64,000 bases of DNA. Origin: an uncultured bacterium (GTDB taxonomy: Bacteria; Omnitrophota; Omnitrophia; Omnitrophales; Abzuiibacteriaceae). Positions 1 through 64,000 of this stretch are shown here, piece by piece. Both the position numbers and the translations under genes were made by a program. The notes beneath the pieces are model-generated. The model was given only the letters and a program-made list of their open reading frames with translations, had not been told where the DNA came from and did no database searches. Positions within the stretch are counted from its first letter, which is position 1; every line of letters starts with the position of its first letter. The stretch lies in contig CAYLXA010000010.1 in the NCBI GenBank assembly GCA_964387845.1, positions 37,059 through 101,058 on the forward strand. Reading direction: 5' to 3'.

Positions 1-3000
1 AATGATCCTGATTCGAGCGTAAATATCTCACATATTGAAATAATTTCGCATTACGTTCATAAACACCTTCTTTTAGTTTGTCAGTACGCAAATGACCGCT
101 GACAGGATCCAAGGCATAAACTTTAGAGGAGCCCAATCCTGTGAAAAATAAAACGCCTTGAGTGAAGGTGATAAGCGGCGTTGAAACTATTTCATCGGGA
201 AATACTTGCTTCAAATCGAGAACGCCTTTTTCAAATTTGGCATGATCTGGCTTTCCGTCACTCATCCGAAACGCGTGAATATAAGCCTGGCCTTTCCGGG
301 CTCTGTCATCAACCGGATGGACATCTGTCTTTCGATAATAAGCAGCATACAAAGTTTGTCCATCTTCGCTCACGGCCAACGAGTTAATCCGTGCTTCCGG
401 GTCAATCTTTTTAACCTCGTCCGACAAATTTAAACGTCCGTTCGACCACTTTTCAGACATTAATGCTTTGCGATCTAAATCAACTGCTAAAATGTCACCC
501 GTGAACGAAGTCAAAATGTAAGCCGCATTTCCTCTGGCCACCATTTCACGAGGCATGTCCTGAGACGAGATATGAAAGAATCTCTCATTATTTTGCCGCA
601 ACTCGGAGCGGGTTTCGGGCTTCGCTTCCATTAGTTTTTTAATTTGAGCGCGTGCTTCTGCAATCATTTGATCCGTAATTTCACCCTGCTCTTTGCCGAG
701 CGCCCCCAAGATTTTCGAATCTAAATTGCTTTTTTGGCTGAGTTCTAAACTGTCATAACCGATGTCTTTTTTCAATTGAACGATCTTTTTATAATTAGAA
801 AAGGTGCGAAGAAAATTAACAACCGGATCCAGCGAGACATGCTGCCCATCGTCAGTTGCATAAGATCCCAGCAAATCCAGAGTGGTTGTTGCAATCATCA
901 ATTCAATTGCCTGGTTAAATTGATCTTCGCCGCGGATGCCTGCCTGCTCAAATTCCTGCCTTAATTTCTCCAATTGTTGAGCACGATGAATCGAAAACGC
1001 AAAAATGTGATGTTTAATGATTAATTTCAAAAGCGCATTGCTTGAAACGTCCATTTCACCGAAGTGAATATGATTGTCACTTAACACGCGAAATGATTCG
1101 AGTTCATGGCCCGGAAATGAATGGTCTCCATTCTCTTTGAACTGCATTTTGGTTTTCTTGCCGATATCATGAAGCACGATAAATGCTTCCAATATCGCGC
1201 GGTCTTTTGCATTCCAATCCTTAATCAGATTGATCGCATCTTTGGGCGCTGTAGTGTTTCGGTCAATTTGATTGAGTGCCGAGAGAATGGCTTGTAAATG
1301 GTCCTGAAGTTTAGCATTCTGGCCGCCTTCCCTATGAAACAGGCTGTGATAATGAGGCGTTTCCAAAAAATCCGCATATTGATCCGGAATGCCAGATAAC
1401 TGTTTCACCAATTCATCCAATGCTGAAGCCGGCCCATACTGGCGCAGCTCGGAGCGCTGTTCTTTTATCCATTGCACCAAACGCCGATAGTCAGTAACGC
1501 GAAGCGACATGCGGGAATTTCCGGGATTCGGCGCTATGATAAACTGGTCGGCGGTTCCTCGAACCTTTTGGTACACAAAGACGAGAAACATACCGTAAAA
1601 CCCCTGTGATTCCGGAAGGCCCCGGGCAACCCAATCCGCTTCAAGAATTGACCTGAGGACATTTGCCTTGATGGTCAACTCGTCCGGTTCCTTGTTTGCA
1701 TCTAATTGTGCGATGACGGATTGAAAATATTGCAGAACTACCGCGTTTCTCCGTTGACTTTGAAGATCATTCCCCAATCCTTCAAAAAGTTTTTGCGTAA
1801 AGCGCTGCGCATTACCCATTTGATTTAAATCACGGACCAATGCCCGATATTCGCGCCGGTAAGCAAGCCATTCGTCTTCCAAATGCATATCAACGGAGCG
1901 CACAACCTTCTTAAATGCTTCCGGACTTGTTATCAATGGCTCCATGTCTGATTTGCCATGCAATTGCTTAACAAAATCAATCAGATATTTCATGCCCTCA
2001 TCTGCTTCTCTGGCCAATGCGGCATTGATCAAGTGCGTACCTTCATGGATCATGACATATTTAATAATCAGAGGTGGAAAATGAAGCGCGAAGTCACGAT
2101 TGATAGTCACATGAGTCACGCTTCCGTCTAATGAAGTTTTTATACGTGCATACGAATGCCTCTGCAAAGAGCTTAATAAAGTGTCATCGAGAACGGGATT
2201 TTTTTTAAATGCCTCGATAAATTTTAATGCTGTTTTTTGATCGTCTAGGTTTGAAATTTCGGAAGCAATTTTTTCAAGGCGGTCCACAACCGCTTGAATT
2301 TCAGGGAGAAATTCGGGAGTTCTGATCCACCGCAAGATAGGCCATGCAGCAAATAAAGCGGTTGTTCCTGCACCGATTATTATTTGCCTGCGGCTTGGCA
2401 GCCAAAATTTCTTAGCAGGCTCTTCGCTTTTTACTCCCTGACGCCGCTCCTTATTTTTTCGTCCGTTCTCACTTGCGCGCAGCTCGGCGCGGGAATTTCC
2501 GCTTGGAAGCTTGATGTTAAATTCTGCGGCTGCGTGGGCCAGCGCACGGTCGCGGTGCTCTCCATACATCAAAGCTTCCCGATGATTGTTTAGGCCTTTT
2601 TTCTTCCGAATTCGCTTTGCTTTATGCACAGAAGCCCTGGTTGAGTACTTCAAAGAAAGCGGCGCTGCCGGAAGCTGAATGCCGAACCGTTTCGCAGCAT
2701 TGTAAAGCGCCCTGTCCCGATGCTTGCCTCGGGTTAACTCGCGGGCATGACTTTTCCATTTCTTCTTCTCGCGTTTTTTTAACTCCCTGCGAACAGATCC
2801 TTCGGTTGGATACTCAAAGGGCACACCTCTTTTTCTTAATTCGGAACGATGATTAGAAACATGAACTTTTGAGCGAACGGGAAGCTGCTCTGATAAAACC
2901 GCTTCGAGCATTTGATCTTTAATCCACCAATGAATCGGGCCATTTTGTTTTGTCCAATCACGAATCGCATAACCCACTTCCTTTTGAGCTCGAATAAATA

Positions 3001-6000
3001 AACTTTCCATATTCCCATTACCATTTTGTGCCCGCGCGATCTGCTCGGCGAGACCTCGATAAATTCTGGCCGGCTCGAACTGATTGCGCCCATTAGAAGA
3101 TTGATTTTTCTGAAACGTCGAAACCGCTTCCTCAATGCCGATATGTGTCAACGCATTCTTGGCATTAAAAGATGCGGCGATTCGATCTATTTGCCTTTTC
3201 ATTTTTCTAAAATATTTCTTCCACGAAACAAAAGCCGGTTTTTCTCCGGCGCGCCGGATATCGAGCCCCAGCAAGATGCGATTTTGAATCAATTCTCCTT
3301 CTGGAATTTGATCTAAATAAAGGCCGTATCGCCCCTCAAAATTCTTTTCGTATTCAATTAATTCATCGCGCCAATCTTCAAGTTGTTTGGCATCAACGGC
3401 ACCGATTAAATTTAGTTCATAAATCAGATGAAGAGCGCGGCCTGCAAGGCCCAACCACCTGACGGCGTGAAGTAATTCGGAAGATTGGGTGTGTTTTTTC
3501 GCTTTATTGAGCGAGCTTCGGATCTGAATTTTCAGAATTCTGGATTTTCTTTGGCGCCTGTCAAATTCTTCAAACTCATCTTGGCTCATAGTTGGCTCAA
3601 TAATTAGTTTGGCATTTTTAAATAACTGCTTGAGCGCTCGATCTTGATGCAAACCCCTCTCATCCGTCCATTGTTGCCATGTCTGCTCGGAGGATTTTGT
3701 CGGTGAAAGCGGCTTTCTATCCCGTCCGGCTTTCGTTATTTTAAGGTTTCCGGTCTCAGCCCAATAACCCAGCCGTTTTGCTTCAAGTTGAATCAGATAT
3801 CGCTCGGTTCCCTCAAGCGGACCCGGAACAAATTTTTGAACACCAACTAAACCACGGTCCGTCAGATAAGCACTATAAACAAAATCAACCAAATGGCCTT
3901 TTCGATCGGTCTTTGGATTGGTGCTATACAAATCGATCCGCTTTGTAAAAGTCCGGCCATCTTGCTTTTCTTGAACATTGCGAAACACCATGAAAAATCT
4001 TCGCGGCTTTTCCGGAGTACCTACGCCCGCCCACTTAGGCCGGAGCGGTATGAAAAACCTTGTGTTTTTTGGCTTTAAAAATATTCCTGTTTGATGGCGG
4101 TTATGGTTGTGGCTATGCGTTATGGTTTTTGGCTCAATGGGAAGCGGTTCCTCTCCCGTCTTGATCCACTGTTGTATGCGTCTTTGAAATTCTTCTTCAT
4201 CTTTTAGAAATTGCTTGGTTTCCAAATCCACGTAAAACACGACCTGATGCTCCGGTTTATTCGAAACTTTTCCGCGTGCGATTCTCCTCACCCGCCAATA
4301 AACATTCTGCTTGAATGAGAAAACGGTAATTTCTAGGTCATCCCGATTTGAAAAATATTGTGAGGGCAGATAGAGCCGGCGCATGTTTTTTGCTTTTGGT
4401 AAGGGGAAAAACACGGTATTGGCATATTTGCCTTTTCGGACATGTTTTAAAACAGCCTCTTTCAAAATTCTAACGGCAGGAGGGCCGGATTCGCGTTGAA
4501 AAGTTAAATGAAAAAGTTCCTTGCGGACCTGTTCAAACTGATCAGGAAAAATAATTCCTTGCTTAGGTTGAAAACCGGTTAACGCATCAAATTCGAGCGT
4601 TCCCACTGCAGGCCTGAAAGGAAGTAAATGAACCTGCATTTGCGGACGGCGTTTGTCATCCGCGGAATCCCGGGTCCATATGACGCGCGGTTCTCCGGTC
4701 GGATATTGAAAAAGAGCCCACTTAACCGGCACTTTTGCTTCATGCAATTGGCCGTTTCGAAGATAAGAAAAGGATGTAATGAAAGGCGGTCGTCTTTTTT
4801 GTAGTCGCTGAAAAATACTATCCTGGTATGCATGAAGGCGCCGCGGGATCATAAAGCCGGAGGGTTGCGCCCGTTGGCCCATTAAAAAATCCCGTAAAAG
4901 CTGAGAACGCGAGCTATCGCGAACTTTGTTTGTGCGAAAATGGTCGGCCAATTCCATTTCCCGAATCAAAAACCGGTAACTCTCCTGAGGATCCACTTGA
5001 ATTCCCAAACCTGCTTCGCCTCCGGTTGTGTTACCAATTTTCTGAGTTTGTGATGAAACATAAGAAATAAAACGGCCTTCCCCTGCCGCGGCCAATAATT
5101 TCTGTTCATCCCAATTGACCATGAATAAGCGCGGATCATCCGTTTTGAGGAGCGCTGAATGGCTTTCCGGTGACAGAAGCCAAGCACGCTCCAAAAGATC
5201 TGCCCGATCTAATAGTGCCGCTGTTGAAATCCGGCCAAGGCGAATAAAATCTGAAACAGTTATCTGATGCGCAAATAACTGACTCTCACGATATTGGCGT
5301 TCTTCATTCGAAAGCGAAGCCAGATAAGGAAGCGCGTCTGTTTGAGAAAGATCTTCTTCCTTTGAAATACGGCGCGACGAAGATGGGCGTGGCTTCGGAA
5401 CGATTTGCATTGTTTCGCTATTTTGACGCAGCTCGGAGCGGGATTGAGACTGTTTTTGGCGAATTAATTTCACGGCTTCACGAACGCTAACACCCTTGCC
5501 TCGCATATCCATGTAATCAAATGCTAAATCTGCGTTTCCGTTGCTTAATTTCCAGGCAATAAACGCATTAATCACCGCATACGGATACATCCATCCTTGT
5601 CCTTTGTCTGTTAATGGATTCGGATCAAAGACACCGAAATTTTGCCGAGTCATTCCAATGGCATTTTCTTCTGCATATTCGTAAGCTTTATCGCCGGCTT
5701 CCCTGAGACTTCGGTCCAATTCTGCAGGCAATTGATCAACATACATCATCATTACTTCCCCGATACTGGTACCTTTATTGAAATTTCCTTTTACATATTT
5801 TTCAAAGAAAGATTGTTTTAATATATTGAGATCCCCTTTACTTTTTTGCAAGATTCTTAATGCGGCATAACCTTCGGCAAGTAACGCATCGTTATCAATA
5901 TATTTCAAACCAGATCTAAGTTTTTTTCCAAATTTATGCGTCAATTCGTGAGCAATTAGAAGACGGAGTCCCCACCCAGAGCCCATGCGTTTTAATTCGT

Positions 6001-9000
6001 TAGGATTAATTCGAATTCCATAATCAAATCCCGTGGCAAGCGTGTCGGGAAGCATTGCCACAGCAGTCGGTTTATTTTTAATCCAGATTGTTACGCCGAC
6101 AGCAGCCAGACCGATAGCAGCAAAACCAAATAAAAAATCACGACGTGTTAGTTTTTGTTTCGATTTAGTTTTATTTTTTCTTTCTAAGAAATATTTGAGG
6201 GAAAATATTGAGAAAATTCCGCTCAACAATGATAAGAAAATGGATAAGAATGTTAGGTATGCTTTTGGCTGCTCGATTGCAACCCCTATTGAGTCTGTTA
6301 AACGATTAATCAATTCTTCTTTTTGTTGCACAGATAAATCAACGGCGTAACGATTTATAAAAAACTCAACTTCTTCCCGTACAATTTTTCTCTGTTCTTG
6401 GTCTAATTGAAAAACAAACGGTTTGTTCGATTCGCGCAACTCGGAACGGGATTTTCTCAAATCTATGTCAAGTAAATGCTGCAAAGCTAATCTCACCTTC
6501 TCTTCTTCCATGCCATCCAACTCTTGAAGTTGCCGGTCTGTAAATGCTTGGATCAAGCGTGCCATGGCTATGGACCGTGTAGAAAATTGATGCAGGTAAT
6601 CATCAACGATCTGTTTTTGTTTTGCGCTTACTTGTTCCATCGAAATTTCGTTACGAGGAGGAAGGTTAAATGGATTTGGCGAACTATCATTTTGATTTAA
6701 ATCATCGTAAGCTTGCCACAGAGCTCCGTTCTTACCGTAAAAATATTTGCCCCACAATTGCATTCTGATATCTGAAACTTCCTTCCATTCTTTGTCGGCA
6801 TCATTGATATCGGTTTCAAAAACGTATGGCGCTTTTTCCTCATTAATTCCAATCGACGCCTCAAGCGGACCAAAAATAAGCGCCCCAGATTCAGAATCGA
6901 CAGTGTTAAGGCCTTCTTGAACATAGCCATGCAGGGTATGATTCATGAGCCAATTGAAATAATCATGCACAACTTGATTAAATCTCTTCGCACTCATTGA
7001 TCTTCCATTCCAATGCTCTGCGAGAAGCCTGTCAAAAGCGCTTTTCTCTCTCGACGCGCCATTTTCTATAGGTTCTGAACGCAGCTCGGCCCTTGAGCCG
7101 AGCGGGCTCAAGGACGGCTTCGGCATCGCAGCTCGTTGCGGCAAAGTCCGAGCCGCCCTTTGTTGCAGCAGTTCCGACTTCGAATCGGCTGGAGTCGAAG
7201 TACGGACAGTCCTCAACTCCGCTCGAGCTGAGGACTCAGCGTGGACGGGGTTTAAATTAGGTGCTTTTTTTACAATTTTATTATCGCTATTTTTTATATT
7301 GACAAAGCCCTGATTGTTTGATATAAAAAAAGTCCCTTCGCGCGCAAACTTTAGGAAAGAAGAGAAAATACGATGACCAAAATTCCAAAGCCCGGCTCCG
7401 AATATTCTGAAGAGCGTGAATTCCGCGTCATTTTGGAGCATCTTGAAAGCCAGTTCCGTACTTTTGGTGAGGGGATGAACCGGATGGAACAAAAACTTCA
7501 AAAACTGGACGGCATTGATCGCAGACTGACTAGCGTAGAAGAAGATGTTGGATTGATTAAGGTCAATCTTAAACAAATTAATATTGATCTTAGAGAAGTC
7601 AGAGGTGATATCATGGTTCTGAAAACTGACGTTAGAGTCTTGAAAAGCGCTTTCAAACCATTCACCGCCCAAGTTTCCGATCACGAGCACCGGATTTCCG
7701 CTCTTGAGCGTTCCCGTTAAACGCAATTCCGATCGACTTAAAGGTAGCTGCAATACCTTCGTGATATGATTTTCAACCCATGGCCATAATTCTTTTGTGA
7801 TAGATTTGAAATAATCGGAAGAAACTTGATACGGGCGCGCGCCAAACTGGATCTGATTGGCCAAATCAACCAAATCTATTAAGTGCCGCGCATCGGCTCC
7901 GATGAGATAGAAAAGAAATAAGTATTCCTGGGCAATTGTCAAACCACCTTTATTTTGCCGACTAATGACCAGGAATGCGTGATATCTCAAAGATTCTTCC
8001 AAGATCACCTCTGGATTCCCTTTTGAATCAAACAAGCGAGCTTGTTTGATCCTTTGATTGAACAATGCCGTGTTGCGCTTTTGCTTTAATGCGTTTTCTA
8101 TAAACAACGGGTGATACAAATCTTGATTGTATGCCCAGTGCAGAAAACGGAATTGGCTGAAACTCTCGTAAAATTCGGATGAAATATTTTCAGCAGCTAA
8201 TCTTGAGATATCGGATAAATGTTTAACTGCAAAATTGGGAATTCCTGATTTTTGAGGCCACCTTCTTTCTCCTAACGGAATTTTCTGAAATTCTTGCATA
8301 ACACCTTGTAATTCTGAAACATTTTTCGGCATCCAATTTTTTGATTTTGACAAATAATGAACCCCATAAGCTTCCCTGACAATGACAGATGCCAAGTTTT
8401 CAACAAAATAATCCTCGGCATATGGAAATTGGTTAATCAATTTCACGGAATCAAAAAAAGATTTCACGTTGATTTCTAAATCGATTTTTCCGTTCTCATC
8501 AATTGTTTTTTGAAAATGAATCCCCAAATTAGCTGCTTCCTGCGGCAGCAGTTTAGCCTGTTTGACTAATTCGGAGTAATTCTTAAGAATGTCAGTATTC
8601 GGATATCCTTTGGCAATTAACCAGTCGATTGTTTTTTGAATAGCGTTTTGAACACTTGCTAAATCGGCACGCGAAAGTTGAATCTCGTCCATCAGGGATT
8701 TATTTTGTTTAAAAGATTTTCGAACGGCGTAAATCGTACCTGCTATCAATGAACCGCTGACGGTTAAGCCTAGCCCATATTTAATAACGGTTCTTCGTGA
8801 TAAATCCGTTCCTCCTTTTGTCTCTTTTGTTTTATCTTTTTCTTTTGTTCTCAGCTCGGACTTCTTTTGAGTATTTCGTATCTCGTGAAACGTATCTCGG
8901 TGCAGCGGCTCAGCGTGGTTTGCTTCGGGATTCGTGACCCGCGTATCGTGTTTCGCAACCGATTCACGATTCACGAACGACGATTCACTGGATTGATTTT

Positions 9001-9178
9001 GCACCAAACTTCTCAACTCGGAAAGTGCGGCGGGAGAATTGGCGGTGAGGCGCGGGACGTTCAGCGACGGAACGGAGGAAGCATAGGAATTAGGAATGGA
9101 CGGAGATAGTCCGATGGTGTTCTGGATTGAAAAGCAGAAGATGATCAGAATCGCGGTAATTTTAAGGTATTGCTTCAA
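1..9178 (-). CDS. giant multidomain membrane-anchored protein, 3'-partial (>=3059 codons; stop codon beyond window start). N to C: signal-anchor TM, S/P-rich linker, TM, alpha-rich domain, linkers carrying R[SA]ELR motifs, TM pair plus HELTH zincin-like module, ~980-aa unknown region, basic repeat region, TM plus HEGTH zincin-like module, HD phosphohydrolase domain, beta-propeller-like repeats
   Basis: Hand translation of minus strand: no TTA/CTA/TCA in frame (plus triplets starting at positions = 2 mod 3) from 9196 down to 1; upstream in-frame stop at 9197-9199. TTG at 9178-9176 is preceded by AGGAAA (9190-9185, 6-nt spacer) and followed by K-rich then hydrophobic N-terminus (LKQYLKITAILIIFCFSIQNTIG). 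HELTH at 5936-5950, HEGTH at 2033-2047, HD motifs (LFHREGG, VLHDIGK at ~1166-1171, FPGHELES, IIKHHIF, TTTLDLLG) between ~1000 and 1400. Absent from the ORF track because no stop codon lies inside the window. Confidence 0.6.
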   Translation of the reverse strand, partial: MKQYLKITAILIIFCFSIQNTIGLSPSIPNSYASSVPSLNVPRLTANSPAALSELRSLVQNQSSESSFVNRESVAKHDTRVTNPEANHAEPLHRDTFHEIRNTQKKSELRTKEKDKTKETKGGTDLSRRTVIKYGLGLTVSGSLIAGTIYAVRKSFKQNKSLMDEIQLSRADLASVQNAIQKTIDWLIAKGYPNTDILKNYSELVKQAKLLPQEAANLGIHFQKTIDENGKIDLEINVKSFFDSVKLINQFPYAEDYFVENLASVIVREAYGVHYLSKSKNWMPKNVSELQGVMQEFQKIPLGERRWPQKSGIPNFAVKHLSDISRLAAENISSEFYESFSQFRFLHWAYNQDLYHPLFIENALKQKRNTALFNQRIKQARLFDSKGNPEVILEESLRYHAFLVISRQNKGGLTIAQEYLFLFYLIGADARHLIDLVDLANQIQFGARPYQVSSDYFKSITKELWPWVENHITKVLQLPLSRSELRLTGTLKSGNPVLVIGNLGGEWFESAFQDSNVSFQNHDITSDFSKININLFKIDLNQSNIFFYASQSAINAVQFLKFLFHPVHPLTKSTELAFKMLQNDAEFTLFRIFGAGLWNFGHRIFSSFLKFAREGTFFISNNQGFVNIKNSDNKIVKKAPNLNPVHAESSARAELRTVRTSTPADSKSELLQQRAARTLPQRAAMPKPSLSPLGSRAELRSEPIENGASREKSAFDRLLAEHWNGRSMSAKRFNQVVHDYFNWLMNHTLHGYVQEGLNTVDSESGALIFGPLEASIGINEEKAPYVFETDINDADKEWKEVSDIRMQLWGKYFYGKNGALWQAYDDLNQNDSSPNPFNLPPRNEISMEQVSAKQKQIVDDYLHQFSTRSIAMARLIQAFTDRQLQELDGMEEEKVRLALQHLLDIDLRKSRSELRESNKPFVFQLDQEQRKIVREEVEFFINRYAVDLSVQQKEELINRLTDSIGVAIEQPKAYLTFLSIFLSLLSGIFSIFSLKYFLERKNKTKSKQKLTRRDFLFGFAAIGLAAVGVTIWIKNKPTAVAMLPDTLATGFDYGIRINPNELKRMGSGWGLRLLIAHELTHKFGKKLRSGLKYIDNDALLAEGYAALRILQKSKGDLNILKQSFFEKYVKGNFNKGTSIGEVMMMYVDQLPAELDRSLREAGDKAYEYAEENAIGMTRQNFGVFDPNPLTDKGQGWMYPYAVINAFIAWKLSNGNADLAFDYMDMRGKGVSVREAVKLIRQKQSQSRSELRQNSETMQIVPKPRPSSSRRISKEEDLSQTDALPYLASLSNEERQYRESQLFAHQITVSDFIRLGRISTAALLDRADLLERAWLLSPESHSALLKTDDPRLFMVNWDEQKLLAAAGEGRFISYVSSQTQKIGNTTGGEAGLGIQVDPQESYRFLIREMELADHFRTNKVRDSSRSQLLRDFLMGQRAQPSGFMIPRRLHAYQDSIFQRLQKRRPPFITSFSYLRNGQLHEAKVPVKWALFQYPTGEPRVIWTRDSADDKRRPQMQVHLLPFRPAVGTLEFDALTGFQPKQGIIFPDQFEQVRKELFHLTFQRESGPPAVRILKEAVLKHVRKGKYANTVFFPLPKAKNMRRLYLPSQYFSNRDDLEITVFSFKQNVYWRVRRIARGKVSNKPEHQVVFYVDLETKQFLKDEEEFQRRIQQWIKTGEEPLPIEPKTITHSHNHNRHQTGIFLKPKNTRFFIPLRPKWAGVGTPEKPRRFFMVFRNVQEKQDGRTFTKRIDLYSTNPKTDRKGHLVDFVYSAYLTDRGLVGVQKFVPGPLEGTERYLIQLEAKRLGYWAETGNLKITKAGRDRKPLSPTKSSEQTWQQWTDERGLHQDRALKQLFKNAKLIIEPTMSQDEFEEFDRRQRKSRILKIQIRSSLNKAKKHTQSSELLHAVRWLGLAGRALHLIYELNLIGAVDAKQLEDWRDELIEYEKNFEGRYGLYLDQIPEGELIQNRILLGLDIRRAGEKPAFVSWKKYFRKMKRQIDRIAASFNAKNALTHIGIEEAVSTFQKNQSSNGRNQFEPARIYRGLAEQIARAQNGNGNMESLFIRAQKEVGYAIRDWTKQNGPIHWWIKDQMLEAVLSEQLPVRSKVHVSNHRSELRKRGVPFEYPTEGSVRRELKKREKKKWKSHARELTRGKHRDRALYNAAKRFGIQLPAAPLSLKYSTRASVHKAKRIRKKKGLNNHREALMYGEHRDRALAHAAAEFNIKLPSGNSRAELRASENGRKNKERRQGVKSEEPAKKFWLPSRRQIIIGAGTTALFAAWPILRWIRTPEFLPEIQAVVDRLEKIASEISNLDDQKTALKFIEAFKKNPVLDDTLLSSLQRHSYARIKTSLDGSVTHVTINRDFALHFPPLIIKYVMIHEGTHLINAALAREADEGMKYLIDFVKQLHGKSDMEPLITSPEAFKKVVRSVDMHLEDEWLAYRREYRALVRDLNQMGNAQRFTQKLFEGLGNDLQSQRRNAVVLQYFQSVIAQLDANKEPDELTIKANVLRSILEADWVARGLPESQGFYGMFLVFVYQKVRGTADQFIIAPNPGNSRMSLRVTDYRRLVQWIKEQRSELRQYGPASALDELVKQLSGIPDQYADFLETPHYHSLFHREGGQNAKLQDHLQAILSALNQIDRNTTAPKDAINLIKDWNAKDRAILEAFIVLHDIGKKTKMQFKENGDHSFPGHELESFRVLSDNHIHFGEMDVSSNALLKLIIKHHIFAFSIHRAQQLEKLRQEFEQAGIRGEDQFNQAIELMIATTTLDLLGSYATDDGQHVSLDPVVNFLRTFSNYKKIVQLKKDIGYDSLELSQKSNLDSKILGALGKEQGEITDQMIAEARAQIKKLMEAKPETRSELRQNNERFFHISSQDMPREMVARGNAAYILTSFTGDILAVDLDRKALMSEKWSNGRLNLSDEVKKIDPEARINSLAVSEDGQTLYAAYYRKTDVHPVDDRARKGQAYIHAFRMSDGKPDHAKFEKGVLDLKQVFPDEIVSTPLITFTQGVLFFTGLGSSKVYALDPVSGHLRTDKLKEGVYERNAKLFQYVRYLRSNQDH
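7079..7250 (-). other. GC-rich hairpin-dense segment inside the giant ORF, encoding a disordered linker with three R[AS]EL[RL]-type motif copies
   Basis: Mutually exclusive stems gctcggc(ccttga)gccgagc and ccttgagcc(gagcg)ggctcaagg at 7083-7111; further stems acttcga/tcgaagt (~7174-7198) and agtcctca/tgaggact (~7208-7237). Confidence 0.4.
7299..7327 (+). promoter_or_regulatory. sigma70-type promoter: -35 TTGACA (7299-7304), 17-nt spacer, extended -10 TGaTATAAA (7319-7327), with an AT-rich UP-like tract at 7262-7298
   Basis: Exact hexamer matches and spacing read directly from the sequence; lies inside the giant minus-strand ORF and points at the 7373 ATG. Confidence 0.55.
7373..7720 (+). CDS. 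small coiled-coil protein (115 aa) encoded antisense to, and codon-aligned with, the giant minus-strand ORF; could be an overlapping antisense gene or a shadow ORF
   Basis: ORF track entry (MTKIPKPGSEYSEEREFRVILEHLESQF...). RBS AGGAAAGAAGAG at 7353-7364, 8 nt before the ATG. Near-consensus sigma70 promoter 46 nt upstream. Leu and Ser codons avoid TTA/CTA/TCA, so the opposite-strand frame stays open. Confidence 0.45.
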   Translation: MTKIPKPGSEYSEEREFRVILEHLESQFRTFGEGMNRMEQKLQKLDGIDRRLTSVEEDVGLIKVNLKQINIDLREVRGDIMVLKTDVRVLKSAFKPFTAQVSDHEHRISALERSR

Positions 9179-9188
9179 GCGAAGTTTC

Positions 9189-9207
9189 CTACTTTCTTAA
9201 GAAGTAG
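9189..9207 (-). promoter_or_regulatory. 5'UTR stem-loop (CTACTT-TCTTAAG-AAGTAG) overlapping the RBS of the giant ORF
   Basis: Inverted repeat ctactt / aagtag around a palindromic CTTAAG core; no U-run follows on the minus transcript, so it is unlikely to be a terminator. Confidence 0.35.
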
Positions 9208-9210
9208 TAA

Positions 9211-9239
9211 AGTGTACCTTAAAATACCGGATATTTCAA
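9211..9239 (-). promoter_or_regulatory. candidate promoter of the giant gene (minus strand): -35 TTGAAA (9239-9234), 17-nt spacer, -10 TACACT (9216-9211)
   Basis: Read from the reverse complement of 9211-9239; lies between the upstream pilin-like gene stop (9276) and the 5'UTR hairpin/RBS of the giant ORF. Confidence 0.3.
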
Positions 9240-9275
9240 ATTTACGACCTAATAATTAAAAGTAACAGATAAAGT

Positions 9276-9551
9276 TTATCTGAAATCTTTATACTTATCA
9301 TTCAGCGTTTTTTGGATATCTTTTACCTGCGCTTTTGCCTGCTCGCCCAACCCAATTTGGGTCTGAGTATAACCGCCGGTTAATTGATCAAACAGGCCTT
9401 GTGAGGCGGCCTGCTTTCCCTGCTTCGGATGTTTTTGTTCCTTCTTCCCGATCCACTGGTCTAAGTAGCCCATTTTCCCCGCGATTAAGAACATAATGAT
9501 AATCAGCGCAATTAAAAGATTGATTAAATTGAACCCTTTTTCGTTTTTCAT
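9276..9551 (-). CDS. small prepilin-like N-terminal domain protein (91 aa; G-FNLIN motif, no Glu5)
   Basis: Internal ATG of track ORF 9276..9740 preceded by AAAAGGAGACATC; N-terminus MKNEKGFNLINLLIALIIIMFLIAG resembles a class III signal peptide/pilin helix; the upstream Cys/Arg-rich extension is rejected. Confidence 0.5.
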   Translation of the reverse strand: MKNEKGFNLINLLIALIIIMFLIAGKMGYLDQWIGKKEQKHPKQGKQAASQGLFDQLTGGYTQTQIGLGEQAKAQVKDIQKTLNDKYKDFR

Positions 9552-9562
9552 GATGTCTCCTT

Positions 9563-10723
9563 TTAAGAAATCATTCTCAAAATTTGGGCACATAAAAGCC
9601 CGGCGTAAGTTCCGGCGATATTTCCCAAAATGCCGAGCAAGAGGCCAACAGGTGCAAGCTGCGGATGATAAACCGCCGCCACAATCGGCGCCGACACCGG
9701 CCCGCCGATATTCGCCTGGCTTGCGGCAGCGGCAAGGCACATCGGCGATCTTGTGATCCGGGATGCGGCAACTAAAAATGCCGCATGAATCAAAACAATG
9801 AGAAATCCCGCCGCAATCAATATCGGCACTCCGCCGATTTCATTCAAATTTGCTTTTGCGCCGATCGATGCCAAGACAAGATAAAGCAGCCCATAGCCGA
9901 TTTTTGAGGCGCCGTAAGATTCTAATTTCCTCACACGCGTAAACGAACCCAAAATGCCAATCGCGGTCGCGATTAAGATGGCCCAGGTCGTCACAGAAAA
10001 TCCGGCGGTTACCGGAACCAACCGGGCCAAATAAATTGAGATGATGAGGCCGATAAATGCGGTGCACAAAATTAATCCTGTTTTTTGCGCAGACAAGCGT
10101 ACCCCCGCCCCTTTCGGAACCGTCCCTTTAGCTCCGAGCGAAACAACCATTCTCTGATTTGATTGATTCCATTGGTCGTAGCGGTGCTGAAATGTTTGGA
10201 GCGCAATCAAAATAGCCATCCACGAATAAGCAACGACGATATCGACAATCACCATCGGCAGAAAAATAGGATCCGGAACCTGAATTGCTTCTTTGACGGC
10301 AATCATGTTGGCGCTTCCGCCGGTCCAGGACCCGGAAAGCGCCGCAAAACCCATCCACGCATCAGTGCCGAGCCATGGCTTAAAAATCGTCACGACAATG
10401 AGCGTTCCGGCAAAAATTCCGGCACTTCCTGCGAACATCATGAAAAGCGCATACGGGCCTAATTTTAAAATGGCGGGAATATCAACACCAAGCAGAAGCA
10501 AAATCAAACTTGCCGGCAAAAGATAAGTTGAAATAGCCGAATAAACAACGCTTTCCGACGGAATAATTCCCGCAGCGCTGAAAATCATCGGCAAAAAATA
10601 AATCCAGAAAACGGCGGGGAGAAAGCGGAAATATTTTGAAAATTTTGGCTGAGACGACATTCGAAGAACTGATAACTCGATCGTGATTAAGGCAATCACA
10701 ACGAGAATAGGATTTTGCATCAC
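9563..10723 (-). CDS. DUF819-like polytopic membrane protein
   Basis: 386-aa ORF, highly hydrophobic with ~10 predicted TM helices; family assignment is from memory of similar sequences. Confidence 0.55.
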   Translation of the reverse strand: MMQNPILVVIALITIELSVLRMSSQPKFSKYFRFLPAVFWIYFLPMIFSAAGIIPSESVVYSAISTYLLPASLILLLLGVDIPAILKLGPYALFMMFAGSAGIFAGTLIVVTIFKPWLGTDAWMGFAALSGSWTGGSANMIAVKEAIQVPDPIFLPMVIVDIVVAYSWMAILIALQTFQHRYDQWNQSNQRMVVSLGAKGTVPKGAGVRLSAQKTGLILCTAFIGLIISIYLARLVPVTAGFSVTTWAILIATAIGILGSFTRVRKLESYGASKIGYGLLYLVLASIGAKANLNEIGGVPILIAAGFLIVLIHAAFLVAASRITRSPMCLAAAASQANIGGPVSAPIVAAVYHPQLAPVGLLLGILGNIAGTYAGLLCAQILRMIS

Positions 10724-11859
10724 GATGAGATTGTGTGCCTAACGGGTTCGGTCCCGATTCCTGATTTAATTTTTTCTAAATCATACGTTCCGTCTTTACC
10801 CGCAAAATTTTTTGTCATGATTTTGTCTTTGATGAAAAACGGCGCATCCAGGTCCACAAAATCAAACCCGCCGAATCCGGCGGCAAAATGTGCCGCCGCG
10901 GTGGTCGCAAGCTCCGATTCCATCATTTGGCCGATCATGAGTTTTAAATTCGATTGCTTGGCCAGCCGAGCGGCCTCCAAGGCCTCCAGAAGGCCGAATT
11001 TCATGAATTTAATGTTAATCGCATTTGCCGCACGTTTTTTAATCAGTTTTTTGACATCCGCAAGCGTGGAAACGGTCTCATCCGCAACAACCGTTAACTT
11101 GCCTTCGCGCGTTACCTTGGCAAGGCCTTCCCAATCATTCTTCGCAACCGGCTGTTCGATTAAAACAGGTTCGATTTTAAATTTCCGGAGCGTTTTTAAG
11201 AAACGGATCGTTTCTTCGGCTGTCAATTTTGCGTTTGCATCCAAATAAATCACCGAATTTTTGATCACTTTCTTAATCCGTAAGGTTCTTTCAAGATCAA
11301 GCTCTTCCCCGGCCCCGATTTTGATTTTAAAAGTGCGAATCCCGCGTTTTAAAATATTTTTAGCCGATTTTTCGGCATCTTCCGCACTGCCGAGCACAAT
11401 CGTCATCGCGGTCTTCAACTCTTTTGGTTTTGATCCGAAAAATTTCCAGAACGGGATTTTCTGGCTGCGCGTCAATGCATCCAAAAGCGCCATTTCAAGC
11501 GCCGCCAGTGCAGCTTTGTTTTTGGCTAATTTTTCACGGGATGAATTTGAAATATCCACACAGGTAGAAAAATCTCTCCCCGCAAGTTCTTGCGCAATTT
11601 GATTCAAATGGCCCAATGTTTCTTCGACGGTTTCGCCGGTAATGTGCACTGCAACACCCGCTTCGCCATAGCCCGAAATTCCGTTGTCTAATTCAACGGA
11701 AAATAAAACATTGTCGAGGATATCGTGCTGGCCGAACGCAGTCCGGAAGGGCTGTGTGAGTTTAGCTTGAAGCGAAATTGCGGCAGCACTGACGATCGTG
11801 GCCCTCATTTTTATTGATCGATCTGAATAATTACTCATGGGAATGAGGGCGGAGCTCAT
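10720..11859 (-). CDS. enolase-superfamily enzyme (dipeptide epimerase / muconate cycloisomerase-like)
   Basis: KxK catalytic motif in RTFKIKIGAGEELDLERTLRIKKV; length typical of the MR/MLE fold. Confidence 0.7.
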   Translation of the reverse strand: MSSALIPMSNYSDRSIKMRATIVSAAAISLQAKLTQPFRTAFGQHDILDNVLFSVELDNGISGYGEAGVAVHITGETVEETLGHLNQIAQELAGRDFSTCVDISNSSREKLAKNKAALAALEMALLDALTRSQKIPFWKFFGSKPKELKTAMTIVLGSAEDAEKSAKNILKRGIRTFKIKIGAGEELDLERTLRIKKVIKNSVIYLDANAKLTAEETIRFLKTLRKFKIEPVLIEQPVAKNDWEGLAKVTREGKLTVVADETVSTLADVKKLIKKRAANAINIKFMKFGLLEALEAARLAKQSNLKLMIGQMMESELATTAAAHFAAGFGGFDFVDLDAPFFIKDKIMTKNFAGKDGTYDLEKIKSGIGTEPVRHTISS

Positions 11860-11904
11860 TCTTTATAAAACAATTTGCTCCTCCAATGAAAATGAGACTC
11901 CGCA

Positions 11905-12474
11905 TCAAATATCCTTCGACGCGGTATAAATAATGCAGGTGATGACAACCAGCGCCGAAAGAACAAGGCGAGCGACAACATGCTGATTAAACGCATACCC
12001 ATGATGATCAAATTCCAATTGAACGGACTTTCCGTCAAACTGGATGGTCTCCGGTTTTTCCGATTCCATTTCAACTTCAATGCCGCCGGCCAAAACACCG
12101 TAATAAGTTTTGCCGATTCCGGTTCCTACAATTACCGCGATTAAAATAGCACCAAAGACCCAGGCATTAAGCACTTGCTTGCGCCGAACCTGGCGGGCTT
12201 GTTCTTCCAAAATCGCTTTGTCGGCCAGCGCGCGCGATGCAGCGGCGGTTTTGATGGCTTTTTCGCGGAACCAATTGACGTCTTCCAGCGTTTTGGCTTC
12301 GTCAACAAACTTAATAAATTCTTCAAGCCGCTCCCTCTTCACTTCGTCCGTTTCAGTTTCGACAAACCGGTGGAATGCGGCTTTGGCTTCGGGAAGCGCG
12401 ATTTCCTCTTGGGATTGGAACTCTTTTTTCCGGTCTCGGGCAAGCTTCTCTATATCAGAATCTTCGGGGTCCAT
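11905..12474 (-). CDS. hypothetical protein with N-terminal coiled coil and TM segments
   Basis: 189-aa ORF; charged N-terminal half followed by hydrophobic helices. Confidence 0.45.
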   Translation of the reverse strand: MDPEDSDIEKLARDRKKEFQSQEEIALPEAKAAFHRFVETETDEVKRERLEEFIKFVDEAKTLEDVNWFREKAIKTAAASRALADKAILEEQARQVRRKQVLNAWVFGAILIAVIVGTGIGKTYYGVLAGGIEVEMESEKPETIQFDGKSVQLEFDHHGYAFNQHVVARLVLSALVVITCIIYTASKDI

Positions 12475-12488
12475 ACACTACTTATCGG

Positions 12489-13184
12489 CTAGTGCGCTAC
12501 TTTTTTCCAATCATCCAAAATTCGGCATTGGTGGCCGAATTTAATGATACGCGTCGCGATTTTCTCGATAAAGACAGGCTCGTGCGTCACAATCAGCATC
12601 GTGAGGCCGTCTTTGGCAAGGTCCGACATCACTTTGACGATTTCTTCCTTCATTTCGGGATCAAGACTGGAGGTCGGCTCATCAAACAGGACCGCTTTCG
12701 GATGCATGGCAAGCGCTCTTGCGATTCCGACGCGCTGCTGCTGGCCGCCTGAAAGTGATTGTGGATGTGCGGCTGCTTTTTGCTCCAAGCCGACGTGTTT
12801 AAGTAATTTCAGTGCATTTTCGCGGGCTTGCTCCGGATGTTCTTTCAATACTTGGATTGGACCGATCGTGAGATTTTCAAGCACTGTGAGATGCGGAAAC
12901 AAATTAAAAAACTGAAACACAAATCCCAACCGCTCGCGGACCGATTTTATTTTTAGTTTTTCTTTGCGGACATCCATATCGGCATAAAGCTCGACATCGC
13001 CTACGCTCACCGTGCCCTGCTGAAATGGTTCTAAATATGTGAGGCAGCGCAGAAAAGTGCTTTTCCCGACACCGGACGGGCCTTTGAAAACGATGACGTC
13101 ACCTTCATCCACCGTCAAATTTAAATCTTTGACGACCTCGTGATTCCCGTAAAATTTGGAGAGATTCTTAACTTCGATGCGCAT
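12489..13184 (-). CDS. polar amino-acid ABC transporter ATP-binding protein
   Basis: Walker A GPSGVGKST, ABC signature LSGGQQQR, Walker B VLFDEPTS. Confidence 0.85.
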   Translation of the reverse strand: MRIEVKNLSKFYGNHEVVKDLNLTVDEGDVIVFKGPSGVGKSTFLRCLTYLEPFQQGTVSVGDVELYADMDVRKEKLKIKSVRERLGFVFQFFNLFPHLTVLENLTIGPIQVLKEHPEQARENALKLLKHVGLEQKAAAHPQSLSGGQQQRVGIARALAMHPKAVLFDEPTSSLDPEMKEEIVKVMSDLAKDGLTMLIVTHEPVFIEKIATRIIKFGHQCRILDDWKKVAH

Positions 13185-14634
13185 TCTGCCTCCTCTCCAA
13201 CGAACGAGACCAAAGTGACAGCGGAAAACTCATCAGAAAATATAAAAGCGCGGTCAGCAATCCAAGTTCCAGAAAGCGGTAAGTGGTTGTCGCGGCCTGT
13301 GAATATGCGCGCGTGAGTTCCGTTACAGTGATGATCGAAACAAGCGATGTGTCTTTGAAAAGCGCGATAAAATCATTGGTGCTGGGCGGCAGCGAAATCC
13401 GGAATGCCTGCGGGACAATAATAAAGCGCAAACTTTGCCGGGTATTCATACCGAGCGATCTTGCGGCCTCATCCTGGCCCTTAGGAACGGATAAAAGCCC
13501 CGCACGATAGATTTCAGCCTCGTAAGCCGCATAATTAAGCCCCAGGCCCAGCAGGGCTGCCACAAAGGCATTCAGCTGAATCCCCAAATTCGGGAGCCCA
13601 TAATAGAGCAAATAAAGCTGAATCAAAAGTGGCGTTCCGCGAATTACCTCTATATAGGCATTACAAAAATAACGGACTGGTTTTACGCCGTACACTTTTC
13701 CGATACAAAGCAAAAATCCCACAAAAACCGCGAGCGCCATCGAAAACACCGACAAAACAACGGTCACCGCAGCGCCTTTTAAAATGAGCGGGATGAATCG
13801 CGAAATGGAATGAGTTTCGCTCAGACGTTTTGAATCGGGCACAGTGCTTTGTTTTAATTTCTCCTGATTCGCCGTCCACATGTTCCATTTCTTGTAAATG
13901 GCTTCGAGCTCTCCGGATTCGATTAAGCTATGCAAAGCTTCATTCATTTTTTCTCTCAAAATCGGAGAATCTTTTCGGATACCGCCCGCGTAAATTCCTT
14001 CGCTTATCGGTTCGCCGACATTTTGGAGAGCAGGATTTGGCGTTACATAAAACGCTGCAATCGGCACATCCATCAAAACCGCATCAATGCGGCCGATTTC
14101 GAGATCTTTGTACGCTTCCACAGGCGACGGATACGGAACGACCGTGATTTTTCTTTCTTCTTCCAAAATATTTTGCGCGAGTGATGCAGAAAGTGTTCCG
14201 GCTTTTTTCCCGTGAAGCGCCTCAAGCGTATTTAAATCGGAATTTTCTTTGCGGGTTGAGATTTGTTCGGAGAAATAATAATAAGGAATGGTGAAATCGA
14301 CGGATTCTTGGCGGTCTTTCGTGATTTCTAAGCCGTTAAAGGCAATGTCGAAATCGTTCCTGAGGAGCGCAGGCACCAATTGATCCCACGGAAGCTTGAC
14401 CAGTTTGGACTGAACACTCAACTTCTGCGCAACCGCCTCCATGATCTCAACTTCGAAGCCGATGATTTTTTCCGGATTTTTGACGTCCGGAAAAACAAAT
14501 GGCGCGCCGCCTGCATCATCCGCGCCCCAGCGAAGTTCGCCGGTTCGTTCGACGCGGTCCCAGGCCTCATCTGCCCGGAGAGACGGGATCTGCAAAAAAA
14601 AGAGGAGAAAAACCGGCCAAATCCATTTTTTCAT
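13168..14634 (-). CDS. fused periplasmic substrate-binding domain and permease of an amino-acid ABC transporter
   Basis: N-terminal family-3 SBP-like region with signal peptide; C-terminal permease with EAA-like loop (ARSLGMNTRQSLRFIIVPQAF); overlaps the ATPase gene. Confidence 0.75.
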   Translation of the reverse strand: MKKWIWPVFLLFFLQIPSLRADEAWDRVERTGELRWGADDAGGAPFVFPDVKNPEKIIGFEVEIMEAVAQKLSVQSKLVKLPWDQLVPALLRNDFDIAFNGLEITKDRQESVDFTIPYYYFSEQISTRKENSDLNTLEALHGKKAGTLSASLAQNILEEERKITVVPYPSPVEAYKDLEIGRIDAVLMDVPIAAFYVTPNPALQNVGEPISEGIYAGGIRKDSPILREKMNEALHSLIESGELEAIYKKWNMWTANQEKLKQSTVPDSKRLSETHSISRFIPLILKGAAVTVVLSVFSMALAVFVGFLLCIGKVYGVKPVRYFCNAYIEVIRGTPLLIQLYLLYYGLPNLGIQLNAFVAALLGLGLNYAAYEAEIYRAGLLSVPKGQDEAARSLGMNTRQSLRFIIVPQAFRISLPPSTNDFIALFKDTSLVSIITVTELTRAYSQAATTTYRFLELGLLTALLYFLMSFPLSLWSRSLERRQNAHRS

Positions 14635-14643
14635 GGGGGAATG

Positions 14644-15378
14644 TTAATATTTTACGGTCAGTAAAGTCAAGCCATGCGCAGGCGCTGTCGGGCCGATGTG
14701 GCGGCGGTCTTTAGCTTTCAAAATTTCTTCAAACTGTTTCACGCTCAATTTTCCGGTTCCGACCATGATGAGTGTACCGACAAAATTCCGGACCATATTG
14801 TATAGAAAGCCGTTTCCTTCCACGAGAAAACGGATCTCATAATCATGTTGAATGATGCTGAATTGCTTAATCGTGCGGACAGAATCGCGGCCGTCAGCTT
14901 TTGCCTGAAACGACCTGAAATCGTGTTTTCCGACAATTAATTTTGCGGCTTTTTTCATGGCCGTCACATCCAAAGGATGCGGAAAATGATAGTGTGTCAG
15001 GCGTTTTAAAGCAGAGCGGCTGGAGCGGTTCCAAATCAAATACTGATAAACTTTCGTTTTGGCTGAGAAGCGCGCCGAAAAACCGGCCGGCATTTCCTGG
15101 ACAAACTCAGCCGATAAATCCGGCGGCAAATACGTGTTGAGTGCGCGGTGAATATTGTAGACAGGAATTTCTGAATTGGTTTTAAAATTAACGACTTGGC
15201 CTTTGGCGTGAACGCCGGCATCCGTGCGTCCGCTGGCAGCCGAAATTTTCAGGGATTTCTTGAAAATTTGCTTCAAAGCTTTTTCGAGTTCGGATTGAAC
15301 CGTGCGCCGCCCGGGCTGTTTCTGAAAACCCGAAAATTTGGCGCCATCATACTCGAGGATAAGCTTGATGTTTCGCAT
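14644..15378 (-). CDS. truA: tRNA pseudouridine(38-40) synthase
   Basis: MRNIKLILEYDGAKFSGFQKQPG... matches the TruA N-terminal motif and length. Confidence 0.85.
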   Translation of the reverse strand: MRNIKLILEYDGAKFSGFQKQPGRRTVQSELEKALKQIFKKSLKISAASGRTDAGVHAKGQVVNFKTNSEIPVYNIHRALNTYLPPDLSAEFVQEMPAGFSARFSAKTKVYQYLIWNRSSRSALKRLTHYHFPHPLDVTAMKKAAKLIVGKHDFRSFQAKADGRDSVRTIKQFSIIQHDYEIRFLVEGNGFLYNMVRNFVGTLIMVGTGKLSVKQFEEILKAKDRRHIGPTAPAHGLTLLTVKY

Positions 15379-15430
15379 TTTTTGTGACTCGTGGTTCGCG
15401 AATCGTGAATCGATGCACGAATCACTAAGT

Positions 15431-16552
15431 TTATCGAATTAGGTATTCGGCGATTTGAACGGCATTGAGCGCGGCGCCTTTGCGGAGCTGATCACCCGCC
15501 ACAAACATCGCGAGGCCGTTTGGATTGGACATGTCCTCGCGAATCCGGCCGACCAAAACATCATCGCCGCCTGAAGCGTCAAAAGGCATCGGGAAGAGAT
15601 TTTTTTCACGGTCGTCAACCAGCTTCACGCCTTTTGCTCTTTTTAGAATTTCACGCGCTTCATCCGGCGACATTTTCTTGGAGAATTCGAGAACGATGGA
15701 TTCCGCATGCGCACGAAAAACCGGTACACGGATACAAGTCGGGCAAATTTGAATATCCGGAGCGTTCAAAATCTTCCGGGATTCTTCAACCACTTTATTT
15801 TCTTCTTCGTTGTAGCCGTTCGCAGCAACCTGTGTGTTGTGCGAAAAAAGATTAAACGCGATTTGATGCATGAATGCTTCACGCTTGAGCGCCTTTCCCT
15901 GCCGGACTTCTTTTGCGGCTGATTCGATATTTTCTAAAATATCCGAATTTTTCTGAGACTTTACGCGCTGCAAGAACTCCTCGGTCTGCGTAAAAAGTTC
16001 GCGCATCGCATTTCCGCCCGCGCCGCTCGTGGATTGATAAGTCGACACCAAAATGCGCTTCACGGGATTTGCTTTGTGAAGCGGCGCTACGGCCATCAAC
16101 ATAATGATCGCTGAGCAATTGGGATTTGCGATGATTTGGCTTTTATATTTCTCAATATCGGAGCCGTTAATTTCGGGAACCACGAGCGGGATCTTGGGAT
16201 CCATGCGGAAAGCACTCGTATTGTCCACAATCATACAGCCGGCTTTAATCGCATGAGGCGAAAATTGTTTGCTGACAGTTTTTCCGGGACTTGAAAGGAT
16301 GATATCAATGCCTTCGTAACCTTTTGAATCCATCGGCAGTTCTTCGGCGGCGACTTTTTTGCCGTTAAAGTCGAGAGACACGCCTTTCGATTTGGAAGAA
16401 CCGAAAATCCGCAAGTTATCGACCGGAAATTTGCGCTCTTCAAGAATGTGGCGAAGTTCCGAACCCACCGCGCCACGCGCACCGACAATGGCGACATTGT
16501 ATTTTGATTTTTTCTTTAACATGATTTTAGAGCTCCAAGCTACAAGCTGCAT
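15431..16552 (-). CDS. asd: aspartate-semialdehyde dehydrogenase
   Basis: NAD(P)-binding VAIVGARGAVG; active-site Cys context NCSAIIMLMAVAPL; STYQSTSGAG motif. Confidence 0.85.
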   Translation of the reverse strand: MQLVAWSSKIMLKKKSKYNVAIVGARGAVGSELRHILEERKFPVDNLRIFGSSKSKGVSLDFNGKKVAAEELPMDSKGYEGIDIILSSPGKTVSKQFSPHAIKAGCMIVDNTSAFRMDPKIPLVVPEINGSDIEKYKSQIIANPNCSAIIMLMAVAPLHKANPVKRILVSTYQSTSGAGGNAMRELFTQTEEFLQRVKSQKNSDILENIESAAKEVRQGKALKREAFMHQIAFNLFSHNTQVAANGYNEEENKVVEESRKILNAPDIQICPTCIRVPVFRAHAESIVLEFSKKMSPDEAREILKRAKGVKLVDDREKNLFPMPFDASGGDDVLVGRIREDMSNPNGLAMFVAGDQLRKGAALNAVQIAEYLIR

Positions 16553-16609
16553 GCTACAAGCTGTACAATCTTCAAAAACTTGAAGCCTGAAGCTTGTAGC
16601 CTGTGGCGA
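16553..16609. repeat. intergenic imperfect palindrome (REP-like) between leuB stop and asd start, sharing a core with the 48075-48150 element
   Basis: caagctacaagctgcatgctacaagctg ... cttcaaaaacttgaag ... cagcttgtagcc inverted arms. Confidence 0.5.
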
Positions 16610-17683
16610 TTATTTTGTTATTCGTTCACAAACCAATTTTCCCATTTCCTGACAACCAACCAGTTTCATTCCTTCACTAAAAATATCTGCGGTGCGGTAA
16701 CCGTCGTCTAAAACTTTCTTCACAGCCGCTTCAACGTGAAGTGCCAAATCATTCAAGTCAAATGAATATCGGAGCATCATCGCGCACGACAAAATCGTCG
16801 CGAGCGGATTGGCTTTGTCTTTACCGGCAATATCCGGCGCAGAGCCATGAACCGGCTCATAAAGCGCGTGATGATCACCGATGCTGGCTGACGCGAGCAT
16901 GCCGATTGAGCCGGTGAGCATGGATGCTTCGTCGCTCAAAATATCGCCGAAGAGATTCGTGGTCACGATCACGTCGAATTGTTTGGGATCGCGGACAAGC
17001 TGCATCGCGCAATTGTCCACATACATGTGTGACAACTGGACATCCGGAAACCGTTTTCCGAGCTGCATGACGACTTTGCGCCAAAGTGCGCTTGATTCTA
17101 AAACGTTTGCTTTGTCGACGGAACAAACTTTGCGTTTGCGTTTGCGCGCAAGCTGAAATGCTCTTTGCGCAATCCGTTCAATCTCCGAAGTGGAATATAC
17201 TTCGGTATTGAATCCTTTTTCCGAACCGTCTGAATTTTTCTCGATTCCTTTCGGCTTTCCAAAATAAATGCCGCCTGTGAGTTCGCGCACAACCATGATA
17301 TCGGTTCCGCGCACCACATCCGGCTTCAAAGTAGAAGCAGAAATCAGGCTGTCGTAAATCATCGCCGGGCGGAGATTGGCGTAAAGCCCGAGTCCGCTGC
17401 GGATACCGAGAAGGCCCGCTTCGGGCTTTTTATCGTGTTCCAAATTTTCCCATTTAGGGCCGCCGACCGCACCGAGCAAAACGGCGTCTAAATCTTTCGC
17501 CACTTTTAAAGTTTCATCCGGCAAAGGAATTCCAAACTGATCGATCGCAACACCGCCGATCAAAGCTTCCTTGAATTCGAAGTTCAGGTGAAACGTTGAA
17601 GCCACATGCTTCAAAATTTTCACGCCAACTTGTACGACTTCTGGCCCGATTCCATCGCCCGGGAGAGCAAGCACTTTATACAT
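16610..17683 (-). CDS. leuB: 3-isopropylmalate dehydrogenase (isocitrate/isopropylmalate dehydrogenase family)
   Basis: [17 protein letters not shown]-terminus; [25 protein letters not shown] signature. Confidence 0.8.
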
Positions 17684-17694
17684 AGGGGTAAGGA

Positions 17695-18063
17695 TTAAGG
17701 GGTAAGGGATAAGCTTTTGCGAAGTCCGGAAAGCATTCTTCCGATTTCGTTACAGTAGTTAATAAGCATTTCATAATGTTCATGATCAACATAATTTAAA
17801 TCCCTGCTTAAAAGTAATAAATATTTGGTTTCTTCAAGTGAAGAATTCGACAAATTCAGAAAATGCAAATAATCTTTTGTACTTTTTCGTTTTTGTCCTT
17901 CTACAATGTTTGTGGCAATCGAAACTGTGCTTCTTCGTATTTGAGAAATAATTCCAAATTTTTCATCATTTGGAAAACGTTTCGTTAACTTATAAATTTC
18001 TAAAATTAAAGTGTGAGATTTTTGCCAAACTTTTAAATCTTGAAATGTTTCTATCCTATACAT
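17695..18063 (-). CDS. four-helix-bundle protein (TIGR02436-like)
   Basis: 122 aa; [30 protein letters not shown] typical of this family. Confidence 0.7.
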
Positions 18064-18111
18064 ACACCCTCCATGAATTTTATTTGTTATTCGTGGAGGG
18101 AAATTGTTTTA

Positions 18112-18909
18112 CTACTTAATCCTTACCCCTGAATCCTTAATCCTTAATCCTTCTTGTGGGCTCGAGGCAACCGCGTAATCCTTAATAGGAATGCGGCCCG
18201 CCCAATAAGCCTTGCGGCCCGCAGAAACAGCTTCCTTCATGGCTTCTGCCATCAAAACCGGATTATCCGCGCAAGCGATTGCGGTATTCATCAAAACGCC
18301 GTCGGCGCCGAGCTCCATACAAACAGCCGCATCCGATGCGGTACCAACACCGGCATCCACGATGACCGGAACCGACACAGCTTCTTTAATAAATTGAATG
18401 TTCAGGCGATTTTGGATTCCGCGGCCCGAACCAATCGGTGCCGCAAGAGGCATGACACACGCAGCGCCGGCTTCTTCCAATTTTTTCGCCACAACCAAAT
18501 CATCCGTTGTGTAAGGCATCACCGTAAAACCCTCCTGAACTAAAATTTTTGTCGCTTCCAGAAGTGAAACCACGTCCGGCAAAAGTGTTTTTTTATCGCC
18601 AATCACTTCGAGTTTAACCAAATCACCAAACCCTGCAGCGCGCGCAAGCCGTGCGATCCTCAGAGCATCTTCTGTGTTATAAGCACCCGCCGTGTTCGGC
18701 AGGATTAAATATTTGCCCCGATCAATATAGTCTAAAAACGATTTTTCGGCTTTGTTGCCAAGCGGAACGCGACCGATCGCGACCGTCACCATATCGCAGC
18801 CGGATGCTTCAAGCGATTGCGTCATATCATCAAACGTGCGGTACTTGCCGCTGCCCGTGATGAGCCGTGATTTCAAAGTATATTTTCCGATTTTCAATTC
18901 ATCGTTCAT
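18112..18909 (-). CDS. thiG: thiazole synthase
   Basis: 265 aa; [11 protein letters not shown] ... [14 protein letters not shown] ... [14 protein letters not shown] motifs. Confidence 0.85.
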
Positions 18910-20366
18910 TTCACACCAATCGATTTCCGTTCCACTTTTTGATAAAGATCAACATACTTTTGTGCGCTGGTATGCCACGAAAAATCCTCTTTCAAGCCGT
19001 TTGCCATTAAAACCGACCACTGTTTTTGATCTTTGTAAAGTCTCGCCGCGCGGTGCATGGTCTGCAACAAAGCGTCCGGCGTGTAATCTGAAAATGAAAA
19101 GCCGTTTCCCTGCCCAGTTTTCGGGTCAAACTCAGAGACCGTATCCGCAAGCCCGCCGACTTCGCGCACAAGAGGCACAGTTCCGTATCGAAATGAAATC
19201 ATTTGCCCGAGCCCGCACGGTTCAAACCTGGACGGCAATAAAAATACATCGCAGCCGGCATAAATCCGCTTTGAAAGCGCAACATCAAAAGTAATATTGG
19301 ATCGTATTGAGCCGGCATAGCGCTCTGAAACGCGGCGAAGACGCTCCTGATAAGTCTCATCACCCGAACCAAGCAAAATAAGCTGCCAGCCTTCGCGCGC
19401 AATTTCTTCCAGAATCGGCTCCAAAAGATCGACGCCCTTTTGATCCGTCAGCCGGCCCACAAATCCAAAAAGAGGCGCTTTTGAATCCTGTGCCAATCCG
19501 CTTTCTTTTTGGAGCGCGGTTTTGCAAGCTGACTTTTTCGCAATTGATTTCGCATCAAAATTTTGCGCGATTTCCGGATCGTGCGCAGGGTCCCAGTCCG
19601 ACAAATTGATGCCATTCAGGATCCCGTACAAATCATTTTTCCGTTCCGCCAAAACGCCTTCCATGCCGCAGCCGAATTCTTTTGTCTGAATTTCCTGGGC
19701 ATAGCGTTCGCTGACGGTCGTCAAAACATCCGAATAAACGAGTCCGCCTTTCATAAAGCTAAGCTTTCCGTAAAATTCCAAACGGTCGTGCCGGAATTCA
19801 TCCCACGAAATCCCGGTAGTTGAAATCGAGTCCGGCGGAAAATTTCCCTGATACGCTAGATTGTGAATCGTAAAAACAGTTTTTGTGTTCGAGAAAAAGG
19901 GGTCTGCGCGGTACAGCGTTTTCAAAAACACCGGAACCAAACCGCTTTGCCAGTCGTTGCAATGAATAATGTCCGGCCGGATTTTCAACTTTTTCATGGC
20001 CTCGAGCGACGCGCGCTCGAAAAACGCAAAACGTTTGTCGTTGTCCGGATAATCACCTTTGGGCGTCCCGTAAAGACCATCCCTATCAAAAAACGAAGGC
20101 TCATCAATCAAAAATACGTTGATTTGATCGAAGCGGGCCGAAAACACGCGGCCGGTTTCAACATCCGAACCCAGCGGAATGTGCAAAGGCTCATAAACTA
20201 ATTTGAAGGGATGTTTCTGCTCCGAAATAATTTTATACTTGGGCAAAAAAACCGATACCGAGTGGCCGAGCTTTGCAATTTCGTGCGGTAAAGTTCCACC
20301 GATATCGCCTAACCCGCCCGTTTTGGCGAACGGCGTCATTTCTGAAACAACAAAGACAATTTCCAC
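18906..20366 (-). CDS. glgA: glycogen synthase (ADP-glucose type)
   Basis: [19 protein letters not shown] (KTGGL motif); 486 aa. Confidence 0.85.
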
Positions 20367-20461
20367 AGTTTTTCCTAATAACGATTGATGATAATGGGTT
20401 AACCGGTTAGTTCTTTAAAACGATGCGGTGAAGTTTCCAAAGCGGCTATATCAAACGCAAC

Positions 20462-20776
20462 TTATCGAACCTCGATAACGCAATTCCATGTACCAAAGTT
20501 GTTCGGAACAAATTCGGTCGATTTCGGATCGTTTTCCCAATTGCCGTCTACCAAGAACCGGTATTCATAACGGCCCGGTTTCAAATTTAAAACCAGTTTC
20601 CAATGCCCGTCGGCACCCCTCTTCAATTTGGCTTTCGACGAATCCCAATTGTTAAATTCGCCTGCAATACAAACTTCGCCGGCAAACGGCGCATAAAATT
20701 CAAAGCTGACGGATTTTCCTAAGCTTTTATCATTCGATGAGTTACGACTATTTTTAACAGCAGTCCGGGTTGCCAT
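20462..20776 (-). CDS. CBM48 / isoamylase N-terminal-type glycogen-binding domain protein
   Basis: 104 aa; FEFYAPFAGEVCIAGEFNNWD...GHWKL...YRFLVDGNWEND pattern. Confidence 0.6.
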   Translation of the reverse strand: MATRTAVKNSRNSSNDKSLGKSVSFEFYAPFAGEVCIAGEFNNWDSSKAKLKRGADGHWKLVLNLKPGRYEYRFLVDGNWENDPKSTEFVPNNFGTWNCVIEVR

Positions 20777-20871
20777 AGGTACCTCCTGGTTTCAACAAAA
20801 GTTGAAGGCAGTATAGGACAATTTTTTGGAAGGTTCAAGGGCTATGAAGCAGCGGCGAATTTAAGAATAAA

Positions 20872-21768
20872 TCAGCGTTTTTCGACTTGTCCAATAAAGG
20901 ATTTGAGATTTTCTTTGAAGGCGAGGTCAGACTCTACCGACTCCAGGCGCCTTAATTCGGATAAAAAATGAATAGCGGCATCCCCGGCTAAATTCAAGCC
21001 TTGAAGCGCTGTTTGGCGGAGCGCGATTGTATTTCTAGAGTCTTGGACTATTTTGATTAAATCCTGCGGATAATCGGGGATGCGGAGATAAACGCCTTTC
21101 ATGACCATAAATCTCCTGAAATCGGAATTTTCAGACTGATTTAAAATCACGCTTTGATAAAGCTTGTGAATTTCTTCCGTTGCAACCCTGGTTTCTAAAT
21201 AACCAATACATGCTCTCCGCATTACTATGGATTCATTTTTATTGGCCAGGATTTTGCGCGCTAAATTGAGCACCTCGTCTTTCAGATCCTCGGCAAATCC
21301 GATCCGCTCAAGACAAGCAAGGCGAAGTTCGTCGGGTTCCGAAGAATTCTGGATGATCCGGAATATGGAAAATGTAATTTCTTCAGGATTTGCTTTCCAT
21401 AAAATCGAAAGCGCGGATTTCCTGAATGCAATATCTCCGGAACCTTCCAAAGAATCCCGGAGCGACGTTAACATTTTTTTATCAGCACTCGCCAGAATTT
21501 TTTCTTCCAGGTATGCGCGGAATAGCTTGGCTTCGTCGGTTGCTTTATCGATCTTTAGAGCTTCAAGGACAGCAGCCCGTCGCTCATCGGTCAAATCCGC
21601 CAATAATTCATCAATAACGGTTTTGCGCTTTTCAAGCAATGCATCGTTGTTGTGGAGAATATACAGAAGCTGCTCTTCGGACATCTCTTCTTTGGCATGA
21701 GCAGAATGATTGAATGGCAGAATGCCGACCGCGCCGATAACCAAAAACAGCAATAAGATTCTTTTCAT
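20872..21768 (-). CDS. secreted HEAT-repeat protein
   Basis: Signal peptide followed by repeated helical Leu/Ala-rich units. Confidence 0.5.
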   Translation of the reverse strand: MKRILLLFLVIGAVGILPFNHSAHAKEEMSEEQLLYILHNNDALLEKRKTVIDELLADLTDERRAAVLEALKIDKATDEAKLFRAYLEEKILASADKKMLTSLRDSLEGSGDIAFRKSALSILWKANPEEITFSIFRIIQNSSEPDELRLACLERIGFAEDLKDEVLNLARKILANKNESIVMRRACIGYLETRVATEEIHKLYQSVILNQSENSDFRRFMVMKGVYLRIPDYPQDLIKIVQDSRNTIALRQTALQGLNLAGDAAIHFLSELRRLESVESDLAFKENLKSFIGQVEKR

Positions 21769-22880
21769 TATCCGAGACGGCCTGCTGTATTTTTATTATC
21801 GATCCAATTTTTAACCGTAACAGTTTGCAAACCGCCACCGCCGCCTATCGCAGGAAGATTCCTTAAAATATCCGGAGAATACCGGATTTTGGTAAATTCA
21901 CTTTCGGTCGGTGTAAAGTCAATGCCGCCGATGATCCAACCGGTATTGGTATCAACGCTCACCAACCCGCCGGTTACGGAAGATGCTTTTTGAAAAATGC
22001 AGTTGTTGCAAATCACCAGGCCTTTAAAATGCCCCGCCAGATGAACCCATGAATCATGGCTGGTATTATCGACGATTAAAATTCCTGTTCCCGGGTTTGC
22101 ACTGGTTCCCAAATCAATGCTCGCAACCGGAAAAAGAACGTTGCCGGACGACGTTGGCGTGTAATAGTAAATTTGATTATTTAAAACACTGGAAGGCGCA
22201 GACGTTGATTTGTAGCTGTTTAGAGCCGTGGAATCGCTTGGGAGGCCCATCACGGCATTCACCGATTGCGTGTCGGCCAAGTCTTGCCCTGTCAACAGCA
22301 ACTTCGCTGCGGGATTTACCGGCTGGCTCGGGGCAATTCCGTTACCGCCTACTTTCGGTAGCACAAGCCCGTCAAAAGAAGGATCTGAGCCATAAGCCAT
22401 TCCGTATGTTCCCGGATTTCCGGTTAAACTTCCGGATGTATTATGTTCACGGCCATCGGAAAGAAGACCTGCCAAAAGCATTAATTGGCTTGCACCGGTC
22501 ATGCTGGCCTTGACTCCGGGAGGCAGCGATTGTCCGATATTAACCACCGCTGTCGTGGTTCGTGTCGTGCCGCCATAAGTGCCGGTCGCCGTAATCTTCT
22601 TGGTGCTGGCGTCATACAACGCAGAATAAGTACCATTGCCGAGAGATGTGGAAGAAATGGCGGCGGTATTATTTAATTTCAGCTCCGCAATTTTCCTGTC
22701 AAGCGCTGCCTCTGCCAAATAAAACGCCTGAAGCTCGGAAACAGACGTCAGTGAATTTCTGGCCTCAACACTCGTTGCCGCATAGGAACTGCTAATAAGA
22801 ACAGCCAACCCGAAAATAATAAAACAAACCCAAAGCAAGGCCATTCCTTTCTCGTTAGTTTGATTAATAAGTCGTTTCAT
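21768..22880 (-). CDS. putative pilus-associated secreted protein (PilX-like N-terminal hydrophobic segment)
   Basis: N-terminus KGMALLWVCFIIFGLAVL; sits directly downstream of two prepilin genes; Gly/Thr/Ser-rich. Confidence 0.4.
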   Translation of the reverse strand: MKRLINQTNEKGMALLWVCFIIFGLAVLISSSYAATSVEARNSLTSVSELQAFYLAEAALDRKIAELKLNNTAAISSTSLGNGTYSALYDASTKKITATGTYGGTTRTTTAVVNIGQSLPPGVKASMTGASQLMLLAGLLSDGREHNTSGSLTGNPGTYGMAYGSDPSFDGLVLPKVGGNGIAPSQPVNPAAKLLLTGQDLADTQSVNAVMGLPSDSTALNSYKSTSAPSSVLNNQIYYYTPTSSGNVLFPVASIDLGTSANPGTGILIVDNTSHDSWVHLAGHFKGLVICNNCIFQKASSVTGGLVSVDTNTGWIIGGIDFTPTESEFTKIRYSPDILRNLPAIGGGGGLQTVTVKNWIDNKNTAGRLG

Positions 22881-22905
22881 GTTTTTAATCCTTTCTCCTC
22901 ACAAT

Positions 22906-23466
22906 TTATTTATTTCTCAATGAAATTCGAGATGATAAAGACTGAGTGCTCGTCGCCACAGTAACTAAAACATAAGCTGCGTTTGTTTGCGAAAATGAAG
23001 CCGACGTGATCGACCTTCCGATCACCGCCGAAGTCACAGGACTCATCACGCTCGGAATTTGATAGCGCGTAATGGTTTGTGCAACCGAATCGTAAATGTA
23101 TTTGATTGTCTTATAGGTGGTTGACGTACCCACGGTTGATTCCGGAACCTTGAATGATAGAGTCGGCGGAGATACAAGAATGCAGACACCGTTCTGAGGA
23201 TTGTCTACATTGCTGCAGCCGTCGATTCCCTGCCGGGCTTCCCTTAAATCGCGTTTCACAAACGCGAGCGCGGTGCGAAGATGGTTGCGTTCCACGATAT
23301 TGGCATTGCTTTGATCAAAAAGGGTTTGCGTCGATTGTATGGAATTAAAAACAAAAATAGTCGTAATCATCAAAAGAGACATCGTAAAAATCATTTCCAA
23401 AATCGAAAATCCCTTTTGTGATCCGATCCAATTTTTATGAATGTTTTGATTTTTCATTCTTTCCAT
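22906..23466 (-). CDS. prepilin-type N-terminal cleavage/methylation domain protein (minor pilin/pseudopilin)
   Basis: KGFSILEMIFTMSLLMITTIF: G-F-S-I-L-E class III signal. Confidence 0.7.
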   Translation of the reverse strand: MERMKNQNIHKNWIGSQKGFSILEMIFTMSLLMITTIFVFNSIQSTQTLFDQSNANIVERNHLRTALAFVKRDLREARQGIDGCSNVDNPQNGVCILVSPPTLSFKVPESTVGTSTTYKTIKYIYDSVAQTITRYQIPSVMSPVTSAVIGRSITSASFSQTNAAYVLVTVATSTQSLSSRISLRNK

Positions 23467-23468
23467 TC

Positions 23469-23885
23469 TTATGCCCGCTGCGTCACCAGACTATAAAGCC
23501 TGAAAGTCCGCGCCGCACCTTTCTCACTCCAATTGATAGTCACTAAAACTTGTAAAGGATCCGTGCCGGTTCCGGCCGGAAATGTCACGCTGACGGATTG
23601 GCTTGGAAGTCCCGAAAACGTTTGCCCGGAAACCCAACTGGTCCAATACGTTGAATCGCTTGCCGAATTACTTCCGGTCAAGCCGTTTGCATTTGCAATG
23701 CGCCGAACTTCTTCCATCGTTCTTTCGGCATCATTAGCAGCCGTAATTTTATTCTGCGCGAACGAGCTTAAACTTGCTGCATACTGAAAGCTGGCGCCGA
23801 CAGCGGCAATTACAACCGTAATCAAAGTAATAGCGAGTAAAATTTCAACAACCGTAAAACCAGATTTTTGATTGCGGTAATTCAT
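23469..23885 (-). CDS. prepilin-type N-terminal cleavage/methylation domain protein (pilin/pseudopilin)
   Basis: SGFTVVEILLAITLITVVIAAV: G-F-T-V-V-E motif. Confidence 0.75.
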   Translation of the reverse strand: MNYRNQKSGFTVVEILLAITLITVVIAAVGASFQYAASLSSFAQNKITAANDAERTMEEVRRIANANGLTGSNSASDSTYWTSWVSGQTFSGLPSQSVSVTFPAGTGTDPLQVLVTINWSEKGAARTFRLYSLVTQRA

Positions 23886-24133
23886 GGCCTTTAAAGTTAC
23901 GGCTCCTTTCTTAAAATTTTAAATATGCTGAAAATAACTCAAAACACATCTTCTAAATTCAACCTCTATAATTAAATTTTCCTATGCTGATTTTAGGTTT
24001 ACAAGGGGCCAAAATAACCTAAAAAACTATCTTAAAAGCTTTAAAAAGTAGCCCATCCTTTCAGGTAAAGTTTATTGCATTTAAGGATAAAAACTTGTAC
24101 ACTGGGTTCGCTTCTTTAATCAGGAGGTTGGGC

Positions 24134-24712
24134 GTGCTTGAGATGGTTCTGGAAGAAAATTATCCGAAGACAATGACCACTAAAGACGGGAAATCCATTA
24201 CCGTCAGACCGGTTACTCAAGAAGACGAGCAAGCCCTCATCACGTTTTTCAGTGAGTTCCCCGCTGAAGAAGTTGCTTACCTCATTCATGATGTCAGAAA
24301 CCCCAAAGTCATCCGCCAGTGGCTAAAGAGTCTCGATTACGAACGGGCCCTTCCGCTTGTCGCAATTTATGAAGGAAAAATTATTGGGGATGCGGTGCTC
24401 AATCAAGACGCCCGGGGATGGCAAACGCATGTCGGCCATGTGGCAACTTTTACTCATCCCAATTACCGCGGCATCGGCCTCGCCAGGCTGCTTGTAGGAG
24501 AAATCATCGAAATCGGCATGCATTGCGGATTGGTCAAACTGGATGCAGAGTTTATGGGAGAGCAAGGAAAACCGATGTCTGCATTTCAAGAAATGGGTTT
24601 CGTGCCGACCGCAACTTTGCCGGGGCATGTTCAGGATATCAAGGGCAATTTTCACGACCTTGTGATCCTGGTTTACGATTTGCGTTCCGAAGAACGTTAC
24701 GCTGCTGATTAA
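24134..24712 (+). CDS. GNAT-family N-acetyltransferase
   Basis: Track ORF 24095..24712 trimmed to GTG 24134, which lies 6 nt after AGGAGG (24122-24127); acetyl-CoA binding-like RGIGLARLL. Confidence 0.6.
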   Translation: MLEMVLEENYPKTMTTKDGKSITVRPVTQEDEQALITFFSEFPAEEVAYLIHDVRNPKVIRQWLKSLDYERALPLVAIYEGKIIGDAVLNQDARGWQTHVGHVATFTHPNYRGIGLARLLVGEIIEIGMHCGLVKLDAEFMGEQGKPMSAFQEMGFVPTATLPGHVQDIKGNFHDLVILVYDLRSEERYAAD

Positions 24713-24745
24713 TTTTTAAAAGGGGTTCTTCTCTCAGATTTTGCC

Positions 24746-26347
24746 ATGCCGAACGCACTCCCCCTGATTGCTGACCGCGAATGGGAAGTTTTTATCATCG
24801 GCGGCGGCATCAACGGATGCGCCATCGCACGCGATTCAGTCCTCCGCGGTTTTAAGACCGCACTCGTCGAACGGAATGATTTCGCTTCCCAAACTTCAAG
24901 CCGTACCACCAAACTCATTCATGGCGGCATCCGCTATCTCGAACAAATGGAGTTTGGTCTCGTTTACGAATGTCTCCATGAACGCACAATTCTCATGACG
25001 ATCGCACCGCACTTGGTGCGTCCGCTTCCATTCTTAATTCCGGTGATGAAAAGCGACCGCTATCCCCTGCCGTTTGTCCAATTCGGAACCTGGCTTTACG
25101 CGATGCTGGCCGGCCGCGATCAAATCAAACCCAAAGAAAATTTCTCATCAAAAAACCTTTTAAGCCGGTATCCGTTTCTGGACAAATCAAAACTAAAAGG
25201 TGCGGTCCGGTATTTTGATGCGCAAATGGATGACATCCGGCTTTGCCTTGAAACCGCATTATCCGCCCAAATGGAAGGCGCTGCGATTGCCAATCACGTT
25301 GAAGTCACCCGGATCGGAATCCGGAAAGACGGAAAATTCGACATCACAATGGAAGATACGCTTACGCGTGATCAAGCAAAGGCCCGCGCAGTTAAAATCA
25401 TCAATGCCGCAGGCCCTTGGGCAGACCGGATGCTTTCGATTTTAGAACCCCGCCACAAACCTTTGCTTCATTTGAGCAAAGGCGTGCATTTGATTACCAA
25501 GAAAAAAATCTCCGATGATGCCATTTTGCTTTTATCAAGCGACAACCGTGTCATTTTCATTATCCCCTGGCATGATAAATCCTTAATCGGAACAACCGAT
25601 ACCGAATTTCGCGGCTTGCCGGAAGATGCTGTAGCTACCGAAGATGACATTTCATTTTTATTGGATGAGGTAAAGCGGATCGGGCCTGATTTGAACATCA
25701 GCCGGCGGGATATTGTTACTACCTTTGCCGGTGTACGGCCGATTGCCGTGGGGAGCGCTAAAAATACGGCAAAATTAAGCAGGCGCCATGTGATCCGGGA
25801 ACTGCCTCCTGGATTTTTCTCGATCGCCGGCGGAAAATATACGACACACCGCTTGCTTGCACAGGAAGTTTGCGATTTGCTTGAAAAGTCCCTGAAAAAA
25901 TCAAAGCGTCTGTGCAAAACTGCCGAAATGCCGCTCCTCGGAAGTTTTGACCTGCCTTACGAGGAAGCCAATTTTCACATTCCAAATGATATCTCCGGGC
26001 TCAATCGGAATACGCTGGAACATTTGATCCAAATTTACGGGCGCCAAATCAGGCATGTGGTTGCCGTTGCAAACCGCAGCCAAAATTTACAGAAACCATT
26101 CTGCGCGCATCATGCCATAATCGGTGCACAAGTCATTTATGCCATTGAGCATGAGCTTGCACAAACTTTAGCGGATGTCTGCGTGAGAAGGCTCCGGCTT
26201 GACCAAACCGCCTGCCGCGGACTTGATTGTGTCAGAAAAGTAGCCGATTTGATGTCAGACCGGCTCCGTTGGTCACCTGCCAAGAAAGAAACGGAAGTAG
26301 CCCACTATTTGGATTGGGTTAAATTAAACACGCAATTCGTGGTTTAG
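24746..26347 (+). CDS. glpD: FAD-dependent glycerol-3-phosphate dehydrogenase
   Basis: FIIGGGINGCAIARD dinucleotide-binding motif; 533 aa; LIHGGIRYLEQ. Confidence 0.75.
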   Translation: MPNALPLIADREWEVFIIGGGINGCAIARDSVLRGFKTALVERNDFASQTSSRTTKLIHGGIRYLEQMEFGLVYECLHERTILMTIAPHLVRPLPFLIPVMKSDRYPLPFVQFGTWLYAMLAGRDQIKPKENFSSKNLLSRYPFLDKSKLKGAVRYFDAQMDDIRLCLETALSAQMEGAAIANHVEVTRIGIRKDGKFDITMEDTLTRDQAKARAVKIINAAGPWADRMLSILEPRHKPLLHLSKGVHLITKKKISDDAILLLSSDNRVIFIIPWHDKSLIGTTDTEFRGLPEDAVATEDDISFLLDEVKRIGPDLNISRRDIVTTFAGVRPIAVGSAKNTAKLSRRHVIRELPPGFFSIAGGKYTTHRLLAQEVCDLLEKSLKKSKRLCKTAEMPLLGSFDLPYEEANFHIPNDISGLNRNTLEHLIQIYGRQIRHVVAVANRSQNLQKPFCAHHAIIGAQVIYAIEHELAQTLADVCVRRLRLDQTACRGLDCVRKVADLMSDRLRWSPAKKETEVAHYLDWVKLNTQFVV

Positions 26348-27031
26348 TCAATTTTTCGATACGTAGGCCAAAAATTGCTCGGCGTTTTCCAGATTGGGCA
26401 ACAAAAAATCAGGGTTGAGCATCTTCAACTGTTCTACGGAAAGCGAACCGGTTGCAACTCCGATGGCATGAAGTCCGAGCGCTTTGGCGCAAGCCATGTC
26501 GGCTTGAGCGTCCCCAACTAGAAAAATATTCTTCTTTTCAATCGGTTTTCCGAATGATTGAAGGCCGCGTTCAAGTGCTTTTTCGGTCATTTGAAGCCGG
26601 TCATGAGAATCACTGCCGTAGCCGCCGAAAGAAAAAAAGTGATCAATTTTTCCGCGCTTCAATTTTCGAATCGCCGTCTCCTTGTAATTTCCGGTCGCGA
26701 TACCCAAATGATATTTTTCCTGCGACAACATGCTCAGAAGTTTCTCGACTCCCAGCAACAACTTGAAATGAACAACCTGTTCAAACATATCGTTAAAATA
26801 TTGAATATAGCGCTTGGTCACTTCGGTTTTCTCAGAATCTTCGAGCTTCCGGCCCAGTGCCGACTGCGCAAGATCGTGAATGATGAGGCAGTCTGTTTTT
26901 CCGTGCGGATCATAATTTCCCCAGACATTGTCGATTTGGAACATTTCCTGAAAAATCCGGTTAAACGCGATTCGACCGATGCCGCCTGCCAGTAGCAATG
27001 TGCCGTCGATATCGAAAATAATGATTTTCAT
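26348..27031 (-). CDS. HAD-superfamily hydrolase (phosphoglycolate phosphatase-like)
   Basis: MKIIIFDIDGTLL motif I; C-terminal VGDAQADM motif. Confidence 0.75.
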   Translation of the reverse strand: MKIIIFDIDGTLLLAGGIGRIAFNRIFQEMFQIDNVWGNYDPHGKTDCLIIHDLAQSALGRKLEDSEKTEVTKRYIQYFNDMFEQVVHFKLLLGVEKLLSMLSQEKYHLGIATGNYKETAIRKLKRGKIDHFFSFGGYGSDSHDRLQMTEKALERGLQSFGKPIEKKNIFLVGDAQADMACAKALGLHAIGVATGSLSVEQLKMLNPDFLLPNLENAEQFLAYVSKN

Positions 27032-27034
27032 CGG

Positions 27035-28207
27035 TTAAGCCAAAAAACTATAAGCCGGTAAATTGTCTCCGATCAGCGGAAGCGCGTATTCGCCAAATGC
27101 TTTGGTGACAAAATTTCCCTCACGATTGATAAACCGATCCGGAAGCTTCTTTTCGGTAGCGGCCACGTGCTCCAGCGGAATTTGAGAATATAAAACGCGG
27201 TATGGCTTTGTTGAAACCCGCTCGATGGCAACCATGACACCCGAATAATCGGATCTTGCCAAGCGGACCGCGTGCCGGCCGCACTGAAAAGCTTCTTTTT
27301 GATCAATTTTCGAAATATACGGCATCGACATGCGCTGAAGGGTACCGGGTTTATCAAACCGAGCGCGAATCTTGAGTTTCTGGGCAATAAGTCCGCACAA
27401 ATACTGCGCTGCGCCTTCGACATACACATGGCCGAATTTATCTTTTTTAACGGCTTGATTGGCAGAACCGATTCGCTTTCCGTTTTTGTCGCGGATAGTC
27501 TCCGAGATAACGATCAATGCATAACCAAATTTCTTATGAATTTTCCGGACATCTTGTATGAATTTCTTTTCATCAAACGCCCGCTCCGGAAAATACAAAA
27601 GATGTGGGCCATCCTCCGGCTTCTGTATGGCCAGCGTCGAAGCGGCCACGATCCAGCCCGAGTTTCTGCCCATCACTTCAATAATTTTGACCGGATCCGT
27701 CGTCCTTGCGGCACGCGTATCCACGGAAGCTTCCTGGGCAGCAATTGCAAAAAAACGCGCGACACTGCCGTAACCCGGCGCATGGTCCATGCCGGGCAAA
27801 TCGTTATCAATCGTTTTAGGAATTGCAATGACTTGAAGGTCTTGCTCATCTGCGCGTGCCGTTTTCTCCAAGAGGAGCCCCGTTGCGGCCGAATCATTGC
27901 CACCGATTAAAAACAAGACGCTGATTTTCTTTTTACTCAACGTTCTAACAATGGCTCTTGCTTCTCTAACGTTTAATTTATGCCGGCAGGTTCCGAGCGC
28001 CGAAGACGGTGATTGCTTTAAATTTTGGATGGTTTTTTTCGGAAGATGCGTTAAATCAATCCAATCTGATTTTAAAAGCCCGAGGACACCAAATTTGACA
28101 CCGTAAAGCTTTGAGAATTCCCTGCTCGATTCGATCACGCCCGCCAAACTTTGATTGATAACGGCTGTCGCGCCGCCGGACTGCAAAATAACCGCACGTT
28201 TTTTCAT
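27035..28207 (-). CDS. pfk: 6-phosphofructokinase (likely PPi-dependent type)
   Basis: ILQSGGATAVINQS and LFLIGGNDS PFK motifs; 390 aa. Confidence 0.75.
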   Translation of the reverse strand: MKKRAVILQSGGATAVINQSLAGVIESSREFSKLYGVKFGVLGLLKSDWIDLTHLPKKTIQNLKQSPSSALGTCRHKLNVREARAIVRTLSKKKISVLFLIGGNDSAATGLLLEKTARADEQDLQVIAIPKTIDNDLPGMDHAPGYGSVARFFAIAAQEASVDTRAARTTDPVKIIEVMGRNSGWIVAASTLAIQKPEDGPHLLYFPERAFDEKKFIQDVRKIHKKFGYALIVISETIRDKNGKRIGSANQAVKKDKFGHVYVEGAAQYLCGLIAQKLKIRARFDKPGTLQRMSMPYISKIDQKEAFQCGRHAVRLARSDYSGVMVAIERVSTKPYRVLYSQIPLEHVAATEKKLPDRFINREGNFVTKAFGEYALPLIGDNLPAYSFLA

Positions 28208-28980
28208 GATGAATGTTTCATTATAAATTGAATAGGCCGTTCGTAAAAATCCGGACCGGCTTGAAACGGCAGTTCATTATGTGTCCCGCCCCGAACCTCA
28301 AATAATTCTTTCGGCTGAGGCGCTGCTTCAAAAAGTTGTTTTCCCATTTCGAACGGACAGATTTCATCGTCGGTGCCGTGAACAATCAATAAAGGTGATT
28401 TCAATTTCGATACTTTTTCGTCGTTTCGCATTTGAAATCCCGAAAGCCATCCCGACGGAATGAAAGGATAATGCTTTTTTGCCATATCGGCAAGCGAAGT
28501 AAAGGGGGCTTCTAAAATTACCGCTTTGTATGCCGAATGAGACGCAAGCTCTAAGATTGGGGCCGCGCCGATGGATTCGCCGTATAGAATAATATCCGAA
28601 CTTTTAATTGTTTTTTCTTTTGTAAGCCAGTCAAGCCCCGATTGCGCATCAGCATACAAGTCTTTTTCGCCCGTGATTTTTCCTTCACTTTTTCCGTAGC
28701 TGCGATAATCCAGCAAAAAAACCGAAAACCCGCGCTTGATCCATTCTTCCGCTTTAAATAAGCGGTCCGCGATATTGCCCGCGTTGCCGTGTAAAAAGTA
28801 AACAACGCCTTTGGGCCCGGGCGCAGGCAAAAACCATCCGGAGATTTTAACATTGTCAGATGTCATAAGGAGAACCGTCTCCGACTTAAGGCCTAAATTC
28901 TCAGGCAAAACACCGTAGGATCCGGCCGGAAAGAAGATAAACGATGCGATCATGATGTTCAGGAGTTGTGCGATATTCAT
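28204..28980 (-). CDS. alpha/beta hydrolase (S9/dienelactone hydrolase-like)
   Basis: GESIGAAP nucleophile elbow; HGTDDE near C-terminus. Confidence 0.65.
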   Translation of the reverse strand: MNIAQLLNIMIASFIFFPAGSYGVLPENLGLKSETVLLMTSDNVKISGWFLPAPGPKGVVYFLHGNAGNIADRLFKAEEWIKRGFSVFLLDYRSYGKSEGKITGEKDLYADAQSGLDWLTKEKTIKSSDIILYGESIGAAPILELASHSAYKAVILEAPFTSLADMAKKHYPFIPSGWLSGFQMRNDEKVSKLKSPLLIVHGTDDEICPFEMGKQLFEAAPQPKELFEVRGGTHNELPFQAGPDFYERPIQFIMKHSS

Positions 28981-29065
28981 TTAAAGTGACGGATATTATC
29001 GCACAAAACAAGGAAAGCGGAAAGAGTAAGCCCTTGTGCTGGCTTAATTGAGCTGCGTGAGAGCC

Positions 29066-29458
29066 TTAGGCAGATTTTCTGGTCGTCGCGAATCCTAAAA
29101 ACCGGGAAACCAAAGTCGTTTCCACAGAAAATGCGGAATTGCGCCGAAGAGATTCAAAACTAGCGTCGGCCTTGGCTTGTACGTCACGATTCAGCATATC
29201 GCTCAAAGCCGGCAGCATATCGTCCGCACGCGCCTCAACCGAAATTGATTTTGTCCGAATCTCCTCAATTTCATACTTCGCTGATTCAGGCTGTAATGCT
29301 TCGGTTGTAATATTGATGCCGGCCGAATGAGAAGCGCCCGGCAAAATAATCTGCGGATTGAATACTTCGGCTTCGTGAATCGGCTGAGCAAACATAGGCT
29401 GGCCGAATATAAAGACACATACCAATAAAATCTTAAGGAACTTAATCGGGTTTTTCAT
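29066..29458 (-). CDS. small secreted hypothetical protein
   Basis: Signal-peptide-like N-terminus (MKNPIKFLKILLVCVFIFGQPMFA). Confidence 0.4.
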   Translation of the reverse strand: MKNPIKFLKILLVCVFIFGQPMFAQPIHEAEVFNPQIILPGASHSAGINITTEALQPESAKYEIEEIRTKSISVEARADDMLPALSDMLNRDVQAKADASFESLRRNSAFSVETTLVSRFLGFATTRKSA

Positions 29459-29910
29459 CTTCTCTTATCCTTTCTGGTTCTGCCCGAGCTCACTTCAAGC
29501 AAAGGCATAAGAGAAGAAACGGTGGGATTTATTTCAGCGTCTCTTTCAAAATGCCCCTCTGAGAATCTTTCGAAAAAGAATCTCTCAGAAGGGCTTTGAA
29601 AGAGTCCTTCTAAGAAGATTGGCAACCCAGCCTTCCTCACCCGTCCGTGTAGGAACCGTGGCTTTGCGTCACCGGATTACTCCCCCGCTAAACTGAATAG
29701 CGAGTCCGCCAAGATTTGTGGCGGAAGTTTTGCCTTTTTCAGACCTCCTAAAATGTGAGCTTTCAACGAGCAACTTGCTTAATAAAAAGGTGCCCCATGA
29801 CTTTTTTAATGTCAAGAGTAACACCCCTCTTTTTTCAATACAAAAGGGAGTTATTTTAACGCTTAAATATGTATGTAAGTCATTAATATATAATGACTTA
29901 CATCAATTTA

Positions 29911-32900
29911 TTAGGAGAATAATGCGGGTTGTCTGCGAGTCGACCACTGAGGAAAAAGAGGAGATAACAGTTGGCTGACATCAATTCCTAAGCCGGCAAA
30001 TCCTGAAAAAACAGGCGGAACCGGCGGAATATTGGGAAAAAGGAGGTTTCCGTTAAAAAACACATTTCCGGAAGGCTCATTGGGGCCGCCTAAATCGAAA
30101 TTCAGGTCGGTATTCGGATTCACTAATTCACCATTAATATCACCGTCGATGCTAATCGATGTACCGCCGCCATCTTGGCCGCCTGCGATTGTGGTCAGAA
30201 CCGCACCGTTATTAATATCAACATCGATGCCGTCACCGGTGACGCCAATCGTACCGCCTGCTGTTATACTGGAATCGGATCCGGCCGTAATATTATTCGC
30301 TGCACCGTTTCCATCCAGGACATTTCCGGTTGTGGCTTCAATCATCACACTGCCATTGCCGGCATTAATGGTTCCTAAAATAAGGTCACCTGTCGGCGTA
30401 ATCACGCAAATATCGCCATTCGCAACGGATGAATTGGCATTGATCGTCGCCCCATCGGCCTCCATGATGAAAATACCGCCGGTTTGGCTGATCGCGTTGA
30501 TCGTATTCGCTGCGGTATTCATTTTATTGAGAAGTGTTCCGACCGAATTTCCAAAAAATTCAATATTGCTGCTCGTAATCACCGTTCCGATATTTCCGTC
30601 ATCAAAAACATTGCCTGCTTGCGCCGTAAAACTCGCTGAGTTGGTCGTGTTCACACTGCCGACGGTGATATCGCCCGCCGTTGTGGTCAATGAAAAATCA
30701 GAATAACCGTTGATGCCTGTTGCCGAAGAAGCGCCGCCTGCTGTTGCGGTGACTGAGCCATTGGTCAAAAAGTTAGCGCCCGTAAAATTCATCCCGTTCA
30801 AACTGTTCATCGCAATGTTGCCATTCGCCGTGCTTTGAGCCACAAATGAATTCACATTAAAATCAATGTCGCCGTTTGCAAGTGCAGAACCAATATTCCC
30901 AAGCGCCGTCAAGGAAAGTGAATTTGCATTAATCCGCGTTGATTGCACAAAATCATCCACGATATTTCCGCCGGATGCGGTCAATGTTACATCGCCGTTG
31001 CCGGCATTGATACTTTGCAACGCCGCATCACCCAGAACCATATCGCCTGTGGCGCTATTAATATTGATATCGCCATTCGCAGCCGAAGAATCCAAACCTT
31101 GAATGGTGACCGCGTCTAATTCATCAATAAAAATACCGCCGTTATTTGCAGTAATGCTGAGCGTAGCTGCTGCTGTGTTAATTTTGTTAGCAAGTGTCCC
31201 AACGGCATCTCCGATTAATGTGATGAGCCCGCCTGTGATTCTGGTAGCGTTGTTGGCGTCATCCACCAAATTTCCAGCTGCCGCCGAAAGCACCACATCA
31301 CCCAAGCCTGCGTTGATGGTTCCAATGGTTAAATTGCCGAGTGTTGAAACAACATCAATCGTGCCATTTGCAGCCGAAGAATTCATATTGTTCAAAGTTG
31401 CGCCATTGGATTCACGCAAGAAAATGCCGCCGGCGTTTGCGGTTGCGTTCAATGTTGCTGCCGTCGTATTAATTCTCGCCGCCAAAGTTCCGATTGCATT
31501 TCCGACAAGCGTAATCACGTTGCCGCTTAAATTAGAAGTAGCATCTACCAGATTTCCCGCGAGCGCTGTTAAACCGATATTTCCGGCTGTCGTGATAGTG
31601 CCAAGATTTAGATCGCCGGTTGTGGACGTCACATTGATATCGCCGGAACCCGTTGTGGCACCGACGGTCGCTCCGTTGGATTCTGTGACGTTGATTTCGC
31701 CTGTGCCGGTTCCTGTGATGTTAAGAGTTGTGGCCGTGGTATTAATCGCAGCGCCTGATTGACCCACGTCACCGTCCGCGCCGCCTGCAATTAAGTTCAC
31801 AATCACACCTGCAACACTGGAAGCCACGCCACCCAATAAGTCACCTGCCAAAGCTGTTAAAGTTACATTGCCGGTTGTGGAGATGGTTCCAAGCGTTAAA
31901 TCACCGGTGGTTGTTCTGACATCAATATTGCCGGAACCTGTCGTGGCGCCGACTGTCGCTCCGTTCGACTCTGTTACGAAAATATCGCCTGTGCCCGCAC
32001 CGGTTAAGTTTAACGTGCCGGCCGTGGTCATAATTCGTCTCGTAGAAGTTCCGACATCACCGTCCGCGCCGCCCGCTGCGAGATTGACTGTAGTGCCGGT
32101 TACGGATGAATCCGCGTTCGTGTCGGTCACATCGCCATTTGAAGCAGCTAACGTCACTGCATTCGTAGCGCTCACGGTCCCGACTTCGAGATCACCCGAA
32201 GTGGTTGTCATGGAAAAATTTGTGTAGCCGGTTGCGCCGGTAATGGACGAAGCACCCTCGGTTGTAACTGTCACAGACCCGGCGGTAACAAAATCAGCGC
32301 CCGTTAAAGTCGCGCCGCCGCCTGCGATTCTCGCAAAAATATCACCATTACCAGAACTTGTCAGCGCTCCGACATTAGTAGTGGATGTGATATCCACGTC
32401 GCCATTCGCAGCTGATGAACCGATATTACTGGACGCGGTCATGTTCACAGTTGAAGCAGAAACCGCCGTCGCTTGATTTCCGTCATCTAAAATGTGCCCG
32501 GCGTTGGCATTAACCGTCACCGTGTTTTCGGCATTCACAGTGCCAAGCGTCACATTACCGGTGGTTGCCGTTAAATCGATATTGTTTGTGCCGGTCCCGG
32601 TGGCAGAAGCATTGACGACCGTTAAATCACCGGCAGCCGTAATAATAATTGAATCATTTACGGCAGATGCGTTGTTAACCGTCAGCGCCTGATCATTGGT
32701 AACGATAATTCGCCCATTGGCAGCAGCTGCATTCAGGGAGTTTGCACTAAGGTCAATATCGCGATTGCCGGTCGTTTGTCCGATATCCACCGCCGCATTG
32801 AGCGTTACTTCGTCGCCCGTAATTCGGGTTGCATCATCGTTATCATCCAGAATCGATCCGTTGGTTGAAGTAACCGACACATCCCCGTTTCCGGCATCCA

Positions 32901-35169
32901 CAGCCCGGACTGTAATATTGCCGCGGCCTGAAATGGCAATATCGCCATCGTTCGTTATGACAGATGAGTTATTCGCCATCGAGAAATTGCCGCTCGAATC
33001 ATTATCGCTGTTGGCCGTCAGTGTAATATTTCCGCCTCCTGTACTCTGAACGATGGTATTTGAGGAAATCGAAAGATTGTTGCCTGCCAGCAAATTAATG
33101 CTGCCGGCAACGGATTGCACATCACTGTTGACGTTGAGATTGTTGAATGCGTTCGCGGTGACGCCGCCGTTGCCCTGGACCAGTCCGGCTAATGTAATAT
33201 TGTTAAAACTGGTAGACGCTCCGGTTCCGATCGTGATTTGACTATTCGCGCCGGTTGCAGATACATTGCGAATTGTGGTATTACCGGAACCGTAAATTTC
33301 AACATCGCCGCCGGCCAAAATTCCGGAATTGTTCGCCATAGTGAATGTTCCGCTTCCGTCATTGTTTGCATCCGCGTTCAGCAAAACATTTCCGTTGGTG
33401 GATTCAATTTCATAAGCAACGCTTCCGTTGGAATTGTTGCTGATTGAAATTCCGTCATTGGCCATGACTGTAATCCCGGCTGCAGCTGATAAATAAGGAA
33501 CCGTGAGATTTCCGCCGTTAATGGTCACGCTGTCGAAAGCCCGGTTAGTTCCGACCCGGATTTGTCCGTTTGTCGAGCGCACTTCGCGTAAAGTTGCAGA
33601 AGCTGCGGATGACCCGTCAATGGTGATATCACCAAACGCCAAAAGCTTCGAACCATTGTTCATCGTAAAAACGCCGTCATCGTTTGTATTGTTCGCATCG
33701 GTGATAACGGTAATAGTTCCGCCAGTTGACTGGATTGTGACGTTGTTATTAATGATGATGCCGCCGGCTGAGGTAAGCAAAATGTCGCCAGCAATAATTT
33801 GATTGGTAGAGATGGTAATATTTGCGTCCGGATCAAAAATAACGAGCCCGCCCGTGAAGCCATCCGCCACAACTTGCAGAACGGTACCGCCGACATGTAA
33901 ATCGCCGCCGAAAGCCGACAGGTCGAGCGTCCCGCCGTTTCCGGTAATACCGCCCGAGATATCAATCAAAGCATCCTGCTGAAAATCAGTACTGCCATAA
34001 AGGGAATTGATATAGATATTGCCGCCTTGCGACAATTCGCCGATTCCGCGGGATGAAACGAGAGAGCCGGAAAGTAAATAAGTTCCGTACAGTGAAACAA
34101 TATCAATGTTGCCGGCCGTGCCGTAATCCAACGCATTGGCTGAAATAATTCCAGAATGCTCAATCGTGTCGGACAAAATATTGATTGAGCCTCCGTTCGG
34201 ATTTTCTACCGAACCATCCGCAATAATGCTTCCGGAATTCACAATCGCACCGTTGGCAACCAATTCGATAACGCCATTTTGATTTACAACGCTCGTTGCT
34301 TCAATGATGCCGGTGTTGTTTACAAGATAAGTAAAAAGATCATTAACTGCCTCAGCTTGTAAAATAATTTTTCCGCCGTTTGCGCGAATCACGCCGGAAT
34401 TCAGAATCGCATCTTCGGCATCGGTAATGGTAGAAGCCAGCTGCTCATCGACAACCAGATTGATCAAGCCCTGCGGATCAAACGTGAGCGTCAGTTTTTC
34501 GCCGCTTGCCATGACAATGGAACCAAGGTCCGCAATCACGCTGCCGGAATTAGCGACCGATCCGCCCAAAAGCACCACAAAACCGCCCGGTTGAGCCGTG
34601 ATGGTTCCTTGATTGACCACACTGCCCGCCTGCGAACCGTTTTCAAAAATTAAACTGCCGGCCAGAAAATTTGAATTTGAAAGCGTGAGACTTGATGCAA
34701 TAAAACCCGCAACATTGATGCTGGCGCCTGCGCCGATATGAATGCCCGCCGGATTGACGAGAAAAACATAACCGTTTGAGAAAATGGAGCCAAAAATATT
34801 GGACGTCGCTCCGCTGATATCATTATTGAGGATAGAACCGCCCGCAATGGAGAAAAGAAATGAAAATGTTTGCCCGATGTCGATATTAAAACCGTTCCAA
34901 TTGAGAATCGTGCCGTCCTGAACGTCCGTAAAAGAATATCCGGAACCGGTATCCGTGCAGCCGCCGTATCCACCGGTTACAACCGTAACGCCGTCGCAAG
35001 CAAAGGCAGAAAAAACCTGAAGGAAAACAAACAGGAAAATAGCGAGAAACGCAACGGGCTTGGAGCGCTTTCGTATTGTAATCAGCTTTCCTTGTCTCGG
35101 AAAATCCATTAACACTCTTTCCTCTTGGATTTCCCTGAGTTCGGAAGCTGACTGCCATGACGGTTGCAA
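29911..35169 (-). CDS. two-partner-secretion exoprotein TpsA-2 (filamentous haemagglutinin family, 1752 aa)
   Basis: N-terminal TPS/haemagglutination-activity domain (NWNGFNIDIGQTFSF...NPAGIHIGAGASINVAGFIASSL), followed by long Gly/Asn/Thr/Ala-rich beta-helical repeats. Confidence 0.8.
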   Translation of the reverse strand: MQPSWQSASELREIQEERVLMDFPRQGKLITIRKRSKPVAFLAIFLFVFLQVFSAFACDGVTVVTGGYGGCTDTGSGYSFTDVQDGTILNWNGFNIDIGQTFSFLFSIAGGSILNNDISGATSNIFGSIFSNGYVFLVNPAGIHIGAGASINVAGFIASSLTLSNSNFLAGSLIFENGSQAGSVVNQGTITAQPGGFVVLLGGSVANSGSVIADLGSIVMASGEKLTLTFDPQGLINLVVDEQLASTITDAEDAILNSGVIRANGGKIILQAEAVNDLFTYLVNNTGIIEATSVVNQNGVIELVANGAIVNSGSIIADGSVENPNGGSINILSDTIEHSGIISANALDYGTAGNIDIVSLYGTYLLSGSLVSSRGIGELSQGGNIYINSLYGSTDFQQDALIDISGGITGNGGTLDLSAFGGDLHVGGTVLQVVADGFTGGLVIFDPDANITISTNQIIAGDILLTSAGGIIINNNVTIQSTGGTITVITDANNTNDDGVFTMNNGSKLLAFGDITIDGSSAASATLREVRSTNGQIRVGTNRAFDSVTINGGNLTVPYLSAAAGITVMANDGISISNNSNGSVAYEIESTNGNVLLNADANNDGSGTFTMANNSGILAGGDVEIYGSGNTTIRNVSATGANSQITIGTGASTSFNNITLAGLVQGNGGVTANAFNNLNVNSDVQSVAGSINLLAGNNLSISSNTIVQSTGGGNITLTANSDNDSSGNFSMANNSSVITNDGDIAISGRGNITVRAVDAGNGDVSVTSTNGSILDDNDDATRITGDEVTLNAAVDIGQTTGNRDIDLSANSLNAAAANGRIIVTNDQALTVNNASAVNDSIIITAAGDLTVVNASATGTGTNNIDLTATTGNVTLGTVNAENTVTVNANAGHILDDGNQATAVSASTVNMTASSNIGSSAANGDVDITSTTNVGALTSSGNGDIFARIAGGGATLTGADFVTAGSVTVTTEGASSITGATGYTNFSMTTTSGDLEVGTVSATNAVTLAASNGDVTDTNADSSVTGTTVNLAAGGADGDVGTSTRRIMTTAGTLNLTGAGTGDIFVTESNGATVGATTGSGNIDVRTTTGDLTLGTISTTGNVTLTALAGDLLGGVASSVAGVIVNLIAGGADGDVGQSGAAINTTATTLNITGTGTGEINVTESNGATVGATTGSGDINVTSTTGDLNLGTITTAGNIGLTALAGNLVDATSNLSGNVITLVGNAIGTLAARINTTAATLNATANAGGIFLRESNGATLNNMNSSAANGTIDVVSTLGNLTIGTINAGLGDVVLSAAAGNLVDDANNATRITGGLITLIGDAVGTLANKINTAAATLSITANNGGIFIDELDAVTIQGLDSSAANGDININSATGDMVLGDAALQSINAGNGDVTLTASGGNIVDDFVQSTRINANSLSLTALGNIGSALANGDIDFNVNSFVAQSTANGNIAMNSLNGMNFTGANFLTNGSVTATAGGASSATGINGYSDFSLTTTAGDITVGSVNTTNSASFTAQAGNVFDDGNIGTVITSSNIEFFGNSVGTLLNKMNTAANTINAISQTGGIFIMEADGATINANSSVANGDICVITPTGDLILGTINAGNGSVMIEATTGNVLDGNGAANNITAGSDSSITAGGTIGVTGDGIDVDINNGAVLTTIAGGQDGGGTSISIDGDINGELVNPNTDLNFDLGGPNEPSGNVFFNGNLLFPNIPPVPPVFSGFAGLGIDVSQLLSPLFPQWSTRRQPALFS

Positions 35170-35432
35170 CCGTTTTAGGCTCTTGAGTTTTGCCTCATTC
35201 TACGCTCAGTCGCTTACGCGCTGGGCTTCGAAGAGCTCTACGAAGCCAAGCCGCGAAGGACTTGGCGAAGTAGAGGCCTTACTCTTTCGAGTAATTTGCC
35301 TCCGCCATACAGCGTAGCGGATCCGCCACGCTTTGTGGCGGACTTTCGTTCAGAGATAAGATGATAAAACTAAAAAAAATTTTACCATATTGAGAAGATA
35401 TTGCAAAAATTAAGATAAAAAACAGATAAAAC

Positions 35433-37136
35433 TTACCGCTTTGAATCAGTTAAGGCGGATTTTAATTCAGATTGGGCTTTTAAGCATTTGTCGCCCACGC
35501 AAGACGGCCAAACAGGCCTATCCGATCGCGAAAGGCTTAAATGATCAAGGTAAAATGTTCCCAATTTCGGGTTTGTACTTCTTTCTAACTTCAAAGTAAA
35601 CTCGGGCGATTCGCCGGGCTGCAGCTCTCCTGAAACCGGTACCTCATAAAGCTGCCATGCAGTGGCAACATTTTTCGCAATCACAGGATGAGCGACCAGC
35701 GTTGCGCCCCTCCATTCAACTTTTAATTCCTTCGGGAAAGGCTGGGATGATCCCTTTAAATAGAACTTTAAGGTTTTGAAATCATTCGGATCAATGGCCG
35801 CAATTTCAAAAGTTTTCGGATTGATGCTGACCGTTACTTGGCAAACCGGTTTCTGTTTCGACTCAAGGTCGTAATCAATTTTTAAAGATTTTCCCCGAGG
35901 ATCATTAAGCGCATCGCCACGGCTGAAAGCATAAGAGCATTCGCCATATGACTTAACCGAATAAAACTCGCTTGGCCGGCTGTTCGAAATCTTCTGAGGA
36001 GAAATGTTTTGATTAAAATCAGCCAAAACGAAATCTTCTATTAATTCGCAAGTTTGCGAACAATCTCCGGCAAATTCAGCCCGGTATTGACAAATCTCGT
36101 CGCCAATACCCAAACATTCATCTTGGTACAAACACTCTGTTCCGTCATCGCAAAACGAGCCGTTGTCGCATTCTTCCCCTTCATCTTCCACATTATCGCC
36201 GCAGCAAGATGGCTGCCCGGACGGATCGCAATCGCTGCAATCGGGCAAGCAAGTTTGTGCACAAATATAACCCTCACTGCTTGCGCAACCGATATCTCCG
36301 TTCACATCGCAAACTTCATCTCCGGTGATTTGACCATCTCCGCAGAAATTGGACGTCACACATTCACAGCCCGCACATACGTCCCCGCCTGTGCAATCAC
36401 CGTCGGCTTCACATTCTTCACCCGGATCGACAATTCCGTTTCCGCAAATTCCCGTCGGAACACAGCTTCCTGACGGATTGCATGCTTGGTTAGGACCGCA
36501 TTGAATGCAAATCGGATTTGCGCCGCATTGAGTGGCAGTATTTGTACACCCAAAACTTTCATTGCAAATATCTTCCGTACACGAAATCCCGTCATCACAA
36601 AGCGTATGATTCGGCGCATATTGGCATCCGTTCACCGGGTCGCAGGAATCTACCGTGCAGGCAAATGTGTCATCACAATCGAGAGGCATGCCTGCGGTGC
36701 AGGTACCGGCCTGGCAGGCTTCATCACCGTTGCAAACCGTGCCGTCGGCGCAGGAAGTGCCGTTTGAAACGGGCGCATGCGTACAGTTACCAGCGTTACA
36801 CGCATCCGTTGTGCATGGATTGTTGTCATCACAGCCACCGGGACATGGCGCGGCGCATACGTTCGCCCAAAATTGAATATCGAGCCCGTTAACGGCGCCG
36901 TCTACATTTAGATCGGCTGAACAAAATTCTTGCGGTGACGGAGGCGGCGGAAACCCGAGTAAAATGTTGATGAAAAGATTGAAATCGTCCTGGCCTTCGG
37001 CGGGTTCGATTGTGCCGTCATTATCGATATCGCAGAGTGTGCAAGCGACGCCGGCATGAGCAGGAAGAGAGCATGAAAATAGAACTGTAAAGAAAAACGT
37101 GGAAATGATTAAAAGAAGCTTAGACTTGCGAATCAC
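35433..37136 (-). CDS. secreted dockerin-like plus cysteine-rich-repeat protein
   Basis: Signal peptide; two dockerin-type Ca-binding repeats (DIDNDGTIEPAEGQDDFNLFINILLG; DLNVDGAVNGLDIQFWANV); then many C-x-D/N-x-N-x-C-T-x-D-x-C repeats resembling the Myxococcus cysteine-rich repeat. Confidence 0.6.
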   Translation of the reverse strand: MIRKSKLLLIISTFFFTVLFSCSLPAHAGVACTLCDIDNDGTIEPAEGQDDFNLFINILLGFPPPPSPQEFCSADLNVDGAVNGLDIQFWANVCAAPCPGGCDDNNPCTTDACNAGNCTHAPVSNGTSCADGTVCNGDEACQAGTCTAGMPLDCDDTFACTVDSCDPVNGCQYAPNHTLCDDGISCTEDICNESFGCTNTATQCGANPICIQCGPNQACNPSGSCVPTGICGNGIVDPGEECEADGDCTGGDVCAGCECVTSNFCGDGQITGDEVCDVNGDIGCASSEGYICAQTCLPDCSDCDPSGQPSCCGDNVEDEGEECDNGSFCDDGTECLYQDECLGIGDEICQYRAEFAGDCSQTCELIEDFVLADFNQNISPQKISNSRPSEFYSVKSYGECSYAFSRGDALNDPRGKSLKIDYDLESKQKPVCQVTVSINPKTFEIAAIDPNDFKTLKFYLKGSSQPFPKELKVEWRGATLVAHPVIAKNVATAWQLYEVPVSGELQPGESPEFTLKLERSTNPKLGTFYLDHLSLSRSDRPVWPSCVGDKCLKAQSELKSALTDSKR

Positions 37137-37406
37137 TACTGTGAGATTTCCCTTCAGAAATGACGTTAAGCGGTATTATAGCTAAAATATTAAGCAATTT
37201 CAAATGATTTTAGCTATTTGTGTGAGTTTAGGTGTTGATTAGTATTGGATTTCATCTAAAAAGTGAGGGGGGATTAACCAACGAAGAGAAACTTGATGCC
37301 CTGCTTACAATCAGCGCTCGGGTTGATACGGGCGGCAAAGATAATACTTTGCGCGCCCGAATCTCCTGAGTTCCTATTCTTTTTTCAAACCAGTCTCTCA
37401 AATTAA

Positions 37407-40367
37407 TTAGAAGATTCCGAGAGACGGGCCGTGTCCTTGCTGTCCTGTTGCGGGCAAAACAAACAAAGCATTCAACAGATCAGTTGGTGTAATACCCGCC
37501 GCTAATAATTGAGCTAACGTTGTAAGGCCGCCTGTAGCGGTTGTAGTCACAACAACTGCATCGATCGGGAAAAGCTTAATACCGTTGAAGAAAACGGTTC
37601 CGGGAGGCGTTGTCAAGACATCCGGATCGCCAAAATTAAGATTGGCACTAGGGTCTTCAACTTCGCCATTGATAACACCTTCTAAATTAATCGAGGTATC
37701 ATCAGCATCCGTACCGCCTGCGCGGACAGTTAGCGTTGCGTCATTTGTAATGTTGACATCGATTCCGTCAGCGGTAACGCCGATTGTACCGGCGGCTTCT
37801 AAGGTCGAATCCGCTCCAGCTACCACATTAACCGCAGCTCCATTTGCATCCAAAATACTGCCGGTTAACGCATTGATAAATACCGAACCCGCCGTAGAAA
37901 TCAAGCCAAGCAGCCAGTCACCGGTTGTAGATGTAACATTGATGTTGCCGGAATCTGTTATTGCATTCAGGTTCGCTCCATCTGCCTCTACGATATTGAC
38001 TTCACCGGTTCCAGTACCTGTAATGTTGAGCGTATCGGCTGTCGTGTTAATAGCAGCGCCAGCCTGTCCGACATCTCCATCCGCACCACCTGCAATTAAA
38101 TTCACGATAGTACCCGTCACACTCGAAGCAACACCGCCCAAAAGGTCGCCTGCAAGCGCCATAAGCGTAACATTGCCCGTTGCCGCAATTGTGCCTAACG
38201 TCCAATCACCTGTTGTGGTAGTGGCATTAATATCGTTTGCAGCTGTTGCATCCAATATCGCACCATTCGATTCCGTAACAAAGATTGATCCCAATGTTGA
38301 AACAAGGTTCAAAGTGCTAGCCATTGTATTAATCATCAAATCGCCTAGCCCCCCAACATTTCCATTTGCTGTCAGAATCACGGTGCTGGCTGAGATCAAA
38401 GACCCTGCGGTGCCTAAAATGCTGCCGCCGAAGGCATTCAATTCAATATGATTGGCCAACGCATAACCGATCAGCAAATCACCGGTAATAACATTGCCCA
38501 AGATGCTGCCGGGAGCTTCTGCATTCAAGATAACGCTGTCTAATTCATTAAAGATGATGGAGCCGGTGTTCACTATGAAGTAAAGCACATCGGCAGCCGT
38601 ATTGATGATTGCATCACCCACGCCGCCGATATCATTGCCGGCCGATAGAATCACGGTGCTGGCTGAGATCAAAGACCCTGCGGTGCCTAAAATGCTGCCG
38701 CCGAAGGCCGCTAACTCAACTGTTCCATTTCCCGCGTTCATTGTGCCGACGTTAATGTTTCCAGAATTTGACAAGACTCCAATCATTCCATTATTTGAGG
38801 ACGTATCAATGTTCGTGATAGTCGCGTTATTTGTAGTAATGAACACATTGCCGCCGCTCACAATATCGCTACCGGCAGCTTGGACAAAATCTCCTGAGTT
38901 GTCGGCATCAACGTCCGTATTGATATTCAGAACACTGCCAGTGTCCGCTGTAATATCTGCATTGACCGTAACGCCTTCATTTGCCGTAATGGCAACATTG
39001 CCAAAAACCTGCAGGTCGCTCAATAATGAAACCCCGCCATCGGCAAAAATACTGGAGCCATCATTCATAACAAATGAACCTGCGCCGCTGCTATCGGCAT
39101 CTGCCTGAAACGCTGCGCTTCCGCCTGTCACATTGACACTTGCACCAGCATTAAAAATAAGGTCGTTATTAGCAAAAAAGTTTTGATCTCCGGCAAAATT
39201 ATTAACACCGTCAAAAATAATGTCGTCACCGGCGCCTAATTCAAAATCGCCTCCGCCGGAGCCTGTGCGAGCATGCACATCTGACCGCAGCCCACGGACA
39301 GAAATTGACCCGTTGTCTAAATAGATGTTATTCGCAAAAATTCCGCCATAACCGGCAAGCCCGCCTTCCAAGGCATCTGCCAGAATACTGCCGGAATGCG
39401 CAACAGTTTGCCCTTCAATGCGGAGATAGCCAGCATCTGCATTTTCAACGCTGCCGCTCACATTCAAAACTCCCGAATTATGAACAGCGCCACCATTACC
39501 AATAAGCTCGATCACACCGTTTCTAACAACCACGCTGACGGCTTCGATAATGCCTGTGTTATTGACAAGCTGAGTAAAAATATTTCCCACAGTCTCGGCC
39601 CGCAACAGGACTTTTCCGCCATCGGCTTTAATGAGACCTGCGTTAGCAACCGCGACTTCGCTTTCATTATTAATGGTTGAAACAAGCGCTTCAGGAATAG
39701 AGAGATTGATGAGGCCGTTCGGATCAAATGTAATCGTCGCAGTTTCACCGCTGGCAAGAACCACAGACCCTAATTCAGCGACAATGCTTCCCATATTGGC
39801 TACGGAGCTGCCCAAGAGGACAACAAAACCGCCCGGCTGAGCCACAATATGGCCTTCATTAATAACACTTCCGGCTTGAGAACCATTTTCGAAGGTGTAA
39901 TTTCCGGAGAGGAAGTTTGCTGTAGAAATACTAAGTGTTGAGGCAACCAGGCCGGCCACATCGATATTGGCCATTGACCCTATGTTAATGCCGGCTGGAT
40001 TAACGATAAATACAAAGCCGTTTGAGAATAAATTTCCGAATATATTGGAAGCTACACCGCCGGTCACGTTATTTAAAACCGAACCGCCGGCAATATTAAA
40101 CCAAAAGTTAAAGGTTTGTCCCAAATCAATATTGAATTGATCCCAATTAAAAACCGTTCCATCTTGAAGCCCGTTAAATGTACAACCCGAAGCATCGCAG
40201 CTATAGCTATCATAACCACCCGCTTCAACCTCCGGCGGCACAACATCGTCCGCATACAAAGGAATTACTTGAAAACAAAAAAGGGCAAATGAAAGGACAA
40301 GGGAAAGAACTTTGAAATATTTGGAAACCCGAATGGAGTTAAGCGTTACAACTTTTGGAAGCTGCAT
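37407..40367 (-). CDS. two-partner-secretion exoprotein TpsA-1 (filamentous haemagglutinin family, 986 aa)
   Basis: TPS domain NWDQFNIDLGQTFNFWFNIAGGSVLNN...NPAGINIGSMANIDVAGLVASTL; beta-helical repeats; a C-terminal block near-identical to TpsA-2. Confidence 0.8.
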   Translation of the reverse strand: MQLPKVVTLNSIRVSKYFKVLSLVLSFALFCFQVIPLYADDVVPPEVEAGGYDSYSCDASGCTFNGLQDGTVFNWDQFNIDLGQTFNFWFNIAGGSVLNNVTGGVASNIFGNLFSNGFVFIVNPAGINIGSMANIDVAGLVASTLSISTANFLSGNYTFENGSQAGSVINEGHIVAQPGGFVVLLGSSVANMGSIVAELGSVVLASGETATITFDPNGLINLSIPEALVSTINNESEVAVANAGLIKADGGKVLLRAETVGNIFTQLVNNTGIIEAVSVVVRNGVIELIGNGGAVHNSGVLNVSGSVENADAGYLRIEGQTVAHSGSILADALEGGLAGYGGIFANNIYLDNGSISVRGLRSDVHARTGSGGGDFELGAGDDIIFDGVNNFAGDQNFFANNDLIFNAGASVNVTGGSAAFQADADSSGAGSFVMNDGSSIFADGGVSLLSDLQVFGNVAITANEGVTVNADITADTGSVLNINTDVDADNSGDFVQAAGSDIVSGGNVFITTNNATITNIDTSSNNGMIGVLSNSGNINVGTMNAGNGTVELAAFGGSILGTAGSLISASTVILSAGNDIGGVGDAIINTAADVLYFIVNTGSIIFNELDSVILNAEAPGSILGNVITGDLLIGYALANHIELNAFGGSILGTAGSLISASTVILTANGNVGGLGDLMINTMASTLNLVSTLGSIFVTESNGAILDATAANDINATTTTGDWTLGTIAATGNVTLMALAGDLLGGVASSVTGTIVNLIAGGADGDVGQAGAAINTTADTLNITGTGTGEVNIVEADGANLNAITDSGNINVTSTTGDWLLGLISTAGSVFINALTGSILDANGAAVNVVAGADSTLEAAGTIGVTADGIDVNITNDATLTVRAGGTDADDTSINLEGVINGEVEDPSANLNFGDPDVLTTPPGTVFFNGIKLFPIDAVVVTTTATGGLTTLAQLLAAGITPTDLLNALFVLPATGQQGHGPSLGIF

Positions 40368-40640
40368 GGAACACCTCTATCTTTAAATTGGTTTTCCCTG
40401 ATTCGGGAGCTGATGATCTGAATGAAAATGAAAATTTCGATTGCAGACTCTTGAGCTTTGCTTCTCACCTACTTGACATTGATCAATTTGGCAAGCGCCA
40501 TTTCGTCAGAGATAGGTTGAGCATATCATTTTGAATTATTGTGTCAACGCTTTTTTCGGTCAATTTTGAACAATATTTGGCTTGCGTGCTAATTTAGGCC
40601 GAAAGAGTCCCAAACCGCTCCCGCGGCTAAAAGCTGGAAG

Positions 40641-42368
40641 CTAATAATTTACCTGAAGACCGAAATGAATACGGCTCGCACTGCCTTCTGATGATTTTCC
40701 GCCAACCGGAATACCCCAATCGATACGGCCTTGCAAATTGCGGGCAATGTTCACTCGAATACCGCCTCCCACGCTCGTCATACGCTGACTTGAATCTTCA
40801 TTCTCAAACGGATCAATCACAAATGCTTTTCCAAAATCAACAAACGCAACTCCGCGAACGATATCTCGGATTGCCATTTTTGTGATTGGGCATTTTAAAT
40901 CTTTGGGAATGAAATACGGAGGAACGCGGACTTCAAGAGAGCCTTGAAATCCGTAATCGCCGAGATATTCGCCTTCCGGATATCCGCGGACAGTGTCATA
41001 TCCGCCTATGCGGAATTGTTGAGCCGGTATCAAACGGTGCGGTGTCAATTGAAAACTGGTTCGGCCAACCGCCTGAATTCCGTTCCAAATATTCTGAAGG
41101 CGGCCGATAGAAGCGTTGTATTGCCAAAAATAGCCGTCGGCTTCACGCCTGCTGGCATTCGGGTCATTGTTATCCAAACCACCCATGAAACCCCCAAAAG
41201 CGACTTGGACGTTATTTGAAAAAATGCTCCTGCCCCATCGATCGTTTTCAATAAAGTTAGGGCCAAAACGAAAAACACGTAAATCATCTTTGGCAACCGG
41301 AATGCCCTGCACTAAAGTTCGAATGCGCTTGTAATCAAAGCCGGTTGTAAATTCTCCCTGCACATATTTGGAATGGAGAAAAGGCATAATTAACGTGGGT
41401 CCGAACACAACCGCGCGGCCGGCAGCCGCCAGCGGTTTTAGATCCTTGCCCAACTCAACTTCAACACGGCTAAAGTCAAATGTCAAAATATCGCCGCGCG
41501 CATTTAAAGGAACCTGATAACTGCTTGAAACACCGATAAAATCTCTCCGCTCCGAAATTTCAACTCTGCTGGACAACTGGTCATCAAATCCCAGCAAATT
41601 TGTCGCAGTGGCCGTTGCAGATTGCCGAAAACGCCCGGTCGAAACCGTTCCTAAATTATTAAAACCATATCCGGCGTGAAACGGAAACTTTTCTTCTACT
41701 TTGAGAATAATATCCGTTGTTTCGGGCTTTTCTCCCGGCTCCAGCACAACCCGCACAATTCTGTCCGGATTTGCATTTAGTGCCGTCAAATATCTTTCAA
41801 GATTTTGATAGCGTAAAATGTCGCCTTCACGAACATTAAAACGCCTTCTGACCAAACTCTCACGCGTGTATTTAAGGCCTTCGATTTTAATCAAACCGAC
41901 TTTTGCTTCATGAATTTGAATGCGCACTTGCCCGTCTTCGAGTTTTTGCGGCGGAACAATCGCTCGAGTCGTGACATAGCCGCGAGTGCGGTAATGGGCC
42001 GTAATGTCTAAAGCAAGCTCTTTTAATTTTTGAAGATTGGTTGATTGATTTTCATAGGGACGCTTAAACTCATCGATAACGTCTTGAGGGAAAACGGTTC
42101 CGCCATCAACGCGGATAGACGTAATCGGAAATTCGGTATCCGGAAGGCCGGCCCCTTCTTCTTCAACGTATTTATTCTCAATTTCGGGCAGCGCAATTTC
42201 TTCCAAACGCTTGTACTGCGGCTGTTCGCGGAATTTTTCAGCAAGCACGCCCGCCTGTTCCGAAGCCGGAACAGATTCATCGGCAGCATAAACAGAGGTT
42301 GTTAGAACACCAAGAAGAAGAAAATAAAATATTGCAAATTTAATTAATGAATTTCCGCGGGCTGACAC
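40641..42368 (-). CDS. TpsB outer-membrane transporter (ShlB/FhaC/HecB family)
   Basis: Signal peptide, POTRA-like region, C-terminal beta-barrel ending in aromatic residue (…RIHFGLQVNY); lies immediately upstream of TpsA-1 on the same strand. Confidence 0.75.
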   Translation of the reverse strand: MSARGNSLIKFAIFYFLLLGVLTTSVYAADESVPASEQAGVLAEKFREQPQYKRLEEIALPEIENKYVEEEGAGLPDTEFPITSIRVDGGTVFPQDVIDEFKRPYENQSTNLQKLKELALDITAHYRTRGYVTTRAIVPPQKLEDGQVRIQIHEAKVGLIKIEGLKYTRESLVRRRFNVREGDILRYQNLERYLTALNANPDRIVRVVLEPGEKPETTDIILKVEEKFPFHAGYGFNNLGTVSTGRFRQSATATATNLLGFDDQLSSRVEISERRDFIGVSSSYQVPLNARGDILTFDFSRVEVELGKDLKPLAAAGRAVVFGPTLIMPFLHSKYVQGEFTTGFDYKRIRTLVQGIPVAKDDLRVFRFGPNFIENDRWGRSIFSNNVQVAFGGFMGGLDNNDPNASRREADGYFWQYNASIGRLQNIWNGIQAVGRTSFQLTPHRLIPAQQFRIGGYDTVRGYPEGEYLGDYGFQGSLEVRVPPYFIPKDLKCPITKMAIRDIVRGVAFVDFGKAFVIDPFENEDSSQRMTSVGGGIRVNIARNLQGRIDWGIPVGGKSSEGSASRIHFGLQVNY

Positions 42369-42736
42369 GACCTCTCCCTCGTTAGACTTGTTATAAAGTG
42401 AGCCTGAGAATAGTGGTTATTTTATGCTTCGATAAATTTTTTGCAAGTACTTTCGAAATTTAATTTAAGGGGTTTGGTGCTATTAAGATCGGCAAAAGAG
42501 GCCTAAACATTAGGAGGTTACACGAAAGACAATAGAGAAGAAAGAAGGAAATAACCGACCGAAGTTAGAAAAGCCGGCTACGACTGTAACCGACCCCCGC
42601 CAGATAGGCGGAAAGGCAAAAGCCAGATTTCGAACCCAGTCGGAGAGTTTGTTTTCGAGTTGGGCTTGCCTTTTTCATAACTTCAAAGCCGTTGTTAAAG
42701 ATCTAAAAAAACAAAATTAAAGCCTCTAAACGGTGA

Positions 42737-42775
42737 AAATCCCGCCCGCCACATATTCCGGCGGACGGGATTTTT
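42737..42775 (-). terminator. rho-independent terminator hairpin (aaatcccgcccgcc ... ggcggacgggattt), flanked by A/T runs
   Basis: 13-bp stem with one mismatch, 9-nt loop, U-run on the minus transcript. Confidence 0.6.
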
Positions 42776-42804
42776 AAATCTACTTGTGGGTCAATCGATT
42801 CGGC

Positions 42805-42948
42805 TTATTTCACGCCGATTCGACGGTAGAGCAGCAATACAGCGCCGATTACAAAGAACGGCATGTAGCTAACCAGCGTTGTTCCAAAATGCAGCCCTAC
42901 GATAATCCCCACCACAATACCTAGTGTTAAATGTTCGTCGATCTTCAT
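42805..42948 (-). CDS. small hydrophobic membrane protein (47 aa), absent from the ORF track because it is under 60 aa
   Basis: ATG at 42948-42946 preceded by AAGGGGGTGAGCAAA; MKIDEHLTLGIVVGIIVGLHFGTTLVSYMPFFVIGAVLLLYRRIGVK; followed by an intrinsic terminator. Confidence 0.5.
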   Translation of the reverse strand: MKIDEHLTLGIVVGIIVGLHFGTTLVSYMPFFVIGAVLLLYRRIGVK

Positions 42949-43370
42949 TTTGCTCACCCCCTTAGAATTTCAGCTTCGGGCTCTCCTACTAAAACAGCCC
43001 GAGCCGACATCCTAAAGAACCAGGCCAGCCGCCGGCAGAACCGGTTTTTGGCCTACATAAAAGATAACTCAGTGAGAATTAATTGCAAGTTGAGTGCCCT
43101 TTTTCCAGATAAAAAAGACTTCCTTTTTTTAATAAAAAAAGTCAGGCCTTTTGAACTTTTAATTTTGTTAACACAGCACGATTTTTTTCTAACAACTTGG
43201 CATAAAAATTAGTCAGGATTTGAAAAATTGTGGTCGTTATTATTATGGACTTGATTTGGAAAGCAGCTCTCTGATATTATTTTAGTCAGTCGCTGCATCC
43301 AAAGCGGCAAGTCTTTCTTAAAATTATTTGGGTCTTATTTTAGAAGCGAAGTTTTTGAAAGGAGAACGAA

Positions 43371-43682
43371 ATGCCTCACGTGATTACAGAAAAATGCTTA
43401 GGCGAACGTTACGCTTCTTGCGTTTCCGTATGCCCTGTCGATTGCATTCACCCGGGAGATTATAAAAGCGAAGCTTTCATGATTATCGATCCCGAAACCT
43501 GCATCGATTGTGGTGCTTGCGTTCCGGAATGCCCGATCAATGCGATCGTGCCGTCTCCGGATGATGATCCCGCTTACGCGAAGATCAATGCAGAGTTAGC
43601 GGCTACCTATAAGAACAATCCGAAAGTTCCGGAACGTCCGCGCAACGATCCGCCGAAAAAACCAGGCAATAAGCTTTCATAA
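43371..43682 (+). CDS. 7Fe-type ferredoxin
   Basis: CxxxxxxCP ... CIDCGACVPECP cluster motifs; 103 aa; RBS AAAGGAGAACGAAATG. Confidence 0.8.
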   Translation: MPHVITEKCLGERYASCVSVCPVDCIHPGDYKSEAFMIIDPETCIDCGACVPECPINAIVPSPDDDPAYAKINAELAATYKNNPKVPERPRNDPPKKPGNKLS

Positions 43683-43782
43683 GTATTGAAAATACCCGGA
43701 TGTCTTTAAGATATTCGGGTATTTTTATGCCTAATTTCAGCTTTCCTTTAATCTGGAAATTGACTACAATCTTCTCCTCTTT

Positions 43783-44625
43783 ATGGCTCAGGGAAAATTA
43801 CAAACAAAAGCAGCGCAAGGTATTTGGTTCTGGTTTAAGTGGATCTTAGCTTCTATCGGAAGCTTCGTGATTTCCATCTTTTTCTGGGATTGGCTGCTCA
43901 TTCAACGCCTCGGCAGCAATTTCAAAGACCCCAAAATAGCCATTGCCTGGATCGCTGCCGTTTTCGGCACTTGGTTTGTTATTCTCATTTTGCTCATGGC
44001 TAAAAAGGAAAAAGTCATGGGCCATATGGATAATGACGATGAAGCCACAATCGGCTGGTGGCTGATTTGGATCGGATTTACGATCGGCTCCTTCTTTCTT
44101 GCAGTGTGGTTTTGGACCCCTTTCATTAAAGAACATTTCGGCAGCATCAAAGAATCCGGCACTTCCCTAATTTGGATTTTCGCCGTATTCGGCACCTGGC
44201 TGATCGCGCTCGTCCCGCTTATGATTTTCATGTACAAGAAAGTGGACCAAGCTTACGAAAAGGCGCGGATCCGGAAAGAGAAAACAGGCGAGCAAAAGCC
44301 GGGTGGACAATACCGGGACCCCGTAAAAATAAAAGCGATTTTAATAGAGCCTTCAAAGCGCGCGCTGCCGAAATCAATCGCAGCGCAATTGAAAGATGTG
44401 CCGCTCACGATTAAAAACGGCCATTTGGTAACCGCTGTTCTGAAGAACGGCAAACGAATTGAAAACGTGTTTGTGGCCGACCGGCACGAGGTTTTGGGAG
44501 TTTACGATCAAACTGAAATGCCGTTTGAAGTGAAAGACATCGCAACGCTCGAACCTACCGATTTGACAAACCCGCCCGATTTTACTCAAAAAGCTTGGCT
44601 TCGCTTGGATGGAAACGCGGCTTAA
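43783..44625 (+). CDS. membrane protein with duplicated Trp-rich TM hairpins plus a C-terminal soluble domain
   Basis: 280-aa ORF; two similar WxWxxFTIGSFF hydrophobic blocks. Confidence 0.45.
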   Translation: MAQGKLQTKAAQGIWFWFKWILASIGSFVISIFFWDWLLIQRLGSNFKDPKIAIAWIAAVFGTWFVILILLMAKKEKVMGHMDNDDEATIGWWLIWIGFTIGSFFLAVWFWTPFIKEHFGSIKESGTSLIWIFAVFGTWLIALVPLMIFMYKKVDQAYEKARIRKEKTGEQKPGGQYRDPVKIKAILIEPSKRALPKSIAAQLKDVPLTIKNGHLVTAVLKNGKRIENVFVADRHEVLGVYDQTEMPFEVKDIATLEPTDLTNPPDFTQKAWLRLDGNAA

Positions 44626-44990
44626 CGGGCCGGCGCAATATCCTGGACGGTTTTTTGATTGCAGACGCTTTTGAGGGTGAGTTCTGGAGCTTTTTGAATG
44701 CCTTCCGCGTAACCATACATCGGAATCGTATCCCACGGGCAATTCTTCGCGCAAAGCGCACAGCCGATACAGCGCTCGATATCGACTTCGACCACCTGCT
44801 GAAATTGCGCGGCGCCCATTCCCGGTACAATTTCAATGCAATCCACCGGACAAAAAATAATACACGCTTCACAGCCCGTGCAGCCGTTTTGATTGATGAC
44901 CGCCAATTTGTTCGGCTCTCGTTTTCTCTCGGGTTTGCCGGAAATTAACGCCGGTCTCTCGCCTTTTCGAGCGGTATTTGTGGTCGCCAT
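44622..44990 (-). CDS. 4Fe-4S dicluster ferredoxin-domain protein
   Basis: CTGCEACIIFCP and CIGCALCAKNCP. Confidence 0.7.
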   Translation of the reverse strand: MATTNTARKGERPALISGKPERKREPNKLAVINQNGCTGCEACIIFCPVDCIEIVPGMGAAQFQQVVEVDIERCIGCALCAKNCPWDTIPMYGYAEGIQKAPELTLKSVCNQKTVQDIAPAR

Positions 44991-45020
44991 AATTTTCCTA
45001 TTTGGGCAGTATTATATCTG

Positions 45021-46202
45021 TTATCGAATGATCGTCAAACTCGACGTATAGCCGTGAACGTGATTTCTATTATCGACCGGGCCGAATTCTCCATTAGCAA
45101 AAAACCCCGAGAGCGGGATCGGCCCCCGCATCGCCTGCACCATTTTAGCGTCATGATCCAATTCGCCATACAAACCTTTTCCCCGCCCGCAGCAACTGAC
45201 TAAAATCGCGCCTTCGGAAGTTTTGGATTTCCCCTGCTGTTTTAATTTTCCGAGAAGGATTTTTAAATCTTCTTTCGACGTTGCTGCGTCGCGAAGCTGA
45301 AATTGCAGAGTCTGGCCTGTTTCCAAAAGCGCACCGATAATCAAAGCACCGCTCGTTTCATCGATTCCCATAATATTGCGGATTAAGAAATCTCCGCGTT
45401 CAAAGTTGTACCGATTCTCATCCATCACAAGACCGACAAACAGCGAATGCTGCGCGAGCTGCTGATCATCGGGTAGCAGTGATTTAAATAAATCGCTTAA
45501 AACCTGGAGCGCCGGTTTTCCGGCCAATTCATAAAGGATATTGTTTTCAGATTTGGTGATAATCAGCGGCTCTCCGATCGGCCGGCAGCCTTGGGAAACC
45601 ACGATCTCAAAATGGATATCGCCGGATAAAATAACACCCACTGCACCATCGGAAGCGATATCTGCATTTAAAGAAATCCAATTTTTTGCGCCTACCATTG
45701 CTCCGCTTGCTAATCCGCCCACCAAAGGCAAATTCTTGTAACCTTCGTTGAAAAGTGTCAATAATTTACCGACGTCACAAGTCTGCGGATCCGCTAAGCA
45801 AATAAAATGAGGGTTGCTGGCGGGAACAATGTCGAAATATTCGACCAAATCCTTTCCCGATTCAAACGCTTCAAGTTGGTTTGCGGAAAGAGAAAACGGC
45901 ATTACTTTGGCGCCGTCCAGATGCATGGCCATCACGGAAATGGCGGGTTCCATTTCGATTTCTTTTTTATCGCCTATGACACCACTGGAATTGCATGCGA
46001 TCAAGCACTCCGCGGACGTCAGGCTTTTAAACATATCTAAGAGCGCTTTGGGTTCTGCGTGATAATGTTCGGAGAGAAACAAAACCGCAAGATCACAGCT
46101 CTTGCCTTTGAGATCGGTATTAACTTTGGAAGCCAAGAAACGGATGGCGTTGGAGCCATCCGTTTCTTGTGTAAATGCAGAAGAAAATAATTTTTTTCCC
46201 AT
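45021..46202 (-). CDS. FIST-domain sensory protein
   Basis: 393 aa; N- and C-terminal FIST-like halves (from memory of similar sequences). Confidence 0.5.
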   Translation of the reverse strand: MGKKLFSSAFTQETDGSNAIRFLASKVNTDLKGKSCDLAVLFLSEHYHAEPKALLDMFKSLTSAECLIACNSSGVIGDKKEIEMEPAISVMAMHLDGAKVMPFSLSANQLEAFESGKDLVEYFDIVPASNPHFICLADPQTCDVGKLLTLFNEGYKNLPLVGGLASGAMVGAKNWISLNADIASDGAVGVILSGDIHFEIVVSQGCRPIGEPLIITKSENNILYELAGKPALQVLSDLFKSLLPDDQQLAQHSLFVGLVMDENRYNFERGDFLIRNIMGIDETSGALIIGALLETGQTLQFQLRDAATSKEDLKILLGKLKQQGKSKTSEGAILVSCCGRGKGLYGELDHDAKMVQAMRGPIPLSGFFANGEFGPVDNRNHVHGYTSSLTIIR

Positions 46203-46258
46203 GCGAGCATTATAACATGCCCGGAATGGGGACTTCTAGGCTTGGAATCGAGAACTTA

Positions 46259-46486
46259 TCAGCAGCAAGCGCCGGAATGCGCTAGCGAAATCTCGATTGA
46301 TTTCCCTTTCTTCGCAAAGCTTACTTTTCCTTCGCGTGCCAGCCAACCCAAAGCTTGATTGTACAGAGCTGCGTCGGAAATTTTTGCGCTTTTTTGAAGA
46401 GACGAAGTCGAGGCAGTTCCGCTTTGTTCTAAAGCTTGATAAATCTTGCCCGCTGCTTCACCGATGTAGTAATTTTGGTCGCTCAT
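46259..46486 (-). CDS. small winged-helix-like protein
   Basis: 75-aa ORF. Confidence 0.3.
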   Translation of the reverse strand: MSDQNYYIGEAAGKIYQALEQSGTASTSSLQKSAKISDAALYNQALGWLAREGKVSFAKKGKSIEISLAHSGACC

Positions 46487-46675
46487 GATTGATCTCCTTG
46501 CTTTGCTGTCATGATACAGCTAGGGTTGATGAAAGCTGTGACTTGGGTCACTAATATTGCAGAATATTACGCTCAAAATCAACTTCAATGATTTGGATCA
46601 GCTAAAATTTTTTTCTCATCCACTGCTCACTTTTGTGGGAGATAATAATTTTATCTTGTTATATAATAACCACTT

Positions 46676-47914
46676 ATGAAAAATTCGGCTTCGCTTTCCA
46701 CTGTTTTCCTGGTGGTCATGATAGACCTGATGGGATTTGGAATCGTCCTGCCGCTCTTGGCCTTTTATGGAACAGAATTTAAAGCCACGGCCGTTCAGAT
46801 CGGGCTCCTCTACAGCATTTATTCATTCGCTCAATTAATCTTTTCGCCCATTTGGGGCAGCCTTTCGGACAGGTTTGGGAGGCGGCCCATCATGCTATTA
46901 AGCACTTTCGGATCTATTATTTCTTACGTTATATTCGGATTTGCAAATTCGCTGTGGATTCTTTTCGCATCACGCTTGATCGCAGGCATCATGGGCGGCA
47001 ACATTTCAACCGCACAAGCTTACGTCGCTGATGTGACAACGCACGATGAGCGCGCGAAAGGTATGGGTTTAATCGGCGCCGCATTCGGCATCGGTTTTGT
47101 GATGGGACCGGCCATCGCCACACTATTGATCCATCCTTCTTTTCTAAATTTCGCGCATATTCCGTTCGAGAACCGTTTCTCCATCCCGGGATTTTTTGCA
47201 GCGGCGTTGTCCTTCATTAGTTTTTTGTGTGTTCTATTTAAATTGCCCGAAACGGTAAAATCAGGCGGACTGACGCCGGACAATGAGCGCATTGTCAGGC
47301 CGGGAATTTTCTCAAAATCGTTTTGGGAAGCGGTTTTTAATCAAACAAAATCCGGAGCCTCCGGTCTATTTGCAATGCTGATACTATCCGTTTTCCTGCT
47401 TTCCTTCTCACAAGCCAACTTGTACAGCGCTTTCCCGTTGTTTTGCAAAGATTTGCTTGGCCTCAATGCCGAGAAAGTCGGAATGTTTTTCGTTTATCTT
47501 GGCATGATCGCTGTTTTGATCCAGGGGATTTTTATGAAATCATTGTCGCAAAAATTTGGCGAGCGAAATTTATTTCTCACAGGCAGTATTTTGATGCCCG
47601 CAGGGCTCTTTTTGATACCCTTTGCCCATTCGACAGCCATTTTGATGCTCTTTTTATGTTTAATGGCGGTTGGAAGCAGTTTGTGCGGCCCTACTTTGAA
47701 CAGTTTGATCTCCAAAGAAGCGGATCCGTCAAAAGTAGGCGCCACAATGGGTGTTTCACAGGGCATTGCAAGCTTGGGCCGGGCAATCGGGCCCACATGG
47801 GGAGGATTTTTATACGCGCTTCACTATCATCTGCCGTTTGCAGTTACCGCGATTGTTTTATCGGCCACCATTTGGGTCGGATTAAAACTTCGTTCGCGGA
47901 CACCTTCTCTTTAA
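46676..47914 (+). CDS. MFS transporter
   Basis: 12 TM pattern; GxLaDrxGrR-like motif (SLSDRFGRRP). Confidence 0.8.
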   Translation: MKNSASLSTVFLVVMIDLMGFGIVLPLLAFYGTEFKATAVQIGLLYSIYSFAQLIFSPIWGSLSDRFGRRPIMLLSTFGSIISYVIFGFANSLWILFASRLIAGIMGGNISTAQAYVADVTTHDERAKGMGLIGAAFGIGFVMGPAIATLLIHPSFLNFAHIPFENRFSIPGFFAAALSFISFLCVLFKLPETVKSGGLTPDNERIVRPGIFSKSFWEAVFNQTKSGASGLFAMLILSVFLLSFSQANLYSAFPLFCKDLLGLNAEKVGMFFVYLGMIAVLIQGIFMKSLSQKFGERNLFLTGSILMPAGLFLIPFAHSTAILMLFLCLMAVGSSLCGPTLNSLISKEADPSKVGATMGVSQGIASLGRAIGPTWGGFLYALHYHLPFAVTAIVLSATIWVGLKLRSRTPSL

Positions 47915-48074
47915 TTCTTCGCCAGAATCCAACCGATTAGAAAAATGAATCCGGATCCCAGAAATAAAGTAAGCGCTATCTTTTCACTGTGCAAAAATTC
48001 TCCGGCAAAGATAGCAGAAGGCATCACAATCAGGGCGGCTAACTGCAGCAAACGCCCTATATAGTAAGATAACT

Positions 48075-48150
48075 TCTGCATACAAGCTACAAGCTGCAAG
48101 CTTCAGGCTTCAAGATTCCAACCTGCGGCTTGTGGCCTGCAGCTTGAAGC
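48075..48150. repeat. second copy of the AAGCTACAAGCTGCA-core palindromic element
   Basis: acaagctacaagctgcaagcttcaggcttcaag ... cttgtggcctgcagcttgaagcc. Confidence 0.45.
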
Positions 48151-48421
48151 CGCGTTGTTTGGTTTTTCTATAATTGAGGAATAATACGGCGGCGAAACTT
48201 CCGATGATCAAGAACGGAATCGAGATCATAAACAAAACACTCCAATTAAAGCCCACCGATGTCCATATTTCTTTTAACTTACCGACCGCTTCTTTGCAGG
48301 CTGGGCACGCGTAGGCGCTTTCAGAAAACAGAGGACAGAGAACAGAGAACAGAAAAATCCGGAATGTACGTTCACTCTGTGCTCTGCGCTCTGTGCTCTG
48401 TACTCTTAGTTGTTTCTGCAT
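48110..48421 (-). CDS. possible small CxxC membrane protein; its 5' part overlaps repeat-rich DNA, so the true start is uncertain
   Basis: ACPACKEAV plus one TM helix; the N-terminal third is encoded by CAGAG-type tandem/inverted repeats. Confidence 0.3.
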   Translation of the reverse strand: MQKQLRVQSTERRAQSERTFRIFLFSVLCPLFSESAYACPACKEAVGKLKEIWTSVGFNWSVLFMISIPFLIIGSFAAVLFLNYRKTKQRGFKLQATSRRLES

Positions 48422-48422
48422 A

Positions 48423-48836
48423 TCACATCCTGTACAGCATCCAATAAATCACAACGCCCGTGATAGACACATAAAGCCAGACCGGAAACGCGATTTTAGC
48501 AATTTTCACGTGCTTTTCAAACCTGCTCTTGAGTGCTTGATATAAAGATGCGATTGCAAGCGGCGGAACAAATACGGCTAAAACTGTATGCGAAATCAGA
48601 ATCGTAAAATAAACCGGCCGGATCCAGCCCTGATGCGGAAATGGTGTGCTTCCGTGATGAAAATGGTAATAAAGATAAGAAATCAGGAAAAGTGTGGACG
48701 TTACCATGGCAAAACACATGCAGAGCGCGTGTCCCGTCCATGCCCTTTGCTTGATCATGATAAAGCCCAGCACAATTAAAAGTGCACTGGTCGTATTGAG
48801 CCCTGCGTTTAATGCCGGGAGCGCCTCTAGATTCAT
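48423..48836 (-). CDS. DUF420 membrane protein (associated with cytochrome oxidase operons)
   Basis: 137 aa, 4 TM; conserved His pair YYHFHHG. Confidence 0.55.
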   Translation of the reverse strand: MNLEALPALNAGLNTTSALLIVLGFIMIKQRAWTGHALCMCFAMVTSTLFLISYLYYHFHHGSTPFPHQGWIRPVYFTILISHTVLAVFVPPLAIASLYQALKSRFEKHVKIAKIAFPVWLYVSITGVVIYWMLYRM

Positions 48837-49411
48837 AGGGATTGTGCCTCGCTAAGAAGTTCTTTCATTTTACCGGGTTCCGTACTGTCAAAAAAACCCC
48901 GGATATTGCCTTCCCGGTCAACCAGCACAAACCGGCTGCTATGCATAACAGGTTCAGCGCCCTGTTTTAAATCTTCGTCGCTTGCATCCTGAACGCCCAG
49001 CATAAATCCGCCCGAAACAAGTTCCCAGATTTTTGACTTGTCACCCGTCAGAAAAACCCAGCGGCTTTCATCTGCGCGATATTTTTTCGCATAATCCGAT
49101 AAAACTTGCGGCGTATCATAATCCGGATCCACACTGAACGATACAAACCGTACATCCGTTCCCTTCAAGTCATCCTGCAAATTCATCATCTGCCCGCTCA
49201 TTAAGGGGCACATGCCTTGGCAGCGCGTGAAAATAAAATTGGCAATCCAAACTTTGCCTGTGAGAGAGTCGGATGAAAAAACATTGCTGCTTTGATCAAT
49301 TAATTGAAAGTGCGGCGCTTTTCCGTAAAAAGATTGCCCGGATTCTGCCAAAGCAATCGACGGGCTTAAAATCGGGAAAAGCAAAAAGGATAGAATGAGA
49401 ATAAGTTTCAT
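48833..49411 (-). CDS. SCO1/SenC copper chaperone
   Basis: Thioredoxin-like fold with CxxxC (TRCQGMCP) and a downstream His. Confidence 0.75.
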   Translation of the reverse strand: MKLILILSFLLFPILSPSIALAESGQSFYGKAPHFQLIDQSSNVFSSDSLTGKVWIANFIFTRCQGMCPLMSGQMMNLQDDLKGTDVRFVSFSVDPDYDTPQVLSDYAKKYRADESRWVFLTGDKSKIWELVSGGFMLGVQDASDEDLKQGAEPVMHSSRFVLVDREGNIRGFFDSTEPGKMKELLSEAQSL

Positions 49412-49420
49412 TAGAAAAAT

Positions 49421-50329
49421 TTATTTTAAAATGGCCGCTAATGCGGAACGGATGTCGGGATATTGAAATTGAAATCCGGAAGCCTGTGTCTTTTTCGGTA
49501 AAACTTTCGCGCTTCCAAGCAGTAAAACAGACATTTCTCCAAGTAAGATTTTGAGCACAAATTCGGGAACCGGCATCAAGCACGGGCGGCTCAATACTTG
49601 CGCCAGCACCATAGAAAACGCTTTATTGGTAACCGGCTGAGGCGCCGTTCCGTTCAAAGCGCCGCTGACGCGTTCATTGGCGATTGAAAATTCAATTAAT
49701 CTCACCAGATCGTCCCGATGAATCCAGCTCATCCACTGATTGCCGGATCCGAGCCAGCCGCCTGCGAAAAATTTAAACGGCGGCAGCATTTTCTGAAGTG
49801 CCCCACCGTCTTTTCCCAGCACAATTCCGATCCTGATTTTAACCACACGAACGCCGAAATCCTGAACACGGATTGCGTGCGCTTCCCAGGCCTTGCAAGC
49901 ACCTGCTAAAAAATCGGCTCCTGAGTTTGAATCTTCACTGAGCTCCTCATTTCCGCGCTCTCCATAAATACCGATTGCGGATGCATTGACCAAAACCCGC
50001 GGCTTGCGCTTGGCCCTTTCAATTGAGTGAGCGATGGTTTTAGTGGCATTCACCCGGCTGGTCAGAATTTTTTCTTTTTGCAATTTTGACCAACGCTTCC
50101 CCACAATCGGTTCTCCGGCAAGATTGATCACCGCGTCTGAGCCGTCAATTTCACGGATAATTTGATTGTCGATATCGGGATTCCAGACAACATGGCGGAT
50201 TTTGCCGTGAATTTGGCCGGGCTTTGCGGTGCGGCGTGATAGAACAGTCAGGTCGTGCCCCTGCTTCATCAAGGAATTGACGAGAGCACGGCCTATAAAA
50301 CCGGTGGCGCCGGTAATGACGATTCTCAT
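49421..50329 (-). CDS. TIGR01777-family NAD-dependent epimerase/dehydratase (YfcH-like)
   Basis: MRIVITGATGFIGRAL Rossmann motif; 302 aa. Confidence 0.7.
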   Translation of the reverse strand: MRIVITGATGFIGRALVNSLMKQGHDLTVLSRRTAKPGQIHGKIRHVVWNPDIDNQIIREIDGSDAVINLAGEPIVGKRWSKLQKEKILTSRVNATKTIAHSIERAKRKPRVLVNASAIGIYGERGNEELSEDSNSGADFLAGACKAWEAHAIRVQDFGVRVVKIRIGIVLGKDGGALQKMLPPFKFFAGGWLGSGNQWMSWIHRDDLVRLIEFSIANERVSGALNGTAPQPVTNKAFSMVLAQVLSRPCLMPVPEFVLKILLGEMSVLLLGSAKVLPKKTQASGFQFQYPDIRSALAAILK

Positions 50330-50619
50330 TTTATGAGTGGCTGCTTATCGAAAAGAACTAGAATGGTTAAAATACAGGCGAGAAAAAGCGGAAATACAAC
50401 GATGAAGTAAATAATCAGCTTCTCAAATTTCAGATGCATATAGTAAAGTGCAACGAGCGCGGCTTTTACGATGGCGAGAAAAATTAATAAAAGCATAATT
50501 ATAATTTTCGCGACCGGCAGCTGAGCGGTAAAAATTTCAAGTATCGTTAGAATAAACAAACTCCAGAAAACCGCCGCATAATTGGGCTGCTTGTGGGCTG
50601 CTGCTTCTGTTTCGCTCAC
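50326..50619 (-). CDS. cytochrome c oxidase subunit IV (small subunit)
   Basis: 97 aa with 3 TM helices, directly downstream of subunit III. Confidence 0.55.
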   Translation of the reverse strand: MSETEAAAHKQPNYAAVFWSLFILTILEIFTAQLPVAKIIIMLLLIFLAIVKAALVALYYMHLKFEKLIIYFIVVFPLFLACILTILVLFDKQPLIK

Positions 50620-50630
50620 TTTTTCTCTCC

Positions 50631-51221
50631 TTACACCAAATACAAAATGGTAAACAAAATAATCCAGACCAAATCAACAAAATGCCAGTAAAGGCCGGCG
50701 AGTTCCACGCCTGCGTACTCTTCCGGCGTATATTTTCCGTATAAACTTTTAATAAAAATAACGGCCAGCCAAACAACGCCTGCAAAAACGTGCGCGCCGT
50801 GAAAACCGGTCAGCGTAAAGAAACAGGATCCGAAAATGCTGGATGAAATCGTAAATTCTTTATGATGAATGAGTTCCTGGTATTCGTGATACTGAATCGC
50901 CAAAAAGAGTGACCCAAGAAGAACCGTCAGAAAAAGCCCGACATGGAGACCTTCTTTATAACCACGCTGAATGCTCGCAAGCCCCATCACGAGCGTCATG
51001 CTGCTGCAAATCAAGATAAACGTATTAAAACCGGTTAACGGAATATTAAGAACTGTAGCAGGATCCGGCCATGAGGCCATATTCTGAAACCGGAGCACGA
51101 TATAAGCACCGATAAGCCCCGTGAAAAACATGATTTCGGAAGCCAGAAACAGCCAAATGGCGAACTTGCGCGAATCGACGCCGATTCCGCCCGTGTGTGA
51201 AGGTGTGTGGGTCTGTTCCAT
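50631..51221 (-). CDS. coxC: cytochrome c oxidase subunit III
   Basis: HVVDVVWLF-like and GFHGAHV motifs; 196 aa. Confidence 0.8.
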   Translation of the reverse strand: MEQTHTPSHTGGIGVDSRKFAIWLFLASEIMFFTGLIGAYIVLRFQNMASWPDPATVLNIPLTGFNTFILICSSMTLVMGLASIQRGYKEGLHVGLFLTVLLGSLFLAIQYHEYQELIHHKEFTISSSIFGSCFFTLTGFHGAHVFAGVVWLAVIFIKSLYGKYTPEEYAGVELAGLYWHFVDLVWIILFTILYLV

Positions 51222-51222
51222 A

Positions 51223-52128
51223 TTAAAATCCGGTTCCTTTATCGCCTACCATTAAAATAAAAACAAGTGTCAAATACGCGACCGATGCGCGCAGGACGTA
51301 ACGCGCGCGCTCATCCAGATTCGGAAGCGCGTAAATAATCACAGCCGCAAAACAAATCCCGAGCAAAAAGACACCGAAAAAGTAAACGCTGCCCGTCATT
51401 CCGAAAATAGTCGGCAAGAGGCTTACGCATAAAAGCGCGCTCATATTAAGCACCATTTGCCGGCCCACTATTTTACCGTCCGGGTCCAAAACCGCAAGTG
51501 TCGGAAATCCGGCGCGCGCATAATCGGCTTTGTACATCCAGTCGATCGCAAGAAAGTGCGGGACCTGCCAGAAGAAAATAATTAAAAAAAGCGACAATGC
51601 TTGGATGTTGAACTCCCCGCCTGCGGCCGACCAACCGATTAAAGGCGGCAGCGCTCCTGGAATCGCACCCGCGAAAGTCGCAAGTGACGTCCGTTTTTTA
51701 AGCGGTGTATAGACCAACAAATAACTAAGCGACGTCAGCGCCGCAAAAACCGCGCTTTGCGGATTAACGGAGAAAAAAAGATAGGCAATTCCGGCAAAAG
51801 TTGCCGTCAATCCGAAAATGAGGCCCTGGACGGGCATGAGCCTGCCGGCTGCAACCGGCCGGTTCCGGGTCCGGATCATTTTTGCATCCGCTTCGTGTTC
51901 CATCACTTGATTGAGTGCCATCGCACCCGCTCCGACAAACGCCGTTGCTAAAATAACGCCAAAATACGAAAGAAACGAAATATTTCTTGCGGCCAAATAA
52001 AACCCAACGGATGCGCTGAGCAAGACAAGCGATAAAAGCCTGGGCTTCGCAAGCTCTAGATAATCCTGAATCGTTCCGGAGCGCAAAAATGCCTTCGGCA
52101 ACGCGACAGATTCTGAATGGTGGTTCAT
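51223..52128 (-). CDS. ctaB: protoheme IX farnesyltransferase (heme O synthase)
   Basis: RTRNRP and YTPLKKRT motifs. Confidence 0.85.
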   Translation of the reverse strand: MNHHSESVALPKAFLRSGTIQDYLELAKPRLLSLVLLSASVGFYLAARNISFLSYFGVILATAFVGAGAMALNQVMEHEADAKMIRTRNRPVAAGRLMPVQGLIFGLTATFAGIAYLFFSVNPQSAVFAALTSLSYLLVYTPLKKRTSLATFAGAIPGALPPLIGWSAAGGEFNIQALSLFLIIFFWQVPHFLAIDWMYKADYARAGFPTLAVLDPDGKIVGRQMVLNMSALLCVSLLPTIFGMTGSVYFFGVFLLGICFAAVIIYALPNLDERARYVLRASVAYLTLVFILMVGDKGTGF

Positions 52129-52991
52129 GCGATATTTGCCTTCTGGAATTTATAAATCCGGAGCACCAAAAATACGCCCGTTCCAAGCAGTAAAGCGCCG
52201 AGCGTTTGGTGGCTCGTTACGAAAAACAGGCGGCCAAACGAAGGCTGAATGGTTTCCGGTAAAATCATCGTGTAAATAAAAGAACCCATGCCGAGTGAAA
52301 TTTGAATCAAAGAAATTAATCCGAGAAAAACCGCCGGATAAATCAGCTTTTTCTCTGAAAAGTTCCTGAGCGCATATGCCGCAAGCGCTACCACATGAAA
52401 AATGACCAAAAATGCGCCCGCAATATGCGGAACCAATACAATTCGATGATCGGTATGGCGCACTGTCGCTCCCAAAATCAATTGCAGATAAATAAGAGCA
52501 ATGGTCAGCAGTGCTAATTTTTTAAAAACGGGCAGTTCAGACAAACTTCCCGAAAATTCATTTGACCATTCTTTGGAATAAAAATAAGCGATGGCGATCA
52601 CCGTTGCAAAAAAAGTTTGCGCGAGGCACGCGTGTAAAATAGAAATCGGCGCAGGAAGCAAAAACATAACCGTAAGGCCTCCCAAAATTCCCTGAGCAAC
52701 CACCATACCGAGCGCGGCAATTCCAAGGTGCCTGAGCCAGCGCCGCTTTTCGGTGATTCCGCACCAAATCGTAAAAACAAGCGTCATAAAACCGACTAGG
52801 CTTGCAATCATCCGATGGCCATGCTCGTAAAATATACCGCCCACCATCGGCGGCATCCATTGTCCGTAAGAGAGCGGCCAATCCGGAACCGCGAGGCCGG
52901 AGCCGGTGCTCGTCACCATTCCGCCTGCGATGATCAGGAAAAATGTCACGGCTGCCAATAATTTTGTATATCTCGCCAACCAAATATTCAT
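52125..52991 (-). CDS. ctaA: heme A synthase (COX15/CtaA)
   Basis: Track ORF 52125..53150 trimmed to the ATG at 52991 (MNIWLARYTKLL), which follows the coxA stop; SGLAVPDWPLSYG motif. Confidence 0.65.
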   Translation of the reverse strand: MNIWLARYTKLLAAVTFFLIIAGGMVTSTGSGLAVPDWPLSYGQWMPPMVGGIFYEHGHRMIASLVGFMTLVFTIWCGITEKRRWLRHLGIAALGMVVAQGILGGLTVMFLLPAPISILHACLAQTFFATVIAIAYFYSKEWSNEFSGSLSELPVFKKLALLTIALIYLQLILGATVRHTDHRIVLVPHIAGAFLVIFHVVALAAYALRNFSEKKLIYPAVFLGLISLIQISLGMGSFIYTMILPETIQPSFGRLFFVTSHQTLGALLLGTGVFLVLRIYKFQKANIA

Positions 52992-52992
52992 A

Positions 52993-54675
52993 CTAATTCG
53001 GGTCTGCCTGTGCGTGCCAATCTTTTGAGCGGCCGGGTTCGCTGTATTCATAAGGGCCGCGGTAAACCGTCGGAACCTTCTCAAAATTACCGTGCGGCGG
53101 CGGCGAAGGCGCTGTCCACTCGAGCGTATTGGCTTCCCACGGATTTGCATCGACTTTCTCGCCCCAAAATAAACTTTTGATTAAATTCACGAGCATGACG
53201 ATTTGGGAAACGCCGAGTAAAAACGCGCTGATCGTAATAAACACATTAATCGGCTGCATGTGCTGGATGTGCACATACTGCATCGGATCATAAATCCGGC
53301 GCATGTGGCCGCCGACACCCAAAATATGCATCGGAAAAAATGTGCAGTTGAAGAAAATAAACGTCAAAGCAAAATGAATTTTCCCGAGTTTTTCACTCAT
53401 CCTGCGGCCGAACATTTTCGGAAACCAATAATAAATTCCGGCAAACGCGGCAAACATGCTGCCGCCGAATAAAACATAGTGGATGTGGCCAACGATAAAG
53501 TAAGTGTCGTGAATGAACATATCGACCGCGGTGGACGCCATAAAAATGCCGCTCAAGCCGCCGATCACGAACATCGAAACAAACGCGATCGCATTCAGCA
53601 TTGGGGTCGTAAACCGGAGCGTCCCCCGCCACATCGTCCCGAGCCAGTTAAACGTTTTAATCGCCGACGGAACCGCAATTAACATCGTTGAAAGCATAAA
53701 CGTAGTCCCGATTGCCGGATTCATGCCGCTTTGAAACATGTGATGGCCCCACACGATAAATCCCAAAAACGCGATTGCCGTAATCGCATACACCATCGCT
53801 TTATAACCAAATATTGGTTTCCTGGAAAATGTCGACAGTACGTCCGATACAATTCCCATTCCCGGCAAAATCATGATGTACACCGCCGGATGCGAATAAA
53901 ACCAGAACAAATGCTGCCATAAAATCGCATTCCCACCGCCCTCTGAGAGGAAAAAGTGCGTACCCATGGTGCGGTCAAAAAGAAGCATGATCATTGCAGC
54001 CGTCAAAACCGGCGTTGCGAGAAGCGATAAAATCGAGGTGATAAAAATTGCCCAAGTCGTCAAAGGCATCCTAAAAAGTGTCATGCCAGGTGCGCGCATG
54101 TTAAGGATCGTCGTGATGTAATTCAGAGCGCCCATGATCGAAGACGTTCCGACTAAAATGACGCCGATGATCCAATAAGTTTGGCCGGAAGGTTCAATCG
54201 CACTGAGCGGCGGATAAGCAGTCCACCCCGAAGCACCTGCGCCTCCGGGAACAAAAAATCCTGCGAGCACCACAAAAGGCGCCGGCAAGAAAAACCAGTA
54301 AGAAAGCATGTTGAGGCGCGGAAACGCCATGTCGGGCGCCCCGACTTGCAGAGGAACCACGAAATTTCCGAAGGCGCCGACCAAAATCGGAATAATCGCG
54401 AAGAAAATCATGACGGATGCGTGAATCGTAAACAGCTGGTTATAAAATTCGGGAAGCATAATGCCGCCTACCATCATGCTATCCGGGAACCAATCTCCCA
54501 AAATCGGCATGGGTTTTCCGGGATATGCCAGCTGCCATCTTAATAGAAGCGCCAAAAGCCCGCCGACTAAAAAGAAGAAGAATGTGGTAAATAAAAACTG
54601 GATCCCGATCACTTTGTGATCGACCGAAAATACGTATTTTTTCCAAAAACTCATTTTATGCTGATCGTGACTCAT
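52993..54675 (-). CDS. coxA: cytochrome c oxidase subunit I
   Basis: 560 aa; conserved His ligands in WFFGHPEVY-like (WFYSHPAVY) and GxHHMF (WGHHMF) motifs. Confidence 0.9.
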   Translation of the reverse strand: MSHDQHKMSFWKKYVFSVDHKVIGIQFLFTTFFFFLVGGLLALLLRWQLAYPGKPMPILGDWFPDSMMVGGIMLPEFYNQLFTIHASVMIFFAIIPILVGAFGNFVVPLQVGAPDMAFPRLNMLSYWFFLPAPFVVLAGFFVPGGAGASGWTAYPPLSAIEPSGQTYWIIGVILVGTSSIMGALNYITTILNMRAPGMTLFRMPLTTWAIFITSILSLLATPVLTAAMIMLLFDRTMGTHFFLSEGGGNAILWQHLFWFYSHPAVYIMILPGMGIVSDVLSTFSRKPIFGYKAMVYAITAIAFLGFIVWGHHMFQSGMNPAIGTTFMLSTMLIAVPSAIKTFNWLGTMWRGTLRFTTPMLNAIAFVSMFVIGGLSGIFMASTAVDMFIHDTYFIVGHIHYVLFGGSMFAAFAGIYYWFPKMFGRRMSEKLGKIHFALTFIFFNCTFFPMHILGVGGHMRRIYDPMQYVHIQHMQPINVFITISAFLLGVSQIVMLVNLIKSLFWGEKVDANPWEANTLEWTAPSPPPHGNFEKVPTVYRGPYEYSEPGRSKDWHAQADPN

Positions 54676-56162
54676 ACCGCGCCTCCATGCGCTGCTTCGT
54701 TAAGCCATGCTGTAAAACCTTCCGGCGAGTGAATCGTTAAAAATCCGCGCATACGGTAATGCCCAAGTCCGCAAAACTCGGCGCAAGCGATTTCATATTT
54801 CCCCGTCCGCGTTGCCTCAAACCATACGTCAATCGCCATACCGGGCACAACGTCCTGCTTCAAACGAACTTCCGGCAAAAAGAAACTGTGCAGCACAGGA
54901 TGATTGTTGTCTTTACCGATCGATGTCAGCCGAACACGCACCGGCTTTCCGACCGGAATATGAAGTTGATTGACAGTTTTAATATCATCCGAGGTTCCGA
55001 ATTTTCCGTCAGCGCCGGGATAATTCACATTCCACGCAAATTGCTCGGCCTGAATTTCAACAGAAACAGAATCCTGCGGCGGTTCTTTTTTAAGATCCAC
55101 CCAAATTACCTGGCTCCAAATCATCAGCACCACCAAAATAATGGACGGAATAATCGTCCAAATCAGCTCCAAACGGTCGTTGCCGTGTGTATAAGTTGCC
55201 TTGGCGCCGGGCCTATCTCGGTATTTGAAAAGAAACATCACGAGTGCAATCTGCACGCCGAAAAAGACGACTCCGGTAATAACCAAGATCACATAAAATA
55301 ATTGGTCAATCTTTGCGCCGTAGGTTGAAATATTTTCCGGAAGCCACCAACCTGTTTTTGCGCGCGGAAGGTCAGTTGCGGCAGAATCGTCGTAACGCTC
55401 GATCGGTTTCGGCTCTTCAGTCGTAATTTTAAGGCCGCTTGATTCATCAACGATTTCTTTTGTACTGAACTGAAAATCAAGCTGCGCTTCGCCTGCGGCA
55501 TCCACTTTGATTTTTCCGGTCTTGGTGCCGTAAACTTCATGCCACGCCTCAATCGTATATTCACCGGCCGGGACATTTTCCAGCTTAAAACTGCCGTCAT
55601 CACCTGTAACGCTAAAAAACGGATGCTTTAAAGCGCCGACATAGGCATTCATCCACGGATGCACATCGCACTTAAATTTGATCATGACTTCGGGGTTCGA
55701 AAATGTTTTCTCGAGCTTCATGCCCTGAAGCGGCATGCCGAGATTAAATTCCGGGTTCAGCTTGCCCAATGCGTGAACGTTGTGGAGTGTTGCATCGCTA
55801 TTCAGGATGGACAATTTCTGGCCGGTCTGGATACCTTGTACGTGCGGCTCATACCAACAGCCTTTTTGATCCAAAATAACGGGCTCGGAAGGAACCGGGA
55901 ATTTTTCGTCTTTCAGGCCTTCTTTAACATAAACAAAAACATTCTTGAGGGTTCCGTTTGAATTAATTTTGACTTTTTCCGCAATAAAACCGGAAGGATG
56001 CATGGATTTGCAGACGGGATCCGCGCCCATATCGACTTTTGGGTTGTCGGGCTGCGCGCCGTCAAAATTGGCTTTTCCCGTAATGGTTCCGGCTTGTGCG
56101 ACGGAACAAAACAGGAACAAGCTTAAAAAGAAACTGGTTATTAATTTTGAATTTTTCATCAA
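54672..56162 (-). CDS. coxB: cytochrome c oxidase subunit II with an N-terminal fused amicyanin-like cupredoxin domain
   Basis: C-terminal CuA site YEIACAEFCGLGHYRMRG; N-terminal domain with H...C-D-V-H-P-W-M type-1 copper motif. Confidence 0.8.
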   Translation of the reverse strand: MMKNSKLITSFFLSLFLFCSVAQAGTITGKANFDGAQPDNPKVDMGADPVCKSMHPSGFIAEKVKINSNGTLKNVFVYVKEGLKDEKFPVPSEPVILDQKGCWYEPHVQGIQTGQKLSILNSDATLHNVHALGKLNPEFNLGMPLQGMKLEKTFSNPEVMIKFKCDVHPWMNAYVGALKHPFFSVTGDDGSFKLENVPAGEYTIEAWHEVYGTKTGKIKVDAAGEAQLDFQFSTKEIVDESSGLKITTEEPKPIERYDDSAATDLPRAKTGWWLPENISTYGAKIDQLFYVILVITGVVFFGVQIALVMFLFKYRDRPGAKATYTHGNDRLELIWTIIPSIILVVLMIWSQVIWVDLKKEPPQDSVSVEIQAEQFAWNVNYPGADGKFGTSDDIKTVNQLHIPVGKPVRVRLTSIGKDNNHPVLHSFFLPEVRLKQDVVPGMAIDVWFEATRTGKYEIACAEFCGLGHYRMRGFLTIHSPEGFTAWLNEAAHGGAV

Positions 56163-56165
56163 ACT

Positions 56166-56861
56166 CTATGCGTTGTAAGCAAACTCGATTGAAACGGGCG
56201 CGTCATCCGCAACCGTTACTTTTTGCGTTTGCGTACCGTATTTTTCATGCCAGGCTTCAATCGTATATTCTCCCGCCGGCAAGTCTTTGATTTCGAAATT
56301 TCCGGAATCATCCGAGACGCCGAAAAACGGATGATTCAAAATACCGATAAACGCGCTCATCCAGGGATGAACGTCGCATTTTAATTTCACCATGATTTCC
56401 GGTGCTTCAAACTTTTTCTTCAGCTTCATGCCTTGAATCGGCATGCCGAGATTGAACTGTTTGCTCTTCTCCGCCATTGAATGAACATTGTGGAGCGTCG
56501 GATCGCTGTTAAGAATTTCCAAACTCTGCCCAACTTGCATACCAAAAACATGCGGATTGTACTGACATCCTTTTTGATCGATCGTCACGGTTTCAGCCGG
56601 CACCGGAAAAGTTTGCGTCCCGAGCCCCTCTTTGACATAAACAAACACGTTTTTCAAGGTTCCGTTTGAATTAACGATAACGGTTTCAGCGCGCACAGGA
56701 CCCGAGTGGGCTGCAACGCATGTCGGATCTGCCGACATTGATAAAATTTCGTTTTCAGGCGCAGTGCCCGAAAATTTGACGGATCCCGAAATGGTTCCGG
56801 CAAAAACGCTCACAGGAAATAAGCAAATGGATAGAACTAAAATGATTGTCTTCATAATCAA
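56166..56861 (-). CDS. stand-alone amicyanin-like cupredoxin (paralog of the CoxB N-terminal domain)
   Basis: ~60% identity to the CoxB N-domain; KCDVHPWM (C-x2-H-x2-M) plus upstream NPHV His; signal peptide. Confidence 0.65.
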   Translation of the reverse strand: MIMKTIILVLSICLFPVSVFAGTISGSVKFSGTAPENEILSMSADPTCVAAHSGPVRAETVIVNSNGTLKNVFVYVKEGLGTQTFPVPAETVTIDQKGCQYNPHVFGMQVGQSLEILNSDPTLHNVHSMAEKSKQFNLGMPIQGMKLKKKFEAPEIMVKLKCDVHPWMSAFIGILNHPFFGVSDDSGNFEIKDLPAGEYTIEAWHEKYGTQTQKVTVADDAPVSIEFAYNA

Positions 56862-56869
56862 ACCCCTTC

Positions 56870-59677
56870 TTATTTAAACGTTTCCTTGACCTTTGCCGCT
56901 TCTTCCGGCGTAAACACTCTCAAATATTCTTTGATCGCGTGAATTTGTTTTATCGCGTCGCCATCCAGAATGTCAGTGACGGGCGTCTCACCGTCCGGGA
57001 AAAATCCGGGCATCATCGTCCCCGGCTGAATCGCTTGCGGATCTTTCAGCCAATCTTCTACCCAATTAGGCTTAAGCCGGACATGCGCCATGGTCAAATC
57101 AGGCGCTAAAAATGAAGCCGACATCCCTTGAGTTTCGCCTTGGTGACATTGAATACACTTAAATTTTATGAAAAGTTCTCTACCCGCATCAATTGTTTTT
57201 TGGGAAGGTTTTAAAGAATCATCTTTTGAAAATGAGATTCTTTGGTGCGCCAAATTGTGAAAATATTGAACAACAATATCGGTTTCCTCATCATCAAAGC
57301 CAAATGTCGGCATTCTGTATTTAAGCCACGGCCGGATCGGCGTCGGCTCTTGTAAAAATTGATAGAGCCACTCTTCCTGCACTTTGGCACCTTGGCCGTC
57401 CAAAGTCGGCGGCGCGTTACCTTTATCTTCGAAAAGAGCTTGAACGCGGCCTTCAATTCCATCCAGCGTATGGCATCCCTGGCAATTGTATTTGGCAGCC
57501 AGGAAGCGGCCTTTTTCGACGGCTTGCTCCCTCAAATCCAGCTGTTTTTGCATCTCAAGCGGAATATGCTCTTCGCGCAAGCTCAGTAAGAAAGTGACGA
57601 GTGAATTGGCTTCTTCGTCCGTAAAATCAAACTGAGGCATCCGGAGTTTTTCGCTGAAAGTTTTGATTTTGCCTTCGTCAAAACCGCGCGGATGTTTCAG
57701 TTTTTGGAAAAACCACGCTTCGCGCGTTTTTTCGATATCCACAAAACCAAAATCGAGTTTGCTGACTTCCTTTTGGCCCTGTTTCGTGAGCTCCGTTCCG
57801 ATCGGCTTCATCGTTTCAAACCCCTTGATGTCGTGACAGCCGAAACAGCCTTGCTGCAGAATCATTTCGCGGCCGACAAATTCCAATTTGTCGCTTGTGG
57901 TCATCTTAGACATTTTCTCGCGGGCTTCCGAATGGCGCATCTTGCCCGTCAAATAATCCATTGCCAATAAATCCAAATCTTTGTCCGAGGTTTCGGGCAA
58001 TGAAATCTTTTCAAACTCATGATTGCGGCTTTCAAGCAAGTAAGTCGTGATGTGAGACGCCTCTTCATCCGTCAGGCGCAAATTCGGCATCCGAGTATTT
58101 TCCATGTAATGCTTGGGATCTTTCAGCCATGTAAACAGCCAATCAGCGCTCACTTTGCTGCCCATGTTGATTAATTCGGGGCCGTGGTCATTCACGTTTG
58201 AATTGTCAACATTATGACAGCCCAAACATCCGAGATCTTTCACGAGCTGCTTGCCGACTTCAGCATTGCCTTTTTTGCGCGGCTTTTCAAGCGAGACCTC
58301 TTCCGAATGTTTCATCAAATATTCCGCAATACCTTGAATGCCGACGTTCGATTTCGCGCGGTTTTCCGGCTCCTGCATATTCTCTAAATGGAAAATCCGG
58401 GGCATCCAGGTTGACGGGCGGAAAGCTTTCGGATCCTGCAGCCATTTGGCAATCCAATCTTTCTCAAGCTTGCTTTTCACATTCAGAAGGCTTGGGCCCG
58501 CTTTCCATTGATTTTCAAATCCCTTCACCGTATGACAGCCGAAACAGCCGGCTTTCCGCGCCAAATCGCGGCCTTCGTTTAATTTGGGCGCTTCGGGGAC
58601 ATGGACAACATTGGTATGGCATTTTGTGCAGGAAGCTTCCGTATGCTGCAGCGGGAGCATTTTCTTTTCCCACTTCTCGAGTTCATGCCAATGATATTTT
58701 TTCTCCCATTCTTTCTTTTGCTCTTCATTCTGCGGCGTGTGGGCCGTTGTCGTGAAAGTGAGCGAATGCCCGTTCCCGCCATGGCAAACCGTACAGCCGA
58801 TTTTCTCAAGCGGATGCTTGGAGGATGACCCTAAAAACAAGTCGAGATTGGGATGGGTTGTGAAAGGCTGCGGTGCGTCTTCATACCCTTTCCGGTCAAT
58901 CGCCAAATGGCAGGTCGTACAGCGGTCGACTTTGTTGGCTTTTGCGAAATAAAAATCGTCATACAAATCTTCCAGCACCACCTGCTGAATTTGCAAAGAA
59001 GGTGCGATAAAATCCAGCATCGGCGCATTTAAAATCGCTTTTGCAGCGGATGGCTCGAGCTGTTCGATTTTTTTCTGAAGACGCTCGACTTCTTTTAGAA
59101 GCTGGCCTTTTTCCTTTTCATGCTGTTTTTGATCCGCTTGAAGCGCCAGGACTTTCTGATCAAGCTCCAGATCTCTCTTTTCAAGCTCTTCCTGCTCAAT
59201 TTTTGCCTTTTCGAGCCTGGGCTCTATCTCTTTTATTTTTTCTTCGTACTCATGCGCTTCTTTTTCTTCGCCTTTGTGATGATATTCTTCTTTGTAGTAC
59301 TTATAAGAATCAAAAAATTGTTTGAGGTCCTGATACCGGTTTCTGGCCTGAGTAAGCGGGAGCTGGAGCGTTTGTTTTTCTTTGAGCAGATTTTCATATT
59401 CCGCTTTTTTCTGAGCAAACGCGTCTTCGGCAGACCGCAGTTTTTGTTCAATGGCCTCAAGTTCTTTCGGATCAATTTCGGCTTTTTGTTCTTTGAGCGC
59501 TTCTTCCGCTTTTTCGCGCTCAAGCTCGATAAATTTTTCCTGATAGCGCTTCCATTCGCGGCCGTGGTCTTCAAATAACATGAGCACAAGCGTCACGGTC
59601 AGAAAAATAGAAGCAACCGCAAACCAAGCGGTTGTTTTATTGACGCTGTAGAGTTTATTTTGATGATCTTGTGGCAT
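56870..59677 (-). CDS. octaheme c-type cytochrome with N-terminal TM anchor and coiled coil
   Basis: Eight CxxCH motifs (CTTCH, CTVCH, CTKCH, CFGCH, CLGCH, CFGCH, CQGCH, CIQCH). Confidence 0.8.
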   Translation of the reverse strand: MPQDHQNKLYSVNKTTAWFAVASIFLTVTLVLMLFEDHGREWKRYQEKFIELEREKAEEALKEQKAEIDPKELEAIEQKLRSAEDAFAQKKAEYENLLKEKQTLQLPLTQARNRYQDLKQFFDSYKYYKEEYHHKGEEKEAHEYEEKIKEIEPRLEKAKIEQEELEKRDLELDQKVLALQADQKQHEKEKGQLLKEVERLQKKIEQLEPSAAKAILNAPMLDFIAPSLQIQQVVLEDLYDDFYFAKANKVDRCTTCHLAIDRKGYEDAPQPFTTHPNLDLFLGSSSKHPLEKIGCTVCHGGNGHSLTFTTTAHTPQNEEQKKEWEKKYHWHELEKWEKKMLPLQHTEASCTKCHTNVVHVPEAPKLNEGRDLARKAGCFGCHTVKGFENQWKAGPSLLNVKSKLEKDWIAKWLQDPKAFRPSTWMPRIFHLENMQEPENRAKSNVGIQGIAEYLMKHSEEVSLEKPRKKGNAEVGKQLVKDLGCLGCHNVDNSNVNDHGPELINMGSKVSADWLFTWLKDPKHYMENTRMPNLRLTDEEASHITTYLLESRNHEFEKISLPETSDKDLDLLAMDYLTGKMRHSEAREKMSKMTTSDKLEFVGREMILQQGCFGCHDIKGFETMKPIGTELTKQGQKEVSKLDFGFVDIEKTREAWFFQKLKHPRGFDEGKIKTFSEKLRMPQFDFTDEEANSLVTFLLSLREEHIPLEMQKQLDLREQAVEKGRFLAAKYNCQGCHTLDGIEGRVQALFEDKGNAPPTLDGQGAKVQEEWLYQFLQEPTPIRPWLKYRMPTFGFDDEETDIVVQYFHNLAHQRISFSKDDSLKPSQKTIDAGRELFIKFKCIQCHQGETQGMSASFLAPDLTMAHVRLKPNWVEDWLKDPQAIQPGTMMPGFFPDGETPVTDILDGDAIKQIHAIKEYLRVFTPEEAAKVKETFK

Positions 59678-59679
59678 GA

Positions 59680-60762
59680 TCAGATATTGAAGAAAAATTC
59701 AGGGATCGCGACTAGATATTTTAAGTTGAACGCCCACCGCAGATACATTTTGATCGGGACGGCGATAATCATTAATAGAAGAAACGACGCAATGGCAAAA
59801 CGGATCGGGCCCATTTCTTCATAAGCTTTTTTGCAGAACGTCATCGCGGCAACCGCAGGCGGAATCATCACGTAGCCAAACACCAGCAAAATCCCGGGCG
59901 CTTCGCGGATAAACCACTGCTCGGGCAATCTTTGGCCCATCCATTTAATGAAAATAAATTCGGATAAATTGACGTTCAGCAGCGGAACCACTTTGTGCAC
60001 ATTCCACTCTTCAAACGGCCCGAAAAAGTTCCAGTTGGGGCCGCGCAGAAATGTTCCGAGAATAATCAAAACGATCCAAAGCATCCAAAAACAAAACATG
60101 AATCCGCCGATCCATACGCGCCGCTGTTTATAGGAATAATAGCCGGAACCTTTCGGATCACGATCCAAATACGGAATCGCGCAAAGTCCGACAATGATTA
60201 AAGTCGGAATCAAAACACCGGCAATCCACGGATCAAAATAAACAAGCAGTTCCTGTAAACCCAAAAAGTACCAGGGCGCTTTTGAGGGATTCGGCGAAAT
60301 AGAAGGATTAGCAGGATCTTCGAGCGGCGCTTTCAAAAGAAGCGACCAAACAACGAGCATAATCGCATAAAAAAGCGCCACGACAAACTCGATAAAAATC
60401 AAATACGGAAAGACCAAAACTTTTTGATCGGATTCTTCTTTTTCAATCGGCGGCTTCCCTGCAGCCATGCGCTCGTCATTCAAAACGGCTTTGCGCATTG
60501 CATACCACGTAAAATAAATCATGATGAAGAACATGCCCACAATCGGCACGTTATCGGGAAGTGCAACGATGGAACGAAAATGATCATCCGAAAGCCCGAA
60601 AAAGAAAAAGACGATGCCGAAAATAGCGAGCGGAATGCAGACCTTGGGCGAGGTTAATTGTTTCGGGAAAGCCAGAAAGAAAAACAATATCGAGCTCACC
60701 AGCGTGAACAACACCACGGGCGAAGAAATAATATTAAAAAATTCTTTGATCGCTAAAACCAT
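59680..60762 (-). CDS. cytochrome bc-complex subunit IV-like protein (cytochrome b C-terminal half, extended)
   Basis: PEWY-type motif APWYFLGLQE; polytopic. Confidence 0.65.
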   Translation of the reverse strand: MVLAIKEFFNIISSPVVLFTLVSSILFFFLAFPKQLTSPKVCIPLAIFGIVFFFFGLSDDHFRSIVALPDNVPIVGMFFIMIYFTWYAMRKAVLNDERMAAGKPPIEKEESDQKVLVFPYLIFIEFVVALFYAIMLVVWSLLLKAPLEDPANPSISPNPSKAPWYFLGLQELLVYFDPWIAGVLIPTLIIVGLCAIPYLDRDPKGSGYYSYKQRRVWIGGFMFCFWMLWIVLIILGTFLRGPNWNFFGPFEEWNVHKVVPLLNVNLSEFIFIKWMGQRLPEQWFIREAPGILLVFGYVMIPPAVAAMTFCKKAYEEMGPIRFAIASFLLLMIIAVPIKMYLRWAFNLKYLVAIPEFFFNI

Positions 60763-60767
60763 AAAAA

Positions 60768-61565
60768 TTATAACGGCCCGCTAATGCCGCCGTCTTTGCG
60801 GATTCTCCAAAAATGAACGGCCATCAAAATAACGACCACAGCCGGAATCGCGACACAATGTAAAATATAAAAACGAAGCAACGCGCCGGCACCGACAAAT
60901 CGGCCCCCCAGCAATGCAAAGCGCGCGTCATTGCCCGCATGGACAAGCTGAATATCGCCTATCGCAAGAAGCGCCGCCCCGGGGCCTTCGTGGCCCAAAA
61001 ATGGGGTTGCGCGGGCCATGTTGCTGCCGACCGCGATGGCCCAAATGGCCAGCTGATCCCACGGTAACAAATATCCCGTGAAACTCAGAAGCATCGTAAG
61101 CACCAAAAGCAAAACGCCGATGACCCAATTAAATTCGCGCGGCGGTTTATAGGAGCCTGTCATGAACACGCGCAGCATATGGAGCCACACGGTAATCACC
61201 ATCGCGTGCGCGCCCCAACGGTGAAGCTCGCGCATAATGCCGAACGGCACATGCTCGCGAAGCGCAACGATGTCATTGTAAGCATATTCAACGGTCGGAC
61301 GGTAATAGAACATCAAAAGAATGCCGCTCACGACCAGTGTTAAAAATACGAAAAACGACAGGCCGCCCGCGCACCACGTAAATCCAAAACGTGCGCCGGA
61401 TTTCCGGACTTTTACGGGGTGCAAATGAAAGAAAACATTCGTCAAAACCGTCAAAGCACGGTCGCGCTCATCCGTAGAATATCCATGACGAAACATGGAC
61501 TTCCAAATTTGGCCTTTTGTGATCCATTTCTTGAATTCTTCGAAATTGAAATTAATTTTAAACAT
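60768..61565 (-). CDS. cytochrome b6-type subunit (cytochrome b N-terminal half)
   Basis: Conserved heme-ligand His pairs in helices B and D ([15 protein letters not shown]-like region). Confidence 0.75.
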
Positions 61566-61585
61566 ACTTTACCTCGTTGATCACG

Positions 61586-62161
61586 CTAACAATTCAAAAA
61601 CGACTCGGGATTATTCCACTCGCCTTTTTCCTGCTGAAACTTTTTACTCTTATCCACTAAGATTTGTCCGTCATCCGCAAAGCCGATTTTAAACCGTTCA
61701 AGCGGGCGCGGCGCCGGGCCTTCGAAGTTGATTCCGGTTTTATAAAATCCGCTGCCATGGCACGGGCATTTAAATTTCTGTTCCGTATCAAGCCAGTTCG
61801 GCGTACAGCCTAAATGTGTACAAATCGTAGAAAGTGCATAAATCCCTTCTGCTGCACGGACCATCCACACGCCATACTTTTCTTTCCAGCGCTCATCGAC
61901 AATCCCGACTTCATAATCATCCGGGAATCCGGCTTTGAAACTGCTTTTCGGCTCAAAAAGAACGTTCGGAAATAAAAATCTCAGGATCAACGAAAGCGCG
62001 CCGCCCGTTGCTGCAGCAAAACCAATCCAGGCCACCACAAACCATGATAAAAATTTACGCCGGCCGGGCGATGAAACTTCTTCCAAGGGTTTTTTCGGTG
62101 CCGGAGGAGGCGTGGCCGGCAGCGGAGTTGCTGGTGTGGGAGTTGCCGGAGTTTCGCTCAT
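61586..62161 (-). CDS. Rieske [2Fe-2S] protein
   Basis: CTHLGC ... CPCHGS boxes; Pro/Ala/Thr-rich N-terminus with TM anchor. Confidence 0.85.
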   Translation of the reverse strand: MSETPATPTPATPLPATPPPAPKKPLEEVSSPGRRKFLSWFVVAWIGFAAATGGALSLILRFLFPNVLFEPKSSFKAGFPDDYEVGIVDERWKEKYGVWMVRAAEGIYALSTICTHLGCTPNWLDTEQKFKCPCHGSGFYKTGINFEGPAPRPLERFKIGFADDGQILVDKSKKFQQEKGEWNNPESFLNC

Positions 62162-63045
62162 ACAGAAACCTGCCCCGACAAATTCTGAAGCGCCGAAAGC
62201 GCAGCTTGCCTGACTTTGACACTCGGATCCGTTTTTGAAACGGTTTCAAGCAACGGACGCGAATCCGGAATATCAAGAAGCGCGACGCCTTTTGCGGCAT
62301 TCACCATCACGGTTTCGATTTTATCGCCTGCAAGGTCCGGCGTTCTTTCCAGAAAATCGCGATCGAGCATTTTAAGCAAAATTTCGGCACCTTCCGCACT
62401 GCCGAGCCGGGCCAGCGAAAGCGCTGCGTTCCACCGCACATCCATCTCGGTATCTTCCAAACGGCGCGAAAGCGTCGGAATCACCGACGGATTTTTAAGC
62501 GCGCCCAAAGCGTACGCTGCTGTTTTCCTGAGCGCAGCGTCTTCACTATCCAGAAAGGGTTTGATCACAGCCACACTGCGCGGATTCTCAAAACCGGCGA
62601 TTGACCACATAAGGAATATCGGTAGGACGGCATCCTCGTTCTGAACATCCACTTCCGCGAGCGCCTTATGAAGCGCCATCAGCGCTTCGTCCGTCTGGAA
62701 CCGGCCCACCGCCATCGCCATGTAAGCGCGCGTCTTGGCGTCATAGTGTTCTTTTTCGTTTAGGATATGCGCAGCTTCTTTTAATATACCGGTCTGACGG
62801 ATTGTGGTTTGATTGGGATTGTTCAGTTCATTCGAAAGCTCAAACGCTTTCTGCCAGCGCTTGCTCGGAGCGCCGGTTTTAATAGAGGTAATCAGGGTTT
62901 CGGGCGTTTCTTCCTCATTGGTCAGAAATACGATCGTGCACAAGAGAAGCGCCATGCCTACCGCAATTAAGAGCGGAAATATAAAAAGGCCAAAAAACAG
63001 CTTTTGCTTGGATTTTGGCTGTCCAGCGGGAGAATTGGATTCCAT
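62158..63045 (-). CDS. HEAT-repeat (PBS-lyase-like) protein with N-terminal TM anchor
   Basis: Repeated ...A..AL..LG....V..L units. Confidence 0.55.
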   Translation of the reverse strand: MESNSPAGQPKSKQKLFFGLFIFPLLIAVGMALLLCTIVFLTNEEETPETLITSIKTGAPSKRWQKAFELSNELNNPNQTTIRQTGILKEAAHILNEKEHYDAKTRAYMAMAVGRFQTDEALMALHKALAEVDVQNEDAVLPIFLMWSIAGFENPRSVAVIKPFLDSEDAALRKTAAYALGALKNPSVIPTLSRRLEDTEMDVRWNAALSLARLGSAEGAEILLKMLDRDFLERTPDLAGDKIETVMVNAAKGVALLDIPDSRPLLETVSKTDPSVKVRQAALSALQNLSGQVSV

Positions 63046-63186
63046 TTATAATAAAATTTATCTAGTTTAAAAACGAAAAATACTTCTCTAATCTCAATAA
63101 TTTAACTTGTGCACCTAAATGAATTGAAAGGAAGGCAAAAAACAACGCGGATAGAATATCAGATAAAATTTTTAACGTCAAATGCT

Positions 63187-63687
63187 TTACTCATGAAACC
63201 CAATCCGGCGCTTTGGCTTCTCCTCTTCAGCCAGAATTTCTTCGATGGCCGAGAATACGACTTTGAATTGTTCATCGTATTTATTTTCGAGGGCTGTAAT
63301 TTTTCGTTTGAGTGAGGCGTAAGTTAAAGCTTCGCGCCGCAATTCCACAAATGCTCTCATGATTTGAATATTCACCGAGACCGCTCGCTCACTATTTAAG
63401 ACGCTGGATAACATTGCAATGCCTTGCTCCGTAAAAGCATAGGGCAGGTGCCTTCTCCCGCCCCATCTTGAGGTGCCAATTTGGCACCTCAAGATTGCAA
63501 CTTCTTTATTTGTAAGTAGATACATAAAATCGTCAGGGAATCTTTCTAAATTCCGGCGTACCTGCCGTGTCAATTGCTTTGTTTCAACCCCATACAATTC
63601 TGCCAAATCCGAATCGAGAATGACGTAGCGGCCTCGTAAATGAAAAATTCTATTCCCAATCTTATCAATATTAATCAATTCATTCAT
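63187..63687 (-). CDS. ORF6N-domain protein (KilA-N/antirepressor-like)
   Basis: N-terminal ...RGRYVILDSDLAELYGVETKQL... typical of the ORF6N family; RBS AGGGGGAAAT. Confidence 0.6.
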   Translation of the reverse strand: MNELINIDKIGNRIFHLRGRYVILDSDLAELYGVETKQLTRQVRRNLERFPDDFMYLLTNKEVAILRCQIGTSRWGGRRHLPYAFTEQGIAMLSSVLNSERAVSVNIQIMRAFVELRREALTYASLKRKITALENKYDEQFKVVFSAIEEILAEEEKPKRRIGFHE

Positions 63688-64000
63688 ATTTCCCCCTGAA
63701 AGACAAAATCCCCTCCGCGAATTTTTAATCCATGGAGGGGATTTAATTGATTAATATTATATTAAATTATTTATATATGTCAAATCTTATTTTTAAGCAA
63801 TTAGTCACAAATTTTCACTGGTTAATTAAATCCGGTATTTTTGGCACTTCCCTGCTTCATCTTATTTATGTAATCTTTCAAACCTTCGTTGAATACTATT
63901 GGATCTTTACATAAAAGTAAATTTTGACTGAAATGTTTAATAATTTTTGACCTTCCCCAATTTAGTGGACAGTTTGTTTAGACAGGGTCGCCTGCCTTTC

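Follow-up and report, generated by a model that had tools for sequence, protein, structure and literature searches.

Whether the giant genes of bacteria give rise to one huge protein or to many smaller ones is a general question, on which the motif family described here bears. It is raised by a minus-strand reading frame that runs off the edge of the window, by which we mean the whole 64 kb stretch of DNA analysed. The initial annotation had taken this frame for a giant gene encoding a mosaic protein of no known family.

The giant gene and its extent

One minus-strand frame, read through plus-strand codons that begin at positions = 2 mod 3, is free of stops between 9196 and 2, giving 3,065 open codons, and its first stop lies at 9197-9199. 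Over the first 12 kb, the other minus frames contain 190 and 234 stops. The initial annotation had described this frame and had placed its start at a TTG with an AGGAAA ribosome binding site, and we agree on both counts. TTG 9178 is the sole ATG, GTG or TTG within the first 60 codons of the frame, with AGGAAA 7-8 nt upstream and an in-frame TAA six codons upstream. The ORF was absent from the ORF track because the frame runs off the window edge, as had been supposed. A candidate promoter proposed at 9239 to 9211 does exist as a site (TTGAAA-17-TACACT, 9/12), although such sites occur here at chance frequency (2 found vs 1.2 expected). The features at this end of the locus are:

2..9178, minus strand: giant gene P0001, first 3,059 of 4,114 codons (database gene call and second assembly)
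9179..9199, minus strand: start region, with in-frame TAA (9197-9199) and AGGAAA ribosome binding site ahead of TTG 9178 (same start in the database gene call)
9276..9551, minus strand: small prepilin-like ORF of 91 aa directly upstream of the giant gene (position conserved in all three syntenic loci)

P0001, the recorded product, has 4,114 aa and is 100% identical across the window's 3,059 residues, the gene callers having chosen the same start. An independent Logan assembly, L001, matches window positions 1-19178 with 0 mismatches in 19,178 nt. Extension below position 1, which had been suggested as the way to find the stop, reaches a TAA in L001 after a further 3,167 nt (1,055 codons plus the stop).

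A sequence that is metagenome-derived and made mostly of orphan modules might be an artefact, with genes fused through errors of assembly or sequencing, or a pseudogene in decay. We find this hardly credible, given that the second assembly is identical, that chance cannot yield 3,065 codons without a stop at 44% G+C, that two relatives from different samples (P0002 and P0003) keep open frames of 2,294 and 3,275 codons, built in the same way and located in the same place, and that distant members also keep both the open frame and the architecture. The particular scenario named in the initial annotation, separate genes joined through a lost stop, is excluded by the shared architecture in three lineages and by the independent assemblies. 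The 4,114-aa gene is genuine and comes from a divergent bacterium affiliated with the Omnitrophota, and the window covers three quarters of it; the genes around it have their closest matches in Omnitrophota MAGs.

A concatenation of protein-sized modules

Sequence and HMM searches of the giant protein against Pfam, NCBIfam, PHROGs, PADLOC and PDB sequences returned almost no matches (a methyltransferase was the only one in PHROGs), in keeping with the earlier view of a mosaic outside known families. The protein is a concatenation: between a Sec-type leader and a Rossmann-like C-terminal module, both conserved, lie about 17 protein-sized modules that are unrelated to one another. A five-residue motif, [R/K]-[S/A]-E-L-R, is located at every module boundary. 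This organising feature was overlooked in the initial annotation, although the segment borders that it suggested (7740, 5440, 2490) line up with three copies of the motif (7721-7735, 5426-5440, 2477-2491). The modules in the window, with residue numbers of P0001, are:

9011..9178, minus strand: leader, aa 1-56, Sec-type hydrophobic N-terminus and short peptide closing in motif copy 1 (98% identity to the P0003 leader)
9011..9025, minus strand: motif copy 1, L-SELR, aa 52-56 (motif count)
8849..8863, minus strand: motif copy 2, K-SELR, aa 106-110 (motif count)
7721..8848, minus strand: module aa 111-486, opening with RR and a hydrophobic anchor; motif copy 3, RSELR, at its end (7721-7735)
7211..7720, minus strand: module aa 487-656, C-terminal half similar to a recurrent S/T-rich module; motif copy 4, RAELR, at its end (7211-7225)
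7079..7210, minus strand: short spacer module aa 657-700 with a decayed copy, KSELL; motif copy 5, RAELR, at its end (7079-7093)
6434..7078, minus strand: module aa 701-915, without family match (Pfam); motif copy 6, RSELR, at its end (6434-6448)
5426..6433, minus strand: module aa 916-1251, with TM helix, Tat-like signal and HELTH (5936-5950); motif copy 7, RSELR, at its end (5426-5440)
2834..5425, minus strand: largest module, aa 1252-2115 (864 aa), no family detected; motif copy 8, RSELR, at its end (2834-2848)
2477..2833, minus strand: basic module aa 2116-2234, with internal duplicated HRDRAL...LP segment; motif copy 9, RAELR, at its end (2477-2491)
1442..2476, minus strand: module aa 2235-2579, with RR and hydrophobic anchor and HEGTH (2033-2047); motif copy 10, RSELR, at its end (1442-1456)
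596..1441, minus strand: HD-type phosphohydrolase/nuclease-like module aa 2580-2861 (HD match 893-1327); motif copy 11, RSELR, at its end (596-610)
2..595, minus strand: beginning of a beta-rich module that spans aa 2862-3222 of full-length P0001 and is truncated by the window edge

The median module length is 231 aa, and recognisable domains fill their modules, with RidA beginning 8 aa past one motif and an RNA polymerase alpha CTD stopping about 9 aa before another. Five TM helices had been predicted, and they correspond to three strong hydrophobic segments (aa 7-25, 975-993 and 1015-1033) and two weaker ones, each preceded by RR (aa ~128-158 and ~2263-2285); the RR-plus-hydrophobic anchor of module aa 2235-2579 begins 28 aa past the preceding motif. 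A Tat-like sequence, LTRRDFLFGF with its h-region, occupies aa 1009-1033 (6080-6154), scoring 18.4 bits against a cut-off of 22.7 for Pfam TAT_signal. Only if the chain were cut would this signal come to lie at an N-terminus.

Most modules belong to no family that we could recognise. The module aa 2580-2861 has LHDIGK with flanking His and Asp, and had been called a canonical HD domain; Cas3-HD models in PADLOC do match (E=4e-6), although the Pfam HD score is below threshold (19.1 bits, cut-off 22), as is NCBIfam cas3_HD (18 vs 43), so that the assignment, made from sequence, is weakly supported. HELTH and HEGTH lie where the initial annotation put them, while its zincin-like label comes from the HExxH signature, and these modules of P0001 match no peptidase family in Pfam, NCBIfam or PHROGs. 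A single-sequence AlphaFold model of aa 2235-3230 has a pLDDT of 34, too low for any reading of linkers, of a zincin fold or of the putative beta-propeller that the initial annotation proposed for 1-600.

The motif itself has 11 copies in the window ORF and 17 in the full protein, where about 0.3 would be expected, and is absent from all other frames of the 64 kb. Its [SA]ELR core occurs 17, 11 and 14 times in P0001, P0002 and P0003 (0.18-0.28 expected) and 96 times in the 22,462 residues of 11 family proteins (1.8 expected), and in an unbiased word count SELR and RSELR ranked top, above all 1,000 shuffles. An R or K precedes the core at 86 of 94 sites, although the search pattern left that position free. 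Little information is carried by the flanks, in which Pro is absent at +1 and +2; they are more polar (p 3e-7) and less hydrophobic (p 6e-10) than random positions. P0002 also contains eight tandem repeats of about 94 aa without any motif, so that what the motif separates is protein-like units and not every domain. Literature searches on the motif found nothing relevant.

Exchange of cassettes at a housekeeping locus

P0002 and P0003 occupy the same chromosomal slot as P0001, with DUF819, a small pilin-like gene, the giant gene and leuC in order; at the window's locus the flanking genes are truA, an ABC transporter, an MR/MLE enolase, DUF819 and leuC. At 27 distant Omnitrophota-type loci with the MR/MLE-DUF819 pair there is no motif-bearing giant gene, thus the synteny is limited to a close lineage. 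The three proteins have the C-terminal module in common and P0001 and P0003 share the leader, while their cassettes mostly differ. Those that are shared align end to end between motifs, one over 376/376 residues at 83% (P0001 aa 111-486 with P0002 aa 563-938) and another over 132 residues at 92%. Identical codons make up 0.83-0.97 of the shared parts and 0.52-0.62 of the flanking genes, which points to recent exchange. Cassettes, leader and C-terminal module are swapped between lineages, and the proteins encoded at one locus therefore vary from lineage to lineage. Swapping cassettes in frame among housekeeping genes is unusual even should the chain stay whole. A search with 3,000 aa by tblastn against plasmids and phages gave no match, and the distant member P0008 adjoins a serine recombinase and tRNA-His.

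Cassette borders that fall exactly at motifs, together with the high codon identity of the shared parts, raise the possibility that the motif is a joint at the DNA level, a GC-rich microhomology (CGC-KCC-GAG-CTG-CGC) for in-frame insertion or exchange of cassettes, with the peptide as a passenger. Codon choice within the motif favors this explanation, as GAG (69% vs 29-31%), CTG (53% vs 15%) and TCC (59% of motif Ser vs 16-17%) are all more frequent there than gene-wide or in housekeeping genes. Nevertheless, all Arg, Leu and Ser codon families are in use and orthologous sites differ only synonymously, which places selection on the peptide. Many copies have drifted in this way while the peptide stays exact (AGA to CGG and CGA to AGA, in either direction, at orthologous sites), and the upstream R or K is kept despite unrelated codons (AAG, CGN, AGR). 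All copies are in one frame and in giant genes only, out-of-frame DNA matches to the motif-coding sequence are at chance level, and neither an inverted repeat nor a recombinase accompanies the locus in the window. A purely DNA-level role is thus improbable, although the bias to one GC-rich form suggests that junction copying or recombination also shaped the motif. Such a second role would be compatible with the polyprotein reading to which we now turn.

Is the chain cut?

The explanation that we favor, and to which we would give an even chance, is that the gene encodes a chromosomal polyprotein cleaved at the motif by a putative trans-acting protease. The motif would be the recognition site of a sequence-specific endopeptidase, the cut probably falling after the final Arg, and cleavage would turn the precursor into separate proteins, of which some would use their own twin-arginine or transmembrane signals and others (the methyltransferase, the HD hydrolase etc.) would work as soluble enzymes. 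We infer cleavage from a recurrent recognition-type peptide at the junctions of independently folding units. Tat-type and similar RR-plus-hydrophobic signals normally function only at a free N-terminus, and five of seven of them lie within 45 aa after a motif (17% expected, P=0.002); in P0008, a canonical Tat signal, TRREFLK, begins 2 residues past RAELR. Motif enrichment, exact cassette borders, polar flanks, protein-sized modules, these post-motif RR signals and the differing cassette sets all count for cleavage.

Modules that resemble independent proteins could also be made separately, through internal initiation or some other translational event at the junctions, with no single long chain. 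We rejected internal initiation because Met shows no enrichment over the 12 residues that follow a motif (0.013 vs 0.016). No stop codon separates one module from the next, and the motif resembles no known peptide-bond-skipping sequence. Separate translation is very improbable.

An exhaustive profile search of 1.84 billion proteins found the C-terminal module in nine proteins only, all nine with the motif, the last copy lying invariantly 9 residues from the C-terminus. A tmRNA, whose ssrA tag might have been compared with these tails, was absent from the window and from four related loci. A homology search with the nine-sequence alignment was uninformative, yielding two short fragments only; a scan of a genome collection gave no relatives, one of metagenomes nothing beyond an already known JGI contig, and one of viral contigs nothing. 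The predicted fold is generic Rossmann-like, without a Ser/His/Cys set. Among the 11 family proteins there is no protease-like module common to all, HExxH being present in five (twice in P0001) and absent in six, and a Pfam scan of the window genes, several smaller ORFs being left out, found no obvious dedicated protease. The want of a universal protease-like module and of a Ser/His/Cys set counts against cleavage. So do the motif copies within the C-terminal module, which lie in predicted helices (pLDDT 65-88), unusual for protease sites, and at non-homologous positions of the folded domain that differ between members. A Sec-type leader also fits poorly with cytoplasmic processing, and a limited search gave no free-standing homologues of the orphan modules.

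The main alternative, which we consider unlikely though deserving of weight, has the product working intact as a giant, membrane-associated multi-domain protein, with the motif serving as a short helical linker or docking element that a partner would recognise repeatedly and that is not cut. RSELR favours helix formation, the copies in the C-terminal module are predicted to be helical, several hydrophobic segments could thread one chain through the membrane, and no protease was found among the modules examined. Giant proteins of the Omnitrophota are, moreover, typically membrane-associated (bioRxiv 10.1101/2023.11.21.568195, 10.64898/2026.06.07.730766). The partner might be a chaperone, machinery for secretion or insertion, or the C-terminal domain of the same protein. 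A docking element would, however, be needless at every border of unrelated protein-sized units, and such a role ill fits both the absence of the motif between tandem repeats and its presence in every member at the close of the leader and ahead of the 9-residue tail. Tat-type signals immediately after motifs make little sense in an uncut chain.

Returning to cleavage, the broader proposal that an Omnitrophota-like lineage encodes ordinary protein sets as chromosomal polyproteins, "operons at protein level" with one cleavage peptide, cassettes swapped in frame and a putative dedicated protease to release them, is tentative, and we would lean slightly against it. If true, bacterial giant genes would for the first time have a defined cleavage code, and there would be a direct route to dividing other giant proteins into functional parts. 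A cleavage code would be a new mode of gene organisation and exchange in bacteria, would imply an unknown sequence-specific protease (a possible tool), and would open about 80 orphan modules to study as separate proteins. The family provides testable candidate cleavage points, at junctions independently validated by the exact cassette borders between relatives.

Comparison with known systems

Viral polyproteins are cut by 3C- or NIa-type proteases at a short uniform peptide between unrelated mature proteins. The giant protein likewise has a uniform junction peptide and short spacer peptides between some sites, but its gene is cellular and chromosomal, no embedded protease was detected, and the cassettes vary among close relatives. 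The gingipain/HagA precursors of Porphyromonas gingivalis are processed after Arg or Lys into several domains and contain the protease itself, related adhesin repeats and a T9SS C-terminal domain, whereas the giant protein is an array of unrelated enzymes.

The MARTX toxins of Vibrio and relatives release their modules by proteolysis in inter-module linkers (PMC5218395, PMC5555677, PMC2900308). They too are giant (3,500-5,200 aa), with conserved ends flanking a variable array of unrelated modules, an arrangement also found in P0001, P0002 and P0003, and their module set varies between strains by gene exchange. The giant protein differs in having no RTX/haemolysin-type repeats (Pfam, window part and full-length P0001), no match to Peptidase_C80 or another protease family (the MARTX protease is an inositol-hexakisphosphate-activated cysteine protease), a Sec-type leader instead of type I secretion, with no T1SS genes nearby, and a strict five-residue delimiter where MARTX has Leu in a loose context. 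Its cargo belongs to typical prokaryotic cytoplasmic enzyme and regulator families, and its processing is something that we infer from sequence.

Polyvalent proteins (Iyer et al. 2017, PMC5512222) are carried by mobile elements and depend on a zincin-like MPTase within the chain. As in the giant family, 2-15 or more unrelated enzymatic domains (methylases, nucleases, peptidases) share a chain for which processing into units has been proposed, and some members of the giant family carry HExxH modules. The giant gene, however, sits between housekeeping genes (DUF819, leuC), none of the phage, plasmid or viral collections yielded a relative of it, and no repeated delimiter motif has been described for polyvalent proteins.

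The Omnitrophota giant genes ("Archaeovorin", dockerin-type) encode proteins of 10,000-100,000 aa that carry peptidase domains (C39 or S8) along with SecA-like and carbohydrate-binding regions, and cleavage was described as an open question, the lack of cleavage points having blocked module-wise analysis (bioRxiv 10.1101/2023.11.21.568195, 10.64898/2026.06.07.730766). P0001, which is likely from the same phylum, is similarly very long, largely unannotatable and membrane-associated, and for those proteins, too, it has been proposed that several products arise by cleavage. It differs in its length of 4,114 aa, in having no C39, S8, SecA-like or carbohydrate-binding regions (Pfam), and in carrying an explicit junction motif.

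The giant gene

The minus-strand frame named in the initial annotation contains no stop codon from 9196 to 2 (3,065 open codons), the nearest upstream stop being at 9197-9199; over the first 12 kb, the remaining two minus frames are interrupted by 190 and 234 stops. The proposed start, TTG at 9178, is the sole possible one among the first 60 codons, has AGGAAA 7-8 nt upstream, and was also taken by the public gene calls. P0001, the recorded product, has 4,114 aa and matches the window's 3,059 residues at 100% identity. Locus L001, from a Logan assembly of run SRR15237813, equals the window at 19,178 of 19,178 compared bases and supplies the suggested extension below position 1: the gene continues 3,167 nt further to a TAA stop, and an aconitase-family (leuC-like) gene starts 50 nt after it. 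On the evidence of frame, start, public gene call and L001, the giant ORF is real and longer than the initial annotation could see. A promoter-like site is indeed present at 9239->9211, but sites of this kind are only as frequent here as expected by chance.

A delimiter peptide

Overlooked at first was a peptide, [R/K]-[S/A]-E-L-R (core [SA]ELR), that delimits the modules of this protein. The window's ORF contains nine copies of R[SA]ELR, plus two of xSELR near the N-terminus; no other frame across the whole 64 kb contains the motif. In an unbiased count the commonest four- and five-residue words were SELR (8 copies) and RSELR (6 copies), against maxima of 5 and 3 in 1,000 shuffles. The full P0001 has 17 copies of [SA]ELR versus 0.28 expected from composition, its two syntenic relatives P0002 and P0003 have 11 and 14 (about 0.2 expected), and eleven proteins together have 96 in 22,462 residues versus 1.8 expected. 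The segment borders placed earlier at 7740, 5440 and 2490 coincide with motif copies.

Arg or Lys directly precedes the core at 86 of 94 non-identical sites, in a search whose pattern left that residue free, and positions farther away are nearly information-free. The residue after the motif is small or polar in most copies, Pro is absent from +1 and +2, and the 15 flanking residues on each side are more polar (p = 3e-7) and less hydrophobic (p = 6e-10) than randomly chosen positions of the same proteins.

Relatives and shared parts

Among 5.8 billion clustered proteins, the only close relatives are P0002 (3,275 aa, JGI metagenome) and P0003 (2,294 aa, another SRA run). All three genes occupy one chromosomal slot: truA, ABC transporter, 189-aa ORF, MR/MLE enolase, DUF819, small prepilin-like ORF, giant gene, leuC. 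The prepilin-like ORF (83-91 aa, MKNxxGF..LI.LLIA...) lies directly upstream of the giant gene at all three syntenic loci, and is absent upstream of P0008, a distant family member:
window 9276-9551, minus strand
L002 (locus of P0002) 9472-9723
L003 (locus of P0003) 6763-7014

A C-terminal module of about 210 aa, ending ...LRSELRxAWAQLTAA, is common to the three proteins, and the 56-aa leader is 98% identical between P0001 and P0003. The modules between these conserved ends mostly differ; where one is shared, the similarity is bounded exactly by two motifs, end to end:
P0001 111-486 and P0002 563-938, 83% over 376 of 376 residues
P0001 3456-3588 and P0003 1002-1157, 92% over 132 residues

An exhaustive HMMER search with the C-terminal module over 1.84 billion representative proteins found nine proteins in total. 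The module is at the extreme C-terminus in all seven longer than 1,000 aa, the other two being short (203 and 261 aa) and from contigs under 1.4 kb. In each of the six distant matches, 3-15 motif copies separate unrelated segments, and the C-terminus reads ...R[SA]ELR-x7-A/S-A; P0006, P0007 and P0008 have a signal-peptide-like start, with the first motif near residue 55-95. Two more motif-bearing giant genes adjoin family members, encoding 4,159 aa at L002 and over 2,000 aa at L005, the locus of P0008. At L005 17930-27929, P0008 is followed by tRNA-His, a large serine recombinase, a Replic_Relax gene and then the second giant gene; the stretch could be an integrative element with motif-bearing giant genes as cargo.

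Between L001 and L003, flanking housekeeping genes have 0.52-0.62 identical codons at conserved residues, versus 0.83-0.97 for the leader, one shared cassette and the C-terminal core; the cassette shared by L001 and L002 has 0.75, versus 0.50-0.58 in the flanks. The exchange of parts of the giant gene is therefore more recent than the divergence of the chromosome around it. The family has conserved ends, one locus with lineage-specific cassette sets, and recent exchange of parts. A recurrent Ser/Thr-rich module (L001 gene aa 3456-3588, L003 gene aa 1002-1134, outside the window) has 95% DNA identity and 97% identical codons at conserved residues, but a protein identity of only 92%. The majority of the changes are thus non-synonymous, a pattern suggestive of diversifying selection or relaxed constraint. 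Weaker copies are found at window 7211-7720 and within L002's second giant.

Modules and possible processing

The five-residue peptide, sharply defined, stands at every junction of the protein-sized, mostly orphan modules of a real giant gene. Of modules of at least 40 aa there are 78 (median 231 aa), nearly all mutually unrelated. The few with a recognisable family are single-domain enzymes or regulators, each filling its module:
P0001: class I methyltransferase; HD/Cas3-HD-like domain
P0003: NUDIX domain; P-loop kinase-like segments; methyltransferase
distant members: HPr; RNA polymerase alpha CTD; RidA; more methyltransferases
second L002 giant: PPDK-like module; receiver-like module

The RidA domain begins 8 residues past a motif. 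No motif interrupts the tandem run of ~94-aa repeats in P0002, which argues that the motif divides protein-like units and not each domain. A short basic module (aa 2116-2234; window 2477-2833, minus strand) contains an internal duplication, GKHRDRALYNAAKRFGIQLP / GEHRDRALAHAAAEFNIKLP.

Signals made of RR plus a hydrophobic stretch normally function only at a free N-terminus. Five of seven such signals fall within the first 45 residues past a motif, where 17% would be expected (P = 0.002); one pair of them is orthologous. In P0008 a textbook Tat signal, TRREFLK, begins two residues after RAELR. Internal initiation is unlikely, since Met shows no enrichment past the motifs; together with artefact we give it very little weight. 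We infer, at roughly even confidence, that an endopeptidase cuts the giant precursor at the motif. Several observations fit this: each junction has one site, sites close the leader and precede the 9-residue tail, the motif is sharply bounded, its P1' residues are small and never Pro, and N-terminal-type export signals come after motifs. Against cleavage, no protease is known, copies within the C-terminal domain are predicted to be helical, and a Sec-type leader heads the entire chain; a protein that stays intact, with the motif as a docking or linker element, is the next most probable reading.

The C-terminal module has invariant P, F, G, D and G and a terminal R-x-E-L-R...A. It has no conserved Ser/His/Cys set, and HExxH modules occur in just 5 of 11 family proteins examined, so any processing enzyme must act in trans; of the window genes searched with Pfam, none stood out as a candidate. 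The tails past the last motif in all nine family proteins (AAWAQLTAA, SQWMQTIAA, KTWATAVAA, TRWRQAIAA...) end in non-polar residues and then Ala-Ala or Ser-Ala, and resemble ssrA-type or tail-specific-protease degrons.

Codon usage at the motif

Every codon family for Arg, Leu and Ser is in use at the motif, orthologous copies differ only synonymously (e.g. AGA/CGG, CGA/AGA), and the degenerate motif-coding DNA pattern matches other frames at chance level only, so it is the peptide that is under selection. One GC-rich coding form, CGC-(T/G)CC-GAG-CTG-CGC, is markedly preferred as well, for example at window 1442-1456, 2477-2491, 5426-5440 and 7079-7093:
GAG (Glu): motif 69%, gene-wide or housekeeping 29-31%
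CTG (Leu): motif 53%, gene-wide or housekeeping 15%
TCC (Ser): motif 59%, gene-wide or housekeeping 16-17%

Housekeeping codon usage fails to account for this bias, which suggests common ancestry of the junction sequences or copying during cassette exchange. All four occurrences of the 10-mer CCGAGCTGCG in the window are at motifs; they and the preferred codon form may reflect junction copying or an additional nucleic-acid-level role. That the motif is purely a DNA-level recombination joint seems improbable to us, and such a joint could coexist with processing.

Comparison with known systems

P0001 is a modular polyprotein or multi-module giant protein whose junction code is unusually explicit and testable. 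It resembles MARTX toxins in its conserved ends, exchangeable module array and putative inter-module release, but lacks RTX repeats and a CPD. Its architecture is also similar to that of the polyvalent proteins of mobile elements, although it has neither a mobile-element context nor an MPTase family match. The described Omnitrophota giant proteins are far larger, with domains missing from P0001, and their authors call the cleavage points unknown. No mention of the motif was found in the literature searched.

Organism and other window genes

The surroundings are ordinary chromosomal genes (truA, asd, leuB, glgA, pfk, cox genes and a two-partner secretion cluster). The neighbouring DUF819 and MR/MLE genes match best Candidatus Omnitrophota MAGs (50-56% identity), where the same pair is adjacent; the lineage, divergent from all GTDB species representatives, is tentatively assigned to that phylum. 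None of 27 Omnitrophota-type loci with the adjacent pair has a motif-bearing giant gene.

The two-partner secretion cluster (29911-42368, minus strand) shows no motif enrichment in its large proteins:
29911-35169, minus, TpsA-like with TPS domain, 1,752 aa
35433-37136, minus, protein with Dictyostelium-type repeat, 567 aa
37407-40367, minus, TpsA-like with TPS domain, 986 aa
40641-42368, minus, ShlB/FhaC-type transporter

Between leuB and a ThiG-like gene, a 122-aa gene (17695-18063, minus) matches 23S_rRNA_IVP / bAvd four-helix bundles, with no reverse transcriptase seen nearby. A respiratory cluster (52993-59677, minus) encodes cytochrome oxidase subunit I, subunit II with a carboxypeptidase-regulatory-like domain fused to it, and a multi-haem cytochrome c of 935 aa. 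Its gene content implies that this Omnitrophota-like lineage respires aerobically.

Follow-up and report, generated by a model that had tools for sequence, protein, structure and literature searches.

Polyproteins and mosaic toxins are the described systems closest to the giant protein studied here, a bacterial chain of unrelated modules connected by the pentapeptide [R/K]-[S/A]-E-L-R. Junctions of viral polyproteins are marked by Q|G for picornavirus 3C and by a dibasic sequence followed by a small residue for flavivirus NS2B-NS3. Similarly, a single open reading frame here encodes many unrelated (predicted) products with the same short consensus at each junction, and a basic residue would occupy P1 with a small or polar residue next. 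In contrast to viral polyproteins, the giant gene is bacterial and chromosomal, viral contigs gave no match, and even close relatives are hypervariable in their cassette content. Most family members encode no protease-like element within the chain. The gingipain/HagA polyproteins of Porphyromonas possess a Sec signal peptide, are cut after Arg/Lys at domain borders, and require their C-terminal domain for export. The signal peptide, the multi-domain precursor and the conserved C-terminal domain are found here as well, together with a proposed cut after Arg. However, the cargo consists of enzymes and regulators rather than adhesin domains, and the predicted fold of the C-terminal domain is a generic Rossmann-like alpha/beta structure, not the beta-sandwich CTD of T9SS, with no Pfam CTD match. 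The oomycete RxLR and Plasmodium PEXEL elements are Arg...Leu-Arg-type proteolytic maturation or sorting motifs located tens of residues past the signal peptide. The only likeness is the position of the first copy, which in our family lies approximately 25-65 aa beyond the signal peptide. RxLR and PEXEL are eukaryotic, with a single motif in each protein, whereas the bacterial proteins have up to 17 copies; the spacing of RxLR and RxLxE differs from that of RxELR, and there is no homology.

MARTX toxins use type-1 secretion, in contrast to the Sec-type N-terminal signal peptide of the giant protein, and their joints are loosely defined Leu-containing linkers rather than a strict pentapeptide. 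They combine unrelated effectors in one chain with inter-domain processing, and their mosaic repertoire is altered by in-frame recombination, e.g. in RtxA1 of Vibrio vulnificus (PMC4468845). The resemblance lies in a mosaic array of unrelated modules that strains swap in frame, and it is no more than a functional analogy. The giant protein has neither RTX/glycine-rich repeats nor a C80 cysteine protease domain, and Pfam gave no RTX/HemolysinCabind or Peptidase C80 match in the window protein or in the full-length proteins P0001-P0003. Its C-terminal domain, modelled as Rossmann-like, also differs, and it has no Cys outside the signal peptide, which, in contrast to the gingipain type, makes an Arg-specific cysteine protease in cis impossible. 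Diversity through cassette recombination is shared with the polymorphic toxin systems, in which releasing peptidases are common according to Zhang et al. 2012 (PMC3482391). Here, in contrast, the variable part is an internal array of up to ~15 cassettes and the C-terminus is conserved; neither RHS/filamentous-haemagglutinin repeats nor an immunity-like gene downstream were found. The giant proteins of Omnitrophota ('Archaeovorins', dockerin-type) probably come from the same phylum, and are likewise large, poorly annotated and poorly conserved, with TM segments. Their cleavage is suspected, the main study giving the cut sites as unknown (10.1101/2023.11.21.568195), and a 2026 preprint on long proteins of Omnitrophota does not mention motifs or cleavage. 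The proteins described here are about ten times smaller and differ from them in having no C39, S8 or SecA-like domains in Pfam scans of the family.

The giant open frame occupies positions 2..9196 on the minus strand of the window, i.e. the whole 64-kb stretch of DNA that was analysed (Table 1). AGGAAA is found 8 nt upstream of its TTG start, and extension beyond the window yields a complete protein of 4114 aa and ~450 kDa with 17 motif copies. The sole Cys of the window protein (1 in 3065 aa) is located inside the N-terminal signal peptide. A leader homologous to this signal peptide is present in the family member P0003 and, ahead of the start called for the giant gene, in locus L002. The upstream prepilin-like gene is kept in all three syntenic genomes, and the gene downstream of the giant gene in loci L001 and L002 is LeuC (aconitase family). 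The best GTDB match of LeuB from the window is in an Omnitrophota MAG (69%). Pfam and NCBIfam searches with the window protein gave just sub-threshold HD and Tat matches. PADLOC reported generic methyltransferase and HD similarity and nothing more, and the window protein is thus not a known defence system.

Table 1. Positions of the motif copies, modules and other features of the giant gene within the window
Feature	Position	Strand	Remarks
Small prepilin-like (N_methyl) gene	9276..9551	(-)	context only; directly upstream of the giant gene
Mosaic giant ORF, first 3059 codons	2..9178	(-)	TTG start at 9178; continues past the left window edge
N-terminal Sec-type signal peptide or anchor, MKQYLKITAILIIFCFSIQNTIGL	9107..9178	(-)	predicted
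Motif copy 1, LSELR	9011..9025	(-)	in-frame scan; variant at position 1
Motif copy 2, KSELR	8849..8863	(-)	in-frame scan; same place in P0002
Tat-like RR + hydrophobic segment, DLSRRTVIKYGLGLTVSGSLIAG...	8705..8806	(-)	begins 19 aa after copy 2
Motif copy 3, RSELR	7721..7735	(-)	in-frame scan
Motif copy 4, RAELR	7211..7225	(-)	in-frame scan
Motif copy 5, RAELR	7079..7093	(-)	in-frame scan
Motif copy 6, RSELR	6434..6448	(-)	in-frame scan
Hydrophobic hairpin: TM segment, then Tat-like TRRDFLFGFAAIGLAAVG	6065..6256	(-)	Pfam TAT_signal and Rieske-Tat, sub-threshold
HExxH string 1, HELTH	5936..5950	(-)	sequence string; in module aa 916-1246
Motif copy 7, RSELR	5426..5440	(-)	in-frame scan
Longest inter-motif segment, ~860 aa	2849..5425	(-)	domain scan; no recognisable domain
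Motif copy 8, RSELR	2834..2848	(-)	in-frame scan
Motif copy 9, RAELR	2477..2491	(-)	in-frame scan
Tat-like RR + hydrophobic segment, LPSRRQIIIGAGTTALFAAWPIL	2312..2401	(-)	31 aa after copy 9
HExxH string 2, HEGTH	2033..2047	(-)	weak surrounding YgjP-like metallopeptidase match
Motif copy 10, RSELR	1442..1456	(-)	exact DNA consensus CGCTCCGAGCTGCGC
HD-type phosphohydrolase module (Cas3-HD-like)	893..1327	(-)	entirely inside one inter-motif segment
Motif copy 11, RSELR	596..610	(-)	in-frame scan

All eleven in-frame copies listed in the initial annotation were recovered at exactly the same coordinates on the minus strand, and each of the 11 ELR tripeptides of the window protein is part of a motif. 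The recurrence had been estimated as far above chance, and this holds: nine strict R[SA]ELR copies are present against 0.016 expected from the protein's own composition (Poisson P = 2.2e-22). A six-frame scan found R[SA]ELR in no other ORF of the window. Strict copies are likewise absent from 30,548 aa of neighbouring non-giant ORFs of related genomes and from 77,863 aa of 80 unrelated bacterial loci. Nor do giant proteins of these organisms carry the motif as a rule; the giant adhesin of locus L090 (4347 aa, PKD/Big_9) has zero copies. A literature search on RSELR, RAELR and KSELR returned only unrelated papers on alginate lyases.

Two reservations had accompanied the motif, namely that it could be equally frequent in unrelated proteins or missing from orthologues. 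Neither applies, as the motif was not found in the unrelated proteins examined from the same and related genomes, and both orthologues and distant paralogues retain it, also at corresponding positions. A compositional or low-complexity artefact, or a remnant of recent DNA duplication, has a negligible probability. DNA repeats around the motif do not exceed about 27 nt, and a weak 27-nt similarity among five copies is all that would agree with this explanation. Against it, the enrichment over composition-matched shuffles is ~350- to 550-fold, long DNA repeats are absent, the copies differ in codons, and the motif is conserved across distant paralogues.

When 1.84 billion representative proteins were screened exhaustively by HMM with the C-terminal domain, eight further proteins and no more emerged, giving a family of nine. 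One of them, P0009, carries the NCBI name Candidatus Omnitrophica, and the mosaic family is small, lineage-restricted and probably from Omnitrophota. The same domain gave no match in a word-index homology search or in a scan of GTDB genomes. Plasmids gave no match by tblastn, and the sole match in a metagenome scan was a JGI contig already known. When a concatemer of all motif sites was used as bait for motif-rich proteins, P0009 was the sole match.

The family members range from 1.4 to 4.2 kaa in size and contain 80 strict copies against 0.23 expected, with a median motif spacing of 161 aa. A Sec-type signal peptide begins all five members for which the start is on record. Cysteine is nearly absent, with six residues in 19,432 aa of the nine members (0.03%, compared to 1.08% in neighbouring ORFs). 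The C-terminal domain is conserved in all nine proteins and ends with R[SA]ELR followed by eight or nine residues and a final Ala. These domains are just ~24% identical among paralogues, and the motif is nonetheless retained. Further copies fall within predicted helices of the C-terminal domain, at positions that are not conserved in some members; copies have been gained and lost at differing places within it.

Throughout the family, [R/K]-[S/A]-E-L-R invariably links one autonomous cassette to the next. Every Pfam domain is contained in a single inter-motif segment, and BLASTP homology blocks end or begin at the motif. Among 60 segments of at least 60 aa, only four families are common to different members. 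Represented among the modules are a RidA enzyme, a NUDT9-like ADP-ribose pyrophosphatase, methyltransferases, P-loop kinases, an HD hydrolase, HPr-like, sigma-70 region 4 and RpoA-CTD-like domains, and RR/TM-led HExxH modules; a PDB search with the HPr-containing module gave no match. The described location of the copies, in Ser/Pro/Lys-rich segments between modules, agrees with flanks that are S/P/T/A-rich upstream and S/K/N/Q-rich downstream. The upstream sequence context is not conserved, and the position directly behind the motif holds a small or polar residue, in no case Pro.

The beginnings of several modules coincide with the motif. In P0006, the residue immediately after ELR aligns with residue 1 of the stand-alone proteins RidA, TdcF, YjgF and PH0854, and the alignment of the NUDT9-like module to the crystal construct of human NUDT9 begins at residue 6 of the latter. 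In P0008, the sequence ...PRAELR is followed by QVTRREFLKRTAVGITAAMSGRILPAQVAS, and a predicted Tat signal begins two residues past ELR. Other RR/TM segments are situated 19-31 aa beyond a motif, the internal RR segments scoring 15.6-18.4 bits with Pfam TAT_signal against a cut-off of 22.7. Without a cut at the motif, such RR/hydrophobic segments stay inside the chain.

As a structural hinge or cap within the linkers, or as a co-translational pause or skip signal on the ribosome, the motif would need no partner protein. The regular recurrence of the motif and its helix-compatible sequence, predicted to be helical in the C-terminal domain, are consistent with such a role, which we nevertheless regard as highly improbable. 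A purely structural role would tolerate conservative substitutions, whereas the motif is nearly all-or-none and is absent from all other examined proteins of these genomes. Known nascent-chain arrest and skipping peptides have a conserved upstream context, unlike the motif here.

We propose instead that a specific endopeptidase cuts at the motif, that the precursor is a secreted polyprotein with multiple cargo modules, and that the coding sequence of the motif doubles as an in-frame recombination joint; we assign this reading a probability of about 0.5. The initial annotation had offered polyprotein processing, sorting or secretion, and docking as candidate roles. Processing fits best, because the modules are complete proteins starting right after ELR, some with Tat-like or TM signals of their own. 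The embedded HExxH modules, suggested there as the processing enzymes, are ruled out as a general protease, because six of the nine members (P0002, P0003, P0004, P0005, P0007 and P0009) have no HExxH. Their assignment as zincins is based on the HExxH strings and one YgjP-like match with E = 0.023, below the cut-off, and the single-sequence AF2 model of the HExxH module is unusable (pLDDT 40). A protease within the C-terminal domain was also considered and rejected, since the nine-member alignment contains no conserved catalytic set and no Cys. No conserved neighbour gene for a peptidase or a secretion component was found, and the genomic contexts differ between the family loci.

Alternatively, the motif could remain uncut and serve for docking. 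A single partner would bind it repeatedly; candidates are a dedicated chaperone, a component of secretion or translocation, a tether at the surface, and the C-terminal domain of the family itself. Such binding would hold or guide the long, unfolded, cysteine-free chain in export, with the modules staying linked. Copies embedded in the predicted helices of the C-terminal domain may suit binding no less than cleavage, and their gain and loss at varying places, the invariant copy found 8-9 aa before the C-terminus of every member and the failure to find a protease point the same way. The avoidance of Cys together with a signal peptide suits transport of an unfolded chain. Moreover, internal RR/TM segments can serve as uncut internal topogenic signals, and the polyprotein reading leaves unexplained a Sec signal peptide that heads domains of cytoplasmic type. 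We still consider docking rather unlikely: the modules start exactly at position +1 after ELR as complete proteins of the stand-alone type, a Tat signal 2 aa past the motif would be pointless unless made N-terminal, and a cargo of mixed, unrelated cytoplasm-type enzymes has no reason to act tethered.

At the DNA level, the synonymous variation observed earlier extends to six Arg, six Leu, six Ser, three Ala and two Glu codons at motif sites. The accompanying conclusion that conservation acts on the peptide is supported by the use of AGY Ser, AGR Arg and TTR Leu codons and by distant paralogues that keep the motif. The codons are biased to CGC-TCC-GAG-CTG-CGC compared to the rest of the gene and to housekeeping and ribosomal genes, and therefore something beyond peptide selection acts there. 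Use of optimal codons was rejected as the cause of this bias, as housekeeping genes differ in codon use. A genome-wide Chi-like site was rejected as well, since within the 64-kb window the DNA consensus is confined to the giant gene.

The giant gene occupies one fixed chromosomal slot, in the order TruA...DUF819-pilin-giant gene-LeuC. When this slot was compared across three related genomes, ~85% of the protein from the window was unmatched in the other two. The flanking genes share 59-92% identity across 94-100% of their length, whereas only ~15% of the giant protein is matched. At three junctions, the exchange breakpoints fall within the 15 nt coding for the motif. At copy 3, DNA identity to the P0002 gene drops from 86% upstream and 87% within the motif to 17% downstream; the corresponding values for the left flank, motif and right flank are 14%, 87% and 100% at the second junction and 93%, 87% and 33% at the third. 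The cassette breakpoint relative to P0003 falls at copy 1.

These data could also be read as a primary function of the DNA itself, where a 15-nt recombination signal serves in-frame shuffling and the peptide is its tolerated translation. Breakpoints exactly in the motif at three independent junctions, the strong codon bias, the restriction of the consensus to the giant gene, and a serine recombinase located between two giant-type genes in locus L084 are compatible with this idea, to which we give a slim chance. Variation is gathered at synonymous positions, with ~3 differences from the DNA consensus per motif site, and includes two-base synonymous switches (TCN/AGY, CGN/AGR and CTN/TTR) that no DNA-binding specificity mimics. 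Amino-acid-changing variants are scarce, 24 one-off versus 80 intact copies in the nine members, and ~10 of the former are expected by chance, i.e. a mild enrichment. The frame and strand of the motif are always those of the coding sequence, and no recombinase is conserved adjoining the giant genes at the family loci examined. Microhomology at a joint constrained by its peptide, together with selection that favours intact modules, accounts for the breakpoints, and no dedicated DNA site is needed.

In the polyprotein model, a dedicated site-specific endopeptidase, at present a hypothetical candidate, would cut after the last Arg of the pentapeptide, so that the precursor would release many separate proteins. 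Some of the released pieces would bear their own Tat or TM targeting signals, which would become N-terminal only once cut. The motif coding sequence would provide microhomology for in-frame cassette exchange, and this would explain both the breakpoints and the shared GC-rich codon form. Predatory or parasitic lifestyles have been proposed for the phylum Omnitrophota (PMC10066038). Given these lifestyles, the signal peptide, the avoidance of Cys and the conserved C-terminal domain, we suggest that either the precursor or its pieces undergo export and form an interchangeable mix of effector-like cargo. Thus, we tentatively envisage, at somewhat less than even odds, an undescribed bacterial polyprotein system. 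In it, a hypothetical endopeptidase that cuts after [R/K]-[S/A]-E-L-R would free up to ~17 unrelated proteins from a cysteine-free precursor led by a signal peptide. Some pieces would be re-targeted by Tat or TM signals, the array would represent rapidly reshuffled effector-like cargo directed against prey or hosts, and the coding sequence of the motif would be the exchange joint.

The motif bears on whether the giant proteins of Omnitrophota and other uncultured predators or symbionts act as one chain or as many products. It is a concrete and statistically unambiguous candidate for the junction signal in giant proteins. It splits them into testable, domain-sized units for structure prediction, makes an exact prediction for N-terminomics, and offers a peptide bait for the enzyme or receptor that reads it. 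The near-absence of Cys and the coincidence of breakpoints with the motif are unusual evolutionary signatures in themselves. If cleavage does take place, it would involve a new specific pair of recognition sequence and enzyme, with possible use as a tool, and the family would unite a chromosomal, bacterial equivalent of the viral polyprotein strategy with an exchange of cassettes like that of MARTX toxins.

The giant protein is encoded by a single open reading frame on the minus strand (window positions 2..9196) that exits the window at its left end. Its start codon is a TTG at 9178, preceded by an AGGAAA Shine-Dalgarno-like sequence, and the window covers the first 3059 codons of the full-length protein P0001 (4114 aa, with 17 copies of [SA]ELR). 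All 11 copies of the pentapeptide R[SA]ELR listed in the initial annotation were recovered in frame and at exactly the reported coordinates; nine are strict and the remaining two are LSELR and KSELR. The nine strict copies compare with 0.016 expected from the protein's own composition (P(>=9) = 2.2e-22), which bears out the proposed excess over chance, and all ELR tripeptides of the window protein fall within motif copies. The codon variation is equally real: six arginine, six leucine, six serine, three alanine and both glutamate codons are used across the sites, and DNA repeats around the copies end within ~27 nt. Equal frequency in unrelated proteins, a compositional artefact that the annotation had considered, was not seen, as the motif is absent from all three background sets scanned. 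Scanned in all six frames, the 64-kb window has no further R[SA]ELR outside the giant frame, and there are no copies in 30,548 aa of non-giant neighbouring ORFs from this and related genomes or in the 77,863 aa taken from 80 loci of unrelated bacteria. Given this enrichment, the absence elsewhere, the shortness of the DNA repeats and the wide synonymous range, the motif is real and far above chance, and it is conserved at the level of the peptide.

The relatives first found were P0002 (3275 aa) and P0003 (2294 aa), and an exhaustive HMM search of 1.84 billion representative proteins with the shared C-terminal domain identified nine proteins in all. The family is very rare and essentially unannotated. 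The motif occurs many times in every member, with 80 strict [RK][SA]ELR copies in 19,432 aa where shuffles predict 0.23, and all nine proteins end with R[SA]ELR, eight to nine residues and a terminal alanine (tails such as AAWAQLTAA, KTWATAVAA and TRWRQAIAA). One-residue variants are enriched only slightly (24 observed, about 10 expected), and the site is therefore sharply defined. The logo of 38 unique sites reads [A/S]-[R/K]-[S/A]-E-L-R, and the next residue is small or polar, never proline; S, P, T and A are abundant in the upstream flank, and both flanks are depleted of aromatic residues. A 4347-aa PKD/Big_9 adhesin on a related contig is motif-free, with a more usual cysteine content (8 in 1857 aa), so the motif marks this mosaic family rather than large size as such.

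Cysteine is nearly absent from the family (6 residues in 19,432 aa, or 0.03%, versus 1.08% in neighbouring ORFs), and the only one in 3065 aa of the window frame lies in the signal peptide. The GC content is 43% in the giant genes versus 46% in housekeeping genes. Five members, including the window protein, start with a Sec-type signal peptide followed about 25-65 aa on by the first motif; the same layout is seen in P0002 when its called start is extended upstream, and in the second of two motif-bearing giants on contig L084. Between these two giant genes lie a serine recombinase and a relaxase-like gene (L084 18134-20842), which hints at a mobile element. A single genome can hold several paralogues: P0002, P0005 and a 4159-aa neighbour share one 525-kb contig. 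At its locus L085, P0005 is preceded by a PilT/T2SSE-type ATPase gene. NCBI assigns the member P0009 to a Candidatus Omnitrophica MAG, and its contig carries a full rRNA operon (L088 7836-14156); the 23S gene has a group I intron (Rfam 52 bits) at 12300-12950 with a 166-aa open frame inside it. Compared with GTDB species representatives, the window LeuB is closest to that of an Omnitrophota MAG (69% identity). Membership of the phylum Omnitrophota is probable on this indirect evidence.

The recognisable domains are each confined to one inter-motif segment, without exception. They include methyltransferases, a NUDIX/NUDT9-like enzyme, P-loop kinases, RidA, a Pol-beta nucleotidyltransferase, HPr, sigma-70 region 4 and the RpoA C-terminal domain. 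Segments have a median length of 161 aa; of the 60 that span at least 60 aa, only four families are found in more than one member, the C-terminal domain among them. In P0006, the first residue past ELR corresponds to residue 1 of the stand-alone proteins RidA, TdcF, YjgF and PH0854, and in P0003 the alignment of the NUDT9-like module to the crystallised human enzyme begins at residue 6 of the latter and spans its entire fold. In P0008, the motif and two further residues are followed by a textbook twin-arginine signal (TRREFLKRTAVGITAAMSG...AQVAS), and the window protein and P0002 have RR-plus-hydrophobic segments 19-31 aa downstream of a motif. With borders this exact, the modules look in sequence like whole precursor proteins, some of which bring a targeting signal at their own N-terminus. 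The P0003 module (aa 87-390) is a complete NUDT9-type ADP-ribose pyrophosphatase whose best solved relatives are eukaryotic, namely human NUDT9 and the NUDT9-H domain of TRPM2 channels. Adjacent motif copies in P0002 (aa 1757-1773) and P0003 (aa 1263-1279) are separated by a recurring 17-aa spacer (..G-[TA]-A-S-A-S-..-A-K); such spacers may be 'double joints' or released mini-peptides.

Three related genomes carry the genes of P0001, P0002 and P0003 at one shared chromosomal position (TruA, ABC transporter, MR_MLE, DUF819, small pilin-like gene, giant, LeuC). Flanking genes align over 94-100% of their length with 59-92% identity, and only about 15% of the giant protein is matched between genomes, in BLASTP homology blocks that start or stop at the motif. 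At three independent junctions, DNA identity changes sharply there, being 86%, 87% and 17% in the left flank, motif and right flank of the first, 14%, 87% and 100% in the second, and 93%, 87% and 33% in the third; cassettes are thus swapped in frame, with the crossover within the 15 nt of the motif. The motif is a universal, peptide-selected connector of autonomous cassettes and the site of their exchange. Over the loci L001-L003, L084, L085, L088 and L090, motif codons are biased to CGC-TCC-GAG-CTG-CGC relative to the rest of the same genes (CGC 45% vs 20%, TCC 44% vs 15%, GAG 58% vs 26%, CTG 47% vs 13%, GCA 0% vs 27%), and within the window this DNA consensus occurs in the giant gene only. 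We read the bias as joints of common origin, or concerted evolution, via recombination. Optimal-codon use was rejected as its cause, since ribosomal and housekeeping genes have a different preference. That a DNA-level signal is the primary cause of the motif is highly improbable, because synonymous differences, of which each site has about 3 (TCN/AGY, CGN/AGR and CTN/TTR switches among them), are ~ten times commoner per position than amino-acid-changing ones, and the motif is retained in paralogues with C-terminal domains about 24% identical.

With a probability of roughly one half, the motif is recognised by a specific endopeptidase, which would cut past the final Arg, the precursor being a polyprotein. 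Cutting would yield separate cargo proteins, and Tat and TM signals would become new N-termini, the only position where they are sensible. This reading is also suggested by the all-or-none sharpness of the motif, complete proteins starting exactly at +1, the small or polar residue that follows, the linker-like flanks and the unrelatedness of the cargo modules. The initial interpretation is supported in part: polyprotein junctions agree with the exact module borders at the motif; the two embedded HExxH modules (window 5936-5950 and 2033-2047) do not qualify as a general processing enzyme, because six of the nine members have no HExxH. Their zincin assignment itself has one sub-threshold match behind it, and the predicted structure model was unusable. 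Against cleavage, no protease was identified as the cutting enzyme among family modules and gene neighbourhoods, and no peptidase or secretion gene is conserved among the neighbouring genes inspected at the family loci. The motif also lies within predicted helices of the C-terminal domain, including its invariant last copy, and extra copies there differ in position between members. A binding element would explain this no less well than a scissile bond, making an uncut docking element the main rival, though an unlikely one. The precursor or its products might be exported as an interchangeable set of effector-like proteins; this most speculative step is suggested by the signal peptide, cysteine avoidance, the conserved C-terminal domain and the predator or parasite lifestyle proposed for Omnitrophota (PMC10066038). 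None of these models accounts for a Sec signal peptide ahead of cytoplasm-type domains.

Further features of the window are listed in the table. The prepilin-type gene upstream of the giant is conserved in all three syntenic genomes (59-60% identity). The strict motif is absent from all proteins of the two-partner secretion cluster, and the riboswitch lies between its TpsA-like ORF (29911-35169) and a 130-aa ORF without Pfam match (29066-29458). No reverse transcriptase is visible near the bAvd-type gene. The respiratory block comprises COX1/2/3, CtaA/CtaB, SCO1, DUF420, a 935-aa multihaem cytochrome c and a split cytochrome b; such a complete block is unusual among many Omnitrophota and is reported for the class Aquiviventia. 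The window encodes an aa3-type cytochrome oxidase, as reported in most Aquiviventia (PMC10066038).

Coordinates of features in the window
Feature	Position	Strand	Remark
HD hydrolase module	893-1327	-	inside one inter-motif segment
Small prepilin-type (N_methyl) gene	9276-9551	-	directly upstream of giant gene
bAvd / 23S-rRNA-intervening-sequence-type four-helix-bundle gene	17695-18063	-	between LeuB and ThiG
Second small prepilin-type (N_methyl) gene	23469-23885	-	
S33/S9-type alpha/beta hydrolase	28204-28980		next after 130-aa ORF
c-di-GMP-I riboswitch	29618-29744	-	Rfam 42.6 bits
Two-partner secretion cluster	29911-42368	-	
Two TPS-domain proteins	37407-40367; 29911-35169	-	
Dockerin/Dicty-repeat protein	35433-37136	-	
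ShlB/FhaC-type TpsB	40641-42368	-	
Complete aerobic respiratory block	48110-61565	-	
ORF6N/Rha-type phage regulatory protein	63187-63687	-	right end of window

The functionally closest system is that of the MARTX toxins, giant composite proteins whose unrelated effector domains are released by inter-domain processing and whose effector repertoire varies between strains through in-frame recombination (PMC4468845). The mosaic giants fall outside this group, having a Sec-type leader, almost no cysteine, and neither RTX repeats nor a cysteine protease domain; Pfam scans of the window protein and P0001-P0003 detected neither of the two domains. Like viral polyproteins they carry one consensus at each junction, but they show no protease encoded in cis. 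With gingipain-type T9SS polyproteins they have in common a signal peptide, Arg-specific cuts (putative here) and a conserved C-terminal domain, whose fold, however, differs. Polymorphic toxins, in contrast, have one variable C-terminal toxin and an immunity gene. The RxLR and PEXEL signals resemble the motif only in the position of the first copy.

We rate the mosaic giants as putative multi-cargo polyproteins of bacteria, joined by a strict pentapeptide. Our literature search found no paper mentioning the motif in this sense, and the principal paper on giant genes in Omnitrophota gives the cleavage points as unknown (10.1101/2023.11.21.568195). Cysteine avoidance, breakpoints at the motif and its codon bias were unexpected aspects of the family. 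The motif signal is unambiguous and renders the question of giant-protein processing directly testable.

Follow-up and report, generated by a model that had tools for sequence, protein, structure and literature searches.

The left end of the window, by which we mean the whole 64,000-nt stretch of DNA analysed here, is occupied by part of a giant gene on the minus strand; all feature coordinates given below lie on this strand. An open frame of 3065 codons runs from position 9196 to 2 and leaves the window at its left edge. The start codon is a TTG at 9178, and the part within the window (1–9178) comprises codons 1–3059 of 4114. An identical full-length copy of the complete 4114-aa product, P0001, is present in an NCBI record, and the same product is encoded by an independent Logan assembly. 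P0001 consists of about 17 cassettes chained via the pentapeptide [RK][SA]E[LMV]R, with a Sec-like hydrophobic segment near the N-terminus (aa 7–25) and with NUDIX, HD, methyltransferase, kinase-like and receiver domains among the other cassettes of this type of array. The strict linker occurs 15 times in the protein, compared to 0.09 expected from shuffled sequences; 10 copies fall inside the window, where the motif is restricted to the frame of this ORF. Conservation is limited to the pentapeptide itself and every synonymous Arg, Ser and Leu codon is in use, which indicates that selection acts on the linker peptide and not on the DNA.

Three related polyproteins, P0002, P0003 and P0004, carry 10, 11 and 15 strict linkers, respectively. 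P0001, P0002 and P0003 share one chromosomal locus, where the polyprotein gene is flanked by a DUF819 gene on one side and a gene of the aconitase family on the other. The N-terminus is 98% identical between P0001 and P0003 and a C-terminal domain is common to P0001, P0002 and P0003 at 57–73% protein identity, while the interiors differ. Homology blocks among the related polyproteins begin and stop at linkers, and two strains agree at 98.9% of positions over a 380-nt cassette segment, compared to 78–92% identity in the flanking DNA. Judged from these sequences, the cassettes are exchangeable units and related strains hold different sets of them at the same locus.

Two membrane-anchored HExxH modules had been predicted to lie in one polypeptide. 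Translation confirms both motifs and places each of them C-terminal to a hydrophobic anchor; at the level of the ORF both indeed belong to P0001, where they occupy separate linker-bounded cassettes. The first, m6 (5441–6433, aa 916–1246), is opened by an RSELR linker at 6434–6448 (aa 911–915) and closed by another at 5426–5440 (aa 1247–1251). About 60 soluble residues are followed by a first transmembrane helix (6200–6256, aa 975–993, LTFLSIFLSLLSGIFSIFS), a basic loop, a second helix preceded by a Tat-type RR motif (6080–6148, aa 1011–1033, TRRDFLFGFAAIGLAAVGVTIWI) and a 213-residue domain containing HELTH. The transmembrane pair proposed for 6080–6256 thus corresponds to two helices, aa 975–993 and 1015–1033, with Kyte–Doolittle 19-residue means of 2.03 and 2.23. 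The candidate zinc-binding and catalytic motif HELTH (5936–5950, aa 1077–1081) lies within LRLLIAHELTHKFGKK. Downstream, in LLAEGYA, the EGYA motif (5864–5875, aa 1102–1105) offers E1102 as a candidate third metal ligand by motif only, 20 residues past the second His, in a HExxH-x20-E arrangement.

The second cassette, m9 (1457–2476, aa 2235–2574), lies between an RAELR linker at 2477–2491 (aa 2230–2234) and an RSELR linker at 1442–1456 (aa 2575–2579). It is composed of a basic N-region, an RR-preceded anchor (2324–2395, aa 2262–2285, SRRQIIIGAGTTALFAAWPILRWI), a core of about 110 residues that resembles zincins and, C-terminal to it, a conserved helical part of some 180 residues. A transmembrane helix had been assigned to 2324–2386; a hydrophobic anchor does exist there (aa 2265–2285, QIIIGAGTTALFAAWPILRWI) but it stays under the Kyte–Doolittle cut-off of 1.7. 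The motif HEGTH (2033–2047, aa 2378–2382, within IIKYVMIHEGTHLINAALAREADEG) is located at the C-terminal end of the predicted active-site helix, and E2391 together with E2394-G-M (1991–2008) are candidate third-ligand residues on the following helix. When the soluble domain was compared to 1.84 billion protein representatives, P0004 was found at 34% identity (E = 1e-39), and the full P0004 cassette matches m9 with E = 1e-49 in a local phmmer search. This homologue includes the anchor (aa 1835–2247) and sits between two linkers. In the alignment the EGM motif and both His are kept by P0004, as is the RR anchor, which reads IRRDLGIGAAALVALGIGAVVA. Loss of the His/Glu positions in orthologues had been named beforehand as grounds for rejecting the zincin reading, and the outcome goes halfway in that direction: in this one homologue that covers the motif, both His are conserved but the catalytic Glu is replaced by Asp (HDATH). 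Peptidase catalysis may therefore not be the conserved function of the HEGTH family.

An AlphaFold model of the HEGTH domain, built on only 3 sequences and poor past residue 120, contains helices at residues 7–21, 26–41, 84–99 and 101–120 and strands at 43–46, 59–63 and 69–75 (model numbering). The motif (residues 93–97) lies on helix 84–99, and E106 and E109 on helix 101–120. The pLDDT is 80–95 over most of residues 11–100, dropping to 58–71 at 51–70, and is about 86–88 on the HExxH helix. This topology fits the published zincin core, in which a three-stranded sheet is combined with an N-terminal helix, an HExxH helix and a Glu helix (PMC5512222), and it is in line with the minimal gluzincin or M48-like fold originally suggested for the module. 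A Foldseek search with the model gave no significant match. The motif region resembles the Pfam YgjP-like family with E = 0.0019, although its 18.7 bits remain below the curated cut-off of 26. Families of the WLM, SprT and YgjP-like (DUF45) kind are expected to have an extra His a few residues past HExxH; in contrast, this residue is absent from both P0001 (HLINAAL) and P0004 (HRRNARL). There is likewise no significant sequence similarity to the minigluzincins proabylysin and projannalysin, to selecase or to the M48/M56 proteins HtpX, Ste24 and BlaR1. The catalytic domain of M48/M56 enzymes is embedded among multiple membrane spans, whereas in P0001 a soluble domain follows a single RR-preceded anchor. 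The HEGTH module further differs from minigluzincins and M48/M56 proteins in that its third ligand is a candidate only, its homologue has HDxxH and it has the additional helical extension of about 180 residues. Overall, the HEGTH cassette most likely carries a diverged zincin fold of the minigluzincin, M48–M56 or WLM-like kind.

The case of the HELTH cassette is less clear. P0001 has two HExxH motifs compared to 0.16 expected in 4114 aa of its composition (Poisson P = 0.012). Taken alone this is a modest excess; it gains weight from the position of each motif, 43–92 residues past an RR-preceded anchor, and from the preservation of the HEGTH cassette as a unit in another protein, P0004. A less likely reading takes HELTH for an accidental HExxH within a helical domain that is no zincin, with the HEGTH module as the only zincin-like one, since a chance occurrence at that expected frequency is conceivable and the 43 residues between the second helix and HELTH leave little room for the N-terminal sheet of a zincin. 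The cassette is an orphan: searches for homologues returned nothing, nor did those against Pfam, PDB, PHROG, plasmid and viral sequences, and the family, PDB and PHROG searches with the module remained empty at E values up to 10. No similarity to the HEGTH cassette was detectable, profile comparison included, and a single-sequence AlphaFold model was unusable (all-helical, pLDDT 42). On the other hand, gluzincins follow the pattern HExxH-x18-24-E, as exemplified by NEGFA in family M1, and the x20 spacing of LLAEGYA resembles it. A strand-like YGIRINPNEL also precedes HELTH, comparable to HVTINRDFAL in the HEGTH module, and the layout of an RR anchor followed by the motif matches that of the HEGTH cassette. 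With its HExxH-x20-EGYA arrangement the HELTH cassette may plausibly be a gluzincin too.

A third Tat-type-anchored cassette, m2 (7736–8848, aa 111–481), which carries SRRTVIKYGLGL, has no HExxH. It is present in P0002 at 81–84% protein identity, and its similarity to the HEGTH family by hhalign is not significant. The three Tat-type cassettes read TRRDFLFGFAAIG, SRRQIIIGAGTT and SRRTVIKYGLGL. The Rieske Fe–S protein encoded in the window provides a useful comparison: it has a 33-aa N-terminal extension followed by RRKFL and an anchor (SPGRRKFLSWFVVAWIGFAAATGGAL), and it shares with the P0001 cassettes the extension, the [ST]RRxhh motif, a moderately hydrophobic uncleaved anchor and a trans-side domain for a cofactor or metal. 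In contrast to Rieske-type signal-anchors, those of P0001 are internal to a 4114-aa ORF and Pfam TAT_signal remains sub-threshold, scoring 15.6–18.4 bits on the HELTH-cassette anchor against a gathering score of 22.7. Being internal, they would be usable as Tat signals only after cleavage; alternatively, the N-terminal Sec-like segment could direct co-translational insertion of the uncleaved chain. Lys and Arg residues number 8 in the loop preceding the second HELTH-cassette helix versus 2 after it, and 5 before versus 2 after the HEGTH anchor. By the positive-inside rule, these counts predict that the membrane separates both HExxH domains from the remainder of the polyprotein.

This predicted topology bears directly on the original hypothesis of self-processing at the repeated linker, according to which cleavage of the polyprotein at RSELR linkers, whether in cis or in trans, would be the work of one or both HExxH modules. 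The zincin-like fold likely for the HEGTH module, the recurrence of its cassette in a second polyprotein family (P0004) and the failure to detect any further protease-like module in P0001 are all compatible with such a role. There is also a precedent in the 'polyvalent proteins' of phages and plasmids, giant multi-domain proteins mixing unrelated enzymatic domains, in which zincin-like domains of the same core topology are the commonest, with one to five copies interspersed, and are predicted polypeptide processors (Iyer et al. 2017, PMC5512222). P0001 differs from these in being chromosomal amid housekeeping genes, with no viral, phage or plasmid relatives found, in its Tat-type anchors on the zincin-like modules, in its sister proteins devoid of zincin modules and in the fixed pentapeptide that bounds its cassettes; the main text of PMC5512222 does not use the word 'linker'. 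Moreover, P0002, P0003 and P0004 have 10–15 linkers each but no HExxH at all, although modules elsewhere in those genomes could cleave in trans. No homologue of either module was found in P0002 or P0003, and the P0004 copy is HDATH, a Glu-to-Asp exchange that at this position inactivates neprilysin-type zincins; the domains would also be separated by the membrane from cassettes of a cytoplasmic type such as the methyltransferase and the HD domain. We consider self-processing very unlikely.

The replacement of the catalytic Glu raises the question of whether these modules are peptidases at all. P0004 has exchanged it for Asp while keeping both His and EGM, and the conserved helical part after the HEGTH core has no known counterpart, both of which would suit a zincin-derived fold with a metal-binding, structural, sensor or other chemical function, close to the inactive structural modules envisaged earlier. 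However, both P0001 modules have an intact HExxH, a single homologue is too few for calling the Glu dispensable and Asp could still serve as a weaker general base. A purely non-peptidase function seems unlikely.

P0001 as a whole also recalls secreted multi-effector toxins. MARTX toxins carry effector arrays that are freed by an internal cysteine protease domain, through cuts in inter-domain linkers after Leu. The likeness lies in conserved termini around a strain-variable, recombining array of unrelated modules, cleavage in P0001 being inferred; the MARTX sites are situated in loose linkers, whereas the P0001 linker is a fixed pentapeptide. Under such a scheme, the zincin-like cassettes would act in a prey or host cell or anchor to its membranes. 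The C-terminal domain conserved in three proteins and the N-terminal segment shared by P0001 and P0003 do flank an effector-like array with NUDIX, HD, methyltransferase, kinase-like and receiver domains. Among marker proteins the best match, CoxA at 75%, is to an Omnitrophota genome, an assignment based on this one protein, and for giant proteins of that phylum a role in predation as well as cleavage has been proposed (bioRxiv 10.1101/2023.11.21.568195). Yet neither RTX repeats nor a C80 cysteine protease domain nor a known secretion-signal domain was detected in P0001, P0004 has no evident N-terminal signal and no phage or conjugative context was found within 10 kb. A toxin of the MARTX or polyvalent style is quite unlikely in our view.

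We favor, with a probability of roughly 45%, a reading in which the HExxH modules are exported or anchored zincin-like cargo of the polyprotein, released by another protease, and not its processors. Each HExxH cassette reads like a self-contained protein with a basic N-region, a Tat-type signal-anchor and a metal-binding domain. That the linkers are processed is inferred solely from their conservation and from the cassette boundaries, and a search for candidate proteases in the window and the remaining modules came up empty. In this model, the 4114-aa precursor would be synthesized in the cytoplasm, and a protease other than the two HExxH modules would cleave it at its [RK][SA]E[LMV]R linkers. 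The freed cassettes would then insert in an N-in/C-out orientation via their RR anchors, as the Rieske protein of the organism does, and their zincin-like domains would act, or merely bind metal, at the periplasmic side.

The minus-strand frame predicted to encode two HExxH motifs remains open on translation for 3065 codons, from position 9196 to position 2 of the window, and continues past its left edge. A database search recovered the complete product P0001 (4114 aa), identical in an NCBI record and in a Logan assembly that is independent of it. Its gene starts with a TTG codon at window position 9178 and occupies window 2–9178 (minus strand), continuing in 10001–22345 of L001; residue n of P0001 lies at window positions 9179-3n to 9181-3n, a mapping checked by translation. 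The original prediction of two HExxH motifs with membrane anchors in a single ORF was confirmed, every peptide it cited being correct and its coordinates verified by translation. HELTH (residues 1077–1081, window 5936–5950, minus strand) is accompanied by a hydrophobic pair at window 6080–6256 (residues 975–993 and 1015–1033, minus strand), and HEGTH (residues 2378–2382, window 2033–2047, minus strand) by a hydrophobic helix at window 2324–2386 (residues 2265–2285, minus strand). The composition of P0001 would lead one to expect 0.16 HExxH motifs where two are observed (P = 0.012).

The HEGTH cassette (residues 2235–2574, window 1457–2476, minus strand) is composed of a basic N-region, SRRQIIIGAGTTALFAAWPIL and a soluble domain ~290 residues long. 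A HMMER search with this domain against 1.84 billion protein representatives returned P0004, a distant linker-bearing protein of 6523 aa, together with a 125-aa fragment (P0005). Only one full homologue was obtained, a cassette of P0004 that is complete, bounded by linkers and equipped with its own RR anchor, IRRDLGIGAAALVALG; the soluble domain aligns at 34% identity (E = 1e-39, HMMER) and the full cassettes at E = 1e-49 in a local phmmer comparison. The alignment keeps 'V.INRDFAL..P..I.KYV.IH..TH..NA.L.....EGM' and, further on, 'EDE..AY', 'KLFEGLG' and 'QRRN'. Conservation of the catalytic residues among orthologues, on which the metalloprotease reading had been made to depend, holds for both histidines and fails for the glutamate in the one homologue covering the motif, where P0004 reads HDATH with Asp in place of Glu.

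An AlphaFold model of the HEGTH domain from a three-sequence alignment has a mean pLDDT of 64.7 and a pTM of 0.65, with pLDDT values of 80–95 for most of residues 11–100 and of 58–71 over residues 51–70 (modelled-domain numbering throughout). It contains helices at 7–21, 26–41 and, a short one, at 76–81, strands at 43–46, 59–63 and 69–75, an active-site helix at 84–99 (pLDDT ~86–88) with HEGTH at its end (93–97), and a further helix at 101–120 carrying E106 and E109-G-M. The zincin core has been described as an N-terminal helix, a three-stranded sheet, the HExxH helix and a second helix with the acidic ligand (PMC5512222), and in the three-sequence model the HEGTH motif does lie on an α-helix within this topology. 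The model agrees with the fold originally guessed, minimal-gluzincin or M48-like. Foldseek gave nothing significant, its few compact alignments being to selecase and to proteins described as SprT-like or 'metallopeptidase domain', and neither P0001 module matched Pfam Peptidase_M48 or M56 at E values up to 10. The best curated-family match of the HEGTH cassette was to PF01863 (YgjP-like) over the motif segment, at 15.5–18.7 bits and so short of the cut-off of 26, and no match was obtained in NCBIfam, PHROGs or PDB sequences. A zincin-like fold is likely for this cassette; peptidase activity is uncertain.

The HELTH cassette (residues 916–1246, window 5441–6433, minus strand) begins with about 60 soluble residues followed by TM1, a loop, TRRDFLFGFAAIGLAAVGVTIWI and the HExxH domain. 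TRRDFLFGFAAIGLAAVGVTIWI is separated by 43 residues from HELTH, itself followed after 20 residues by 'LLAEGYA'; E1102 within this heptapeptide (HELTH-x20-E) is a candidate third ligand. In gluzincins the third ligand is a Glu located 18 or more residues beyond HExxH, on the following helix, and the HExxH-x20-EG.A spacing is reminiscent of this; a strand-like 'YGIRINPNEL' is found upstream of the motif. In a single-sequence AlphaFold model the domain reached a pLDDT of 42.2, with a helix-turn-helix at the motif region below 50. The cassette had no match in Pfam (E up to 10), NCBIfam, PDB, PHROGs, plasmids or viral sequences; a word-indexed homologue search with its soluble domain was equally empty and also missed P0001 itself, hence it is uninformative. 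We consider the HELTH cassette a motif-level zincin candidate, with a zincin-like fold possible.

A third anchored cassette, m2 (residues 111–481, window 7736–8848, minus strand), has a Tat-type anchor (SRRTVIKYGLGLTVSGSLIAG) and no HExxH, reading 'VIVREAYGVHYL' roughly where the other anchored cassettes have their motif. It may be a degenerate relative; its hhalign comparison with the HEGTH family was not significant. Paralogy among the three cassettes was not supported, as neither BLASTP nor hhalign found significant similarity between them, and an alignment of m2 with the HEGTH cassette at 29% identity was dropped at an hhalign probability of 1%.

Tat signals have an [ST]RRxFLK-like motif and, after it, an h-region of moderate hydrophobicity. 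The anchors of P0001 display the RR motifs TRRDFLF, SRRQIII and SRRTVIK and score below the cut-offs of the curated signal models (15.6–18.4 bits against 22.7 for Pfam TAT_signal, 12.1 against 16.7 for TIGR01409). The window's own Rieske protein has a 33-residue extension followed by 'GRRKFLSWFVVAWIGFAAATGG', the same format as the cassette anchors, and Rieske proteins are classic Tat-inserted signal-anchor proteins. The Tat-type signals of P0001 are internal and not N-terminal, lying at residues 127, 1011 and 2262 of 4114, which is 16, 95 and 27 residues past a linker, respectively. They would acquire an N-terminal location only after a cleavage that we infer. In the HELTH cassette the loop between TM1 and TRRDFLFGFAAIGLAAVGVTIWI contains 8 K/R residues; TM2 thus has 8 of them ahead of it and 2 behind, and for the HEGTH anchor the corresponding numbers are 5 and 2. 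Such a bias predicts an N-in/C-out orientation, in which both HExxH domains would lie trans to the membrane.

The linker joining the cassettes is [RK][SA]E[LMV]R. The strict form [RK][SA]E[LMVI]R occurs 15 times in P0001, or 17 times with a relaxed first position, compared to an expectation of 0.09 from residue shuffles and a maximum of 2 among 2000 of them. Across the 64 kb window the strict form with R first is found 9 times in the frame of the giant ORF and 3 times elsewhere, none of these three being in that frame or within an ORF of substantial length. All four long proteins, P0001 to P0004, contain 10–15 strict copies each, the fourth position being more varied in P0004 (RSE[MVILAQ]R). 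We observed the copies (15–17 in P0001, 10–15 in each of the others) always at cassette boundaries. At the extreme C-terminus of P0001, a 28-residue segment is flanked by two copies ('...LRSELRNVQFES...ESLRSELRAAWAQLTAA'). Conservation is limited to the five residues, and all synonymous Arg, Ser and Leu codons are in use, which argues for selection on the peptide and not on the DNA. A DNA-level repeat or recombination site was rejected, since what recurs are the ~15–27 nt encoding the peptide, with synonymous variation of the Arg, Ser and Leu codons. An internal NTG start codon at the middle of the linker was likewise rejected because TTA, CTC, CTT, CTA and GTT also occur there. The pentapeptide is probably a protease recognition site; literature searches on the motif and on bacterial polyproteins returned nothing relevant, and we found no paper describing the linker.

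That the linkers delimit exchangeable units follows from the relatives of P0001. A whole-protein search led to P0002 (3275 aa) and P0003 (2294 aa), two proteins from close relatives. Their genes occupy the same chromosomal locus, preceded by a pilin-like small ORF and a DUF819 gene and followed by an aconitase-family gene. The small ORF (91 aa, window 9276–9551, minus strand), which immediately precedes the giant gene, shows a prepilin-like N-terminus (MKNEKGFNLINLLIALIIIMFLIAG) and keeps its position at the P0002 and P0003 loci. The N-terminal hydrophobic segment is 98% identical between P0001 and P0003, and a similar one is encoded by an upstream reading frame at the P0002 locus. A C-terminal domain of ~210 residues is common to the three proteins at 57–73% protein identity, the P0001 and P0003 loci being 92% identical at the nucleotide level in the comparison of this domain. 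The interiors differ, and where they match the ends of the match coincide with linkers, as for residues 111–482 of P0001 against P0002 (81–84% identity) and residues 3456–3579 against P0003 (97%). Furthermore, 10103–10482 of contig L083 and 20355–20733 of L001 share a cassette segment of 380 nt at 98.9% identity, compared to 78–92% for the flanking housekeeping DNA. The segment suggests a recent cassette exchange between the giant genes of two strains.

The recognisable cassettes are of cytoplasmic type (methyltransferase, HD, NUDIX, uridine-kinase-like, metallophosphatase, APH kinase, receiver and PEP-utilising); the majority are orphans. A small, very basic cassette (residues 2116–2230, window 2492–2836, minus strand) contains an internal duplication, 'GKHRDRALYNAAKRFGIQLP' and 'GEHRDRALAHAAAEFNIKLP'. 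P0004, encoded at 346–19917 of contig L084, combines three receiver domains, an APH-type kinase, a metallophosphatase, uridine-kinase-like and PEP-utilising domains and others, joined by RSE[MVILAQ]R linkers; PIN-domain and nucleotidyltransferase (NTP_transf_8) genes lie downstream, and its contig has a GC content of 51% compared to 45% for the lineage of the window. The conserved C-terminal domain recovered nothing except P0002's own contig from species-representative genomes and JGI metagenome contigs, and had zero matches among viral contigs. A word-indexed search with the alignment of this domain found no match and missed even P0001, hence it too is uninformative; such searches with fragments of giant proteins fail to return the source protein, and their sub-domain negatives cannot be trusted.

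Who, then, would cut the linkers? The original prediction raised self-processing by the HExxH modules as a hypothesis, with inactive structural modules as the alternative; self-processing did not find support, even though its structural part stood in so far as a zincin-like fold is likely for HEGTH and possible for HELTH. P0002, P0003 and P0004 have the same linkers without any HExxH, and the first two have no homologue of either module. The sole conserved copy, in P0004, has Asp for the general-base Glu, and the K/R counts predict that the HExxH domains are located across the membrane. Zincin cassettes encoded elsewhere in the genomes of P0002, P0003 and P0004 may nevertheless process these proteins in trans. 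A dedicated protease gene adjoining the giant gene was sought and none was found in the 64-kb window, where the sole peptidase-family matches belong to a generic alpha/beta hydrolase (28204–28980), and neither Pfam scans of the P0001–P0004 modules nor the window genes yielded a candidate processing protease. Linker cleavage itself is supported indirectly by the conserved pentapeptide at cassette boundaries and by the internal Tat-type anchors, which would require a free N-terminal region and are hard to explain unless release of the cassettes comes first; it would be carried out by a protease other than the two HExxH modules. The reading we favour is that these modules are zincin-like cargo cassettes with Tat-type anchors, borne by a modular giant protein which the linkers divide.

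In fold, the nearest known systems are minigluzincins, M48/M56 and WLM-type zincins, with no curated family reached at sequence thresholds. In proteins of the M48/M56 type several TM helices surround the catalytic domain, whereas the P0001 modules possess one or two N-terminal anchors and none thereafter. In architecture, the nearest systems are the polyvalent proteins of phages and plasmids and the MARTX toxins. Polyvalent proteins contain interspersed zincin-like domains predicted to process the chain (PMC5512222). They reside on mobile elements, in contrast to the P0001 gene which is flanked by housekeeping genes and has no viral, phage or plasmid relatives; the two HExxH modules gave zero matches to viral contigs, phage records and plasmids. 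MARTX toxins have RTX/glycine-rich repeats and a C80 cysteine protease domain, neither of which was detected in P0001–P0004 by Pfam scans. The literature on giant proteins of Omnitrophota asks whether they are cleaved and reports no cleavage sites (bioRxiv 10.1101/2023.11.21.568195).

The neighbourhood is that of an ordinary chromosome with leuB, asd, truA, an ABC transporter, glgA, thiG and cytochrome oxidase and bc-type complexes, in addition to the DUF819 and aconitase-family genes flanking the giant gene. CoxA is 75% identical to that of 'Omnitrophica bacterium GWA2_52_8' and at most 67% to anything else; assignment to that phylum, drawn from this single marker, is tentative. The aerobic respiratory block (48833–63045, minus strand) comprises SCO1, COX3, a UbiA-family gene (heme O synthase-like), CtaA, COX1, COX2, a 935-aa multi-haem cytochrome c, a split cytochrome b, the Rieske protein with its RRKFL Tat-type anchor and a HEAT-repeat protein. 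A two-partner secretion cluster (29911–42368, minus strand) encodes two large TPS-domain proteins (1752 and 986 aa), a 567-aa protein with a Dictyostelium-type repeat match and a ShlB/FhaC-type transporter of 575 aa. An ORF6N-domain gene lies at 63187–63687 (minus strand), and a small four-helix 'bAvd / 23S rRNA IVP' gene, annotated only in the Logan gene table (L001 1116–1484), adjoins leuB at ~17700–18100 (minus strand).

The setting outweighs the modules in significance, as a fixed pentapeptide bounds exchangeable cassettes in proteins of 2300–6500 residues from at least two lineages, the second, distant family represented by P0004 having the same linker. What is most novel is the inferred polyprotein architecture, in which the linker makes a concrete and testable prediction of where giant proteins would be cleaved; the attractive and poorly supported idea of the HExxH modules as processing enzymes is removed by the analysis. 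If both modules were active zincins, they would represent two orphan metallopeptidase lineages delivered by an unusual route, their Tat-type anchor being exposed only upon release from a giant precursor. We give a probability of roughly one in three to the full reading, a true polyprotein encoded on the chromosome of an Omnitrophota-like bacterium, its mutually unrelated, strain-variable cassettes cut at [RK][SA]E[LMV]R and some of them, including the two orphan zincin-like metalloproteins, routed by their own formerly internal Tat-type signal-anchors. If true, it would amount to a virus-like strategy of gene expression and cassette shuffling in a cellular genome, served by a site-specific protease.
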